DNA of 42,374 nt from Bacteroidota bacterium (lineage in GTDB: Bacteria > Bacteroidota > Bacteroidia > Bacteroidales > JAIPAH01): the NCBI GenBank assembly GCA_051747665.1, contig JBNJGK010000006.1:1-42374 (forward strand). Reading direction: 5' to 3'. Positions 1 through 42,374 of the stretch are shown piece by piece. Under the pieces are notes generated by a model that was not told where the DNA came from, did no database searches, and was given only the letters and a program-made list of their open reading frames with translations. The position numbers and the translations under genes were made by a program. Within the stretch, counting starts at the first letter, position 1; each line of letters starts with the position of its first letter.

Positions 1-41
1 AAATGGGTCCTTATACTTTAAAACGTGAGATAAAATACTAA
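1..41 (+). CDS. Possible 3' end of a gene entering from the left edge (...MGPYTLKREIKY*)
   Basis: Open frame ends at TAA 39-41, just before a hairpin followed by a T-tract; too short to identify. Confidence 0.3.
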   Translation, partial: MGPYTLKREIKY

Positions 42-65
42 AAGCGGTTTAAATCGCCACAATTG

Positions 66-110
66 AAACCGGAGCGTCTGATTAAGAGGCTCCGGTTTTG
101 TTATTTTTTT
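66..110. terminator. Intrinsic terminator hairpin between the left-edge gene and the convergent DUF3857 gene
   Basis: Perfect 10-bp stem AAACCGGAGC (66-75) / GCTCCGGTTT (89-98), followed by a T-rich tract on +. Confidence 0.7.
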
Positions 111-117
111 AGCATAA

Positions 118-2097
118 TTACTCTTTCTTCTTCAGCACAATCTTTTCATTGCCCTTTTTTACAACGACTTTGTAAAAGTTTTTCAGATGCCTGAAATCCT
201 TGGCAGGATAAACAGGTTTTTTAAAAACATAGTCGCAGATCAAGTTGATTTCATCTTCCTGTACTAAAACCTGATATATGAGCTTATATCGTTTTTCGTC
301 AATTTTCTTCATCAGTGGAAGGTGGTCTGCCTCGTATCCCGAAGGTATTTTGATGGTACTAATATACCTGTACATCTGCGGATATGTGAAATCAACAGGA
401 AAATTGCGGCTATCTTCCTTCAGCGGAGTTTCACTGATAACCTCTTCCATAAACGGATTAAAAAAGATTTTATCGTCTGTTTTTGTTGCTTCTGTCTCCA
501 GATGAAACTTTATCCGGTAGGGCTTATGAAGGTCTTTAAAATTTTCTGTTTGAATATTGGACACTGATGCCCCTTGGTGCTTTTCCTTCAACCATTCTGA
601 AATGTCAAGGGGATTGTCTGCGTATTTTTTCCGGGATTTTTCAGCTTCATATTCTGTTAGATCATAAGTGATATCAGATTTTACATGGCCATTGCTATCT
701 ATCACAATATTATATTGATTCTGAATCATTGTGGTCGAATGGTTTCTGAGGCTCAGCCATTCAAGATCGTTATTTTGAATCACTAACCCCCGGTTACTGA
801 TACACTCAGAAGGTATTAGGTAATAGGGAAGGTGAGGGCGAGTTGCGTCATAAAGACGATACTCTCCTTTAGCTTTAACAGCAATCAAAACATAATTAAA
901 CATGTGAATAAAGGGATACTTTGTGGAAATCTTTCCATGATCACGGGTGCTAATCATAACAGGGTGCACATCAAAACCGGCTTCTTTTAAAAGTCCGGCA
1001 GTAAACAAGTTAATTTCTGCTGTATTTCCTGTTTTCGCTTTTATAAACTCTTTTACTGTTCGATCGGTTAACTTGCCATAGTAACCATTCCATCTGAAAT
1101 ATTGCTTGGTGAATTCAATAATGTGCTTGATTTTCGTCTCATTACTCAAACCTTTAAGGTTTTTAAAATCAAATACCTTATCGCCCTTTCTTTGACTCTT
1201 CTTAAGGAATTTCCCGAAATCATTTCTTCCAAGGAGTTCATCAAGCAGATTTTCCCAGGTAGTTACTACCTCAATTTCAGTTCCACGGTAGGTAAAATAC
1301 TTGTGCAGTTGAAATTCAATCCTCATTAAATAATCATTCACGGATGTAAGCAAGGCCTCACTCTCAAATGCCGGGACATCTTTCATGCCGTACCTGTAGA
1401 CAACATCAGAATAGTAATTGCTTCCATATGGTATGTTGACTCGGTATTCCCGTCTGTTTCTACTTTCGAATTTTTTATAAATGTCCAGATTATCAACATT
1501 CTGAAGGTTCCAGGCATAGGAATAAAAAGGAACCATTTTTACTTGATATTGGCTGAAACTGACAGGAATCTCCCATTGAAAATTCCAACTTGGTAATCTG
1601 AATTTGTTTTCTATTTTTTTTCTAACACGGTATTCAATGATGGAACCCGGCTTTACATCGGGCATAGCAAAGCGCTTTGCGTGATAGTACTTATTAATTT
1701 CAGCATCGAAAATATTTTCTTTTTCAAGCTCTTTTACAGATATCTGGTCGTTATCAAGGTTGTAAGTTACTGCTTTTATGCTTTCTATCTCTTCATCCTG
1801 AGATCCAAAAATATAATACGGCACTTCAACTTGGGCATAGTTTAGTCCTGACTCATCATAAATTTTAATTCTTGTAACTCTTTCATAAATAATATCATAT
1901 GAATTTCCGGATTCAATAAAGCGCGATTGACCCATGTCGAAAAGCACTGCCGCTCCGGCATCTTTGTCATCAGGGTGGCTCTCTTGCTTCAGCATTTTTT
2001 TTGTTACAGATTTTGACTTATCCCACTTCCTGGGTTGGCCAAAAACGATGAGACTAGACAGGAAAAGAAAGATAATCAGGGTTTGTTTCATCATCAT
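118..2097 (-). CDS. DUF3857 / transglutaminase-like / DUF3858 exported protein, probably catalytically inactive
   Basis: Signal peptide; RIKIY..G and MPDVKPGSIIEY DUF3857 motifs; WNFQWEIPV; the transglutaminase triad region reads GNTAE / FNYV / YDAT, with Cys and His replaced. Confidence 0.85.
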   Translation of the reverse strand: MMMKQTLIIFLFLSSLIVFGQPRKWDKSKSVTKKMLKQESHPDDKDAGAAVLFDMGQSRFIESGNSYDIIYERVTRIKIYDESGLNYAQVEVPYYIFGSQDEEIESIKAVTYNLDNDQISVKELEKENIFDAEINKYYHAKRFAMPDVKPGSIIEYRVRKKIENKFRLPSWNFQWEIPVSFSQYQVKMVPFYSYAWNLQNVDNLDIYKKFESRNRREYRVNIPYGSNYYSDVVYRYGMKDVPAFESEALLTSVNDYLMRIEFQLHKYFTYRGTEIEVVTTWENLLDELLGRNDFGKFLKKSQRKGDKVFDFKNLKGLSNETKIKHIIEFTKQYFRWNGYYGKLTDRTVKEFIKAKTGNTAEINLFTAGLLKEAGFDVHPVMISTRDHGKISTKYPFIHMFNYVLIAVKAKGEYRLYDATRPHLPYYLIPSECISNRGLVIQNNDLEWLSLRNHSTTMIQNQYNIVIDSNGHVKSDITYDLTEYEAEKSRKKYADNPLDISEWLKEKHQGASVSNIQTENFKDLHKPYRIKFHLETEATKTDDKIFFNPFMEEVISETPLKEDSRNFPVDFTYPQMYRYISTIKIPSGYEADHLPLMKKIDEKRYKLIYQVLVQEDEINLICDYVFKKPVYPAKDFRHLKNFYKVVVKKGNEKIVLKKKE

Positions 2098-3987
2098 CTA
2101 ATTTTTATTGATTAAAAAAGTGTTTTTATTTTCAGAGGTTCGGACTTGTTCGATAAAGTCATGGAATCCGGCATAATCAGCCAAATCAGCCTCGATGCCG
2201 TTTATAAGTAGTGATTTGATCACGAAAAGCTTGTTTTGCTTTTGGTAAACCTGTTTACTAAATTTTCCGTATTGATTATCAATATACTCGTTAACTATTT
2301 CCCTGTTGGATTTCAATTCAGCAGGGAGCTCAAAAACCAAAGAATCTCTTTTGTGAATAGGAAAAGGTATATTAAGAGGCAGTTCTCTGAGATGCGTCTT
2401 TTTAAAATAGGGGAGATCAAAAGAAAAGGTTTTTACAAGCAAATCTTCCCCAACCTTTTCATAGATTTGATCAGAATGAGTTTGGTAAATCAAATCAATA
2501 AATAACGAATCGCGGTCCTGTTGGTAGATGGAATACGACTTTAGTTCCATCCCGGTTTCAACAAAATAGTCGATTACATATTCTTTCCGGTTTCGCTTTG
2601 ATACTTGATTACCGATGCTTGTCAGCATCTCAAACTTTTCGCCTCTCAGCCTTTTACTTATTTTTGCATCAGCCTTCCCGGAATTGCGATAATAAACCTC
2701 CGCAGTTCGTTCATCCATAACGTCTGAAGGAGATAAAGCCGGAGTTTTAACAAAGTGACTATCTTCAGGTTTCAGTACAAAAGCATTTCTGTTTTGTGTG
2801 AAAGTGCCCAGATAATTGAAAGGCCCCGATGAGGTACAGTCAAGCCACACTGTATCTTTTCTCATGGGTACCATCAAAATGATATGATTAAACTGTGAAC
2901 CCAGAAATGACTTTTCTACCTTGTTTATCTGTGAACCTGCATAAACATTGGAATAAAATGAATCTATTCCGGCATATTTCAAAACTGCTTTAAAATAATT
3001 GGTTAAGGCTTTGCAATCACCATAGCGATTTTTGCAAACATACGATGCCGGATAGGGAACTAAACCACCGGTACCAATGGAGATATTAACATAGCGCGTG
3101 TTATCCTGCATATAGTGATAAAGTACTTTCAGCTTCCTGAGCTTTGATTCTTTATTGCGAATCAGTTCATCTATTTTGTCTTTTTCTTCTTTTGTTAACT
3201 CTTCTAAATCGTTCATTATACGAAGTTGCCATTCTCCAAAACCAGACCAACTCTCAAAATTTCCATATTCTTCGAATTCAAACTTTACGGGTGAGACTTT
3301 TACGTATGGAACAATTTTATCCAGAGATGGGGTAAATGCTTCGTTAGAAATTTGCCTATCGTAATTAGCTGCCCACTTATAAGTTACCTTTTCATTATCA
3401 GCAGTTTGCTGATGTTCAAGCATGTTCTGATAAATATTTAAAGGCAAATTCGTGTTGGTGGTAATCGTAAGCAACGCGCTCCTCGTTGGGATATCAAAAT
3501 ACAAAACAGGTGTCCAGTTGGTAATATGCAAAAACTCCTTTGCAATCTGTTTATAACTGTATCGGATATAATACGGATAATCATTATGTTTAAACTCAAA
3601 TTCCGATACCGTATGATCCTCATAAAGCGAAAAACCAGTTATCAGACTTGATGTTTCAATATCTTTTTTCCGAAGTTTTTGCAGTCTTTCTCTATTGCTG
3701 TTTAGCAATTCTCCTTTGATTTTAACTGTTGATGAAGTGCCACTATTGGGTATTTGTACCTCTGCATATTTGTCACCAAATCGATTATTAATTTTTATTT
3801 CAACGAAGTATTCACTTGTAAGCTTACCTTCTTTTACCTCTATTTTTTCTTCAAGCATAACGACTTCAGCTTTAGGAGGTTGTCCAAAACTCCAGGAAAC
3901 AAACAAGATCATGATAGTTAGAAGAATATAGTGCTTCTGCTTTACTCTAAAGGGATTCGTTTTAAAAGGGTATATAAAAAGGTTCAA
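2098..3987 (-). CDS. DUF3857 + transglutaminase-like (papain-fold) exported protein with intact Cys-His-Asp triad
   Basis: TRYVNISIGTGG, YGDCKAL (Cys), QFNHIIL (His), WLDCT (Asp); hydrophobic N-terminal signal; TTG start uncertain. Confidence 0.85.
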   Translation of the reverse strand: MNLFIYPFKTNPFRVKQKHYILLTIMILFVSWSFGQPPKAEVVMLEEKIEVKEGKLTSEYFVEIKINNRFGDKYAEVQIPNSGTSSTVKIKGELLNSNRERLQKLRKKDIETSSLITGFSLYEDHTVSEFEFKHNDYPYYIRYSYKQIAKEFLHITNWTPVLYFDIPTRSALLTITTNTNLPLNIYQNMLEHQQTADNEKVTYKWAANYDRQISNEAFTPSLDKIVPYVKVSPVKFEFEEYGNFESWSGFGEWQLRIMNDLEELTKEEKDKIDELIRNKESKLRKLKVLYHYMQDNTRYVNISIGTGGLVPYPASYVCKNRYGDCKALTNYFKAVLKYAGIDSFYSNVYAGSQINKVEKSFLGSQFNHIILMVPMRKDTVWLDCTSSGPFNYLGTFTQNRNAFVLKPEDSHFVKTPALSPSDVMDERTAEVYYRNSGKADAKISKRLRGEKFEMLTSIGNQVSKRNRKEYVIDYFVETGMELKSYSIYQQDRDSLFIDLIYQTHSDQIYEKVGEDLLVKTFSFDLPYFKKTHLRELPLNIPFPIHKRDSLVFELPAELKSNREIVNEYIDNQYGKFSKQVYQKQNKLFVIKSLLINGIEADLADYAGFHDFIEQVRTSENKNTFLINKN

Positions 3988-4033
3988 TTAGCAAAGTCTT
4001 TATTAAGTTTAGTTTTGTTGAACTTGACAGATC

Positions 4034-4041
4034 CAAAAATA
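4034..4041 (-). promoter_or_regulatory. Bacteroidota -7 promoter element for the DUF3857 pair
   Basis: TATTTTTG on the minus strand matches TAnnTTTG, about 46 nt upstream of the ORF. Confidence 0.5.
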
Positions 4042-4268
4042 CAAAATAAAATGTAAGAACTGATCTAAATAAGAATAATCAAATTCCAATTTGATGTGCA
4101 AATTGTCTTTCTTTAAATTCTAAAATGAAGCATATAAGAACCCTCTCACAGCAAACACATCCAAACCGGCTCTAATGACTAATACTATTCATAATAAACC
4201 ATGATTTGGAATAGAGCCACTCTTTTTAGATTCTTTACCGAAACAAATTATGTTGATTCAATAAAACA

Positions 4269-5258
4269 CTATTTCACAAACCTGGAAGTTGTAATAATAT
4301 TTTGGTTGGCTAAACCCTGAATAACATAAACACCTTCCGGCAAAGCTGAGACATCCATTTGCAGGGCATTTACTCCCGGACTAACTTTTCTGGTTAGCAA
4401 AGTCTTTCCGGAAATATTGCTGATGCGGATTTCATCCGGGAATTTATCCGCAAAAGTGATCTGTAAAACATCCTTTGCAGGATTGGGATAAACTTTCAAA
4501 GCGTTTTTGTTTTGAGGATCAATGCTTGTGGCAAAAAAGTCATCGTACATCTGTTGCAGCACCTCAATCGGCTCAATTCCGTCATCGGTAGCGCCTACCC
4601 ACAAGTCCAGCCAAAAGTCTTCCGGATCGTCATCAGGCATTGCTACTCTGAGGAATGAAGACAATGAACTCGTTCCTTCGCTGGTGCATCGTGTGTCTGC
4701 TCCCACCATATTGGCGCCTTGCATGGCAGCCATCAGTTTAGCGTGCAGCGGCCCCTCGGTTTCATTGAAGCCTTCTTCCATGTTATCCAACACTTCCTGC
4801 CCCAGCAGAATATTTCCCTGTATTGCATAATTCGGGCCTAAGACGTGGTTCTTATAATCATCACAGTTATTTCCGGTAAAACCGGCACTGCGCGGACTGC
4901 CTTCATTGTAATCCACAATTCCATATTGACGTAAAGAAGGATAACCCTGAACATCGTTTTCCACCAGCCAATCGATGATTTCCTGAGGAGAGTATCCATC
5001 CTGCATCAGGTCATGTGCATTTTCCTGGTTTGTTTCCTGGTAAAATGCTTGCGTGTGGATGGCTCCCGTACCCGGTATGATATCGCTGATAATCATGGCG
5101 CCCAGGCTGCCCGGCCATGTGATTGTATCGCCGCAGGTAGCCCCGGCGCTGCCTATTTCTCCGCTTACCGAGTCTACGGCTACAATAGAAAATGTATGTT
5201 GGGTTTTCGCTATCGTAAAAGCAAATATCAAAAGGGAAAAGAGTAAGGTTTTTTTCAT
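4269..5258 (-). CDS. DUF1028 (Ntn-hydrolase fold) protein with a T9SS type A C-terminal sorting domain
   Basis: Signal peptide then HTFSIVAVD (N-terminal Thr nucleophile pattern), G.GAIHTQA, RQYGIVD, YAIQGNIL, GADTRC; C-terminal KVYPNPA...LPEGVYVI...RFVK. Confidence 0.85.
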   Translation of the reverse strand: MKKTLLFSLLIFAFTIAKTQHTFSIVAVDSVSGEIGSAGATCGDTITWPGSLGAMIISDIIPGTGAIHTQAFYQETNQENAHDLMQDGYSPQEIIDWLVENDVQGYPSLRQYGIVDYNEGSPRSAGFTGNNCDDYKNHVLGPNYAIQGNILLGQEVLDNMEEGFNETEGPLHAKLMAAMQGANMVGADTRCTSEGTSSLSSFLRVAMPDDDPEDFWLDLWVGATDDGIEPIEVLQQMYDDFFATSIDPQNKNALKVYPNPAKDVLQITFADKFPDEIRISNISGKTLLTRKVSPGVNALQMDVSALPEGVYVIQGLANQNIITTSRFVK

Positions 5259-5287
5259 AATGATTTCATTTTAGCTGATAAATATAC

Positions 5288-5325
5288 AAAAAAACGCACC
5301 TGCCACTCTTTAGTGTTAGGTGCGT
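5288..5325 (-). terminator. Intrinsic terminator of the acyl ligase/ACP/acyltransferase gene
   Basis: Stem ACGCACCT (5294-5301) / AGGTGCGT (5318-5325); the A-run 5288-5294 gives a U-tract on the minus strand. Confidence 0.6.
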
Positions 5326-5355
5326 GAGATTTTTTAATTGGTCGCCGCATAATTA

Positions 5356-7818
5356 TTAAACGGCAGCTTCCAGAATACGTTTTCTTACAGCCTGGTTCAG
5401 CGATTTATAATCGTGGTTTTGAGGATAAACCGGCTGTTTGAAATCGATATGTACCTTGGTGAAAGGCTTCGGGAATTTGGCTCCTCTCGGTAGCGCATTA
5501 TAGGCCCCATGGATAGCTACCGGAACAACCGGAACTTTCAGTTCCCGGCTAAGTATGGCAAACATATCCTTAAATGGCCCCAGGTTACCTGTTTGTGTTC
5601 GCGTGCCTTCAGGGAAAATGATAATGTTTTTATTCTGCTTTAGGGCGGCGGCCAATTTCTGGATAGATGACTTCAATTCATTATCCACATCTACAATAAC
5701 GATGTTGTTGTTTTTTGCAATGTATTGCAGGAACTTATTGTTCAGGTGTTTTTTCTTAGCGTAAAATACCGTGTTTTTATACACTTTTCGTTTCAATAGC
5801 GAAGCTACAAAGAACCCGTCGAAAAAGCTTTGATGGTTTGGAGCAATAATGCAGGCTTCTTTGGGCAGGTTATGCATACCGGAATAAGTCAGCCTGAAAT
5901 ATACTTTGAAAAAGTATTTTGAAAATTTCATAACCATTTGTCCGAAGAAAGAACTTTTCGGCAAGGAAACCGGTTTATGCTCTTTCAGAATATCCGACCA
6001 GTTGATGTTTTCAATGCTGAATTTGCTTTTCTTTTCCTGGATGTATTCAGCAAGTTTTGCTACTGATGGAAAGTGCATGAACTTTTCTGTGTTAATTTTA
6101 ACACCGAAAGAGTTCTCCAAAAAGGTTTGAAGGCTCACTTTGTCAAGCGAATCCATGCCAATATCAAACTCAAGGTGATCTTCCGGGCTTACCTCAATGG
6201 ATTTCTGATTTTCAATAAAGCTTCTGATAACCTTCAGCTCTTCAAAATCCGCTTGCTGAGAAGAGCTGACCTTTGGGGTTGCAGGAGCGGGTGTATGTAA
6301 TAAGTTCTCAAGCTTAAAGCGACGCAGTTTACCCAACCGTGTGCGTGGCAATTCCTGCTCAATAATCGTAAATTTCCCAATGCGTTTATAGCTTGCAACC
6401 AGGCTGTTATACTTTATCTTCAGTTGTTTCCTGAAAAACTCCTCCATCAGCTCTTTCGTTTTGTCTTTGAAAAACTGAGCATTTGGTCGAATTAACGCAT
6501 GCAAACGGTCGTTATGCTGCAAAACGGCTACTTCTTCTAGGCCGTCTACTTTTTCTTCAATATCTGCTTCCAGGTAATTCGGATTGATATTCTTTCCGCT
6601 GGAAAGGACAATAATTTCCTTTTTTCTTCCGGTGATATACAGGTATTCATTTTTATCTACATAGCCTAAATCTCCTGTGTACAGGCGGCCTTCTTTTAAA
6701 ACTTCATTTGTTTCATCCGGCCTTTTATAATATCCTTTCATGATATTATCGCCCTTGGCGGTAATTTCACCATCAATGATCTCCACATTTACGCCAGGCA
6801 TAAGCTGGCCGGCAGCGCCTATTTTCCACTTACCCGGGCGGGTGAATGAAATCATCGGTGAGGATTCTGTCATTCCATATCCTTCCAGCATCTCAAAACC
6901 CAGTGTTTTATAATCCTTGGCTACTTCGGGGTCTAATGGAGCACCACCGCAAACCATGTATTTTAACTCACCGCCGAACTTTTTATGGATGGTATTGAAG
7001 ATTCGTTTTGAAAACGCTCTTGACTGGAAAGTTCGCGCAACAGCAAACATGGCTTTAGCTGCTTTGTTGGCTTTAATTTTATCCATGATTCCTTTTCGGA
7101 TCATGCTGTAAAGTCGCGGAACACCAATGATGATAGTTACATGATGTTTTTGTAAAGTACCGATGATGTGCTCATTGGTCATTGCCGGAGACATAACAGA
7201 GGTAGCGCCTGCATACATTACTACTATCAACGAACCTAAAAGCGGGAAAATATGATGGAGCGGTAATAGTATCATAACTCTTTCTCCGGGCTTGTAGATA
7301 GGAATGTCATGCGAAACGGATTTCATGTTGGCATACAGGTTTTTGTATGTCAGCATAACGCCTTTGGGGCTGCCGGTAGTCCCTGACGTATATATGATTA
7401 GGGCAGTATCATCCTCGTTTTTAGGGATAATATCAGCCGGTGTTTCTTCCGCTTCAATATGACCTAAATCGTCAAGTAAAAATATTTCAGGTTCATAGTT
7501 GATTGATTTCAGTGCTTCACGAGTAACGGATTCTTTTTCCTTAGAATAAAAAATCACGGCGGGCTTGCTGTCATTAGCTATGTAAGCTATTTCTGAAGCT
7601 GATGACATTGGATCAGCAGGAACTACCGTTGCGGAAACATTCCATGCACCATAAAAAGCAAAAATCCATTCCGGCCTGTTTTCTGAAAATATCATCACCT
7701 TTTCGGGATGCAGATGAGCAATTTTTTCACTGTAAGCGCCTGCATGGCGTAAGATATTCTCAAAAGAATAATGCGAATCTTTAAAAATGAGTGCCGTACC
7801 CTGTTTGTTTCTTAACAT
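5356..7818 (-). CDS. Trifunctional long-chain acyl-CoA/ACP ligase (AMP-binding) - acyl carrier domain - PlsC-type acyltransferase fusion
   Basis: YTSGTTGSPKG and EGYGMTE adenylation motifs, TGDLG, GRKKE; DIGMDSLD phosphopantetheine site; NHQSFFD (HX4D) and FPEGTR PlsC motifs. Confidence 0.9.
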   Translation of the reverse strand: MLRNKQGTALIFKDSHYSFENILRHAGAYSEKIAHLHPEKVMIFSENRPEWIFAFYGAWNVSATVVPADPMSSASEIAYIANDSKPAVIFYSKEKESVTREALKSINYEPEIFLLDDLGHIEAEETPADIIPKNEDDTALIIYTSGTTGSPKGVMLTYKNLYANMKSVSHDIPIYKPGERVMILLPLHHIFPLLGSLIVVMYAGATSVMSPAMTNEHIIGTLQKHHVTIIIGVPRLYSMIRKGIMDKIKANKAAKAMFAVARTFQSRAFSKRIFNTIHKKFGGELKYMVCGGAPLDPEVAKDYKTLGFEMLEGYGMTESSPMISFTRPGKWKIGAAGQLMPGVNVEIIDGEITAKGDNIMKGYYKRPDETNEVLKEGRLYTGDLGYVDKNEYLYITGRKKEIIVLSSGKNINPNYLEADIEEKVDGLEEVAVLQHNDRLHALIRPNAQFFKDKTKELMEEFFRKQLKIKYNSLVASYKRIGKFTIIEQELPRTRLGKLRRFKLENLLHTPAPATPKVSSSQQADFEELKVIRSFIENQKSIEVSPEDHLEFDIGMDSLDKVSLQTFLENSFGVKINTEKFMHFPSVAKLAEYIQEKKSKFSIENINWSDILKEHKPVSLPKSSFFGQMVMKFSKYFFKVYFRLTYSGMHNLPKEACIIAPNHQSFFDGFFVASLLKRKVYKNTVFYAKKKHLNNKFLQYIAKNNNIVIVDVDNELKSSIQKLAAALKQNKNIIIFPEGTRTQTGNLGPFKDMFAILSRELKVPVVPVAIHGAYNALPRGAKFPKPFTKVHIDFKQPVYPQNHDYKSLNQAVRKRILEAAV

Positions 7819-7840
7819 CCTCGTGTATATTTGTGTGCAG

Positions 7841-7848
7841 CAAAAGTA
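7841..7848 (-). promoter_or_regulatory. -7 promoter element for the acyl ligase fusion gene
   Basis: TACTTTTG on the minus strand, 22 nt upstream of ATG 7818. Confidence 0.6.
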
Positions 7849-7956
7849 ATCAAATATCTATAACACAATATGTGGCAAATTGTTTTCGCTTTCAGCCAAT
7901 TAAGTAAGCTATCAGCCGATCATTTTCAATTTGTGATTGTTAAAAAAATAAAAAAG

Positions 7957-8778
7957 ATGGATAAAAAGAGTTTTTTATTATGGATTTTTTTTCCTGTCGT
8001 GATTTTAGTACAGGGACAAGGAGTGACAGAAACCAAAGCCATGTACAGCGAGTCATTGAATGATTCCCTGAACTATAATATTTATTTGCCGGATGAAGGG
8101 GTAAAGCCTGAAGGTGTTTTATACCTTTTGCATGGTTATACCGGAGACCATACCGATTGGGCTGAGAAAGGCCAGGTTACACAAACCATGAATGATTTGA
8201 TAAGCAGTAATGATGCGATTCCTATGATTGTAGTGATGCCTGATGCCGGAAACAGTTGGTATGTTAATTCTGACCCGGAAATTAGTTGGGGATTTTATGA
8301 GGATGCTCTTATGAAGGATTTATGGAACCATATTTATGACTCATATGATTTTAAAGATGAAAAACCATCTGCTTTCCTTGCAGGTCTTTCGATGGGTGGT
8401 TACGGCGCGTTGCATTTCGCTTTTAAATATCCTGAAAAGTTTCATGCGGCTGCTTCCCTGAGTGGAGCTTTTATGCCAGAACTGCCTGAGGATAGTGATA
8501 TCCTTGAAAAAACATTTGGAGACCCGCCAGACCCGAAAAAGTATCAGCAGGAAAACCCGTTTGAGCTGGCAGTTTCTGATTCGCTGAAGCAAATGCCTGT
8601 GTACATAACTTGTGGAGATGACGACCTGAGGCTGTACAAATATTCTGTTGAGATGTATGATACATTAATTGAAAAAGGTTATCCGGCTGAGCTTAGAATC
8701 ACAGACGGTGCGCATACCTGGAAAGTATGGAGACGGGAGTTACCAAAAGTTTTGCGCTTTTTCCATGTCTATCAGTAA
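7957..8778 (+). CDS. Exported alpha/beta-hydrolase esterase (CE1 / S-formylglutathione hydrolase-like family)
   Basis: YLLHG, IVVMPD, GLSMGG nucleophile elbow, CGDDD, GAHTW; ATG 7957 follows an A-rich run and yields a clean signal peptide (ORF track start 7870 is probably too long). Confidence 0.85.
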   Translation: MDKKSFLLWIFFPVVILVQGQGVTETKAMYSESLNDSLNYNIYLPDEGVKPEGVLYLLHGYTGDHTDWAEKGQVTQTMNDLISSNDAIPMIVVMPDAGNSWYVNSDPEISWGFYEDALMKDLWNHIYDSYDFKDEKPSAFLAGLSMGGYGALHFAFKYPEKFHAAASLSGAFMPELPEDSDILEKTFGDPPDPKKYQQENPFELAVSDSLKQMPVYITCGDDDLRLYKYSVEMYDTLIEKGYPAELRITDGAHTWKVWRRELPKVLRFFHVYQ

Positions 8779-8849
8779 AAGATTGCCTTTGCTTGGTCCA
8801 TGTTTCGCGCTATAAAAGCTTAATTTTTTTATGCTAGTCAGACGAGGGT

Positions 8850-9185
8850 TTATTTACGGGCGCAGCGCATGCAATAGAGGCTTTCCGGCATTGCCATCAG
8901 CCTTTCAGTTGGTATTGTTGCTGCGCAGCTTTTGCATTTCCCGAAATCCGGTGTTTCAATCCGCGCAAGCGCTTCTTCAATATCTCTGAGTTTATCGCGT
9001 GCATTGGCAAGGGCAGCTTCATTCACTCCTTTGTTGTTAATGGCATCCATGCGGCTAACTCTCCCGATAGCGCAATCGGGCGCTACCGGAGCAGTGTCTT
9101 CGGTAAGCTGTTCTACCCTCCGGATAGTTCTCTTATAACTGTTTTTCAATTTATTCTGAATGAATACTTTCTGTTTTTCTTCCAT
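8850..9185 (-). CDS. TraR/DksA family C4 zinc-finger protein
   Basis: ALARI...FGKCKSC...IPTERLMAMPESLYCMRC; coiled-coil N-terminal half. Confidence 0.85.
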   Translation of the reverse strand: MEEKQKVFIQNKLKNSYKRTIRRVEQLTEDTAPVAPDCAIGRVSRMDAINNKGVNEAALANARDKLRDIEEALARIETPDFGKCKSCAATIPTERLMAMPESLYCMRCARK

Positions 9186-9189
9186 ATAT

Positions 9190-9423
9190 TTATCCGTTTA
9201 GAAAGCTTAAAATGCCGTAAACAACAAAAGCTACTCCAAAAGTAAGAAATACCACACGCACATCAAGACCAAACTGCTTCTTAAACTTTTTTTGAAAGTA
9301 AACCCACTGCAGGGCAGAAACTTTCCCTTCATACTCTTCGATGGTTTTTTCTGCACCCTCTTCACCCAGAAGCTTGACCAACTCACGGTTCAGCTCTTCA
9401 GGAATGTTATATTTTTTGCTCAT
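9190..9423 (-). CDS. Small hypothetical protein with a C-terminal transmembrane helix
   Basis: 77-aa ORF with ATG after an A-rich leader, 4 nt upstream of the TraR/DksA gene; hydrophobic tail VVFLTFGVAFVVYGILSFL. Confidence 0.6.
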   Translation of the reverse strand: MSKKYNIPEELNRELVKLLGEEGAEKTIEEYEGKVSALQWVYFQKKFKKQFGLDVRVVFLTFGVAFVVYGILSFLNG

Positions 9424-9507
9424 TTATTTGTAGTTTATGCGTTTAATTACATGGTAAATAATATATTCCATAATTACGAATTAATGCGAAACCTGCGGTT
9501 TTCTTGA

Positions 9508-9535
9508 TGCCAACTGCAGAATGCCAACTGCCAAC
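9508..9535. repeat. Degenerate 7-bp tandem repeat (TGCCAAC x4)
   Basis: TGCCAAC TGCAGAA TGCCAAC TGCCAAC in the gap downstream of pncA. Confidence 0.6.
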
Positions 9536-9579
9536 TTAACTTAGAAACCCACAAACATATAAGCTTAAAAACCAGCTTC

Positions 9580-10125
9580 TTACCCCAGTATATCCTTAGA
9601 TAAAACAAAATCAGCGCCTTGTTCTTCCATTTCACGTATCGCTTTATCGCCATCTCCCGGATTAACATTTACAGCCCGAATAGCGTCTTCAACTACTTTT
9701 ACTTTAAAGCCTTTGCTAAGCGCATCCAGCACCGTATCTTTTACGCAATAGTCTGTGGTTAAGCCGGCTACATAAACCGTTTCTGCATCTTTCCCCTTAA
9801 GTAAATCAACCAGATTATCGGTAGTAGCTTCAAAGGCAGAATATCCGTCATCTTTATCATGCGTTCCCTTTAGCAGTACTTTATTAAAACGCGAGCTGTT
9901 TAACTCCGGATGAAACTCAGCTCCTTTAGTGTTTTTGACGCAATGCACAGGCCATTTTTCAAAATGAACTGAATTTTCAGGATGCCAGTCTTTAGATGCT
10001 AACACATAGTCAAAATGAGGCAATATGCGATTGATGACCGGCACTACCTCGTCGTTTCCGGGAGCACCTAATGCTCCGCCTTCACAAAAATCATTCTGTA
10101 CATCTACTACTAAAAGTGTTTTCAT
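9580..10125 (-). CDS. pncA: Nicotinamidase / pyrazinamidase
   Basis: VDVQNDF, DWH, WPVHC, KG, YSAF, TDYCV isochorismatase-family motifs; ATGA overlap with pncB. Confidence 0.93.
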   Translation of the reverse strand: MKTLLVVDVQNDFCEGGALGAPGNDEVVPVINRILPHFDYVLASKDWHPENSVHFEKWPVHCVKNTKGAEFHPELNSSRFNKVLLKGTHDKDDGYSAFEATTDNLVDLLKGKDAETVYVAGLTTDYCVKDTVLDALSKGFKVKVVEDAIRAVNVNPGDGDKAIREMEEQGADFVLSKDILG

Positions 10126-11558
10126 AACATCCTCCTGTTTTTAATATTTTTGAAAAGATTATCGCGCAAAGCTTCTAAATCTTCGCTAATACCTACTTTA
10201 TAATGATGCGGGAATTCAATTCTTTTATGCTCTTCCGGTAATTGTGCTAAACGTGTGCGCGCATATTCAGCGCTTTTCATAGCCGATACCTCTGGTTTAA
10301 CTATTTCACCATTTTTTACAACTGTTTCCAGGATATGCTCTGATGCCAGTCCTGAAACTTTTGATCGTTTATGCGCAAAATACGGATGCGCTATTTCTTT
10401 GGTGTTTTTTTCATGGCTCAAAACTATTCCATCGGCATAAAAAGTACCATCGTCATTAAAGTAGCGTATGGTATCTTTTTCTCCCGGAAGGGTTGTTTTT
10501 TCAATATTATCTGATACTTTCATCCGGGGAGTATTGTCGTAAACCGATAACTTGTAAACCCCGTCTAATGCTGGAGAACCATTTCCTGTAATGAGTTTTG
10601 TTCCTATACCATAGCTGTCTATAGGCGCATTTTGGAGCATCAAACTCCGGATAACGTATTCATCCAATTGATTTGATACTACAATTTTTACATTTTTTAA
10701 GCCGTGATCATCCAGCAATTGGCGTGCTTTTTTGCTGAAATAGGCCAGGTCGCCGCTATCGAGACGAATGGCTTTAAGCTGTTTCCCTTGCTTTTCCAGT
10801 TCGCGGGCTACTTTAATGGCATTGGGGATGCCGCTTTCCAGAGTGTTGTAAGTGTCTACCAGCAGCACGCAGTTGTCGGGATACTGCCGTGCAAAAGAAC
10901 GGAAAGCCTCCAGCTCTGAAGAAAAAGTTTGTATCCATGAGTGCGCCATAGTGCCGCCAACGGGAATATCGTACTGGAAGCCTGCACGTAAGTTTGATGA
11001 ATTATTGGCACCGCCGATAACCGCAGCCCGGCTGGCCATTAGTCCGCCACTGCCTTGTGCACGCCTTAAACCGAAATCGCTGAAAGGTTTCTGCCCAATC
11101 ACATTGCGGATACGTGAGGCTTTGGTAGAAATTAAAGATGAAAAATTAAGGGTATTTAAAACAAGGGTTTCAATTAATTGCAATTCAAGAATATTGCCAT
11201 TAATCACCATAAGCGGTTCAGTTGGGAAAACCACCTCTCCTTCAGCCGGCGCTTTGATGGTTCCTGAAAAAGAAAACCCTGATAAATAGTCTAAAAACTC
11301 TTTGCGGAATCCTTGCGATTGAAGGTAGTTGATTTCCTCTTCATCAAAAGAGAACTGTTGTATGGCGGATAACAATTCCTGCAACCCCGAAAAAATAACA
11401 TATCCTCCCTGGAAAGGGTTTTTCCGGTAAAAATAGTCAAACACAGCCTGCTCTCTGGCTTTGCCTTCATAAAAGTAAGCTTGAGCCATAGCCAACTCAT
11501 AAAAGTCGGTAAACAGGCCTGTATATGTATTCTTTGCTATGTTTTTGTTTGTTTTCAT
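10122..11558 (-). CDS. pncB: Nicotinate phosphoribosyltransferase
   Basis: TDFYELAM, DFGLRRAQG, GTMAHSW (phospho-His), LVDTY, IRLDSGDL, GVYKL. Confidence 0.95.
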   Translation of the reverse strand: MKTNKNIAKNTYTGLFTDFYELAMAQAYFYEGKAREQAVFDYFYRKNPFQGGYVIFSGLQELLSAIQQFSFDEEEINYLQSQGFRKEFLDYLSGFSFSGTIKAPAEGEVVFPTEPLMVINGNILELQLIETLVLNTLNFSSLISTKASRIRNVIGQKPFSDFGLRRAQGSGGLMASRAAVIGGANNSSNLRAGFQYDIPVGGTMAHSWIQTFSSELEAFRSFARQYPDNCVLLVDTYNTLESGIPNAIKVARELEKQGKQLKAIRLDSGDLAYFSKKARQLLDDHGLKNVKIVVSNQLDEYVIRSLMLQNAPIDSYGIGTKLITGNGSPALDGVYKLSVYDNTPRMKVSDNIEKTTLPGEKDTIRYFNDDGTFYADGIVLSHEKNTKEIAHPYFAHKRSKVSGLASEHILETVVKNGEIVKPEVSAMKSAEYARTRLAQLPEEHKRIEFPHHYKVGISEDLEALRDNLFKNIKNRRML

Positions 11559-11606
11559 GCTCTTTTATGTTAACAACCATTAATTTGTATTGTTGAAAAA
11601 CCTTGT

Positions 11607-12314
11607 TTAAAGATTTGAATTTGTGTGGTTTTGCATTTTCGTCATTATCAAATCAAAGCTTTCAGGCAGCGGTGCCGTAAAATGCAATTGGGTTTGCTTT
11701 TGCGGATGATGAAACTTGATTTCAGAGGCATGCAGCATCAGTCTGTTAATACCTGTGATTTCTGTAATTTTCCGGTTTAAGGTAAAATCGCCATGATGGC
11801 TGTCGCCGATAATATCCGTACGGTTTTGAGCAAGATGCTGGCGAAGCTGGTGCCAGCGACCGGTCTCGGGCTTAAGTTCTGTAAGGCTCAATATCAAAGG
11901 AACTCCTTCTTTGGTTTCCATGCCGGTATGAATGCTTTCAAGTGTTTTATATTGCGTAATTGCTGCTTTTCGTTTTTTGCTCTTTTTTTTCACCATAACC
12001 GGGTTTTCGAAAGTTCCCTTACCGGGATTCCCTTTCGCGATGGCGAGGTAGGTTTTATCAACTTGCTGGTTAGAGAACTGTTGTGTTAATACCCCTGCAA
12101 TCTCCCGGCTCAAAGCCATCACAATGACTCCTGAGGTTTTAGCATCCAGGCGGTGCACATTAAAAACCGGACTATCGATTAGCTTGCCTGTTAATTTCGT
12201 GAGCCAGGGCGCGTCTTTGGGTATAAAGTCATTGTAATGAACCGGTAGGCCTGAGGGTTTATTGATGACAATAATATCATCATCCTGATAGAGTATGTTT
12301 TCCTGGTTTATCAT
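11607..12314 (-). CDS. RluA-family RNA pseudouridine synthase (TruC-like, no S4 domain)
   Basis: NKPSGLPVH, VHRLDAKTSGV (catalytic Asp), KTYLAI, TGRWHQLRQH, IIGD, LMLHA; ATG 12314 chosen because the promoter element lies just upstream. Confidence 0.9.
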   Translation of the reverse strand: MINQENILYQDDDIIVINKPSGLPVHYNDFIPKDAPWLTKLTGKLIDSPVFNVHRLDAKTSGVIVMALSREIAGVLTQQFSNQQVDKTYLAIAKGNPGKGTFENPVMVKKKSKKRKAAITQYKTLESIHTGMETKEGVPLILSLTELKPETGRWHQLRQHLAQNRTDIIGDSHHGDFTLNRKITEITGINRLMLHASEIKFHHPQKQTQLHFTAPLPESFDLIMTKMQNHTNSNL

Positions 12315-12320
12315 GTGATG

Positions 12321-12394
12321 CAAAATTACGCTTTTTAAGGAGAAGCAAGTGGAAGTAATTTCATAACCGGAATTCAATTCTATTGCTACCTTTG
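12321..12394. promoter_or_regulatory. Divergent promoter pair for the pseudouridine synthase (-) and dam (+)
   Basis: TAATTTTG on minus at 12321-12328 and TACCTTTG on plus at 12387-12394. Confidence 0.6.
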
Positions 12395-12413
12395 CGGGAA
12401 ATTGCTGACGTAT

Positions 12414-13316
12414 ATGCGAAAAGAGAGCAAAGCAGGGCCGTTTTTGAAGTGGGCCGGCGGTAAAACCCAGTTATTACCGAGCCTGATGGATACCATGCGC
12501 CCTGCCTTGGAAGGAAAGCGCGAAATAACGTATGTGGAGCCTTTTATTGGCAGCGGCGCCGTCCTTTTCGAAGTATTGAAAACGTATCCTCAAATGGTTT
12601 CTAAAGTTATTGTCAACGACATTAATACAGATTTGGTCAATGTTTGGAAGATTGTTCGTGATAATCCGGAAGCATTAATAGCGCAATTGCAGCGCTTAAG
12701 GACGGAATACTTAAAACTGGGAGACGAACAGAGGAAAGATTATTTCCTTGAAATCAGAAAAGTTTTTAATCAGCGAAAAGAATCCTTATTAAAACAAGCC
12801 TCTCATTTGATTTTTCTGAATAAAACTTGTTTCAATGGCTTATACAGGGTGAACCGGAAAAACGAGTTTAACGTTCCTCATGGCCGCTACAGCAAGCCTA
12901 CTGTTTTTGATGAAGAAGCTATTCGTGCAACAGCTCAGCTTCTGCAGCGGGTTGAAATTTATAACGATGATTTTATGCAATTGCTTCAGTATGCTGGTAA
13001 AGCAAAGGATGTTCTGTGGTATTTTGATCCTCCTTATCGGCCGTTGAGTAAGAGTAGCTCTTTTATAGCTTATTCTGCTGATGCTTTTGATGATGCACAA
13101 CAAATCCGGTTAAAGGATTTGTGCGATGAAATCCACCGGCGGGGTCAGAAGTTTGTTTTAAGCAATTCAGACCCAAAAAATACCCGCCCTGAAGACGATT
13201 TTTTTGAAGAGCTTTTCAGTAATTATACGATTGACAGAGTGAAAGCCCGGCGCAGCATTAACTCCAAAGGAGACAAAAGAGGTCTTTTGTATGAATTGAT
13301 AATCCACAACATTTGA
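12414..13316 (+). CDS. dam: Dam/D12-class N6-adenine DNA methyltransferase
   Basis: FLKWAGGK, YVEPFIGSGAV (motif I), NDIN, FLNKTCFNGLYRVN...FNVP.G (target-recognition region), FDPPY (motif IV), LSNS. Confidence 0.9.
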   Translation: MRKESKAGPFLKWAGGKTQLLPSLMDTMRPALEGKREITYVEPFIGSGAVLFEVLKTYPQMVSKVIVNDINTDLVNVWKIVRDNPEALIAQLQRLRTEYLKLGDEQRKDYFLEIRKVFNQRKESLLKQASHLIFLNKTCFNGLYRVNRKNEFNVPHGRYSKPTVFDEEAIRATAQLLQRVEIYNDDFMQLLQYAGKAKDVLWYFDPPYRPLSKSSSFIAYSADAFDDAQQIRLKDLCDEIHRRGQKFVLSNSDPKNTRPEDDFFEELFSNYTIDRVKARRSINSKGDKRGLLYELIIHNI

Positions 13317-13351
13317 TTTATTGCGTCTTTTCTGAAAGACAGGTGTATGTG

Positions 13352-13828
13352 TCAAAAACCATGTACCCGCATGATTTCATCCAGGTATCTCCATTTTTTT
13401 TCTCTGCTGTAATTTGCAGCATGTTTTACGCTTCGGCCCTGGATAAGGACTTGATATATACCAAGCCGTTTAATCCGTTTGCCTAAAATTTTATTGGCTT
13501 TGTTTTCTTCAGCTACCATGCCGGCATAAATAACGGTAAACCATTTTCTGATTTCTATTGAGTCTGTGCCATATTTCGCAGAGATATCAGCAATAAGTTG
13601 GATTGCTGTATCGGAAATTGCCGTGTGAGTGGCATCGTAGATTTTTACAAAATCGTCATAAATTTGATGGGCTTTATGAATACCGGCTAGCGCTTTTAAA
13701 CGTGAAAAATAAACTTCATCTGAAGGAGCAAAAGTAGTGTCTGGCTCTTTAATGTATACGCACCATTCATCAAAACTTCCCCGGTCATAAAAAATGGTGT
13801 ACGTATCAAATGAACTGATGTGTTTCAT
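13352..13828 (-). CDS. Conserved-looking hypothetical protein (tentatively DUF7004-like), convergent with dam
   Basis: 158-aa ORF with its own TATTTTTG promoter element (13887-13894); motif-like segments GSFDEWCVY, IYDDFVKIYD, YAGMVAEENK, LGKRIKRLG; family name recalled, not verified. Confidence 0.7.
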   Translation of the reverse strand: MKHISSFDTYTIFYDRGSFDEWCVYIKEPDTTFAPSDEVYFSRLKALAGIHKAHQIYDDFVKIYDATHTAISDTAIQLIADISAKYGTDSIEIRKWFTVIYAGMVAEENKANKILGKRIKRLGIYQVLIQGRSVKHAANYSREKKWRYLDEIMRVHGF

Positions 13829-13906
13829 GATTCTACCATTTCCTGTAATATGTTTCTTGGGTTTAAAAGAAATTTTTATTCAGCCTCAAAAATAAACTAA
13901 AAATCC

Positions 13907-14039
13907 ATTCGTGAATTAGAGGCTAATTAAAACAAGCCACGAATTCACTAATAGCAAGGATAAGCTTTAAAACTTGAGCCATTTCAGGAAATGATTCGTG
14001 AATTAGTGGCAAAATGAATCAAACCACGAATTCACGAAT
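13907..14039. repeat. REP/BIME-like cluster: four 17-bp copies in alternating orientation (consensus GCCACGAATTCACGAAT)
   Basis: ATTCGTGAATTAGAGGC 13907-13923, GCCACGAATTCACTAAT 13936-13952, ATTCGTGAATTAGTGGC 13994-14010, ACCACGAATTCACGAAT 14023-14039; spacers 12/41/12 nt. Confidence 0.8.
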
Positions 14040-14074
14040 TGAATGTTACTTCTCTGAGAAAAGTATCTCCTGTA

Positions 14075-14692
14075 CTATTTGATGTCTTTAACTTTATCAG
14101 AAAAAACCTTTTTGAATTTTTCAATTTTAGGCGTTATCACAAACTGACAATACCCTTCATTTTTATTGTTTTCGTAGTATTCCTGATGATAATCCTCAGC
14201 CTTAAAAAAGTTTTTAAATGGCTCTATGGCCGTAACAATAGGATCATCCCAGATATTAGCCTTTTCAAGCTCTTGTTTGTATTTCTCAGCCGTTTTGCGT
14301 TGATCTTCGTTGTGATAGAAGATTACAGACCGGTATTGTGGCCCAACATCCGCTCCCTGCCTGTTAAGCTGGGTAGGATCATGAGACTTCCAGTAAACTT
14401 CCAGAATTTCTTTGTAGGAGATTTTCTCCGGGTCAAAAAACACTTGTACTACTTCGGCATGTCCTGTGTTTCCTGAGGAGACCTCACGGTAAGAGGGGTT
14501 CACAATTTCGCCACCGCTATATCCTGAAATAGCCTCATCTACTCCTTTTAGACGTTCAAAAATTGCCTCTACGCACCAAAAACACCCGGCGCCTAATGTT
14601 GCTTTTTCCATCATATCTGAAGATTTATTTTGTGAAATTGCCTGCAATGATAAAAGAAATGCGGCAATTAAAAACAAGTTTTTTAATTTCAT
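14075..14692 (-). CDS. msrA: Peptide-methionine (S)-S-oxide reductase with a signal peptide (extracytoplasmic)
   Basis: GAGCFWCVE, SGYSGG, GHAEVVQ, HDPTQLNRQGADVGPQYRS, AEDYHQEYY; starting at ATG 14692 gives the signal MKLKNLFLIAAFLLSLQAISQ. Confidence 0.95.
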   Translation of the reverse strand: MKLKNLFLIAAFLLSLQAISQNKSSDMMEKATLGAGCFWCVEAIFERLKGVDEAISGYSGGEIVNPSYREVSSGNTGHAEVVQVFFDPEKISYKEILEVYWKSHDPTQLNRQGADVGPQYRSVIFYHNEDQRKTAEKYKQELEKANIWDDPIVTAIEPFKNFFKAEDYHQEYYENNKNEGYCQFVITPKIEKFKKVFSDKVKDIK

Positions 14693-14900
14693 ACTGCTTT
14701 TTGATAAAAACACAAGGCAGCCGGATTGGTTCACCGTATTCAGGATGTTGATTGTGCAATCCTCATTTAATTGTTTATTTTTGCCTGAGATTTAGTTGTA
14801 GCTAAAATCATTCTTCTGATTAGATGCACTCAATGAATGGCAAATGATCATAGTGAAAATACGATGATTTGCATTTTTATGGGGCGATAATAAAATGAAG

Positions 14901-14908
14901 TATTTTTG
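14901..14908 (+). promoter_or_regulatory. -7 promoter element for DUF1573-yajC-ybbR-coaE
   Basis: TATTTTTG upstream of the operon; a second TATTTTTG lies at 14776-14783. Confidence 0.5.
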
Positions 14909-15007
14909 CTGCAATAGTTTTTCAGAGTGAAATGCACATGCGTTTAAAAAAGTCACAAAACGTTAACAAGACAAGCACTAATGAAGACATATAAAGAATT
15001 GAAGCGG

Positions 15008-15451
15008 ATGAGAACACACGTATTTCTGTTCATGATTTTGGCGGTAGTTTTAGGAGGATGCCACGGCAACTCAGACAAACTCCCGTCAGATATGGTAAAT
15101 AATCCGAACTCAGCATCCGGTAAGAAACAGGATAAGCAACCTGAAATTGAGTTTGAAAAAACCACTCACGATTTTGGGCAGGTAATACATGGCGAAGTTG
15201 TTTCTTACTATTTTAAATTTCAAAACAATGGCAATGCTGATTTGCTGATTGCCGATGTCAGCGCTTCATGCGGATGCACTGTAACAGAATATCCGCAAGA
15301 GCCGATAAAACCCGGAGAGGAAGAAACGCTCCTGGTGACTTTTGACAGCAACAATCGCCAAGGGTTTCAGAACAAAAAAATTACAGTATCAACCAACGGA
15401 CAGCCGGCTCAAACCGAATTATCAATTAAAGCGAAAATAATCAGACCTTAA
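15008..15451 (+). CDS. DUF1573 domain lipoprotein
   Basis: Lipobox-like LGGC; HDFGQV...F.FQN.G...L.I..V.ASCGCT...PIKPGE DUF1573 signature; start could be 14981 or 15008. Confidence 0.85.
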   Translation: MRTHVFLFMILAVVLGGCHGNSDKLPSDMVNNPNSASGKKQDKQPEIEFEKTTHDFGQVIHGEVVSYYFKFQNNGNADLLIADVSASCGCTVTEYPQEPIKPGEEETLLVTFDSNNRQGFQNKKITVSTNGQPAQTELSIKAKIIRP

Positions 15452-15463
15452 AAACAGATAGTT

Positions 15464-15796
15464 ATGAATTTATTAAGTATTTTACTAATGCAACCACCCG
15501 CCGAAGGCGGCGAAGGCGGTGGACTACTTTCTTTTCTTCCATTAATCCTCATCATTCTGGTGTTTTACCTGTTCTTTATCAGGCCCCAGATGAAGCGCTC
15601 AAAAGATCAGAGAAAATTCCGGGAAGCGCTGGAGAAAGGCCAGAAAATTGTTACAATTGGCGGAATCCACGGAAAAATTCTTGAAGTGAAAGATACATAC
15701 GTGCTTCTGGAAGTGGAAGGCCAAAATAAACTGAAAGTAGAAAAGTCCGCCATTGCAATGGATAGCCAGGATCAGCAACAATTACAGCAGAAATAA
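15464..15796 (+). CDS. yajC: Preprotein translocase subunit YajC
   Basis: TM helix then [29 protein letters not shown]. Confidence 0.95.
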
Positions 15797-15808
15797 ACTG
15801 TTGATACC

Positions 15809-16819
15809 TTGGCTGCTAAACAAGTTATAAAAAATCGGTGGGGTTTTGAGTTGCTCAGGAAGTCAGTTAAAAATCTGAAAGATCCTGAAGCGAGGAACAA
15901 CCTTTATGTTTTTTTGATTTGTTTGCTGATTTCATTGTTCATATGGCTTTCAATAAAGCTTTCCAAAGAGTATCATGCCACGGTTGAGCACGAAGTGAAT
16001 TATGTTAATATTCCGGATGATAAGGTGTTGGTAAACAACCCGCCGGGAAAGATTAAGCTAAAAGTGCTTGGCCATGGCATGGAGTTGCTCAAGGTGAAGT
16101 ATGGTGGTCCGTCGGATGTTTTGCAGATAGATGTCTCCGAAGCTGAAATAGTAGCTGATGAGGAGAAGTTTAAAGCAGAACTGCCTACGGTATGGTTTAT
16201 TTCTCAGGTAGCAAGGCAAACCAATTATTACGACAATCTTATTGACATTAAACCGGATACACTTTTACTCAGGTTTGAAGACCTGAAATATAAAAAAGTA
16301 CCCGTGGAGCATCAATTTAGTTTTAAGCTGGATAAGCAAGTCTGGCTGCGTAAACCAGTAAGGTACTCACCTGACAGTGTGGTTGTCTCAGGCAGGGAAA
16401 CACAAGTGGACACTGTGCGGAAGGTTTTTACTGAGCCTGTAAAACTGGGAACATTGAGTTCACCCGTAACGCGCCGTGCTAAGCTTGATCCACCGGAAGG
16501 CATGAACTTTAGCCTGAGTAATGACAGCACAACGGTTGTGATTCCTTGTGAACGCTACACAGAAGAACAGGTTAACTTAACAGTAGAGCCGGTTACTCCG
16601 GATACTGTAAGAATTCGCACTTTTCCCAGAGAAGTGAGTGTGACGTATTGGGTGTCACTGGACGATTACCAGCGCTTGAATGAGGAGATGTTTCAGGCTG
16701 TGGTTTCCGTCAGTGAGGAAGAAAACCGGTTTTTACCCGTTCAGATCAGGCGTGTACCTGATTATGTTAAAATAGTAGAAGTTAACCCATCAGAAGTGGA
16801 ATATATATATTTGAAATGA
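15809..16819 (+). CDS. YbbR/CdaR-like membrane-anchored protein
   Basis: N-terminal TM (FLICLLISLFIWL..KLSKEY), KKVPV, PDSVVVSG, TFPREVSV, NPSEVEY; usual position between yajC and coaE; TTG start. Confidence 0.8.
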   Translation: MAAKQVIKNRWGFELLRKSVKNLKDPEARNNLYVFLICLLISLFIWLSIKLSKEYHATVEHEVNYVNIPDDKVLVNNPPGKIKLKVLGHGMELLKVKYGGPSDVLQIDVSEAEIVADEEKFKAELPTVWFISQVARQTNYYDNLIDIKPDTLLLRFEDLKYKKVPVEHQFSFKLDKQVWLRKPVRYSPDSVVVSGRETQVDTVRKVFTEPVKLGTLSSPVTRRAKLDPPEGMNFSLSNDSTTVVIPCERYTEEQVNLTVEPVTPDTVRIRTFPREVSVTYWVSLDDYQRLNEEMFQAVVSVSEEENRFLPVQIRRVPDYVKIVEVNPSEVEYIYLK

Positions 16820-17403
16820 TAAAGGCTGGCCTTACCGGAAATATTGGAAGTGGAAAAAGTACGGTAGCACGTATTTTTCAGGCACTGGGTGTTCCGGTCT
16901 TTAATGCTGATCTGGAAGCAAAAAATCTTTATAGGGAAAAAGAAGTGTTGCAAGAGGTGACAAATGCTTTCGGTAATAGTGTAATTGATGATAAGGGAGA
17001 ATTGGATAAAGCCAGGCTGGCAGCAATTATCTTTAGCGATAAAGAAAAACTAAAGCAAATCAATGCCATTATCCATCCTAAAGTAAGGCGAAAATATTAC
17101 AACTGGCTCGAGCGTAACAGCAATGTTCCATACACACTGCAAGAAGCTGCTATTATGATTGAGAGTGGATTGTATAAACAGATGGACAAAATAATTGTAG
17201 TTACAGCGCCACAGCATGAACGTCTGCAACGTATTAGCAGCAGAGACGGGTTTGATAAAGAAGAAATCCTGAAAAGAATGGAAAATCAATATTCTGAATC
17301 CATGCTCCGGTCTTATGCCAGTTTTGTGGTAGAAAACCATGACCATCATCTTGTAATACCCCAAGTTCTTGAAATACACAAAATCCTTTCCGGTTCAGCA
17401 TAA
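16816..17403 (+). CDS. coaE: Dephospho-CoA kinase
   Basis: GLTGNIGSGKST P-loop, ADLEAK, IIHPKV, EAAIMIE; ATGA overlap with the upstream gene. Confidence 0.95.
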   Translation: MIKAGLTGNIGSGKSTVARIFQALGVPVFNADLEAKNLYREKEVLQEVTNAFGNSVIDDKGELDKARLAAIIFSDKEKLKQINAIIHPKVRRKYYNWLERNSNVPYTLQEAAIMIESGLYKQMDKIIVVTAPQHERLQRISSRDGFDKEEILKRMENQYSESMLRSYASFVVENHDHHLVIPQVLEIHKILSGSA

Positions 17404-17821
17404 GTATACTTTTTGACCAGACTCAATAATGTTATTTATATTCCGTAATTCCGGATTTTGAATACGGCAGCAAACGACCGTATTTTTTTGCTTTTGATTA
17501 TTCAGGAGGGTGAGATAAACGTACTTCCCATATGAGCTTTGAACAGATAGGATTTTGAAGTTAAAATAGAGTCTCGGATACACCATTTTCTAACAATTGT
17601 TTGAGGCGGCTTGAATAGCAGGGCAGATTAAATATTGAATTTTTTGAGCTTCAGAAAATGAATCAACTAAAATCACCTGCTATCCTTGTCAAAAGGACAT
17701 TTCCGTTTAACCTTGCTTTCTGAATTTCCACATTAAAAAAATTATTGCCATTTCCTTGTTTGTGAATAAAATATTTTAGTAACTTGTGACACATTATTAC
17801 ATCCACTAAAAACAACTACTA

Positions 17822-19465
17822 ATGGTGCGAATCTTTACCTATACATTGATTCTGCTTTGCATTTTTATGGTTAGTACTTCCCGAATGCTACTTGCCCAGG
17901 ATGTCAAAAACCGCTATGATCGCTCGGCGCTTACGGTGATTTTTACTCAATATGGTTCAGATCATGAGCGCGGCTTCCGTAATGCGCTTCAAGAAGGAGA
18001 TGCTTTCATCCCGGAAAGGTTTTTTGATAACAAAACCAGGATAGTGCGTTTATCTGGCACTCAAAAGTCGAATGCAGCTAAAACGCAGGCATTGGATGCT
18101 TACTTTTCAGAAGTGAACCAGGGAAATAAGATTGTAGCTCAATGGTTTGGGTTCGATCCCGCAAGAGGCTTTGATTTAAAAACCATTTTTGAAAGAGCAG
18201 AGTACAATGCCACGGATGAAGAAATACTCGTGTCAGAAGCCAGTAAGCGTGGTAAAGCCCGCATTCGTGATTTTGGTCAGCAATTGGTGCAAAATTCCTA
18301 TGTTTTAGTGATTGATATGTACCAAATCAATAAAGAAATTCAGGAAAATGAAAATGATCCTTACGGGTGGAGCGGAAATTTCAATTATTACCTTTATAAA
18401 CTTCAATTTGGGGAGGAGGAAATCAGTAAGCTCTATAATCTTTGGGTTTATCCTGATGATGCTGACAGCCTGAAAAAACAAAAGATTAAGGCATTCCAGG
18501 AACGCTCATTCCCATTGAATCATGTAGAAACCAAGAAGTGGCTTTCTGCTTCAGGAATGAACTATTTTGCAGCCTTGGATAATGAAGTTTCTTATAATGA
18601 GCTATTCAGGAAACTTCTGCAAAACAGTGTCGATAAGGCCTTGGATGATATAGCTATAAATTTACCGAAATTTCAGGTGCAGGCCAAAATGAGTTCCAGC
18701 CGTCCTCTGAAAGCAAAAATTGGTAAAAAGGAAAGCTTAAAAACCGATCATCGCTATTTTGTTTATGAATATGTTTGGGATGAGAAGCAAGAGGAGGCCC
18801 TGCCTAAAAGAAAAGCGGTAGTAAGAGCTAAAAGTGTTGTTGATAACCGGCATAAAGCAAGAGGATTGTCAGATGAGTCTTCATTTTACCAGGTTTACGG
18901 CGGAACGATACGTGAGGGAATGACTTTGGTAGAAAAGCGGGATTTGGGCTTGTCGGTGCTGGGAGGTTACTCTTTGCAGGGAATGGAGGATTTCACGCTG
19001 CGTGGATTTTATCGCACTGGTCCCTTTACTGGTGTTCCTTCATTTTACCTTATTGGTGATTTGGCTTTTGATACGGAAAAATATACATTTCAGAATAATG
19101 GCAGGCTAAAAGACGATTACGAGTTTTTCAGCTATAAAGCCGGTTTAGGCAAAGGCTGGCGTATGTTCAGAATCATGGAATTGATGCCTTATGTGCTTTA
19201 TGGTCGCGAAACTGTGGAAATTGAAAACACGGAATATGCTACGGATTTATTAAAAGGCGGATTGTATGGTGGTTTGCATCTTTTGCATAACATAGCGGTG
19301 TATGGCGAGGTTAGCTATACGATGATATTAGGAAAAGGGTTAGAGAAAAATGGCGAGGTTTTTGATGCCATGAATAATGATTGGGGAGAACTGTTTTTGG
19401 ATGAAGAAAACAAGGGGCGTGAAGGAGATATGTCTGTAGAAGTCGGATTACGGATTGATTTTTAA
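17822..19465 (+). CDS. Hypothetical outer-membrane protein: periplasmic N-terminal domains plus a C-terminal beta-barrel
   Basis: Signal peptide; central AKIGKKESL....RYFVYE segment (FlgT-C-like); alternating amphipathic strands in the last ~170 aa ending VEVGLRIDF (BAM-type terminal Phe). Confidence 0.7.
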   Translation: MVRIFTYTLILLCIFMVSTSRMLLAQDVKNRYDRSALTVIFTQYGSDHERGFRNALQEGDAFIPERFFDNKTRIVRLSGTQKSNAAKTQALDAYFSEVNQGNKIVAQWFGFDPARGFDLKTIFERAEYNATDEEILVSEASKRGKARIRDFGQQLVQNSYVLVIDMYQINKEIQENENDPYGWSGNFNYYLYKLQFGEEEISKLYNLWVYPDDADSLKKQKIKAFQERSFPLNHVETKKWLSASGMNYFAALDNEVSYNELFRKLLQNSVDKALDDIAINLPKFQVQAKMSSSRPLKAKIGKKESLKTDHRYFVYEYVWDEKQEEALPKRKAVVRAKSVVDNRHKARGLSDESSFYQVYGGTIREGMTLVEKRDLGLSVLGGYSLQGMEDFTLRGFYRTGPFTGVPSFYLIGDLAFDTEKYTFQNNGRLKDDYEFFSYKAGLGKGWRMFRIMELMPYVLYGRETVEIENTEYATDLLKGGLYGGLHLLHNIAVYGEVSYTMILGKGLEKNGEVFDAMNNDWGELFLDEENKGREGDMSVEVGLRIDF

Positions 19466-19476
19466 AACGATATACT

Positions 19477-19989
19477 ATGAATACACGATTATTCTTTTTG
19501 CTGGCTTTTTTTCTTTCCATGTTTTTTTTGGGATGCAGCTCACAGAAAACCACAAAGGCCATGCTTGAAAGCCCTTACAATTACGAGATTCAAAACCTCG
19601 GAGTAGGAGAGGAGGGCACTAAGCTGGTGAAGATATGGGGATATGATAAAAAAGCCGATCAGGCTGTGATGAAGGCAGAAAGAAATGCCGTAGCCGCAGC
19701 TATTTTCAGGGGCATTCCTGCCGGAAACGGCTCAGCTAAAACACCTCCTTTATGTTCAGAACAGAGCTGCTACGAAAAGCATCAGAAGTTTTACGATGAT
19801 TTTTTAAAACCGGGAGGAAAATATCTGCAGTTTGTGAATCTCACAAACGATGGAATGCCTGGCGGCGCTGACAGGATAAAGATGGAAAAAGGCTATAAAG
19901 TGGCTGTGAAAGCATCGATTGCCTACAGTAACCTGAGGGCATATCTGGAACAGGAAGGCATGATAAAACGATTGGACAGTGGTTTTTAA
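19477..19989 (+). CDS. Hypothetical lipoprotein (LPP20/FlgP-like)
   Basis: Lipobox FLGC; KIWGY...DQAVMKAERNAVAAAIFRGI pattern. Confidence 0.75.
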   Translation: MNTRLFFLLAFFLSMFFLGCSSQKTTKAMLESPYNYEIQNLGVGEEGTKLVKIWGYDKKADQAVMKAERNAVAAAIFRGIPAGNGSAKTPPLCSEQSCYEKHQKFYDDFLKPGGKYLQFVNLTNDGMPGGADRIKMEKGYKVAVKASIAYSNLRAYLEQEGMIKRLDSGF

Positions 19990-19998
19990 AACGAAGAT

Positions 19999-20970
19999 AT
20001 GAAGCGATATTTATTTACAACGTTTTTGTTAATGATGACTTACCTTGCCGGCTTCAGCCAGGCAAAGAAGCCTACTATTATGGTAGTGCCCAGTGATAAT
20101 TATTGTATTGAGCGCGGATATGTTTCTACAATGGAAGTTCAGGGCAAAATTCATCAGTTTCCTGATTATAAGGCAGCTTTGCAGCATGACAATCAGTTGA
20201 GGATGGTAATTACAAAACTGGGTTCGCTTATGGCAGAACGGGGCTTTCCGCTGCAAGACCTTGAGCAGAAGCTTAAAAACCTCGATTCCCGGGAGGCGGA
20301 GCAAATGATGCTTACGTCGGAAATCTCCGGTTCCGGAATATTTGAGAGTCCGGTGGATCGCCTTAAAAGAAAAGCGAATGCCGACATTATCTTGGATATT
20401 GACTTTGATGTAAAAAAGCAAGGCCCTCAAAAGTATATCGTATTCAATTTGCGCGGTTTAGACAGCTATACCGGGAAGCAGATTGCCGGAGCGGCAGGCA
20501 CGGGAAAACCTTCTATGGCGGCTTCAGCAGACCTGCTCATTGAAGAGGCGGTGCTCAGTTATATAGATAAATTTAACGGTCAGCTTATGGGTTTCTTCTC
20601 GGACATGTTTGAAAAAGGCCGCGAAGTTACAATCTACCTTTTTGTATGGGAAGATGCCATGGTTAATTTCCAGGATGAATATGATTTTCAGGGTGTTTAT
20701 GATGAGCTGGGATTTCACCTGGAAGACTGGATGGCAGAAAATACCGTTGAAGGGCGTTTTACTACGTCTGTAGCAACAGACTCTAAAATGACGTTCACGC
20801 AAGTCAGGATTCCACTGTATTTTGAGCGGCGCGGCGTGGAAAGAGCCATGGATACAAGAAGATATGTGAATCAGCTAAGGGGTTTCCTGCGTGATGCGCC
20901 TTTTAATATAGAATCAAAAATTTATCAGCGTGGACTTGGAGAAGCATGGCTGATATTAGGAGATAAATAA
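19999..20970 (+). CDS. DUF6175-family exported protein
   Basis: Signal peptide then QAKKPTIMVVPSD; GFPLQDLE; ADIILDIDF; LRGLDSYTGKQIA (CsgG/TolB-N-like strand pattern); family recognised from memory. Confidence 0.75.
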   Translation: MKRYLFTTFLLMMTYLAGFSQAKKPTIMVVPSDNYCIERGYVSTMEVQGKIHQFPDYKAALQHDNQLRMVITKLGSLMAERGFPLQDLEQKLKNLDSREAEQMMLTSEISGSGIFESPVDRLKRKANADIILDIDFDVKKQGPQKYIVFNLRGLDSYTGKQIAGAAGTGKPSMAASADLLIEEAVLSYIDKFNGQLMGFFSDMFEKGREVTIYLFVWEDAMVNFQDEYDFQGVYDELGFHLEDWMAENTVEGRFTTSVATDSKMTFTQVRIPLYFERRGVERAMDTRRYVNQLRGFLRDAPFNIESKIYQRGLGEAWLILGDK

Positions 20971-20976
20971 CAAACT

Positions 20977-22050
20977 ATGAAAAATACAGGACTTATTTTA
21001 TTGTTGTTAGTCAGCTTCATTAACTTTTCAGCAGCTCAGAACAGCATGATATCTGCTGATGATGAAGACCGGATTGCTGTGGGGATAAAACAACCTTCAG
21101 CGCTTTCGGAAGATATCCCGCAAGGGTCTTATGCTTTGCTTGCCAATCGTTTATCAAAAGCCGCCAGCCTTAACGGACTTGCCGCAGACGGCGAAGGGCA
21201 GGTTTTTAACATGGTACCCTCAGTTGCTGTAGTGGAGAAGTCGGTTTCCGGTTCAGTACCACCTATGATTGCACAAAGCATCGAAGTATCGGTGAAGCTG
21301 GTGGAGTCGCTTAACGGAAATACCTATGAGCAAGCTGACTTTTCAGTTAAGGGAGTGGGCGACACAGAGGAAAAGGCTATGACCGATGCATTCAGGAAAA
21401 TCGATGCCCGTAATCCGCAGCTCAAAGCGTTTTTCAGGAAAGGAAAACAGCGTATCCTGGAATATTACAACGGAAACTGCGATTTAATCCTGGCAGAAGC
21501 CGACGGAATGGTGCATGCGAAACGATATCTTAACGCTTATCACCTTCTGATGTCCACGCCAAAAGCTTCCCGCGAATGTTTTGACAGGTGTATGGAAAAA
21601 ATTGCGGAATTTGGTGATAAGATTCCACCAGAATACCAGCCTGCCGAAGAGGTGGTTGCTGATGAAGAACCCGATAAACCTGTAAGTGCAAATCGCGATA
21701 AGCGTGTGGTTCTGACAAATGGCCTCGAGATTCATTTTGCAAAAGCTGAAAATCTTGGCAAACAAACCATTCTGGAATTTCAAATCATGAATTCAACCGG
21801 GGAAGAACAACTCATAAAAACAGGCCCGCGGTTGATGAAATTGATAAACGGCGAAGGGGAAGAATTTAAACCGCAATCCGTAAGCATCGGTAATAAAAAG
21901 GAAAAATACATTAACATCAATTACACAATTCTTCCTGAAACGCCCACAGTTATGCGTTGCGTTTTCCCGGTTGTATCCTACGCCCGGCAATGGGTTGTTA
22001 CTGCTAATGACAACACGTACAAAATTGACAGATTACCCCTCATAAAATAG
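20977..22050 (+). CDS. Hypothetical exported protein with a C-terminal Ig-like domain
   Basis: Signal peptide; KGVGDTEEKAMTDAF, GKQRILEYYNGNCD; acidic/Pro linker then a beta-rich domain (LEFQIMNSTGE...LINGEGEEF). Confidence 0.75.
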   Translation: MKNTGLILLLLVSFINFSAAQNSMISADDEDRIAVGIKQPSALSEDIPQGSYALLANRLSKAASLNGLAADGEGQVFNMVPSVAVVEKSVSGSVPPMIAQSIEVSVKLVESLNGNTYEQADFSVKGVGDTEEKAMTDAFRKIDARNPQLKAFFRKGKQRILEYYNGNCDLILAEADGMVHAKRYLNAYHLLMSTPKASRECFDRCMEKIAEFGDKIPPEYQPAEEVVADEEPDKPVSANRDKRVVLTNGLEIHFAKAENLGKQTILEFQIMNSTGEEQLIKTGPRLMKLINGEGEEFKPQSVSIGNKKEKYININYTILPETPTVMRCVFPVVSYARQWVVTANDNTYKIDRLPLIK

Positions 22051-22051
22051 C

Positions 22052-23308
22052 ATGAACATGACGAAAATGATATATCCTTTTTTATTGGTTTTTTTAGTAT
22101 TAGCTTTTCCATCTTACGCTCAGTATAAAGTGGTTGAGGAAAGCGGAAAGCGGCCTGATTGGGTTTCCGGTTTGCAGGGTGGGTTTGTTATTGGACTGGG
22201 GTCTGATATGGAAATGGATAAAGCCCGCGATAAAGCCATGAATAACGTGCGTGAGCAGATTACAGAATCTGTGGCAGTACATGTTAGCAGCATTGCTGAA
22301 GATGCCGTTAAAGAAGTGATGGCCGGAGATGAATCCTGGTATTCTTCATCTTTTGAACGTAACACGCAAACTGAAACAGCCCAGCGCGACTATCTGAAAG
22401 GCATTTCTCCCAGCCGTATTGATGAGGTCTATTGGGAAAAACGAAGCTATAAAAAAGACAATACGCAAGAATACTTTTTTGCGGTGAAATATCCGTTCAA
22501 TCAACTGGACTTGCAGGAATTGATAACCGAGTTTGAAAAGAAGGATGCTGAACTTACAAAACTGTTGGAGCACCAGATATCACTTTCTGAGAGTTTCAAA
22601 ACGATTGAAGAATTAGAGCAGTGCGTTTCTTCACTGGAAAAACTGGCTGCTGTATTTCGCGACAGCCGGAAAGAAAAAGCTGAGGTGACACTTGAGAAAT
22701 GCCGAAGCCTGCTTGATGCCGTTTATCTCAAAAAAGAGCAAAGCGAACCCGGGATTTTACGTTATGCCCTTTATGTGGGAGAAAAGAAAGTATCTACGGC
22801 TAAAAAGCCTAAGCTTAAATCCAACTGTGCTACCATTAACAACACCAATTTAGGGTCGTCAACGGTGGCCATAACCTATGATACAGAAAACTGCTATGAT
22901 GAACCCGGAAATCATATTCATGTGATTTACAGTATATACCGGGGCAGAGTTGATAAAAAGTTTTCATTTGGTTCAGAGGCCATAGACTTTGAGCTGGCCC
23001 TTTCCGGGGATTTGCATTATCATTCTGATGAAAACGAGCTTATCCTCACCGTTAGGAACATGCATGACAGCCCTGTTTTGCTGACCAGGTTAGAGCTTGA
23101 TAGTGAAATGGGATGGCATTTTTCTGCGGAGTCGGGAGAAATTATCAGTTCTGAAGGAAACCATAAAATAAATCTGAAATGCCAAAAGCCGCCGGCCGCA
23201 GAAACCAAAAAGGATTTGGTTAGTGGTTACTTGCATTATGCTTCTGAAAATACCGGAGAAAAGAAAACCCTGCGTATATACCGGAAAAAAATGATTGTAG
23301 TCAGGTAA
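22052..23308 (+). CDS. Hypothetical exported protein with an N-terminal LPP20-like domain
   Basis: Signal peptide; KRPDWV, FVIGLG, ARDKAMNNVREQITESVAVHVSS (LPP20-type), helical middle, beta-rich C-terminus; 1 nt from the upstream stop. Confidence 0.7.
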   Translation: MNMTKMIYPFLLVFLVLAFPSYAQYKVVEESGKRPDWVSGLQGGFVIGLGSDMEMDKARDKAMNNVREQITESVAVHVSSIAEDAVKEVMAGDESWYSSSFERNTQTETAQRDYLKGISPSRIDEVYWEKRSYKKDNTQEYFFAVKYPFNQLDLQELITEFEKKDAELTKLLEHQISLSESFKTIEELEQCVSSLEKLAAVFRDSRKEKAEVTLEKCRSLLDAVYLKKEQSEPGILRYALYVGEKKVSTAKKPKLKSNCATINNTNLGSSTVAITYDTENCYDEPGNHIHVIYSIYRGRVDKKFSFGSEAIDFELALSGDLHYHSDENELILTVRNMHDSPVLLTRLELDSEMGWHFSAESGEIISSEGNHKINLKCQKPPAAETKKDLVSGYLHYASENTGEKKTLRIYRKKMIVVR

Positions 23309-23335
23309 GGAGTGAAATTATATTACCCATTTTTT

Positions 23336-23343
23336 TATTTTTG
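23336..23343 (+). promoter_or_regulatory. -7 promoter element for the M1 peptidase
   Basis: TATTTTTG 23 nt before ATG 23367. Confidence 0.55.
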
Positions 23344-23366
23344 ACGGAATTATAAACCGTCAAAAT

Positions 23367-25247
23367 ATGAAAACTCTATTTCGAACCTTGTTTGCTTTTC
23401 TTGCTTTTTCTTTGCTAGCCGGTCAGGCGTATTGTCAGATGTTTATTCCCGGAGAGTTTCGTGATGCCCTTGAAGAGGGTACTCGTTCAATAGATGGAAA
23501 ACCTGGAGAAGCATATTTCCAGAATTATGCTGATTATGTTCTGGATGTGGATTTTAACCCAAGAACCGGACATCTGGATGGAAATGCGGAAATTACATAT
23601 TATAATCTTTCTCCTGATACGTTGAACAGGCTTGTTGTTCGTAACCATATGAATCTGTTTAAAAAGGGAGTACCACGTGATTTTAATGTTGGCGAAGCGG
23701 ATTTACATGACGGCGTTGAAATATCGGATGTGCAAATTGACGGAGAAAAAATTCCTGACAACTATGACAATATCCGCCATAACGGTACTATCATGACTAT
23801 CAGCTTGCCGGAGCCCTTAGCGCCGGGAGAGAAAACAGCGCTAAGCTTAAACTGGGCCTTCCCTTTGCCAAAGGAGGTGTCAATCCGCTATGGCCGATAT
23901 GGAGAAGACAACTGGATGGTAGCCTATTGGTATCCGCAAATTGCGGTTTATGATGATATTTCAGGATGGGATACGCATCCTTTCACCGGTTCGGCTGAGT
24001 TTTATAATGACTTCAATAACTTTGATGTGAGCATCACCGTGCCTGAGGATTATTTGGTTTGGGCCACAGGACTTTTGCAGGATGAAGAAAAGCATTTTAC
24101 CGGCGAAATTCTTGACAGGCTCAGACTGTCGAGAGAATCGGATGATGTGGTACATGTTCTGAAAGAAGAAGATATTAATGAAGGCGGGTTTCTGAAGGAT
24201 CGTCAAAAATGGCGCTATGTTGCTGAATCTGCACCTGATTTTGCATTTGCAGTAAGTCGCTCTTACATTTGGGATGCAACTAGTGTAGAAGTGGAACCCG
24301 GCAGAAGGGTTTGGGTGGATGCCGTTTATAAAACCAACTCTAAGGATTTTCATAAAGTAGCCAGACTTTCCGCTGAGATAATTGATTTGTTTTCTGCGGA
24401 TGTGATTGGGGAACCGTATCCCTATCCGAAAATGACGGCATTTAATGGCTCAGGAGGAATGGAGTTCCCGATGATCATTAATGATGGCGACGCCAGCAGT
24501 CACGAGGGAACTGTACATCTTACAGCTCATGAGATAGGACATACTTACTTCCCCTTTCATGTAATGACCAATGAATCTTTTTATGCCTTTATGGATGAAG
24601 GGCTGGTATCGTTTATCCCAAGAATCGTTAACGGGATTATGCTGGATGATAATAGCCCAATGCGGGGGATTGTACAGTCCTATGCAGCTCAGGCAAGTAC
24701 GTTTCGTCAAGTACCGCTGATGGTGCCCAGCGATATGATTAGCGATTATTCTGCTTACCGCGTTCATGCCTACACGCGTCCGGCCAATGCTTTTTTTGTG
24801 TTGCAGCAAATGCTCGGAGAGGAGCGTTTTAAAGAAGTGATTTTTGAATATATTCAACGCTGGAAAAAGAAACATCCTACTCCATATGATTTTTTTAATA
24901 CTGTAGAAGACTTTACTGGAAAGGATTTATCATGGTTCTGGAATCCCTGGTTTTTTGAAAAAGGATACCCTGATCTTGCTATCCGGAAAGTGAAAAAAGG
25001 AAAGAAAAGTTATGAAGTGCTGATTGAAAAACGAGGAAATTTACCTGTTCCCTTGCAGCTTAAAATAAGATATGAAGATGGAACGGAAGAAACGATAGAG
25101 CGTTCAGCAGAAATCTGGAAAGAAAGTGATGTGTTCAATTATCAAATACCGGAAAATAAAACCATATCATTTATTTACCTTGGCGGGATGAACATCCCGG
25201 ACAGTTATCCGGGAAACAACCTTTTTACTAAAGATAGCGAGGAATAA
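23367..25247 (+). CDS. M1 family zinc aminopeptidase, exported
   Basis: Signal peptide; WYPQIAVYD; GGMEFP exopeptidase motif; HEIGH...MDEG zinc motif; KHPTPYDFF. Confidence 0.92.
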   Translation: MKTLFRTLFAFLAFSLLAGQAYCQMFIPGEFRDALEEGTRSIDGKPGEAYFQNYADYVLDVDFNPRTGHLDGNAEITYYNLSPDTLNRLVVRNHMNLFKKGVPRDFNVGEADLHDGVEISDVQIDGEKIPDNYDNIRHNGTIMTISLPEPLAPGEKTALSLNWAFPLPKEVSIRYGRYGEDNWMVAYWYPQIAVYDDISGWDTHPFTGSAEFYNDFNNFDVSITVPEDYLVWATGLLQDEEKHFTGEILDRLRLSRESDDVVHVLKEEDINEGGFLKDRQKWRYVAESAPDFAFAVSRSYIWDATSVEVEPGRRVWVDAVYKTNSKDFHKVARLSAEIIDLFSADVIGEPYPYPKMTAFNGSGGMEFPMIINDGDASSHEGTVHLTAHEIGHTYFPFHVMTNESFYAFMDEGLVSFIPRIVNGIMLDDNSPMRGIVQSYAAQASTFRQVPLMVPSDMISDYSAYRVHAYTRPANAFFVLQQMLGEERFKEVIFEYIQRWKKKHPTPYDFFNTVEDFTGKDLSWFWNPWFFEKGYPDLAIRKVKKGKKSYEVLIEKRGNLPVPLQLKIRYEDGTEETIERSAEIWKESDVFNYQIPENKTISFIYLGGMNIPDSYPGNNLFTKDSEE

Positions 25248-25259
25248 ATCAGGTAAGCT

Positions 25260-25706
25260 TTAAAAATCGTAATATCTCAAGTGTCTTTTTAAACGGGTTT
25301 TTGTTGGACACCAAATAATGTAAAGTGCTATAGAAAGCACCACATAAATCAGGAAAGAAAAGTCTCCGCTGATCAGCATGGATACCCACGCCAGAAAGGC
25401 AACTACCAGCCAGAGCATCCAGCGTATGCCGGCGGCTTCAGTGTATTCCTCCATTCTTATATTCAGGTTCCTGACTTTTTTTAATTCATTGAGCCTGCCA
25501 TTAAAAGAAACTCGGGTAAGGATAAAGTTGGCGATGACATATAAACTCAAAACCAAATGAAAGCCGGTGCTGATAGTGTGATGAGCAGGGTTAACATACT
25601 GATAGACAATAAAAGCAACAACAACACTTGGCACAACCATAAATGCCATCATTTTGAGATAAGTGTTAAGAATTTTTCTGAAAAAGTAAGTCAGCTTTTC
25701 TTCCAT
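25260..25706 (-). CDS. Hypothetical integral membrane protein (about 4 TM helices)
   Basis: 148-aa ORF with four hydrophobic segments. Confidence 0.7.
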   Translation of the reverse strand: MEEKLTYFFRKILNTYLKMMAFMVVPSVVVAFIVYQYVNPAHHTISTGFHLVLSLYVIANFILTRVSFNGRLNELKKVRNLNIRMEEYTEAAGIRWMLWLVVAFLAWVSMLISGDFSFLIYVVLSIALYIIWCPTKTRLKRHLRYYDF

Positions 25707-25876
25707 TTTTTTTAGCGAAATTATAAAACGGATTTTTATAATTCAATAAGTAGCAGTTATTTAACAAAAAAATAAGAATTGCTAATTTATATTTAACATA
25801 TCCCTTTGTTAATATTTCTTCATAATAATTTTTAATGAGCAATAAACAACAAAAGGAGTTGGAAGTTTTAACAAGT

Positions 25877-28132
25877 ATGAAAAAGAACTTGTTGATTTTG
25901 GTTTTAGCTTTATTTACTGTTGAGCTGGCTTTAGCGCAGACAACAGGATATGTTTATCATGCTAATGATTCAACACCGCTTCGTGGGGTTCATGTTGTAA
26001 CCAATGGCGAGGTGGTTGCCATTACAGATAAGCAGGGTTATTTTCAAGTTGAAGATGTTAACTCTCAGACAATTATTTTCAGGCATGTAGGTTTTCAGAA
26101 TGATACGTTGACGGTGGAAAATAATTCGGGAATTCGTGTTTTCCTTCATTCTATATCCGAAGAGTTGCCTGGTGTTTCGATTACGTCATGGAGCTATTTT
26201 AATGATTATCGTCATCAACTCTCTCATGTAAGTACACTCAGGCCTGAGCAGATCAGTGAATCTTCTGTTGTCAATCCTGTAGAGACGCTTCACCGAAAAT
26301 CCGGAATTGAATTCCAGCGGGGAGCCCGTAATACCCAGAAAATCACAATCCGTGGAGCGGGCGCGCGCAGTATGTATTCCACAACCCGCATTAACGTATT
26401 TTTTAATGGCGTTCCTCTTTCTTCAGCCATGGGCGAAGTTTTTTTAGATGATCTGCTCTGGAATGATATGTCAGATGTAAGCATTATAAAAGGAGCAGTG
26501 CCCCCTGTGTTTGGCTCTGCGGCGGGTGGAGTGATTTTACTTAATAAAAACCAAACCGGGAATAAAAGCAAATTCTCCTCAGGCTTTTCTTCGGGAAGCG
26601 CAGGATCTTTGCATCATTACTATAATGCCCAAATTCAAACAAATCGCATCTCTGCTGATGTGCAGTATCAAAATTTATCGGAAGATGGGTTTCGGGAAAA
26701 TTCCAGCTATCGCGGTGAAAGTGTAAACTCGTTTATTACATTTCGTCTAAATGAAAATCACCGCTTACAATCGTTTACGCTTTTTTCAGATATGAAAGGC
26801 TATATTCCGAGTTCTCTTTCGAAGAACAACTTTCAGAACAATCCATTTGCTGCCGGAGGTAGCTGGGGAGAAACGGGTGGGTACGAAAAGAATATGAATG
26901 TAGTTCAGGGCATCACCTTGCATAGTGCTTATCAGGGCAAGTTATCGCAGGAAACTACGATTTATGGGCTTTATAGAGACGGTAACGAACGACGTCCTTT
27001 CAATACACTTGCTGATAAGCATAGCCGGGCCGGACTAAGAACCGTTTTAACGGCTGAACTGGGTGGCGGTATGCCAGGGCAATGGCTTTGGCAAGCAGGC
27101 GGAATGTATCAATATGGTGATTACAGATGGAAAACCCTGGAAACACTCGAAAACAATCAAACCGGCGAGGTTTTTACTGACCAAAAACAATTAAGACAGG
27201 AAGCGGGAGTATTTTTATTTTCATCTTATAAGCTTGCAAACTGGAAAGCGGAAGCAGGCATTCATGTAAACCGAACGCATTACATAACGGAAAATGCTTT
27301 ACAGCAGGAAAAAGATCAGGAATATGAACCCGGAAGCATCTTTTCTCCCTATTTTTCTCTTGCTTATCAGCCTGTGGATTTCATGTTGCTTTATTTAACC
27401 TCAGGACGAGGCTCTGCTGCGCCAGCTTATGAAGAAGCAATTGATTCTGAAGGAGAGATAAATACGGCTTTGAAGCCTGAAAAATCCTGGAAACATGGAA
27501 TGGGTGCACAGTTCCGGAATGACAGATTTATGATGAAAGCAGAAGCCTTTTTGCATCGGGTTTCAGACCAGCTTATCACCCGCAGGTTAGCCGAAGACCG
27601 TTTTACTAAGGTGAATGCAGGAAAATCACAATTCAGGGGAATTGAAGCTGAAAGCAATGTAGTGTTGCTGCAGAACAGAAACATAGAGCTTGCGTTGCAC
27701 GCAGCGTACACATTTTCCGATTATACATTTTTAGACTTTAAGGAAGAAGGCGCTGACTATTCGGGAAATCAAATTCCTGGTATACCAAGGCACAGAGCTT
27801 TTGCAGGTTTTGATCTAAAACTGGCGGAACACTTCATATTAAAATATTCTTGGTTGTTCTCCGGAAAATTTCCTTTGAATGATGAAAATGACATTTTTTA
27901 CGGTGGACATAATCGTATGAATATGGAGTTAAACTATCAGAGAAAAATTGCTGATCAATGGAGCGTTGATGGTTTTTTGAGGTTTGGGAATATTACCGGT
28001 GAAGAATATGCTGCAATGGTAGTGGTTAACGCTGTAGGATTTGGCGGGGCTTCTCCTCGGTTTTATTATCCAGGCCAACCTGAAAATATTCATGCAGGGC
28101 TTCGTATTAATTATATTTTTAATATATTGTAA
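25877..28132 (+). CDS. TonB-dependent outer-membrane receptor with a carboxypeptidase-regulatory-like N-terminal domain (possibly PqqU/YncD-like)
   Basis: Signal MKKNLLILVLAL...; TDKQGYF, FRHVGF; plug ITIRGAGARS...FNGVP...IIKG...GGVI; LKPEKS; C-terminal aromatic strand; start 25877 preferred over 25835. Confidence 0.88.
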   Translation: MKKNLLILVLALFTVELALAQTTGYVYHANDSTPLRGVHVVTNGEVVAITDKQGYFQVEDVNSQTIIFRHVGFQNDTLTVENNSGIRVFLHSISEELPGVSITSWSYFNDYRHQLSHVSTLRPEQISESSVVNPVETLHRKSGIEFQRGARNTQKITIRGAGARSMYSTTRINVFFNGVPLSSAMGEVFLDDLLWNDMSDVSIIKGAVPPVFGSAAGGVILLNKNQTGNKSKFSSGFSSGSAGSLHHYYNAQIQTNRISADVQYQNLSEDGFRENSSYRGESVNSFITFRLNENHRLQSFTLFSDMKGYIPSSLSKNNFQNNPFAAGGSWGETGGYEKNMNVVQGITLHSAYQGKLSQETTIYGLYRDGNERRPFNTLADKHSRAGLRTVLTAELGGGMPGQWLWQAGGMYQYGDYRWKTLETLENNQTGEVFTDQKQLRQEAGVFLFSSYKLANWKAEAGIHVNRTHYITENALQQEKDQEYEPGSIFSPYFSLAYQPVDFMLLYLTSGRGSAAPAYEEAIDSEGEINTALKPEKSWKHGMGAQFRNDRFMMKAEAFLHRVSDQLITRRLAEDRFTKVNAGKSQFRGIEAESNVVLLQNRNIELALHAAYTFSDYTFLDFKEEGADYSGNQIPGIPRHRAFAGFDLKLAEHFILKYSWLFSGKFPLNDENDIFYGGHNRMNMELNYQRKIADQWSVDGFLRFGNITGEEYAAMVVVNAVGFGGASPRFYYPGQPENIHAGLRINYIFNIL

Positions 28133-28151
28133 AACCTAAACACATAATATT

Positions 28152-29402
28152 ATGAAAAATTATTTATTTCTTTTACAGATTTTTGCATTGTTTTTTTTGC
28201 CAGTTTACGCTTTGAGCCAGGTACAGCTTGAGTTGCCCAAAGGGTTTAAGGCTACGTTGTTTGCTGAAGACTTGGGCCCCGGACGTCATTTGGCTGTGAA
28301 TGAAAACGGAGATGTTTATCTCCAGTTGCGGAAAAACACATCCAAAGGCTCTACTGTTGCACTCCGCGATGATGATGGAGATGGCAAAGCTGATGAAATC
28401 AGTTATTTTGGGGATTTACCGGGGACAGGTATCGAGGTTTATCAAGGATATCTCTACACCAGCACCGACACTTCAGTACAGCGATACAGGTTTAAGGACG
28501 GTGACCTGCTGCCGTATTTAGATGCTGAAAAAATTGTGGGTGGCTTTGCCGCCGAATCTCAACATGCTGCAAAACCCTTCACTTTTGATAACAACGGAAA
28601 TATGTATGTAAACATAGGAGCGCCTTCTAATGCATGCATGGAAGACATGCGTACTAAAGGTTCGCCCGGAATGGACCCTTGTCCGCTATTGGATTGGTAT
28701 GGCGGAATATGGCAGTTTGATGCTGAAAAGGCCGGGCAGGACTTAAAAAAAGACGGAAAGAGGTTTGCAACGGGTATACGCCACGCTGTGGCATTAAATT
28801 TTAATTCAGATGCCAATAAGCTTTATGCAGTGCAACATGGTCGCGATCAGTTTTCGCAATTTTTCCCGGAATTGTTTTCTGATGAGGCTAATGCACAACT
28901 GCCGGCAGAAGAGTTTTTCCTCATCAATGAAGGAGATGATTTTGGATGGCCTTATTGTTACTATAATCAAATTAAGGAGCAAAAGATGCTGGCGCCTGAA
29001 TATGGTGGCGATCGGGAAAAGGTAGGTCGTTGTGCCGATAAAAAGGATCCCTTAATAGGTTTCCCCGGGCATTATGCACCTAATGACATTTTGTTTTATA
29101 ACAACGACCAGTTTCCGGAAAAGTATCATGGGGGAGCTTTTGTTGCTTTCCATGGTTCATGGAATCGGGCTCCGCTGGAGCAGGAAGGTTATAATGTAGT
29201 TTTTGTTCCCTTTAACGGAAAATTGCCTTCAGGAGATTGGGAGGTTTTTGCCGATGGCTTTGCGGGTGCAAGCTCAATAAAAAGCCCCTCAGATGCTAAG
29301 CACCGCCCTACCGGAATAGCTACAGGTCCTGAAGGGGCGCTTTACGTGGTGGATTCCCAAAAAGGAAACATCTGGAAAATAGAATACGAAGCCCAAAACT
29401 AA
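28152..29402 (+). CDS. PQQ-dependent sugar/sorbosone dehydrogenase family protein (GSDH beta-propeller), exported
   Basis: LPKGFKATLFA, RHLAV, DDDGDG, GAPSNAC, FATGIRH, QHGRD, PAEE, FGWPYCY, HYAP, AFHGSWNR, RPTG. Confidence 0.88.
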   Translation: MKNYLFLLQIFALFFLPVYALSQVQLELPKGFKATLFAEDLGPGRHLAVNENGDVYLQLRKNTSKGSTVALRDDDGDGKADEISYFGDLPGTGIEVYQGYLYTSTDTSVQRYRFKDGDLLPYLDAEKIVGGFAAESQHAAKPFTFDNNGNMYVNIGAPSNACMEDMRTKGSPGMDPCPLLDWYGGIWQFDAEKAGQDLKKDGKRFATGIRHAVALNFNSDANKLYAVQHGRDQFSQFFPELFSDEANAQLPAEEFFLINEGDDFGWPYCYYNQIKEQKMLAPEYGGDREKVGRCADKKDPLIGFPGHYAPNDILFYNNDQFPEKYHGGAFVAFHGSWNRAPLEQEGYNVVFVPFNGKLPSGDWEVFADGFAGASSIKSPSDAKHRPTGIATGPEGALYVVDSQKGNIWKIEYEAQN

Positions 29403-29434
29403 GATCAAAACAATAAAACAATAAAACAAAGATT

Positions 29435-29872
29435 ATGATGAATATTTTAAATGTGATTATAGCGATAACCCTTTTTATGGGTGCTGCGGAGAAGAATGAT
29501 ACAGGAATGGCCGTTGAGCCTGACAGAGAAAGAATGATGATGGCTGAAGAAAACGGAGAGTCTTTATATAAGCGCCATTGTATATCGTGTCATCAGGCAG
29601 ATGGAAGTGGCGTTCCTTCAATGTATCCTCCGCTGGAGGATAATGAGCGGGTACTTGGTGAGCCTGAACCGTTGATTAAGGTATTGCTGATGGGCGATAA
29701 AGCTCCTTTCTCTGTTGATGAAGACGAATACATGGGAGCGATGGCTTCTTATAAATACTTGTCGGATGAGAAAGTAGCAACTTTGTTAACGTATATCCGC
29801 CAGAATTTTAATAATGATGCCGGAGATATTACCCCGGCTCAGGTCAAAGAAGTTAGGTCAGAAATAGAATAA
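29435..29872 (+). CDS. Monoheme class I cytochrome c
   Basis: Signal peptide; GESLY..HCISCHQADG.G....YPPL; distal Met region YMGAMAS; LTYIRQNFNN. Confidence 0.92.
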   Translation: MMNILNVIIAITLFMGAAEKNDTGMAVEPDRERMMMAEENGESLYKRHCISCHQADGSGVPSMYPPLEDNERVLGEPEPLIKVLLMGDKAPFSVDEDEYMGAMASYKYLSDEKVATLLTYIRQNFNNDAGDITPAQVKEVRSEIE

Positions 29873-29877
29873 AAACT

Positions 29878-30486
29878 ATGACAAAGTTTTTTGAATTAAT
29901 TAAAGATGGTTATCAGGAGTTTAAAGAGCAATTTGCACGTAACATGCAGTTTTACAAGAAGTTGTCTTCTGAAGGACAAAATCCTTTTGTGCTCTATATT
30001 GGGTGTTCTGATTCGCGCGTGATACCCGAAAAGTTGTTAAACCTCTCTGAAGGTGATGTTTTTGTTATTCGTAATATTGCAAACGTGGTGCCACCAAAAG
30101 ACAGCAAAGATACAAGCGTGGCGGCGGCTTTGGAGTTTGCCGTTAAATCGCTTGGGATAGAACAGATCATTGTCTGCGGACATACAGATTGCGGCGGGAT
30201 GAAGGCTTTGAATAGTGGCTTGGATGATACTGATTTCGCAAATATCAATGATTGGCTGCAGTATGCTCATCCGGTTTTAAAAAAGGTTCCTGATGATCAA
30301 AACGACCGCGTTGATAATATGATTAAGCAAAATGTTTTGCTGCAAAAATCCAATTTGCTTTCGTATCCTTTTATCAAAGAACGGTATAACGGAGGAGCTT
30401 TGGAAATTCATCCGTGGCTTTACGATTTGGAAAAAGGCCATATTCTGACTTACACTTACTCTGCAAACCGGTGGGAGCCGATTTAG
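29878..30486 (+). CDS. Beta-class carbonic anhydrase
   Basis: GQNP, IGCSDSRV, FVIRNIAN, ALEFAV, CGHTDCGG zinc ligands. Confidence 0.93.
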   Translation: MTKFFELIKDGYQEFKEQFARNMQFYKKLSSEGQNPFVLYIGCSDSRVIPEKLLNLSEGDVFVIRNIANVVPPKDSKDTSVAAALEFAVKSLGIEQIIVCGHTDCGGMKALNSGLDDTDFANINDWLQYAHPVLKKVPDDQNDRVDNMIKQNVLLQKSNLLSYPFIKERYNGGALEIHPWLYDLEKGHILTYTYSANRWEPI

Positions 30487-30544
30487 ACTATGCTTCTTTT
30501 GTTGCAGAGTGTTTCATCGTACTAATCAAAAATTCAGGCAACAA

Positions 30545-30581
30545 AAAGGCCGGAAAAACATCAAATGCTTTTCCGGCCTTT
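30545..30581. terminator. Bidirectional intrinsic terminator between carbonic anhydrase and the RRM gene
   Basis: 13-bp perfect stem AAAGGCCGGAAAA / TTTTCCGGCCTTT with A/T tracts on both sides. Confidence 0.8.
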
Positions 30582-30594
30582 CTTTATAAGTAGC

Positions 30595-30622
30595 TTCAAA
30601 ACTTAACAAGTTAGGTTTTGAA
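30595..30622. repeat. Second near-perfect hairpin (REP-like)
   Basis: TTCAAAACTTAAC-AA-GTTAGGTTTTGAA, with one G-T pair. Confidence 0.45.
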
Positions 30623-30677
30623 TAGGTAGTTTTACCCTTCCCGATATTCGGTACTCATTGAAAATGATTAGGGGTAA

Positions 30678-30971
30678 TTAGCGCTGACGGAAATTGTTCC
30701 TGCGGTCACGTCCACCGCCACCGCCGCCGGTGCGCTCGCGTGCCTGGTTTACACGCATGTTTCTGCCTTTGAGTTCTGCATCGTTGAGTTCGCTGATAGC
30801 CTTATTGGCTTCATCTTCGTTTGCCATCTCAACAAATCCAAATCCTTTACTGCGACCTGTTTCGCGGTCGTTGATGATTTTTGCAGAAGATACTTCTCCG
30901 TACTCTTCAAAAATCTCTCTTAATTGATCTTCATTAATTTCATAATGAAGATTTCCAACGTAAATGTTCAT
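30678..30971 (-). CDS. Single-RRM RNA-binding protein with a Gly/Arg-rich tail
   Basis: RNP2 IYVGNL, RNP1 KGFGFVEM, GGGGGGRDRR tail; promoter element TATCTTTG at 31002-31009 (minus). Confidence 0.95.
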   Translation of the reverse strand: MNIYVGNLHYEINEDQLREIFEEYGEVSSAKIINDRETGRSKGFGFVEMANEDEANKAISELNDAELKGRNMRVNQARERTGGGGGGRDRRNNFRQR

Positions 30972-31083
30972 AAATCGTATAAATTAAAAATAAATGCGTT
31001 ACAAAGATATTATTTTAACAATACGCTCCGCAATAAAATACAGGAATTTACAAAAAAAAACATTTGAGGATACCTATAAAGGC

Positions 31084-32196
31084 TTAATCGAAATTTTCTT
31101 CTATCAATGCTTTTAAGAAATCTGCCCAGTCTATATCCGCATAGCTTGTTCCAAAACGCACGGCTACAATGTTTTTTTCCGGATAGACGTAAATATACTG
31201 ACCTTTTATGCCTTTCGCAAAATAGGCTCCATATCGGGTAACGCGCCATTGAAAAGAATAGGGGTAATCCTGCCAGTCGATGTTGCCTTCAGGATAATCT
31301 AGGGTTTGCTCAATCCAGCTTTCCGGCACAACCTGTTGGCCGTTCCACTCTCCATTGTTAAGATAAAGCCTGCCAAAACGTGCAAAATCCATTGCCTGTG
31401 CAGAAATACAACAAAAAGCCTTTACCGTTCCTCTTTTCTTTGAATCCATGCTCCATAACCCATAAGTCTCCATTTTCAAAGGCTTCCAGATTTTTTCCTG
31501 TAAATAGTCCTGAACAGGCATCCCGGTCGCACTTTCAATAACGGCGGCTAACAACTGGGTGTTTACGCTCAGGTATTCAAAGTATTCATCGGGCGGACTT
31601 TTGCGCTTGATTTGAGATAGATATTTTTTAAGGTTTGTGCCGTAATAATACTTTGCAACATCCCCGAAAGGATTGTAATAGCCTTCGTTGGCTTCTAATC
31701 CGGAGCGCATATTTAACAGGTGCCGGATGGTAATTTCTCCAAATACGTTCTCATCAAGATATTGCAAATAGTCGGTGATCGGGTCATCTATGCTTTTTAT
31801 CGCCCCTTCATCAACAGCAATCCCCGTAAGGGCTGAAACGAATGATTTTGCCACTGAAAACGAAGTTACATAAGTTGAGTCTGAATACTTGTTGTAATAC
31901 TCCTCTTTTAACACAGTATCATTAGCCACCAGGGCAAATGCTACTGTTTTGTTTTTCTGAAGAAACGCATCAAGCGAAACGTCGCCTGATTCAGCGTAGT
32001 TTTCCGGAATGATGAGTTTTTCTGGCTTGTAATGAAATACGGGTTCAAAATCCTTAGTGTTGATGGTGTCGTTATCAAACTTTTGATAATCATCAATGTT
32101 AGCCACATTCCAGTAGAAATAACGGGCTACATGGCAGCCTTGCAGAAACGGCAACACCAATAATAACACCCATGTCTTTGAGATAATTCGAACCAT
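31084..32196 (-). CDS. Serine hydrolase lipoprotein, beta-lactamase class C / NylB-like family
   Basis: Lipobox LQGC; SFSVAKS (SxxK), ITIRHLLNMRSGL, FEYLS, DFARFGRLYL, KGIKGQYIYV. Confidence 0.88.
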   Translation of the reverse strand: MVRIISKTWVLLLVLPFLQGCHVARYFYWNVANIDDYQKFDNDTINTKDFEPVFHYKPEKLIIPENYAESGDVSLDAFLQKNKTVAFALVANDTVLKEEYYNKYSDSTYVTSFSVAKSFVSALTGIAVDEGAIKSIDDPITDYLQYLDENVFGEITIRHLLNMRSGLEANEGYYNPFGDVAKYYYGTNLKKYLSQIKRKSPPDEYFEYLSVNTQLLAAVIESATGMPVQDYLQEKIWKPLKMETYGLWSMDSKKRGTVKAFCCISAQAMDFARFGRLYLNNGEWNGQQVVPESWIEQTLDYPEGNIDWQDYPYSFQWRVTRYGAYFAKGIKGQYIYVYPEKNIVAVRFGTSYADIDWADFLKALIEENFD

Positions 32197-32200
32197 TTAT

Positions 32201-32917
32201 TTACAAAATATCATTGTAATAATGAATTACCTTTATGAGGTCATTTTCACTTTTGGCAGAAAGGTTATTGCTCTTAAAATAATTTTTAATTTCATCTTGT
32301 TTGGAATTCAGTGCACTTATAACCTTTTTACGTCTTCGTTTAATTTCAAATGGCTCTTCTTCACCCAACTGCAGGTAATAGTCATTGTCGTGATAAAAGT
32401 ACGGGTTTCGATTGCCAGCATCCAGGGCAGCATTGTAATTGCTGGGCTTAAACATGCACTTGTGTTTGATTAATAAGCGTGCATGTCCGTCTTGCGTCAA
32501 TTGCTCGAAAACCTGTAGATTATTGTTTTCTTTAGCAAAGATGAATTTGCGCGAACCCATTTTTACATAATCTACTTTTTCAGTTTTTGTCATGCCATAA
32601 AGCTGCTCGTCGGATTTAATTTCAAATTGCTGGGCATAAACGTTATACCGCATTTTCAGATTTCTGGCAGGTTCATTCTTAAATTTAACTTTGATCTCGG
32701 CTGGTTTGAAATCTTCATCCATATAGGGAGTTCCGTCATATTTCTTCAGTTTTTCCTTGAAAGGATCTGATATGATGGTAAAGGAAGACCTGACTTTTCC
32801 CGATGAAATTATATCGGTGAAAACCGGAGCGTCACTTTCATAATCTGAATTTTCTTGTCCGTAGGTTATTGCTGTTGATATTAGCAAGCAAAACAATAAA
32901 ATAAATCGAATATACAT
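32201..32917 (-). CDS. Hypothetical exported protein
   Basis: Signal peptide; GTPYM, RYNVY motifs; 4 nt upstream of the serine hydrolase; promoter element TATATTTG at 32948-32955 (minus). Confidence 0.8.
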   Translation of the reverse strand: MYIRFILLFCLLISTAITYGQENSDYESDAPVFTDIISSGKVRSSFTIISDPFKEKLKKYDGTPYMDEDFKPAEIKVKFKNEPARNLKMRYNVYAQQFEIKSDEQLYGMTKTEKVDYVKMGSRKFIFAKENNNLQVFEQLTQDGHARLLIKHKCMFKPSNYNAALDAGNRNPYFYHDNDYYLQLGEEEPFEIKRRRKKVISALNSKQDEIKNYFKSNNLSAKSENDLIKVIHYYNDIL

Positions 32918-33355
32918 GGTTGTTAGGTTTTAATAGTTCTTAACCTCCAAATATAATCAATTATATATTTAAACTCTATTTTAAAAAGAAAATTTTGCGC
33001 TTTATAGGCAGACTTTTCAAAATACGGTTTATCACATGTAAAGATCATACGGAAACTTCCGGGCTGTTATGAAAGTTTATTTTTTTAAATTCATGGAGTG
33101 TTGAATATGAGGCGGATAGCAAGAATAATGTGCGTTTCTGTTTGTTTCTACTAAAAAAGTAATCAGTTATTTAACTCATGCATGAGTTTGACCTAAGAGC
33201 GCTCATTATTTTAAAATATTATATAATATATTGCTTATCTGAAAGTTATGAAATATTACATTGTATTTATGTAATTGATTATTAACTTACAAACCTGAAA
33301 ACATACCAACTTATTAAACTGGACTCATGTATTCAGATACAATGCTTAATACAAT

Positions 33356-35572
33356 TTATACCAGCAGGTTCGTCATTTCGTTTGTTATGGTATAGTCATA
33401 TTCCGGATATTCATAGATACTCATGCGTTTTTCTGTTTCTCCGATAGAGTATCCGAAAACGCTGATATACTCATTGATATCCTCACCCATTTTTTCAAGC
33501 TGTTTCAGCAACTCAACCATCGTTTTTGATTCAATGATATTTACTTTTCCCATTTTATTGATAATTGGACTATGGCGGCGTGTGTTATCATGCTCAAACT
33601 GCAGAATACGTCTGCCGTCATCGGTTATACCAATAACCCTGAAAGTAAGGCTTTTTCCTACACCTGGCATATTCAGCACACTTTTATCGCTGCTCAGAAA
33701 AGGGATGCCGGTTTCCTGCCGGAGCTGGTTAATGTTTTCAATCATCCGTTCTGCATGTTCTGGAAACGATTTTATATGTTCTTCTTTCTCAGCAGGAATG
33801 TGACCAATGAACTTTTCTTCGTGCTTTTCCTGAACCAAACGGGCATTGGTAGCAAAATTGTGCTTATTCTCTTTAAAACCTTTTACTGAAAATGTATAGT
33901 ACGTAAGCACTCCGATATCATTCAGCGTTTTTCTGAGTTTAGAGGCATGACCACGGCGCGATGATGCTGTGGTAAACACCATTTGATTTGTTACAATCCA
34001 TCCGGCGCTTAATAGCTTTTGAACTGCTGTTTTTACTTCCGGAGTGATCTCCATAGCCGATTGGAAATGCGTTTGAATCACAAACTGCTGGATTCCTATT
34101 TTTTCTGCTTTTTCTTTAAATGATCTCAGAATCTCAATTAGTTCATCCGTAACTCGCTGAGGAATATAAACCGGAAGGCGGGTTCCAAGGCGCACCCGTT
34201 TCATTTCAGCATATTTTTTGCCTTCCGGACGTTGCTCGTTGGCTGTGCGTTTGCGTTCAGCCATGCTATACACATCATCCAGAATTTTTTCCAGTGATTT
34301 ATTACCGCTCATCAATGCATCGCCTCCAGTAATGAGAATATCCCTGAGCTGAGAATCTTCTTCAAAATACTGCATCAGGCGCCGCAGTTTGTCCTTCCAT
34401 TTCTCTTTAGGCTTTAGCTTATCCAAATCAAAATTCAGATGTCCGCTTTGGAAGTCATACATGCGCTGACAAGAAATGCAGAGTCCGCCGCATGCTCTCC
34501 CAACTGTATCAGGAATTAGTATTGAAACTTCCGGGTAACGGCGGTGAATATTATGCTCCATCGGCAGAATCCATCCGGCGGCATTGGGTTCTCCGGGCCT
34601 CACAATGTCTTCTTTTTCCCAGGCCTGGATTTTTCCGAATTCTTCTACAAGCTCCTCAGAATAAAAAATGTAATCGCGGATGGGTATATCAGAATGGTCT
34701 TCCTGATCGATATCTATAAGCGATAAATAATATGGGTTTACAAAAAACGGTATGCCGGCTTCGCGTGCGCTGTTCATCACATTTAATATGTCTTCGTCCA
34801 GCGAGTTGTCCAGCATTTCATTAATGATTTCCGGATTGCGAAAAGCGAAAATCAAGTGGAATTTGCTGCTATTCCACCATTGCATTACTCTTTCCACTTT
34901 TTGCGAGCGCGACATGCCTTCATCAAAATAAAAAGCGGCCGACTTAAATGTGCCCTTGTCAATATTATCAATAATTTTTTGGATGATGCGCATTTTGTTT
35001 TTTTCTCGCTTGAGCGCGATTTTTTCATCCAAACCACTGGGGTGCTGATTCATCCACTGCTTTACTTTTCCCTCCTCTGGTTTATCCTGAATCAGGATAC
35101 CATTAAACTGACGCAACAAAGCGATGATGTCAAAATAGAAGTCACGCGTTGATAAAGTGGTTTTACCTGAATAATCTTTATAGAGCAAACCAAAAGGGTC
35201 GTTTAAAACTTCTTTTCCATTGTTATTCGGGTCGTTAAAAATTTCTCCTCGATGGGCAAGGTAATCAGCAATACGAATAGCAGCAATGTCATTCCAGGAA
35301 AGCGATAATAATGATGCTTCTCCTGAAACTTTATGATTCAAATAGTTTTTTGCTTTTGGTCGGTTATCCAAATAGGTATTAATCCAGTTTTGAAGTTTGG
35401 ACGCAAACTCATCTGCATTCTGGCTGGAAGCCAGCATCTTGTGTATGTCAGGGTTTTCTTGCAGAAAAAGGTGTAATAACTCAGTCTTATCATATCCCTC
35501 ATGATAATGAATGTGGTATGATAACCTGGTATATTTGTGTCTTAATGTGTGTATATTGTTATCCTGGAACAT
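33356..35572 (-). CDS. KamA-family radical SAM/PLP aminomutase-like protein (long form)
   Basis: HRRYPEV, CGGLCISCQR (CxxxCxxC), DILITGGDALM, RLGTRLPV..PQRVT, QTHF, NQMV, MPGVGK (candidate PLP Lys); promoter element TAATTTTG at 35628-35635 (minus). Confidence 0.85.
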   Translation of the reverse strand: MFQDNNIHTLRHKYTRLSYHIHYHEGYDKTELLHLFLQENPDIHKMLASSQNADEFASKLQNWINTYLDNRPKAKNYLNHKVSGEASLLSLSWNDIAAIRIADYLAHRGEIFNDPNNNGKEVLNDPFGLLYKDYSGKTTLSTRDFYFDIIALLRQFNGILIQDKPEEGKVKQWMNQHPSGLDEKIALKREKNKMRIIQKIIDNIDKGTFKSAAFYFDEGMSRSQKVERVMQWWNSSKFHLIFAFRNPEIINEMLDNSLDEDILNVMNSAREAGIPFFVNPYYLSLIDIDQEDHSDIPIRDYIFYSEELVEEFGKIQAWEKEDIVRPGEPNAAGWILPMEHNIHRRYPEVSILIPDTVGRACGGLCISCQRMYDFQSGHLNFDLDKLKPKEKWKDKLRRLMQYFEEDSQLRDILITGGDALMSGNKSLEKILDDVYSMAERKRTANEQRPEGKKYAEMKRVRLGTRLPVYIPQRVTDELIEILRSFKEKAEKIGIQQFVIQTHFQSAMEITPEVKTAVQKLLSAGWIVTNQMVFTTASSRRGHASKLRKTLNDIGVLTYYTFSVKGFKENKHNFATNARLVQEKHEEKFIGHIPAEKEEHIKSFPEHAERMIENINQLRQETGIPFLSSDKSVLNMPGVGKSLTFRVIGITDDGRRILQFEHDNTRRHSPIINKMGKVNIIESKTMVELLKQLEKMGEDINEYISVFGYSIGETEKRMSIYEYPEYDYTITNEMTNLLV

Positions 35573-35797
35573 AAAGCATTATTAATTAGCTAATTAACTA
35601 AAAATGAATTAGTTACATATTTCACTGCAAAATTACGAATAATATTTTAAAATTCAAAGCATTTATTTGATAAAAAATTAATAATCAGTGCATTAGAATT
35701 ATTGATGTTCTTTATTGAAACCAATAAACAACCATTCCTGTTGAAAAGTTTGGTAACAACCTATCTATAAAACTGGCTGCATATTTCCAAATCTTAT

Positions 35798-35805
35798 TAC
35801 TTTTG
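35798..35805 (+). promoter_or_regulatory. -7 promoter element of the btu operon
   Basis: TACTTTTG immediately upstream of the riboswitch. Confidence 0.7.
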
Positions 35806-35809
35806 CCAT

Positions 35810-35974
35810 GATAATTGGTTGCAATTAGGTTTGCATGAAAAGGGAACCGGGTGCGAATCCCGGACAGTTCCCGCTGCTGTGAACCGGAAATGTACCGGAA
35901 ATTATGCCACTGTCCGCCCTGCGGATGGGAAGGCTTCCGGCGACCCGGTAAGTCAGAAGACCTGCCATATTATC
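35810..35974 (+). promoter_or_regulatory. Cobalamin (B12) riboswitch
   Basis: AAAAGGGAACCGGGTGCGAATCCCGGACAGTTCCCGCTGCTGTGA core, GCCACTG...GGGAAGGC, B12 box AAGTCAGAAGACCTGCC; P1 GATAATTGG / CCATATTATC; upstream of a btuB-like operon. Confidence 0.95.
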
Positions 35975-36091
35975 GCTATTCTGAGCTTTCGGGATAAAAG
36001 CTAAGAGTAAATTATTGTTCCGATAATTTATTCCGTTATTTCTCCTGCGAGCTTAGGTTTTTCATAAATGTTAAATTAAAAACCTAAACTC

Positions 36092-37768
36092 ATGAGTCGT
36101 AAATTTTTACTAACTTCTTTCTGGCTGATTGCCGTATCATCGGTTTTTTCTCAACAACAAAATCTTATAAACACGTATATTGGCAATGGAGGCCAATTTG
36201 GGAATCCTGAAGAGAATGTAACGGTAGGTTATTTTAATCAGCAATCTTCAGCTTATCAAGTGTTTGACAGTATCGATACTCAATCGGTGCAGGATATTAT
36301 ACAGGATGAGGCTTATCTTTTTGTCAATGCACAGGATTCGCTTATAGCTTATGATAGGTATACGCATGAGCGCACTGCCGCAATCGCACAGGAAGGATTA
36401 AGCCGACTTGCCGTTTATGAGGATTATTTGCTGGTTTCGTTGCAATATCCAGTGACCTCTGAGAGCCTTTTAGTGTATGATAAGCATACACTCGAACTTG
36501 AAACAACAATACCACTTTCAGGTGAAGCAGCAGATATTATAGTGAGCTATGATTCAGCCTATGTTGCTATGCCTGGTTCCTGGGGAGCAGAAACCGGTAC
36601 AATGGCTGTGGTAAACCTGAGCGGGATGTCGCTTGCGCGGGAAATTGATCTTGGCAATGAAGCCCGCGGGATTAAAGAATTGTTTTTACGGAGTGCCAAA
36701 ATTTACAGCGTAAACACGCATTTCAACGACACAGAATCAAATACGTTTTCAGTAACCACGTATGATATTTTTTCAGGAACAGCCGAAACCGCAGTAGTTG
36801 AGGGAGATTATTATGGCTACTACGGTAATTCAGTGATGAGCGACAGCATGCTCTATGTGCCGGTATCATCTTCTGTTGCTTCTTATAATGTCTTTAGCCA
36901 GGATATTGACTTTAATTTCCTTGAAACGGTGCCTGCTGCTATGGCTTTTGATAAGCATGCGGGCCGGATTCATCTTACCCACAGCGATTATGCAACATAT
37001 GGTTATTATGAGATTTATAATCTTAATGGCGACCTGATGGAAGATGATATTGAAGTGGGCATTTCACCTGAAGCTTTAACGCTGGAGTTTGAGGTTGTCA
37101 ATGAATTCACTACGGATGATTTGGTGTTTTGGACAGGAGAAGGCGAAAATGAGGCTTTATTAGTAATTGACTGGAATGATGGAGTTGATCCGCAGTCTAT
37201 GGCATGGGGCTTTCGTTTTGATGGTACTGCCACGGCCGAAACGATGCTGGAGACAGTGGCAGAAGCAGATGCGCACCTTGAAATTTCATTAGCAGGGGGT
37301 TTTCTTAATGACATTATTTACGATTCACCGGAAACAAACCATGAGGGAATTGGCGGTCAGCCTGACTGGTGGAGTACCTGGAGCCGAACAGACACAACAC
37401 TGTGGGAAATGAATATGGGGATTTCTCAGGAGCTCAACGACGGAGACCGCTTTGGATGCTCTTATGGTTTCGAGCCAGAGGCAACACCTCCTGATGTGCC
37501 CGAAGCAGCGCCTTATCTGCCTACCAATATTGAAGCGGAAACAACACAGCAAAATCAGGTCTATCTGTCAGGAGAAAGTCTTGTAGTTAAAGCGAATCAT
37601 CCGGTTCAGCAAGTACAGGTTTTTGATGTCTCCGGCAGACTTGTAAGCCAAAAACAAAATCTGAATTCAACTTCTGCTTTGATTCAGGGTCTTTTGCCAG
37701 AGGGCAAGTTTATGATCGTTGTAGTAAAAACCACAGAAGATATGTTTTCAAAAAAGCTAATCAGATAA
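36092..37768 (+). CDS. T9SS-exported putative cobalamin-binding protein: YncE/BtuG-like beta-propeller + transcobalamin/DUF4430-like domain + T9SS CTD
   Basis: Sec signal without lipobox; propeller-like repeats (GNGGQFG...SPEALTL); FWTGEGENEALLVIDWND..MAWGFRF and WWSTW...MGI...LNDGDRFGCSY; CTD QVFDVSGRLV...KKLIR. Confidence 0.7.
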   Translation: MSRKFLLTSFWLIAVSSVFSQQQNLINTYIGNGGQFGNPEENVTVGYFNQQSSAYQVFDSIDTQSVQDIIQDEAYLFVNAQDSLIAYDRYTHERTAAIAQEGLSRLAVYEDYLLVSLQYPVTSESLLVYDKHTLELETTIPLSGEAADIIVSYDSAYVAMPGSWGAETGTMAVVNLSGMSLAREIDLGNEARGIKELFLRSAKIYSVNTHFNDTESNTFSVTTYDIFSGTAETAVVEGDYYGYYGNSVMSDSMLYVPVSSSVASYNVFSQDIDFNFLETVPAAMAFDKHAGRIHLTHSDYATYGYYEIYNLNGDLMEDDIEVGISPEALTLEFEVVNEFTTDDLVFWTGEGENEALLVIDWNDGVDPQSMAWGFRFDGTATAETMLETVAEADAHLEISLAGGFLNDIIYDSPETNHEGIGGQPDWWSTWSRTDTTLWEMNMGISQELNDGDRFGCSYGFEPEATPPDVPEAAPYLPTNIEAETTQQNQVYLSGESLVVKANHPVQQVQVFDVSGRLVSQKQNLNSTSALIQGLLPEGKFMIVVVKTTEDMFSKKLIR

Positions 37769-38727
37769 TGCGCATTATCACCGGACTACTCATACTGATT
37801 TCGTGGAATGCAGTTATCGCTCAGTATGCTCCGCCTGCGGGCCAGTCTGGTTCTAAGGCGGTAGCTGCCGACAGCAGTATCATTTCAGGCTGGGCAGATT
37901 CTGTTATAATTGAGCGAGGCCTTACTCATATTGCCGATTCTGCAAGCGAACCGGCTTCACACGGAGTTCCGCAATCGGCTTTGGAAGCCTCAGATATGCA
38001 AGCTGTAAGTCTTGGAGATGGCGGAAAGGCTACATACGTTTTTGATCCGCCTTTATCTGATTCAGAAGGGTATGATGTGGCGGTTTTTGAAAATAGTTTT
38101 TCTGATGAATTCCTGGAGCTGGCTTTTGTGGAGATTAGCTCTGACGGAGAGCAGTTTTTCCGGTTCCCATCGGTTTCGCTGACATCTGTTGATGACCAGG
38201 TGGGCGCATTTGGAACGCTCAATGCGGAGTTAATCCACAACCTGGCCGGAAAATACCGGGGAGGATTTGGTGTGCCTTTTGATTTTGAAGAGCTGGAGGG
38301 TGAGACTGGTCTGGATATTACAGCCGTAACACATGTCAGAATCGTGGATGTTGTGGGCAGTATCAATGAAGAGTATGCGGGTTATGACAGCCAGGGAAAC
38401 ATCATCAACGATCCGTTCCCAACTGCATTTGAAACCGGAGGCTTTGACCTGGATGCCCTTGCAGTGCTTGAGCCTACAGTTGGGATAAAGGAAAATATTG
38501 GCAAATCTGTTAAAGTGTATCCCAATCCGTTCAGCCATAAAATATATATTCAAGCTGATAAAAAATTGGTGTATGAACTTTTTGATATCAATGGAAATCG
38601 CCTTGAGAAAGGGAAATTGAATTCAGGGGTTACAATCCAGGAATGGAACCATCTGAAAAGCGGGATATATTTCATCAGGTTGATTTCAAATAATCAGGTA
38701 TATCAGCAAAAAGTGATAAAAAAATGA
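37768..38727 (+). CDS. T9SS-exported BtuH-like putative cobalamin-binding protein
   Basis: QYAPPAGQ, VSLGDGG, YDVAVFENSF, ELAFVEISSDG, FDLDAL; CTD KVYPNPF...FDINGN...LKSGIYFI...KVIKK; TAATG coupling to the upstream gene. Confidence 0.7.
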   Translation: MRIITGLLILISWNAVIAQYAPPAGQSGSKAVAADSSIISGWADSVIIERGLTHIADSASEPASHGVPQSALEASDMQAVSLGDGGKATYVFDPPLSDSEGYDVAVFENSFSDEFLELAFVEISSDGEQFFRFPSVSLTSVDDQVGAFGTLNAELIHNLAGKYRGGFGVPFDFEELEGETGLDITAVTHVRIVDVVGSINEEYAGYDSQGNIINDPFPTAFETGGFDLDALAVLEPTVGIKENIGKSVKVYPNPFSHKIYIQADKKLVYELFDINGNRLEKGKLNSGVTIQEWNHLKSGIYFIRLISNNQVYQQKVIKK

Positions 38728-40649
38728 TGCGTTGTAGTCTTTTAATCTTAACAGGAATTTTGAGTGTGTCGTTGCTTTTTGGACAAGGCAGCGATACGAT
38801 CAAGCTGACTCCTGTGACGATTCAGGCTAAACCTGTCTATTCGCTCAGCGGTTTTAAGCAGACCGATGCAGATACAGCGGCTTTGCGCTCGCTCGATTAT
38901 TCCTCGTTGGCGGACTTGTTATCGCGGCACACGCCGGTTTTTATAAAATCATACGGACAAGGCAACCTGGCTACAGCATCCTTTCGCGGCACATCGGCCT
39001 CGCACACCAAAGTTTTGTGGAACGGAATGGAAATCAATCATCCGATGCTTGGCCAAACTGATTTTTCGCAAATATCTCTGGCTGTGGCCGATAATATTTC
39101 TTTGGCTTATGGCAGCGCCGGAATAAGTCAGGGTAACGGTAGCCTGGGAGGAAGCATTTTGATAGAAAGCTCACCGGAGAATATTAAGGGCTTCAGCATG
39201 AATGCCCGGCAATCTGTAGCCAGTTTTCAGAACTACCGCTCTGAATTGGTTGTGAAAACCAAACACAAAAACCTGAAGAGCCGTACGGTTTTTTCTGCCC
39301 AAACAGCAGAAAATGATTTCCCGTTTAAAAACATCTATAAAGACCGGAACCAGCCTCCTGTTGAGCGAAGGAATCATGCCGGTTATGAGAATACCGCGTT
39401 ATTACAGGAGCTTTTCTACCAGGGCGCAAAAGGCGCTAAGCTTACGGGGCGCGTATGGTATCAAAATCATTACCGGGAAATTGCCCCGCCTTTGGGGGTT
39501 GAGCACGTCACTAGCGGTGAAGAGCAAAGCAGCGAGGCATGGCGTGCTATGGTTGACTGGAAAAAGAGGTTTGATCAGTTCGAAATATCCGCGAAAAGCG
39601 GTTATGTATTCGATCAACTGCAATACCGGAATCCGCTGGCTTCTGTAAATTCAAAAAACCGTGCATACCGCTTTATCCAACAGGGAAAAGTGAAAACAGA
39701 AATAGGCGAAGACTTTTCATGGAAGGGCTCTTTGAGCTATGAGCGTGTCGAAGTATCATCAAACAATTATGATATTTGGCCAACGCGTCAGGATTTCACA
39801 GCTTTTTCGGGACTTCACTGGCATCCGGATGATATTTTGGCTGTGCAGCTTATGCTGCGGCAGAAAAATGTGGATGGAACATGGATTCCGCTGATTCCTT
39901 CAGCAGGTTTTGAACTAAAGCCTTTTTCTGATCACCAATTACGCGTTACCGGAAACCTTTCACGCAATTACCGTCTTCCGTCTCTCAATGACTTATACTG
40001 GGAGCCGGGCGGAGACCCTCAGTTGAATCCTGAAAAAGGATTTTCGATGGAATCCGGGCTTCATTTCACAACGCAAAAAAGCAGGAAATGGCAAGCCAAC
40101 GTTTCGCTAACAGCCTATCGCAGCGATATCAGCAACTGGATATCATGGCAACCCGACAGCATCATGAGTTACTGGACACCCCAAAACATCTCACAGGTGT
40201 TATCGAAAGGTCTGGAGTTGAATTATGCTTTTCTCAAAACATTTAACGTTTTTAAAGCCGGTTTTGAGCAAACCTATGCCTTTACTTCAGCACAATATAC
40301 GGATAAAAAGTATGAAAATGATGCTGCGCTCAAAAAACAACTGGCCTATGTGCCACAGCATCAGGTGCAGAGCTCTTTGAAAATGCATTTCACTAATCTT
40401 TCTGTGCTCTTTTATCACAGATATACCGGAAAACGATATACAACGTCAGACAACACTTCATACATGCCCGGGTTTTCTGTTGTTGACCTGGCGGTCAGCA
40501 AAAAAATAAAGGTGAATAAAAAATGGCAAGGCAGCATCATGGCACGCGTTAACAACCTGACCGATAAAGACTATCAATTGGTAGCGTGGTATCCGATGCC
40601 GGGCAGAAATTTTCAGATTACAATGCAACTTAAATTTGACAAACCATGA
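38724..40649 (+). CDS. btuB: TonB-dependent cobalamin receptor
   Basis: FIKSYGQG.LATASFRGTSASHTKVLWNG plug, YRLPSLNDLYW.PGGDPQLNPEKG, YPMPGRNF; downstream of a B12 riboswitch and coupled to btuG. Confidence 0.88.
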   Translation: MMRCSLLILTGILSVSLLFGQGSDTIKLTPVTIQAKPVYSLSGFKQTDADTAALRSLDYSSLADLLSRHTPVFIKSYGQGNLATASFRGTSASHTKVLWNGMEINHPMLGQTDFSQISLAVADNISLAYGSAGISQGNGSLGGSILIESSPENIKGFSMNARQSVASFQNYRSELVVKTKHKNLKSRTVFSAQTAENDFPFKNIYKDRNQPPVERRNHAGYENTALLQELFYQGAKGAKLTGRVWYQNHYREIAPPLGVEHVTSGEEQSSEAWRAMVDWKKRFDQFEISAKSGYVFDQLQYRNPLASVNSKNRAYRFIQQGKVKTEIGEDFSWKGSLSYERVEVSSNNYDIWPTRQDFTAFSGLHWHPDDILAVQLMLRQKNVDGTWIPLIPSAGFELKPFSDHQLRVTGNLSRNYRLPSLNDLYWEPGGDPQLNPEKGFSMESGLHFTTQKSRKWQANVSLTAYRSDISNWISWQPDSIMSYWTPQNISQVLSKGLELNYAFLKTFNVFKAGFEQTYAFTSAQYTDKKYENDAALKKQLAYVPQHQVQSSLKMHFTNLSVLFYHRYTGKRYTTSDNTSYMPGFSVVDLAVSKKIKVNKKWQGSIMARVNNLTDKDYQLVAWYPMPGRNFQITMQLKFDKP

Positions 40650-41704
40650 AGCATGCGATAATATTTTTTGTGATGATTCTGATCTTTTCTTCATGTGAAG
40701 AGGATGAATTCGGTGAAGTGGTTCAGCAGGATGATTTTTTATTTAGCCAAAATGGCGTGTTTATCATCAATGAAGGAAACTTTTCGCATAGCAACGGCTC
40801 TGTTTCTTTTTACTCTTTTGATTCAGCCAAAGTGTATAATCATGCTTTTTTAAACCGCAATGAGAGACCACCCGGCGATGTGCCCAATCATATGGCCATA
40901 AAAGATACGCTGGCGTTGCTTACGGTGAATAACTCTGCTAAAGTGGAAATTGTCAGCGCACAAACACTTGCAGGCAAGGCATCCGTTTCTTTAGGAAGTT
41001 CACCACGCGAAGCGGTTTTTATTGATGATCAAACAGCAGTGATAAGCGATCTCTACAGCGATTCATTGACCTTAGTAGATATAGAAAGTCGCAGCGTTGC
41101 ACGAAAAATTGGAATCGGAAGATCATCAGAATCAATGGTGATGGCCTCGGGAAAGCTGTTTGTAGCGAATTGGTCGATGTTAAATCATCCCGGTAAGGAA
41201 AACAACCAAATTATGGTAGTTGATGTTGAAGCAGGTCAGGTTGTTGATTCTATTACAGTTACGAAAGAACCAAACAGCATGATTCGCGATAAACCGGGTA
41301 AACTGTGGGTGCTGAGCAGCGGTGGTTTCGAAAATGAAGAGTATCCTGCGCTTACGCGGATAAACCCGGAAAATAATGAAGTGGAAAAAGTTTTTTCCTT
41401 TCCTGATAAAGAAACAAACCCTGTAAACCTGACTGCCAATATTACAGGAGATACAGTCTACTGGCTGAATCGCGGAGTATATTCAATGGATATAACCGGA
41501 GAAACATTGCCTGAGCATCCGGATGTTGAAGAAGGAGACGGAAATTTTTATTCCCTGGCGATATCAGATCATCGAATTTTGGTTTCCGATGCAATAGATT
41601 TTCAGCAACGCGGCGAAATAAGCGTATACACAAAGAGTTTTGAGTTCGATACTGTTCACAGGGCAGGGATTATTCCGGGCTTTATGGTGCCGGTTAAACC
41701 TTAG
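40646..41704 (+). CDS. btuG: Surface-exposed beta-propeller B12-binding lipoprotein (BtuG / YncE family)
   Basis: Lipobox FSSC followed by acidic EEDEF (surface-export-type signal); GVFIINEGNF..SNGSVSFY, VNNSAKVE, SPRE, DAIDFQQRG, AGIIPG. Confidence 0.85.
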   Translation: MKHAIIFFVMILIFSSCEEDEFGEVVQQDDFLFSQNGVFIINEGNFSHSNGSVSFYSFDSAKVYNHAFLNRNERPPGDVPNHMAIKDTLALLTVNNSAKVEIVSAQTLAGKASVSLGSSPREAVFIDDQTAVISDLYSDSLTLVDIESRSVARKIGIGRSSESMVMASGKLFVANWSMLNHPGKENNQIMVVDVEAGQVVDSITVTKEPNSMIRDKPGKLWVLSSGGFENEEYPALTRINPENNEVEKVFSFPDKETNPVNLTANITGDTVYWLNRGVYSMDITGETLPEHPDVEEGDGNFYSLAISDHRILVSDAIDFQQRGEISVYTKSFEFDTVHRAGIIPGFMVPVKP

Positions 41705-41761
41705 GGCGTTATATTTGTTAACTCCCTCGTAAATCAGAAAACAATAAATAATTTTAATATC

Positions 41762-42184
41762 ATGGGAAAAACAACAAAAACTGGATTAGCCTGGAAAGGC
41801 GAAATGTCATTTGAAGCTGAAGTGAACGGTCATAATTTTATGATTGATGCCGATGAAGCCGTCGGCGGAAAAGATCGGGGACCGCGTCCCAAGCCTTTGC
41901 TGCTGGCTTCGCTGGCCGGATGTACAGCAATGGATGTCATTTCCATCCTGAAAAAGATGCGGGTTATACCCGATGAGTTTAACGTGGATGTAGAAGCCAA
42001 CAACACCGAAGAGCATCCCAAGCATTACGATGCCTTTACCATTTACTACAAGTTCAAAGGCAAAGACCTGCCCAAAGACAAAATCGAAAAAGCCGTAAGC
42101 CTTTCGCAGGAAAGATACTGCGGAGTGTCATACATGCTCGGAAAAGCCGCCGAACTGAAGCATGAAATCATTATTGAGGAATAA
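41762..42184 (+). CDS. OsmC-family protein
   Basis: GPRPKPLLLASLAGCTAMDV and SQERYCGV two-Cys pattern; own promoter element TATATTTG at 41710-41717. Confidence 0.9.
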   Translation: MGKTTKTGLAWKGEMSFEAEVNGHNFMIDADEAVGGKDRGPRPKPLLLASLAGCTAMDVISILKKMRVIPDEFNVDVEANNTEEHPKHYDAFTIYYKFKGKDLPKDKIEKAVSLSQERYCGVSYMLGKAAELKHEIIIEE

Positions 42185-42197
42185 GTGAATTCAGTTT

Positions 42198-42269
42198 GAT
42201 AAGTTCCTAAGTTGTTAGGTTTGTTGGTTGATAAGTTTGTAAGTTAACAGGTTTCTACGTTTTTAAGTT
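42198..42269. repeat. Degenerate 8-bp tandem repeat, 9 units (consensus nnTAAGTT)
   Basis: GATAAGTT CCTAAGTT GTTAGGTT TGTTGGTT GATAAGTT TGTAAGTT AACAGGTT TCTACGTT TTTAAGTT; invariant GTT every 8 nt. Confidence 0.75.
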
Positions 42270-42374
42270 AATGTATTAAAAATCTCTATAGAAGCATAAG
42301 AGCTTAACATTCTTTAAGTATCGATAAGTAAACTACATGAACAGCTCATTTATTAAAATAGTGAGTCCAACTTA

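Follow-up and report, generated by a model that had tools for sequence, protein, structure and literature searches.

In Vibrio cholerae, FlgT (26 copies), FlgP and FlgO (58-fold symmetry) have been described as concentric rings lying against the outer membrane (OM) from the inside (10.64898/2025.12.02.691832). An SHS2-like fold is reported to be common to FlgP, Lpp20 and FlgT, in the last case within FlgT-N, by a study that also relates a beta-hairpin insert to the forming of rings (PMC12222027), and a preprint infers from gene distribution that flgO and flgP were ancestral flagellar genes that have often been lost (PMC13277936). Among systems that are not flagellar, twelve copies of the lipoprotein PelC form a ring below PelB, and the channel for curli is CsgG, a nonamer. 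Here we describe five adjacent genes, g1 to g5, from the genome of an uncultured Bacteroidales bacterium. On balance, we lean towards the view that their products make up a single envelope assembly, located at the OM on its periplasmic side, which would be a non-flagellar relative, at the level of building blocks, of the H-ring and the basal disk.

Within the window, i.e. the whole 42,374-nt stretch of DNA analysed, the ORF list reproduced exactly the five co-oriented genes of the preliminary description together with their spacing: g1 (17822..19465, 547 aa), g2 (19477..19989, 170 aa), g3 (19999..20970, 323 aa), g4 (20977..22050, 357 aa) and g5 (22052..23308, 418 aa) all lie on the + strand, and successive genes are separated by 11, 9, 6 and 1 nt. 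A database protein 100% identical to g5 (P0174) has 416 aa, which puts the start two codons later and the last gap at 7 nt. Upstream of the block is coaE (Pfam CoaE, E 8.3e-45), followed by a 418-nt intergenic region (17404..17821, + strand) that is presumed to be the promoter region of the operon.

All five products appear to be exported, as had been proposed, since each contains a single hydrophobic stretch located at the N-terminus. The signal of g2 ends in ...FFLGC, and the context of this Cys20 presumably represents a lipobox; relatives of g2 mostly carry a plain signal peptide instead. Inspection of the signal peptide of g3 revealed no lipobox, nor is there one in g5, the signal of which ends ...PSYA-QY without a Cys. 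In g1, g3, g4 and g5, a Gln directly follows the Ala-rich presumed cleavage site (LLA-Q, FS-QA, SAA-Q and SYA-Q, respectively), which agrees with the "Bacteroidetes Q-rule" (PMC5837995, PMC10653852). The earlier reading that the genes lack a recognisable enzyme motif was likewise upheld, as no enzyme family in Pfam or NCBIfam scored for g1–g5; NCBIfam assigned no family at all to any of the five. The C-terminal sorting domain of the T9SS (Por_Secre_tail) was also absent from g1–g5 by Pfam. Two other proteins of the window, at 4269-5258 and 37768-38727, do carry this domain.

A sigma-70-type promoter scan, the scope of which does not extend to the promoter types of Bacteroidota, returned 16 sites versus 14.0 ± 3.7 in shuffled sequences, and promoter-like matches within 17404..17821 also occurred at chance frequency. 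No terminator-like site was found by scanning downstream of g5. Contigs from RNA libraries (at least 99% identical) spanned all five genes in four of four runs from two studies; they bridged the g1–g2, g3–g4 and g4–g5 junctions and also joined g5 to the next gene, which encodes an M1 peptidase. The separate promoter previously suggested for that next gene is not supported, with the scan at chance within its scope and the RNA-library contigs continuing across the boundary. Holes in the contigs were observed at 17368-17651 in three of the four runs and at 24468-25035 in all four, and nothing was concluded from them.

The only product with a clear Pfam assignment is g3, which matched DUF6175 (PF19672) with 353 bits and an E value of 1.4e-105 over model positions 1-293 of 293 (cut-off 23 bits). 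In the structure model, its N-domain (residues 22-207) has the fold shared by CsgG, PelC, TolB-N, LpoB and FlgT-M, and its C-domain (207-322) is an alpha/beta sandwich. The best Foldseek match was GNA1162 (4hrv, E 1.7e-4), and FlgT, PelC, CsgG, TolB-N, LpoB and HpaA were matched as well, so that the Foldseek check suggested in the preliminary description recovered CsgG, FlgT and LpoB. By sequence, Pfam CsgG (PF03783; cut-off 20.8 bits) had no match in g3 or anywhere else in the genome, and when PDB chains were searched with the single sequences of g1 and g3 and with the profiles of g2–g5, there was no match below E 0.03 and none that was meaningful. A complex prediction with three copies of mature g3, run without controls, gave a score of 0.09 against a mark of 0.42, and it speaks neither for nor against a ring. 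An alternative view is that the products constitute a periplasmic tether or regulator that, like LpoB, TolB-Pal or OmpA, links the OM to peptidoglycan or to the enzymes that synthesise the cell wall, with the variable C-terminal domains of g4 and g5 binding glycan. We rate this view as unlikely. LpoB and TolB scored below PelC, CsgG and FlgT in the fold search; OmpA_C, LysM, SPOR and other peptidoglycan-binding families in Pfam and NCBIfam were absent from g1–g5; and the neighbourhood of the block holds no conserved PBP or tol-pal gene.

The g1 model consists of a FlgT-like periplasmic part (residues about 30-374) followed by a closed, 8-stranded antiparallel barrel of the OmpA/OprF-N type (376-547), the last residue of which is Phe. 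This model agrees with both features that had been anticipated for g1, namely a FlgT-like segment ahead of the barrel and an OM beta-barrel fusion, here the last 170 residues. Pfam listed no family for g1 at E ≤ 1, the OmpA and FlgT models included, and the g1 profile did not match g3, LPP20 proteins or CsgG-like neighbours. Were the locus to encode an OM export channel for a polymer or a protein, similar to CsgG or PelB-PelC, DUF6175 would serve as the periplasmic funnel and g1 as the pore. This arrangement is improbable on several grounds. In structure comparison, the modelled barrel resembled the membrane domains of OmpA, OprF-N and NspA, which have only 8 strands. A barrel of this size is too narrow for a polymer, and the pores of PelB and CsgG are far larger. 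In the g3 model, the region in which CsgG would have its membrane hairpins is taken up by hydrophilic helices and by a loop (98-112) that is disordered and hydrophilic; the model shows no hairpins of the CsgG type, and g3 has no lipobox either. No conserved gene for a substrate, a glycosyltransferase or an amyloid subunit accompanies the block, no Pel or curli genes were found near it, and neither the g3 nor the g4 profile matched the CsgG-like neighbours. Given the 8-stranded barrel and the helices and loop that occupy the hairpin position, a secretion pore is unlikely, and this part of the stand-alone oligomeric machine envisaged in the preliminary description is not supported. A single envelope assembly remains our preferred reading.

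The g5 protein can be divided into an LPP20 domain (about 33-150), a coiled-coil-like segment (about 150-220) and a beta-rich C-part that contains Cys. Alignment of the g5 family (A7, 20 sequences) with LPP20 proteins (A8, eight proteins from related clusters, of which the five scanned were all above the Pfam cut-off) by hhalign yielded 96.5% and an E value of 8.4e-10 over 90 columns (residues 33-130), which supports, at the level of sequence profiles, homology of the g5 N-domain to LPP20, the FlgP family. Pfam LPP20 (PF02169) appeared below threshold in four of seven members of the g5 family (best E 7.1e-4), the g5 of the window itself had no LPP20 match at E ≤ 1 (cut-off 25.9 bits), and the ESM Atlas gave an LPP20 lead at 0.83. 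The resemblance to LPP20 had been suggested for g2 as well, and there it found no support by sequence: hhalign returned 10.9% over 15 columns against the g5 family and 0.5% against an LPP20 protein, and a Pfam match was found in 0 of 15 members of the g2 family.

The g4 protein (family alignment A4) comprises an N-domain (about 30-160) and a TPR-like helical middle (about 160-215) holding the conserved Cys168 and Cys201; the beta-rich C-part is specific to the subgroup to which g4 belongs. Matches to ARM_TT21/TPR were seen below threshold in four of ten family members, and the ESM Atlas listed only unnamed Bacteroidota clusters. The family is large, with 1973 representatives at 50% identity (E ≤ 0.001). 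A long relative of g4 (P0248) has 513 extra residues, which did not match the profiles of g1, g2, g3 or g5. When the g4 profile was aligned with g3, only the signal peptides were paired. The CsgG-like character formerly attributed to g3 and, with less assurance, to g4 is thus retained for the fold of the g3 N-domain and is not supported by sequence for g4.

The genes were found together well beyond this genome. Among eight related genome contigs, g4 followed g3 in all eight; g1 and g2 were present in each of the six that reach upstream, g5 was present in each of the six that reach downstream, and the flanking genes varied throughout. Gene-neighbourhood conservation, the check put forward at the outset, accordingly gave a positive outcome. 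The order is kept among relatives sharing only about 32-60% protein identity, and so the arrangement is more than a product of chance; these comparisons support the conclusion that the five genes behave as a single module. Two independent gene fusions, which pair domains of g2 with g3 and of g4 with g5, back this reading further. In other classes of the phylum, seven proteins of 407-434 aa (alignment A9, ~425 aa) are g2::DUF6175 fusions: four that were scanned scored 43-56 bits with Pfam DUF6175, and the g2 family alignment (A3) matched A9 by hhalign at 98.2% (E 2.7e-14, columns 15-159). Adjoining these fusions are LPP20-headed proteins, of which the five scanned reached 32.5-49.3 bits with Pfam LPP20 (cut-off 25.9). 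The C-terminal domain of these proteins is homologous to the g4 N-domain (residues 49-156; hhalign 96.2%, E 2.3e-9; HMM matches in both directions). A g1-like protein is encoded beside the fusion and LPP20-headed genes (hhalign 96.4%, E 1e-9). That five unrelated exported proteins merely share a transcription unit and form no assembly would be in keeping with the fact that only g3 received a family assignment. We consider this very improbable, as the gene order persists between flanks that vary, and the two independent fusions link g2 with g3 and g4 with g5. Of the stand-alone oligomeric envelope machine suggested earlier, the part that is supported is one module with conserved order and two fusions.

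That the block is a remnant of a lost flagellar motor, i.e. H-ring genes that outlived the flagellum without a function of their own, is scarcely credible: all three types of H-ring protein do have a counterpart here at the fold or family level and the preprint cited above infers frequent loss of flgO and flgP, but the genes are intact and keep their order down to about 32-35% identity, DUF6175 alone comprises 5488 clusters at 90% identity, the genes are present in RNA libraries, the Pfam models specific for FlgT, FlgO and FlgP gave no score for proteins of the window, and the barrel fusion, the g2::g3 fusion and the long g5 are architectures unlike those of flagellar proteins.

The reading that we favour, one assembly, is founded on the tight co-oriented block, the export signals in all five products, the conserved module, the two fusions, the folds of OM-scaffold type in g3 and g1, the LPP20/FlgP homology of g5, the lack of a match to the flagellar P-ring gene FlgI in the genome (81% complete), and the coverage in RNA libraries. 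In the proposed arrangement, g1 would be anchored in the OM by its 8-stranded barrel, with the three-part FlgT-like module hanging into the periplasm. The g2 and g3 proteins would act as one unit, being a single polypeptide in other lineages, and g4 and g5, key domains of which occur on one polypeptide elsewhere, as a second. Contacts between the two units, and of both with g1, may build up a scaffold of many copies beneath the OM, perhaps in the shape of a ring, and the variable beta-rich C-terminal domains of g4 and g5 might face a partner or ligand. A structural role, such as stiffening or organising the OM or providing a platform, would be the most likely, a conduit less so. In a bolder version, bacteria without flagella would possess an independent ring or lattice of many copies beneath the OM, made of the FlgT-like, LPP20/FlgP-like and CsgG/FlgO-type domains that also supplied polar flagellar motors with their H-ring or basal disk. 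It would then be a surviving example of the envelope machine, itself not flagellar, that was co-opted, and a structural element of the Bacteroidota envelope not seen before. This version is speculative and has perhaps a modest chance of being correct; oligomeric rings are suggested here by analogy only.

Of 401 genomes sampled across the phylum, 26 carried DUF6175, whereas none of the 87 from the best-sampled family did, and for this reason the tractable Bacteroides carrier of a homologous cluster, on which a deletion phenotype was to be sought, looks unlikely; looking up the clusters for a cultured carrier returned MAG names only, Paludibacter, Prolixibacteraceae and Salinivirgaceae among them. 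Our literature search, which did not extend to subscription journals, found nothing on DUF6175 or on FlgT-like, FlgP-like or FlgO-like proteins by name. Within the same scope, and in the portions of the sources that it covered, queries for LPP20 with CsgG, FlgT or Bacteroid* and for GNA1162/DUF799/DUF4810 disclosed no such cluster. If the products assemble as proposed, they would add to the Bacteroidota envelope a structural component that has so far gone undescribed. DUF6175 and the g4 family are both numerous, and neither has a described function. The fusions predict the binding pairs, g2 with g3 and g4 with g5.

Comparison with known systems reveals both shared parts and consistent differences. 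In OmpA, the barrel comes first and a peptidoglycan-binding domain follows, whereas in g1 a periplasmic module of ~350 residues precedes a C-terminal barrel. GNA1162, CT253, XCC0632 and HpaA are small envelope proteins with a g3-like fold and roles that are unknown or adhesin-type; GNA1162 and similar lipoproteins have no sequence relation to g3. In Proteobacteria, genes of the GNA1162 type (DUF799) probably lie in clusters together with genes for LPP20 and CsgG-like proteins. CsgG and PelC share the alpha/beta core fold predicted for the g3 N-domain, but g3 differs from them in having no sequence relation, lipobox or modelled CsgG-type hairpins and in possessing an additional C-domain. The LPP20 domain of FlgP from the Campylobacter basal disk and of Helicobacter Lpp20 is homologous to the g5 N-domain, as judged from the hhalign result; unlike these proteins, g5 is long (418 aa), carries coiled-coil and beta-rich extensions, has no lipobox and falls below the Pfam threshold. 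With respect to the Vibrio H-ring, FlgT is soluble whereas the FlgT-like part of g1 is fused to an OM barrel, g3 and g5 do not have the lipid anchors of FlgO and FlgP, and g2 and g4 are extra partners. The Vibrio H-ring has been observed as rings; for the Bacteroidales block, a ring would be an analogy. If the proposal is true, studies of flagellar evolution would gain a specific case from outside the flagellum with which FlgT, FlgP and FlgO can be compared, and the existence of these domain types in modules that are not flagellar affects how the distributions of flgO and flgP are read as ancestral.

Five genes on the + strand were recovered by ORF listing at exactly the positions and spacings of the preliminary description: g1 at 17822-19465 (547 aa), g2 at 19477-19989 (170 aa), g3 at 19999-20970 (323 aa), g4 at 20977-22050 (357 aa) and g5 at 22052-23308 (418 aa), with intergenic gaps of 11, 9, 6 and 1 nt. 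The true start of g5 may lie two codons downstream, because a stored product of 100% identity (P0174) has 416 aa. Each product possesses one hydrophobic stretch, localized to the N-terminus, which supports the view that all five are exported. The N-terminus of g2 contains ...FFLGC with Cys20, which we take to be a lipobox, and this feature is not conserved among g2 relatives. In g1, g3, g4 and g5 a Gln immediately follows the presumed cleavage site, a pattern reported as the 'Bacteroidetes Q-rule' (PMC5837995, PMC10653852). The sole Pfam match was DUF6175 in g3 (E 1.4e-105); Pfam identified no family in g1, g2, g4 or g5, and NCBIfam none in any of the five. T9SS sorting domains were absent from g1-g5 and present in two other proteins of the window.

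The five-gene exported block was confirmed, with the exception of the separate promoter assigned to the next gene, which encodes an M1-family peptidase (23367-25247; Pfam Peptidase_M1, E 2.3e-11). A sigma-70-type scan, which does not cover Bacteroidota promoter types, returned 16 sites versus 14.0 +/- 3.7 by chance, and no terminator-like site was observed by the promoter/terminator scan after g5, including the 58-nt gap before the peptidase gene. Contigs from two RNA-library runs cross this boundary, joining the end of g5 to the start of the peptidase gene at 22885-23453. Contigs from four runs in total (two studies, labelled salt lake) were placed on positions 16800-25300, 52 of the 55 at an identity of at least 99%, and they overlie parts of all five genes. 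Among the pieces listed, contigs bridge g1 and g2 (X10, X15), g3 and g4 (X10, X12), g4 and g5 (X10), and g5 and the next gene (X12, X15). Since RNA libraries can contain DNA, and since a contig spanning two genes need not stem from a single transcript, these data are consistent with expression and co-transcription without proving either. The piece covering g2 (19406-20005) had the highest word depth among those listed in all four runs (24.3, 16.2, 146.3 and 14.2, versus about 2-17 for the others); because contig depth cannot rank genes, this amounts to no more than a hint that g2 RNA may exceed the other RNAs in abundance or stability.

A search of the genome collection with g3 identified eight related loci, all from Bacteroidales-type MAGs and 57-92% identical. 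The gene-neighbourhood comparison proposed in the preliminary description revealed synteny: g4 follows g3 in 8/8 loci, g1 and g2 precede g3 in all six contigs extending far enough upstream (L004 and L006 start at g3 and were excluded), and g5 follows in all six extending far enough downstream (L005 and L006 stop inside g4). The identity of g1, g4 and g5 to their counterparts in the window falls to only about 32-35% at the more remote loci, and the flanks vary from locus to locus, with neither coaE, the YbbR-like gene nor the M1 peptidase gene retained. The block is present as a single copy in its own genome. Of 401 genomes sampled across the phylum, 26 (this one included), corresponding to 20 of 180 genera, carry DUF6175 above the cut-off; it was found in none of the 87 from the family with most genomes in the sample and in none of 14 control genomes. 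In metagenomes the family is nonetheless large, with 5488 clusters at 90% identity (E <= 0.001) out of 6430 candidates; the g4 family comprises 1973 representatives at 50% identity.

Stretches of 19 kb (one shorter, at a contig end) were examined around 16 of the 25 other DUF6175-positive genomes, comprising the top 9 by score and 7 of the 16 that scored lower (left out: G094, G125, G130, G182, G186, G198, G289, G357 and G362). At nine loci (L035-L043) DUF6175 is a separate gene, with a g2-like gene immediately upstream in 9/9 and a g4-like gene immediately downstream in 8/9; the exception is L038, whose downstream ORF gave no g4 score. At the other seven (L044-L050) the DUF6175 region lies in the C-terminal half of a protein of 407-434 aa, as evidenced by hhalign matches of the g2-family profile to the first half (98.2%, E 2.7e-14, columns 15-159) and of the g3 profile to the second (97.5%, E 5e-12, columns 166-418); a plain HMM detected g2 in six of the seven, missing L049. 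The gene adjoining this fusion encodes a 438-693-aa protein that starts with an LPP20 domain (Pfam 32.5-43 bits in the four scanned, cut-off 25.9). The last ~110 residues of such LPP20-headed proteins resemble the g4 N-domain (hhalign of the two family alignments, A4 versus A8, 96.2%, E 2.3e-9, g4 residues 49-156); the g4 profile matched five of the seven beside fusions by HMM, and the LPP20-protein profile matched the g4 ORFs of nine other loci. In L040 a 335-aa LPP20 protein (49.3 bits) is last in the cluster, the position of g5 in the window. A g1-like gene lies immediately upstream of the fusion gene in four of the seven loci (L046, L047, L048 and L050; hhalign for the L047 protein 96.4%, E 1e-9) and 4.7 kb from it in L045. 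The five genes thus have their counterpart in three genes elsewhere: g1, g2::g3, and an LPP20 head ending in the g4 N-domain. Fusions of this type are a classical indication that the separate proteins act in contact; they constitute the strongest evidence for an assembly, and from them g2 is predicted to pair with g3 and g4 with g5.

Variation between loci speaks against a fixed architecture. Of the 16 distant loci, 11 showed a g1-like gene; L043 is included on the basis of 86% identity to the g1-like protein from L042. In L035 (7319-8530) and L036 (6653-8062) the g1-like proteins match only profile positions 1-376 and thus lack the barrel; in L036 this gene is last rather than first, and g2 is duplicated. 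No g1 was found in L037-L039, a third cluster type in which one or two CsgG/LpoB-like genes lie upstream of g2-g3-g4 (L037:10390-11214, CsgG 21.0 bits, cut-off 20.8; L038:12568-13410; L039:6489-7265) together with adjoining 520-540-aa genes, the products having signal peptides without a lipobox Cys. The stretches examined at L035-L039, L041 and L042 yielded no LPP20-type protein. This leaves g2, g3 and the g4 N-domain as the constant core.

In the g3 model (pLDDT 80.9, alignment of 30 sequences), residues 22-207 make up an N-domain and residues 207-322 a C-domain. Foldseek ranked GNA1162, CsgG, 8z5n (an 'LPHT ring' entry) and FlgT at the top (E 1.7e-4 to 9.7e-4), and a Foldseek-independent search of 48,161 chains gave PelC (9.0), CsgG (8.7), PelBC (8.6) and 8z5n (8.2); the suggested CsgG-like character of g3 is thus favoured by the model. 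The LPP20/FlgP-like reading of g5 also gained support at the family level, where the profile matched Pfam-positive LPP20 domains at 96.5% and four of seven members matched Pfam LPP20 below threshold; the window protein alone gave no such match. For g2, neither Pfam nor profile comparison detected the proposed relation to LPP20. The middle of g4 is TPR-like (4/10 members, best E 1.7e-4), and the g1 model reached a pLDDT of 87.3 from 49 sequences.

We somewhat favour the reading that g1-g5 form an outer-membrane-associated periplasmic scaffold with a structural or platform role, in which g1, where its barrel is present, would act as membrane anchor and g2-g3 and g4-g5 would be the two building units. 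The assembly may possibly connect to peptidoglycan or to its synthases, and the g4 relatives P0202 and P0272, variable past the N-domain and TPR-like stretch, offer hints only: one terminates in a discoidin (F5/8 type C) domain (34.1 bits), and the other is headed by an LpoB-like domain scoring below threshold (20.8 bits, cut-off 22.3). A pore, one of the options in the preliminary description, is unlikely, because the g1 barrel has 8 strands, g3 is without CsgG-type hairpins or a lipid anchor, and substrate genes are absent. Neither a decayed flagellar remnant nor mere co-transcription is readily compatible with the conservation of the module and its fusions.

The same genome (81% complete, 2.5% contaminated) gave no FlgI and no CsgG match. 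It encodes two consecutive lipoproteins of 460 and 453 aa, the second of which has a Pfam-positive LPP20 domain (52 bits; G000:C121:4479-7220), and a 197-aa lipoprotein with weaker LPP20 likeness that g5 matches at E 6e-4 (C202:43-633); these may be further LPP20-based envelope systems. Elsewhere in the window are two adjoining paralogous genes of about 630-660 aa with DUF3857/DUF3858 domains (118-3987, - strand); an 820-aa protein in which an AMP-binding enzyme is fused to a phosphopantetheine carrier domain and an acyltransferase, similar to an acyl-ACP synthetase/acyltransferase (5356-7818, - strand); and a D12-class (Dam-type) N6-adenine DNA methyltransferase gene (12402-13316), beside which the Pfam scan recognised no restriction gene. 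Two large ORFs are without a Pfam family (33356-35572, - strand, 738 aa; 36092-37768, + strand, 558 aa); the latter opens a + strand row with overlapping stops and starts, continuing with a T9SS-sorted 319-aa protein, a TonB-dependent receptor and a DUF5074 protein (region 33356-41704).

In the literature searched, subscription journals aside, we found no mention of DUF6175 or of the terms 'FlgT-like', 'FlgP-like' or 'FlgO-like', and titles and abstract openings held nothing on such a cluster. The components fall into fold and family classes that are already known; what appears undescribed is the module itself, together with the two fusions and the setting outside a flagellum. As a module the block is well supported, and it is suggestive with regard to the evolution of flagella and of the envelope; the function and architecture put forward for it are proposals.

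In Vibrio cholerae, FlgT (26 copies) and FlgP and FlgO (58-fold symmetry, both lipidated) form concentric rings at the inner face of the outer membrane (10.64898/2025.12.02.691832). An SHS2-like fold is common to FlgP, Helicobacter Lpp20 and FlgT, and ring formation in this family accompanies a β-hairpin insert (PMC12222027). By this analogy a multi-copy or ring-shaped assembly is conceivable, and we consider it a minority possibility. The module unites parts of these kinds, namely a FlgT-like protein, an LPP20-type protein and a CsgG/PelC/FlgT-M-type domain; it resides in a genome without a detected flagellar ring gene and has, in addition, a membrane barrel and two more partners.
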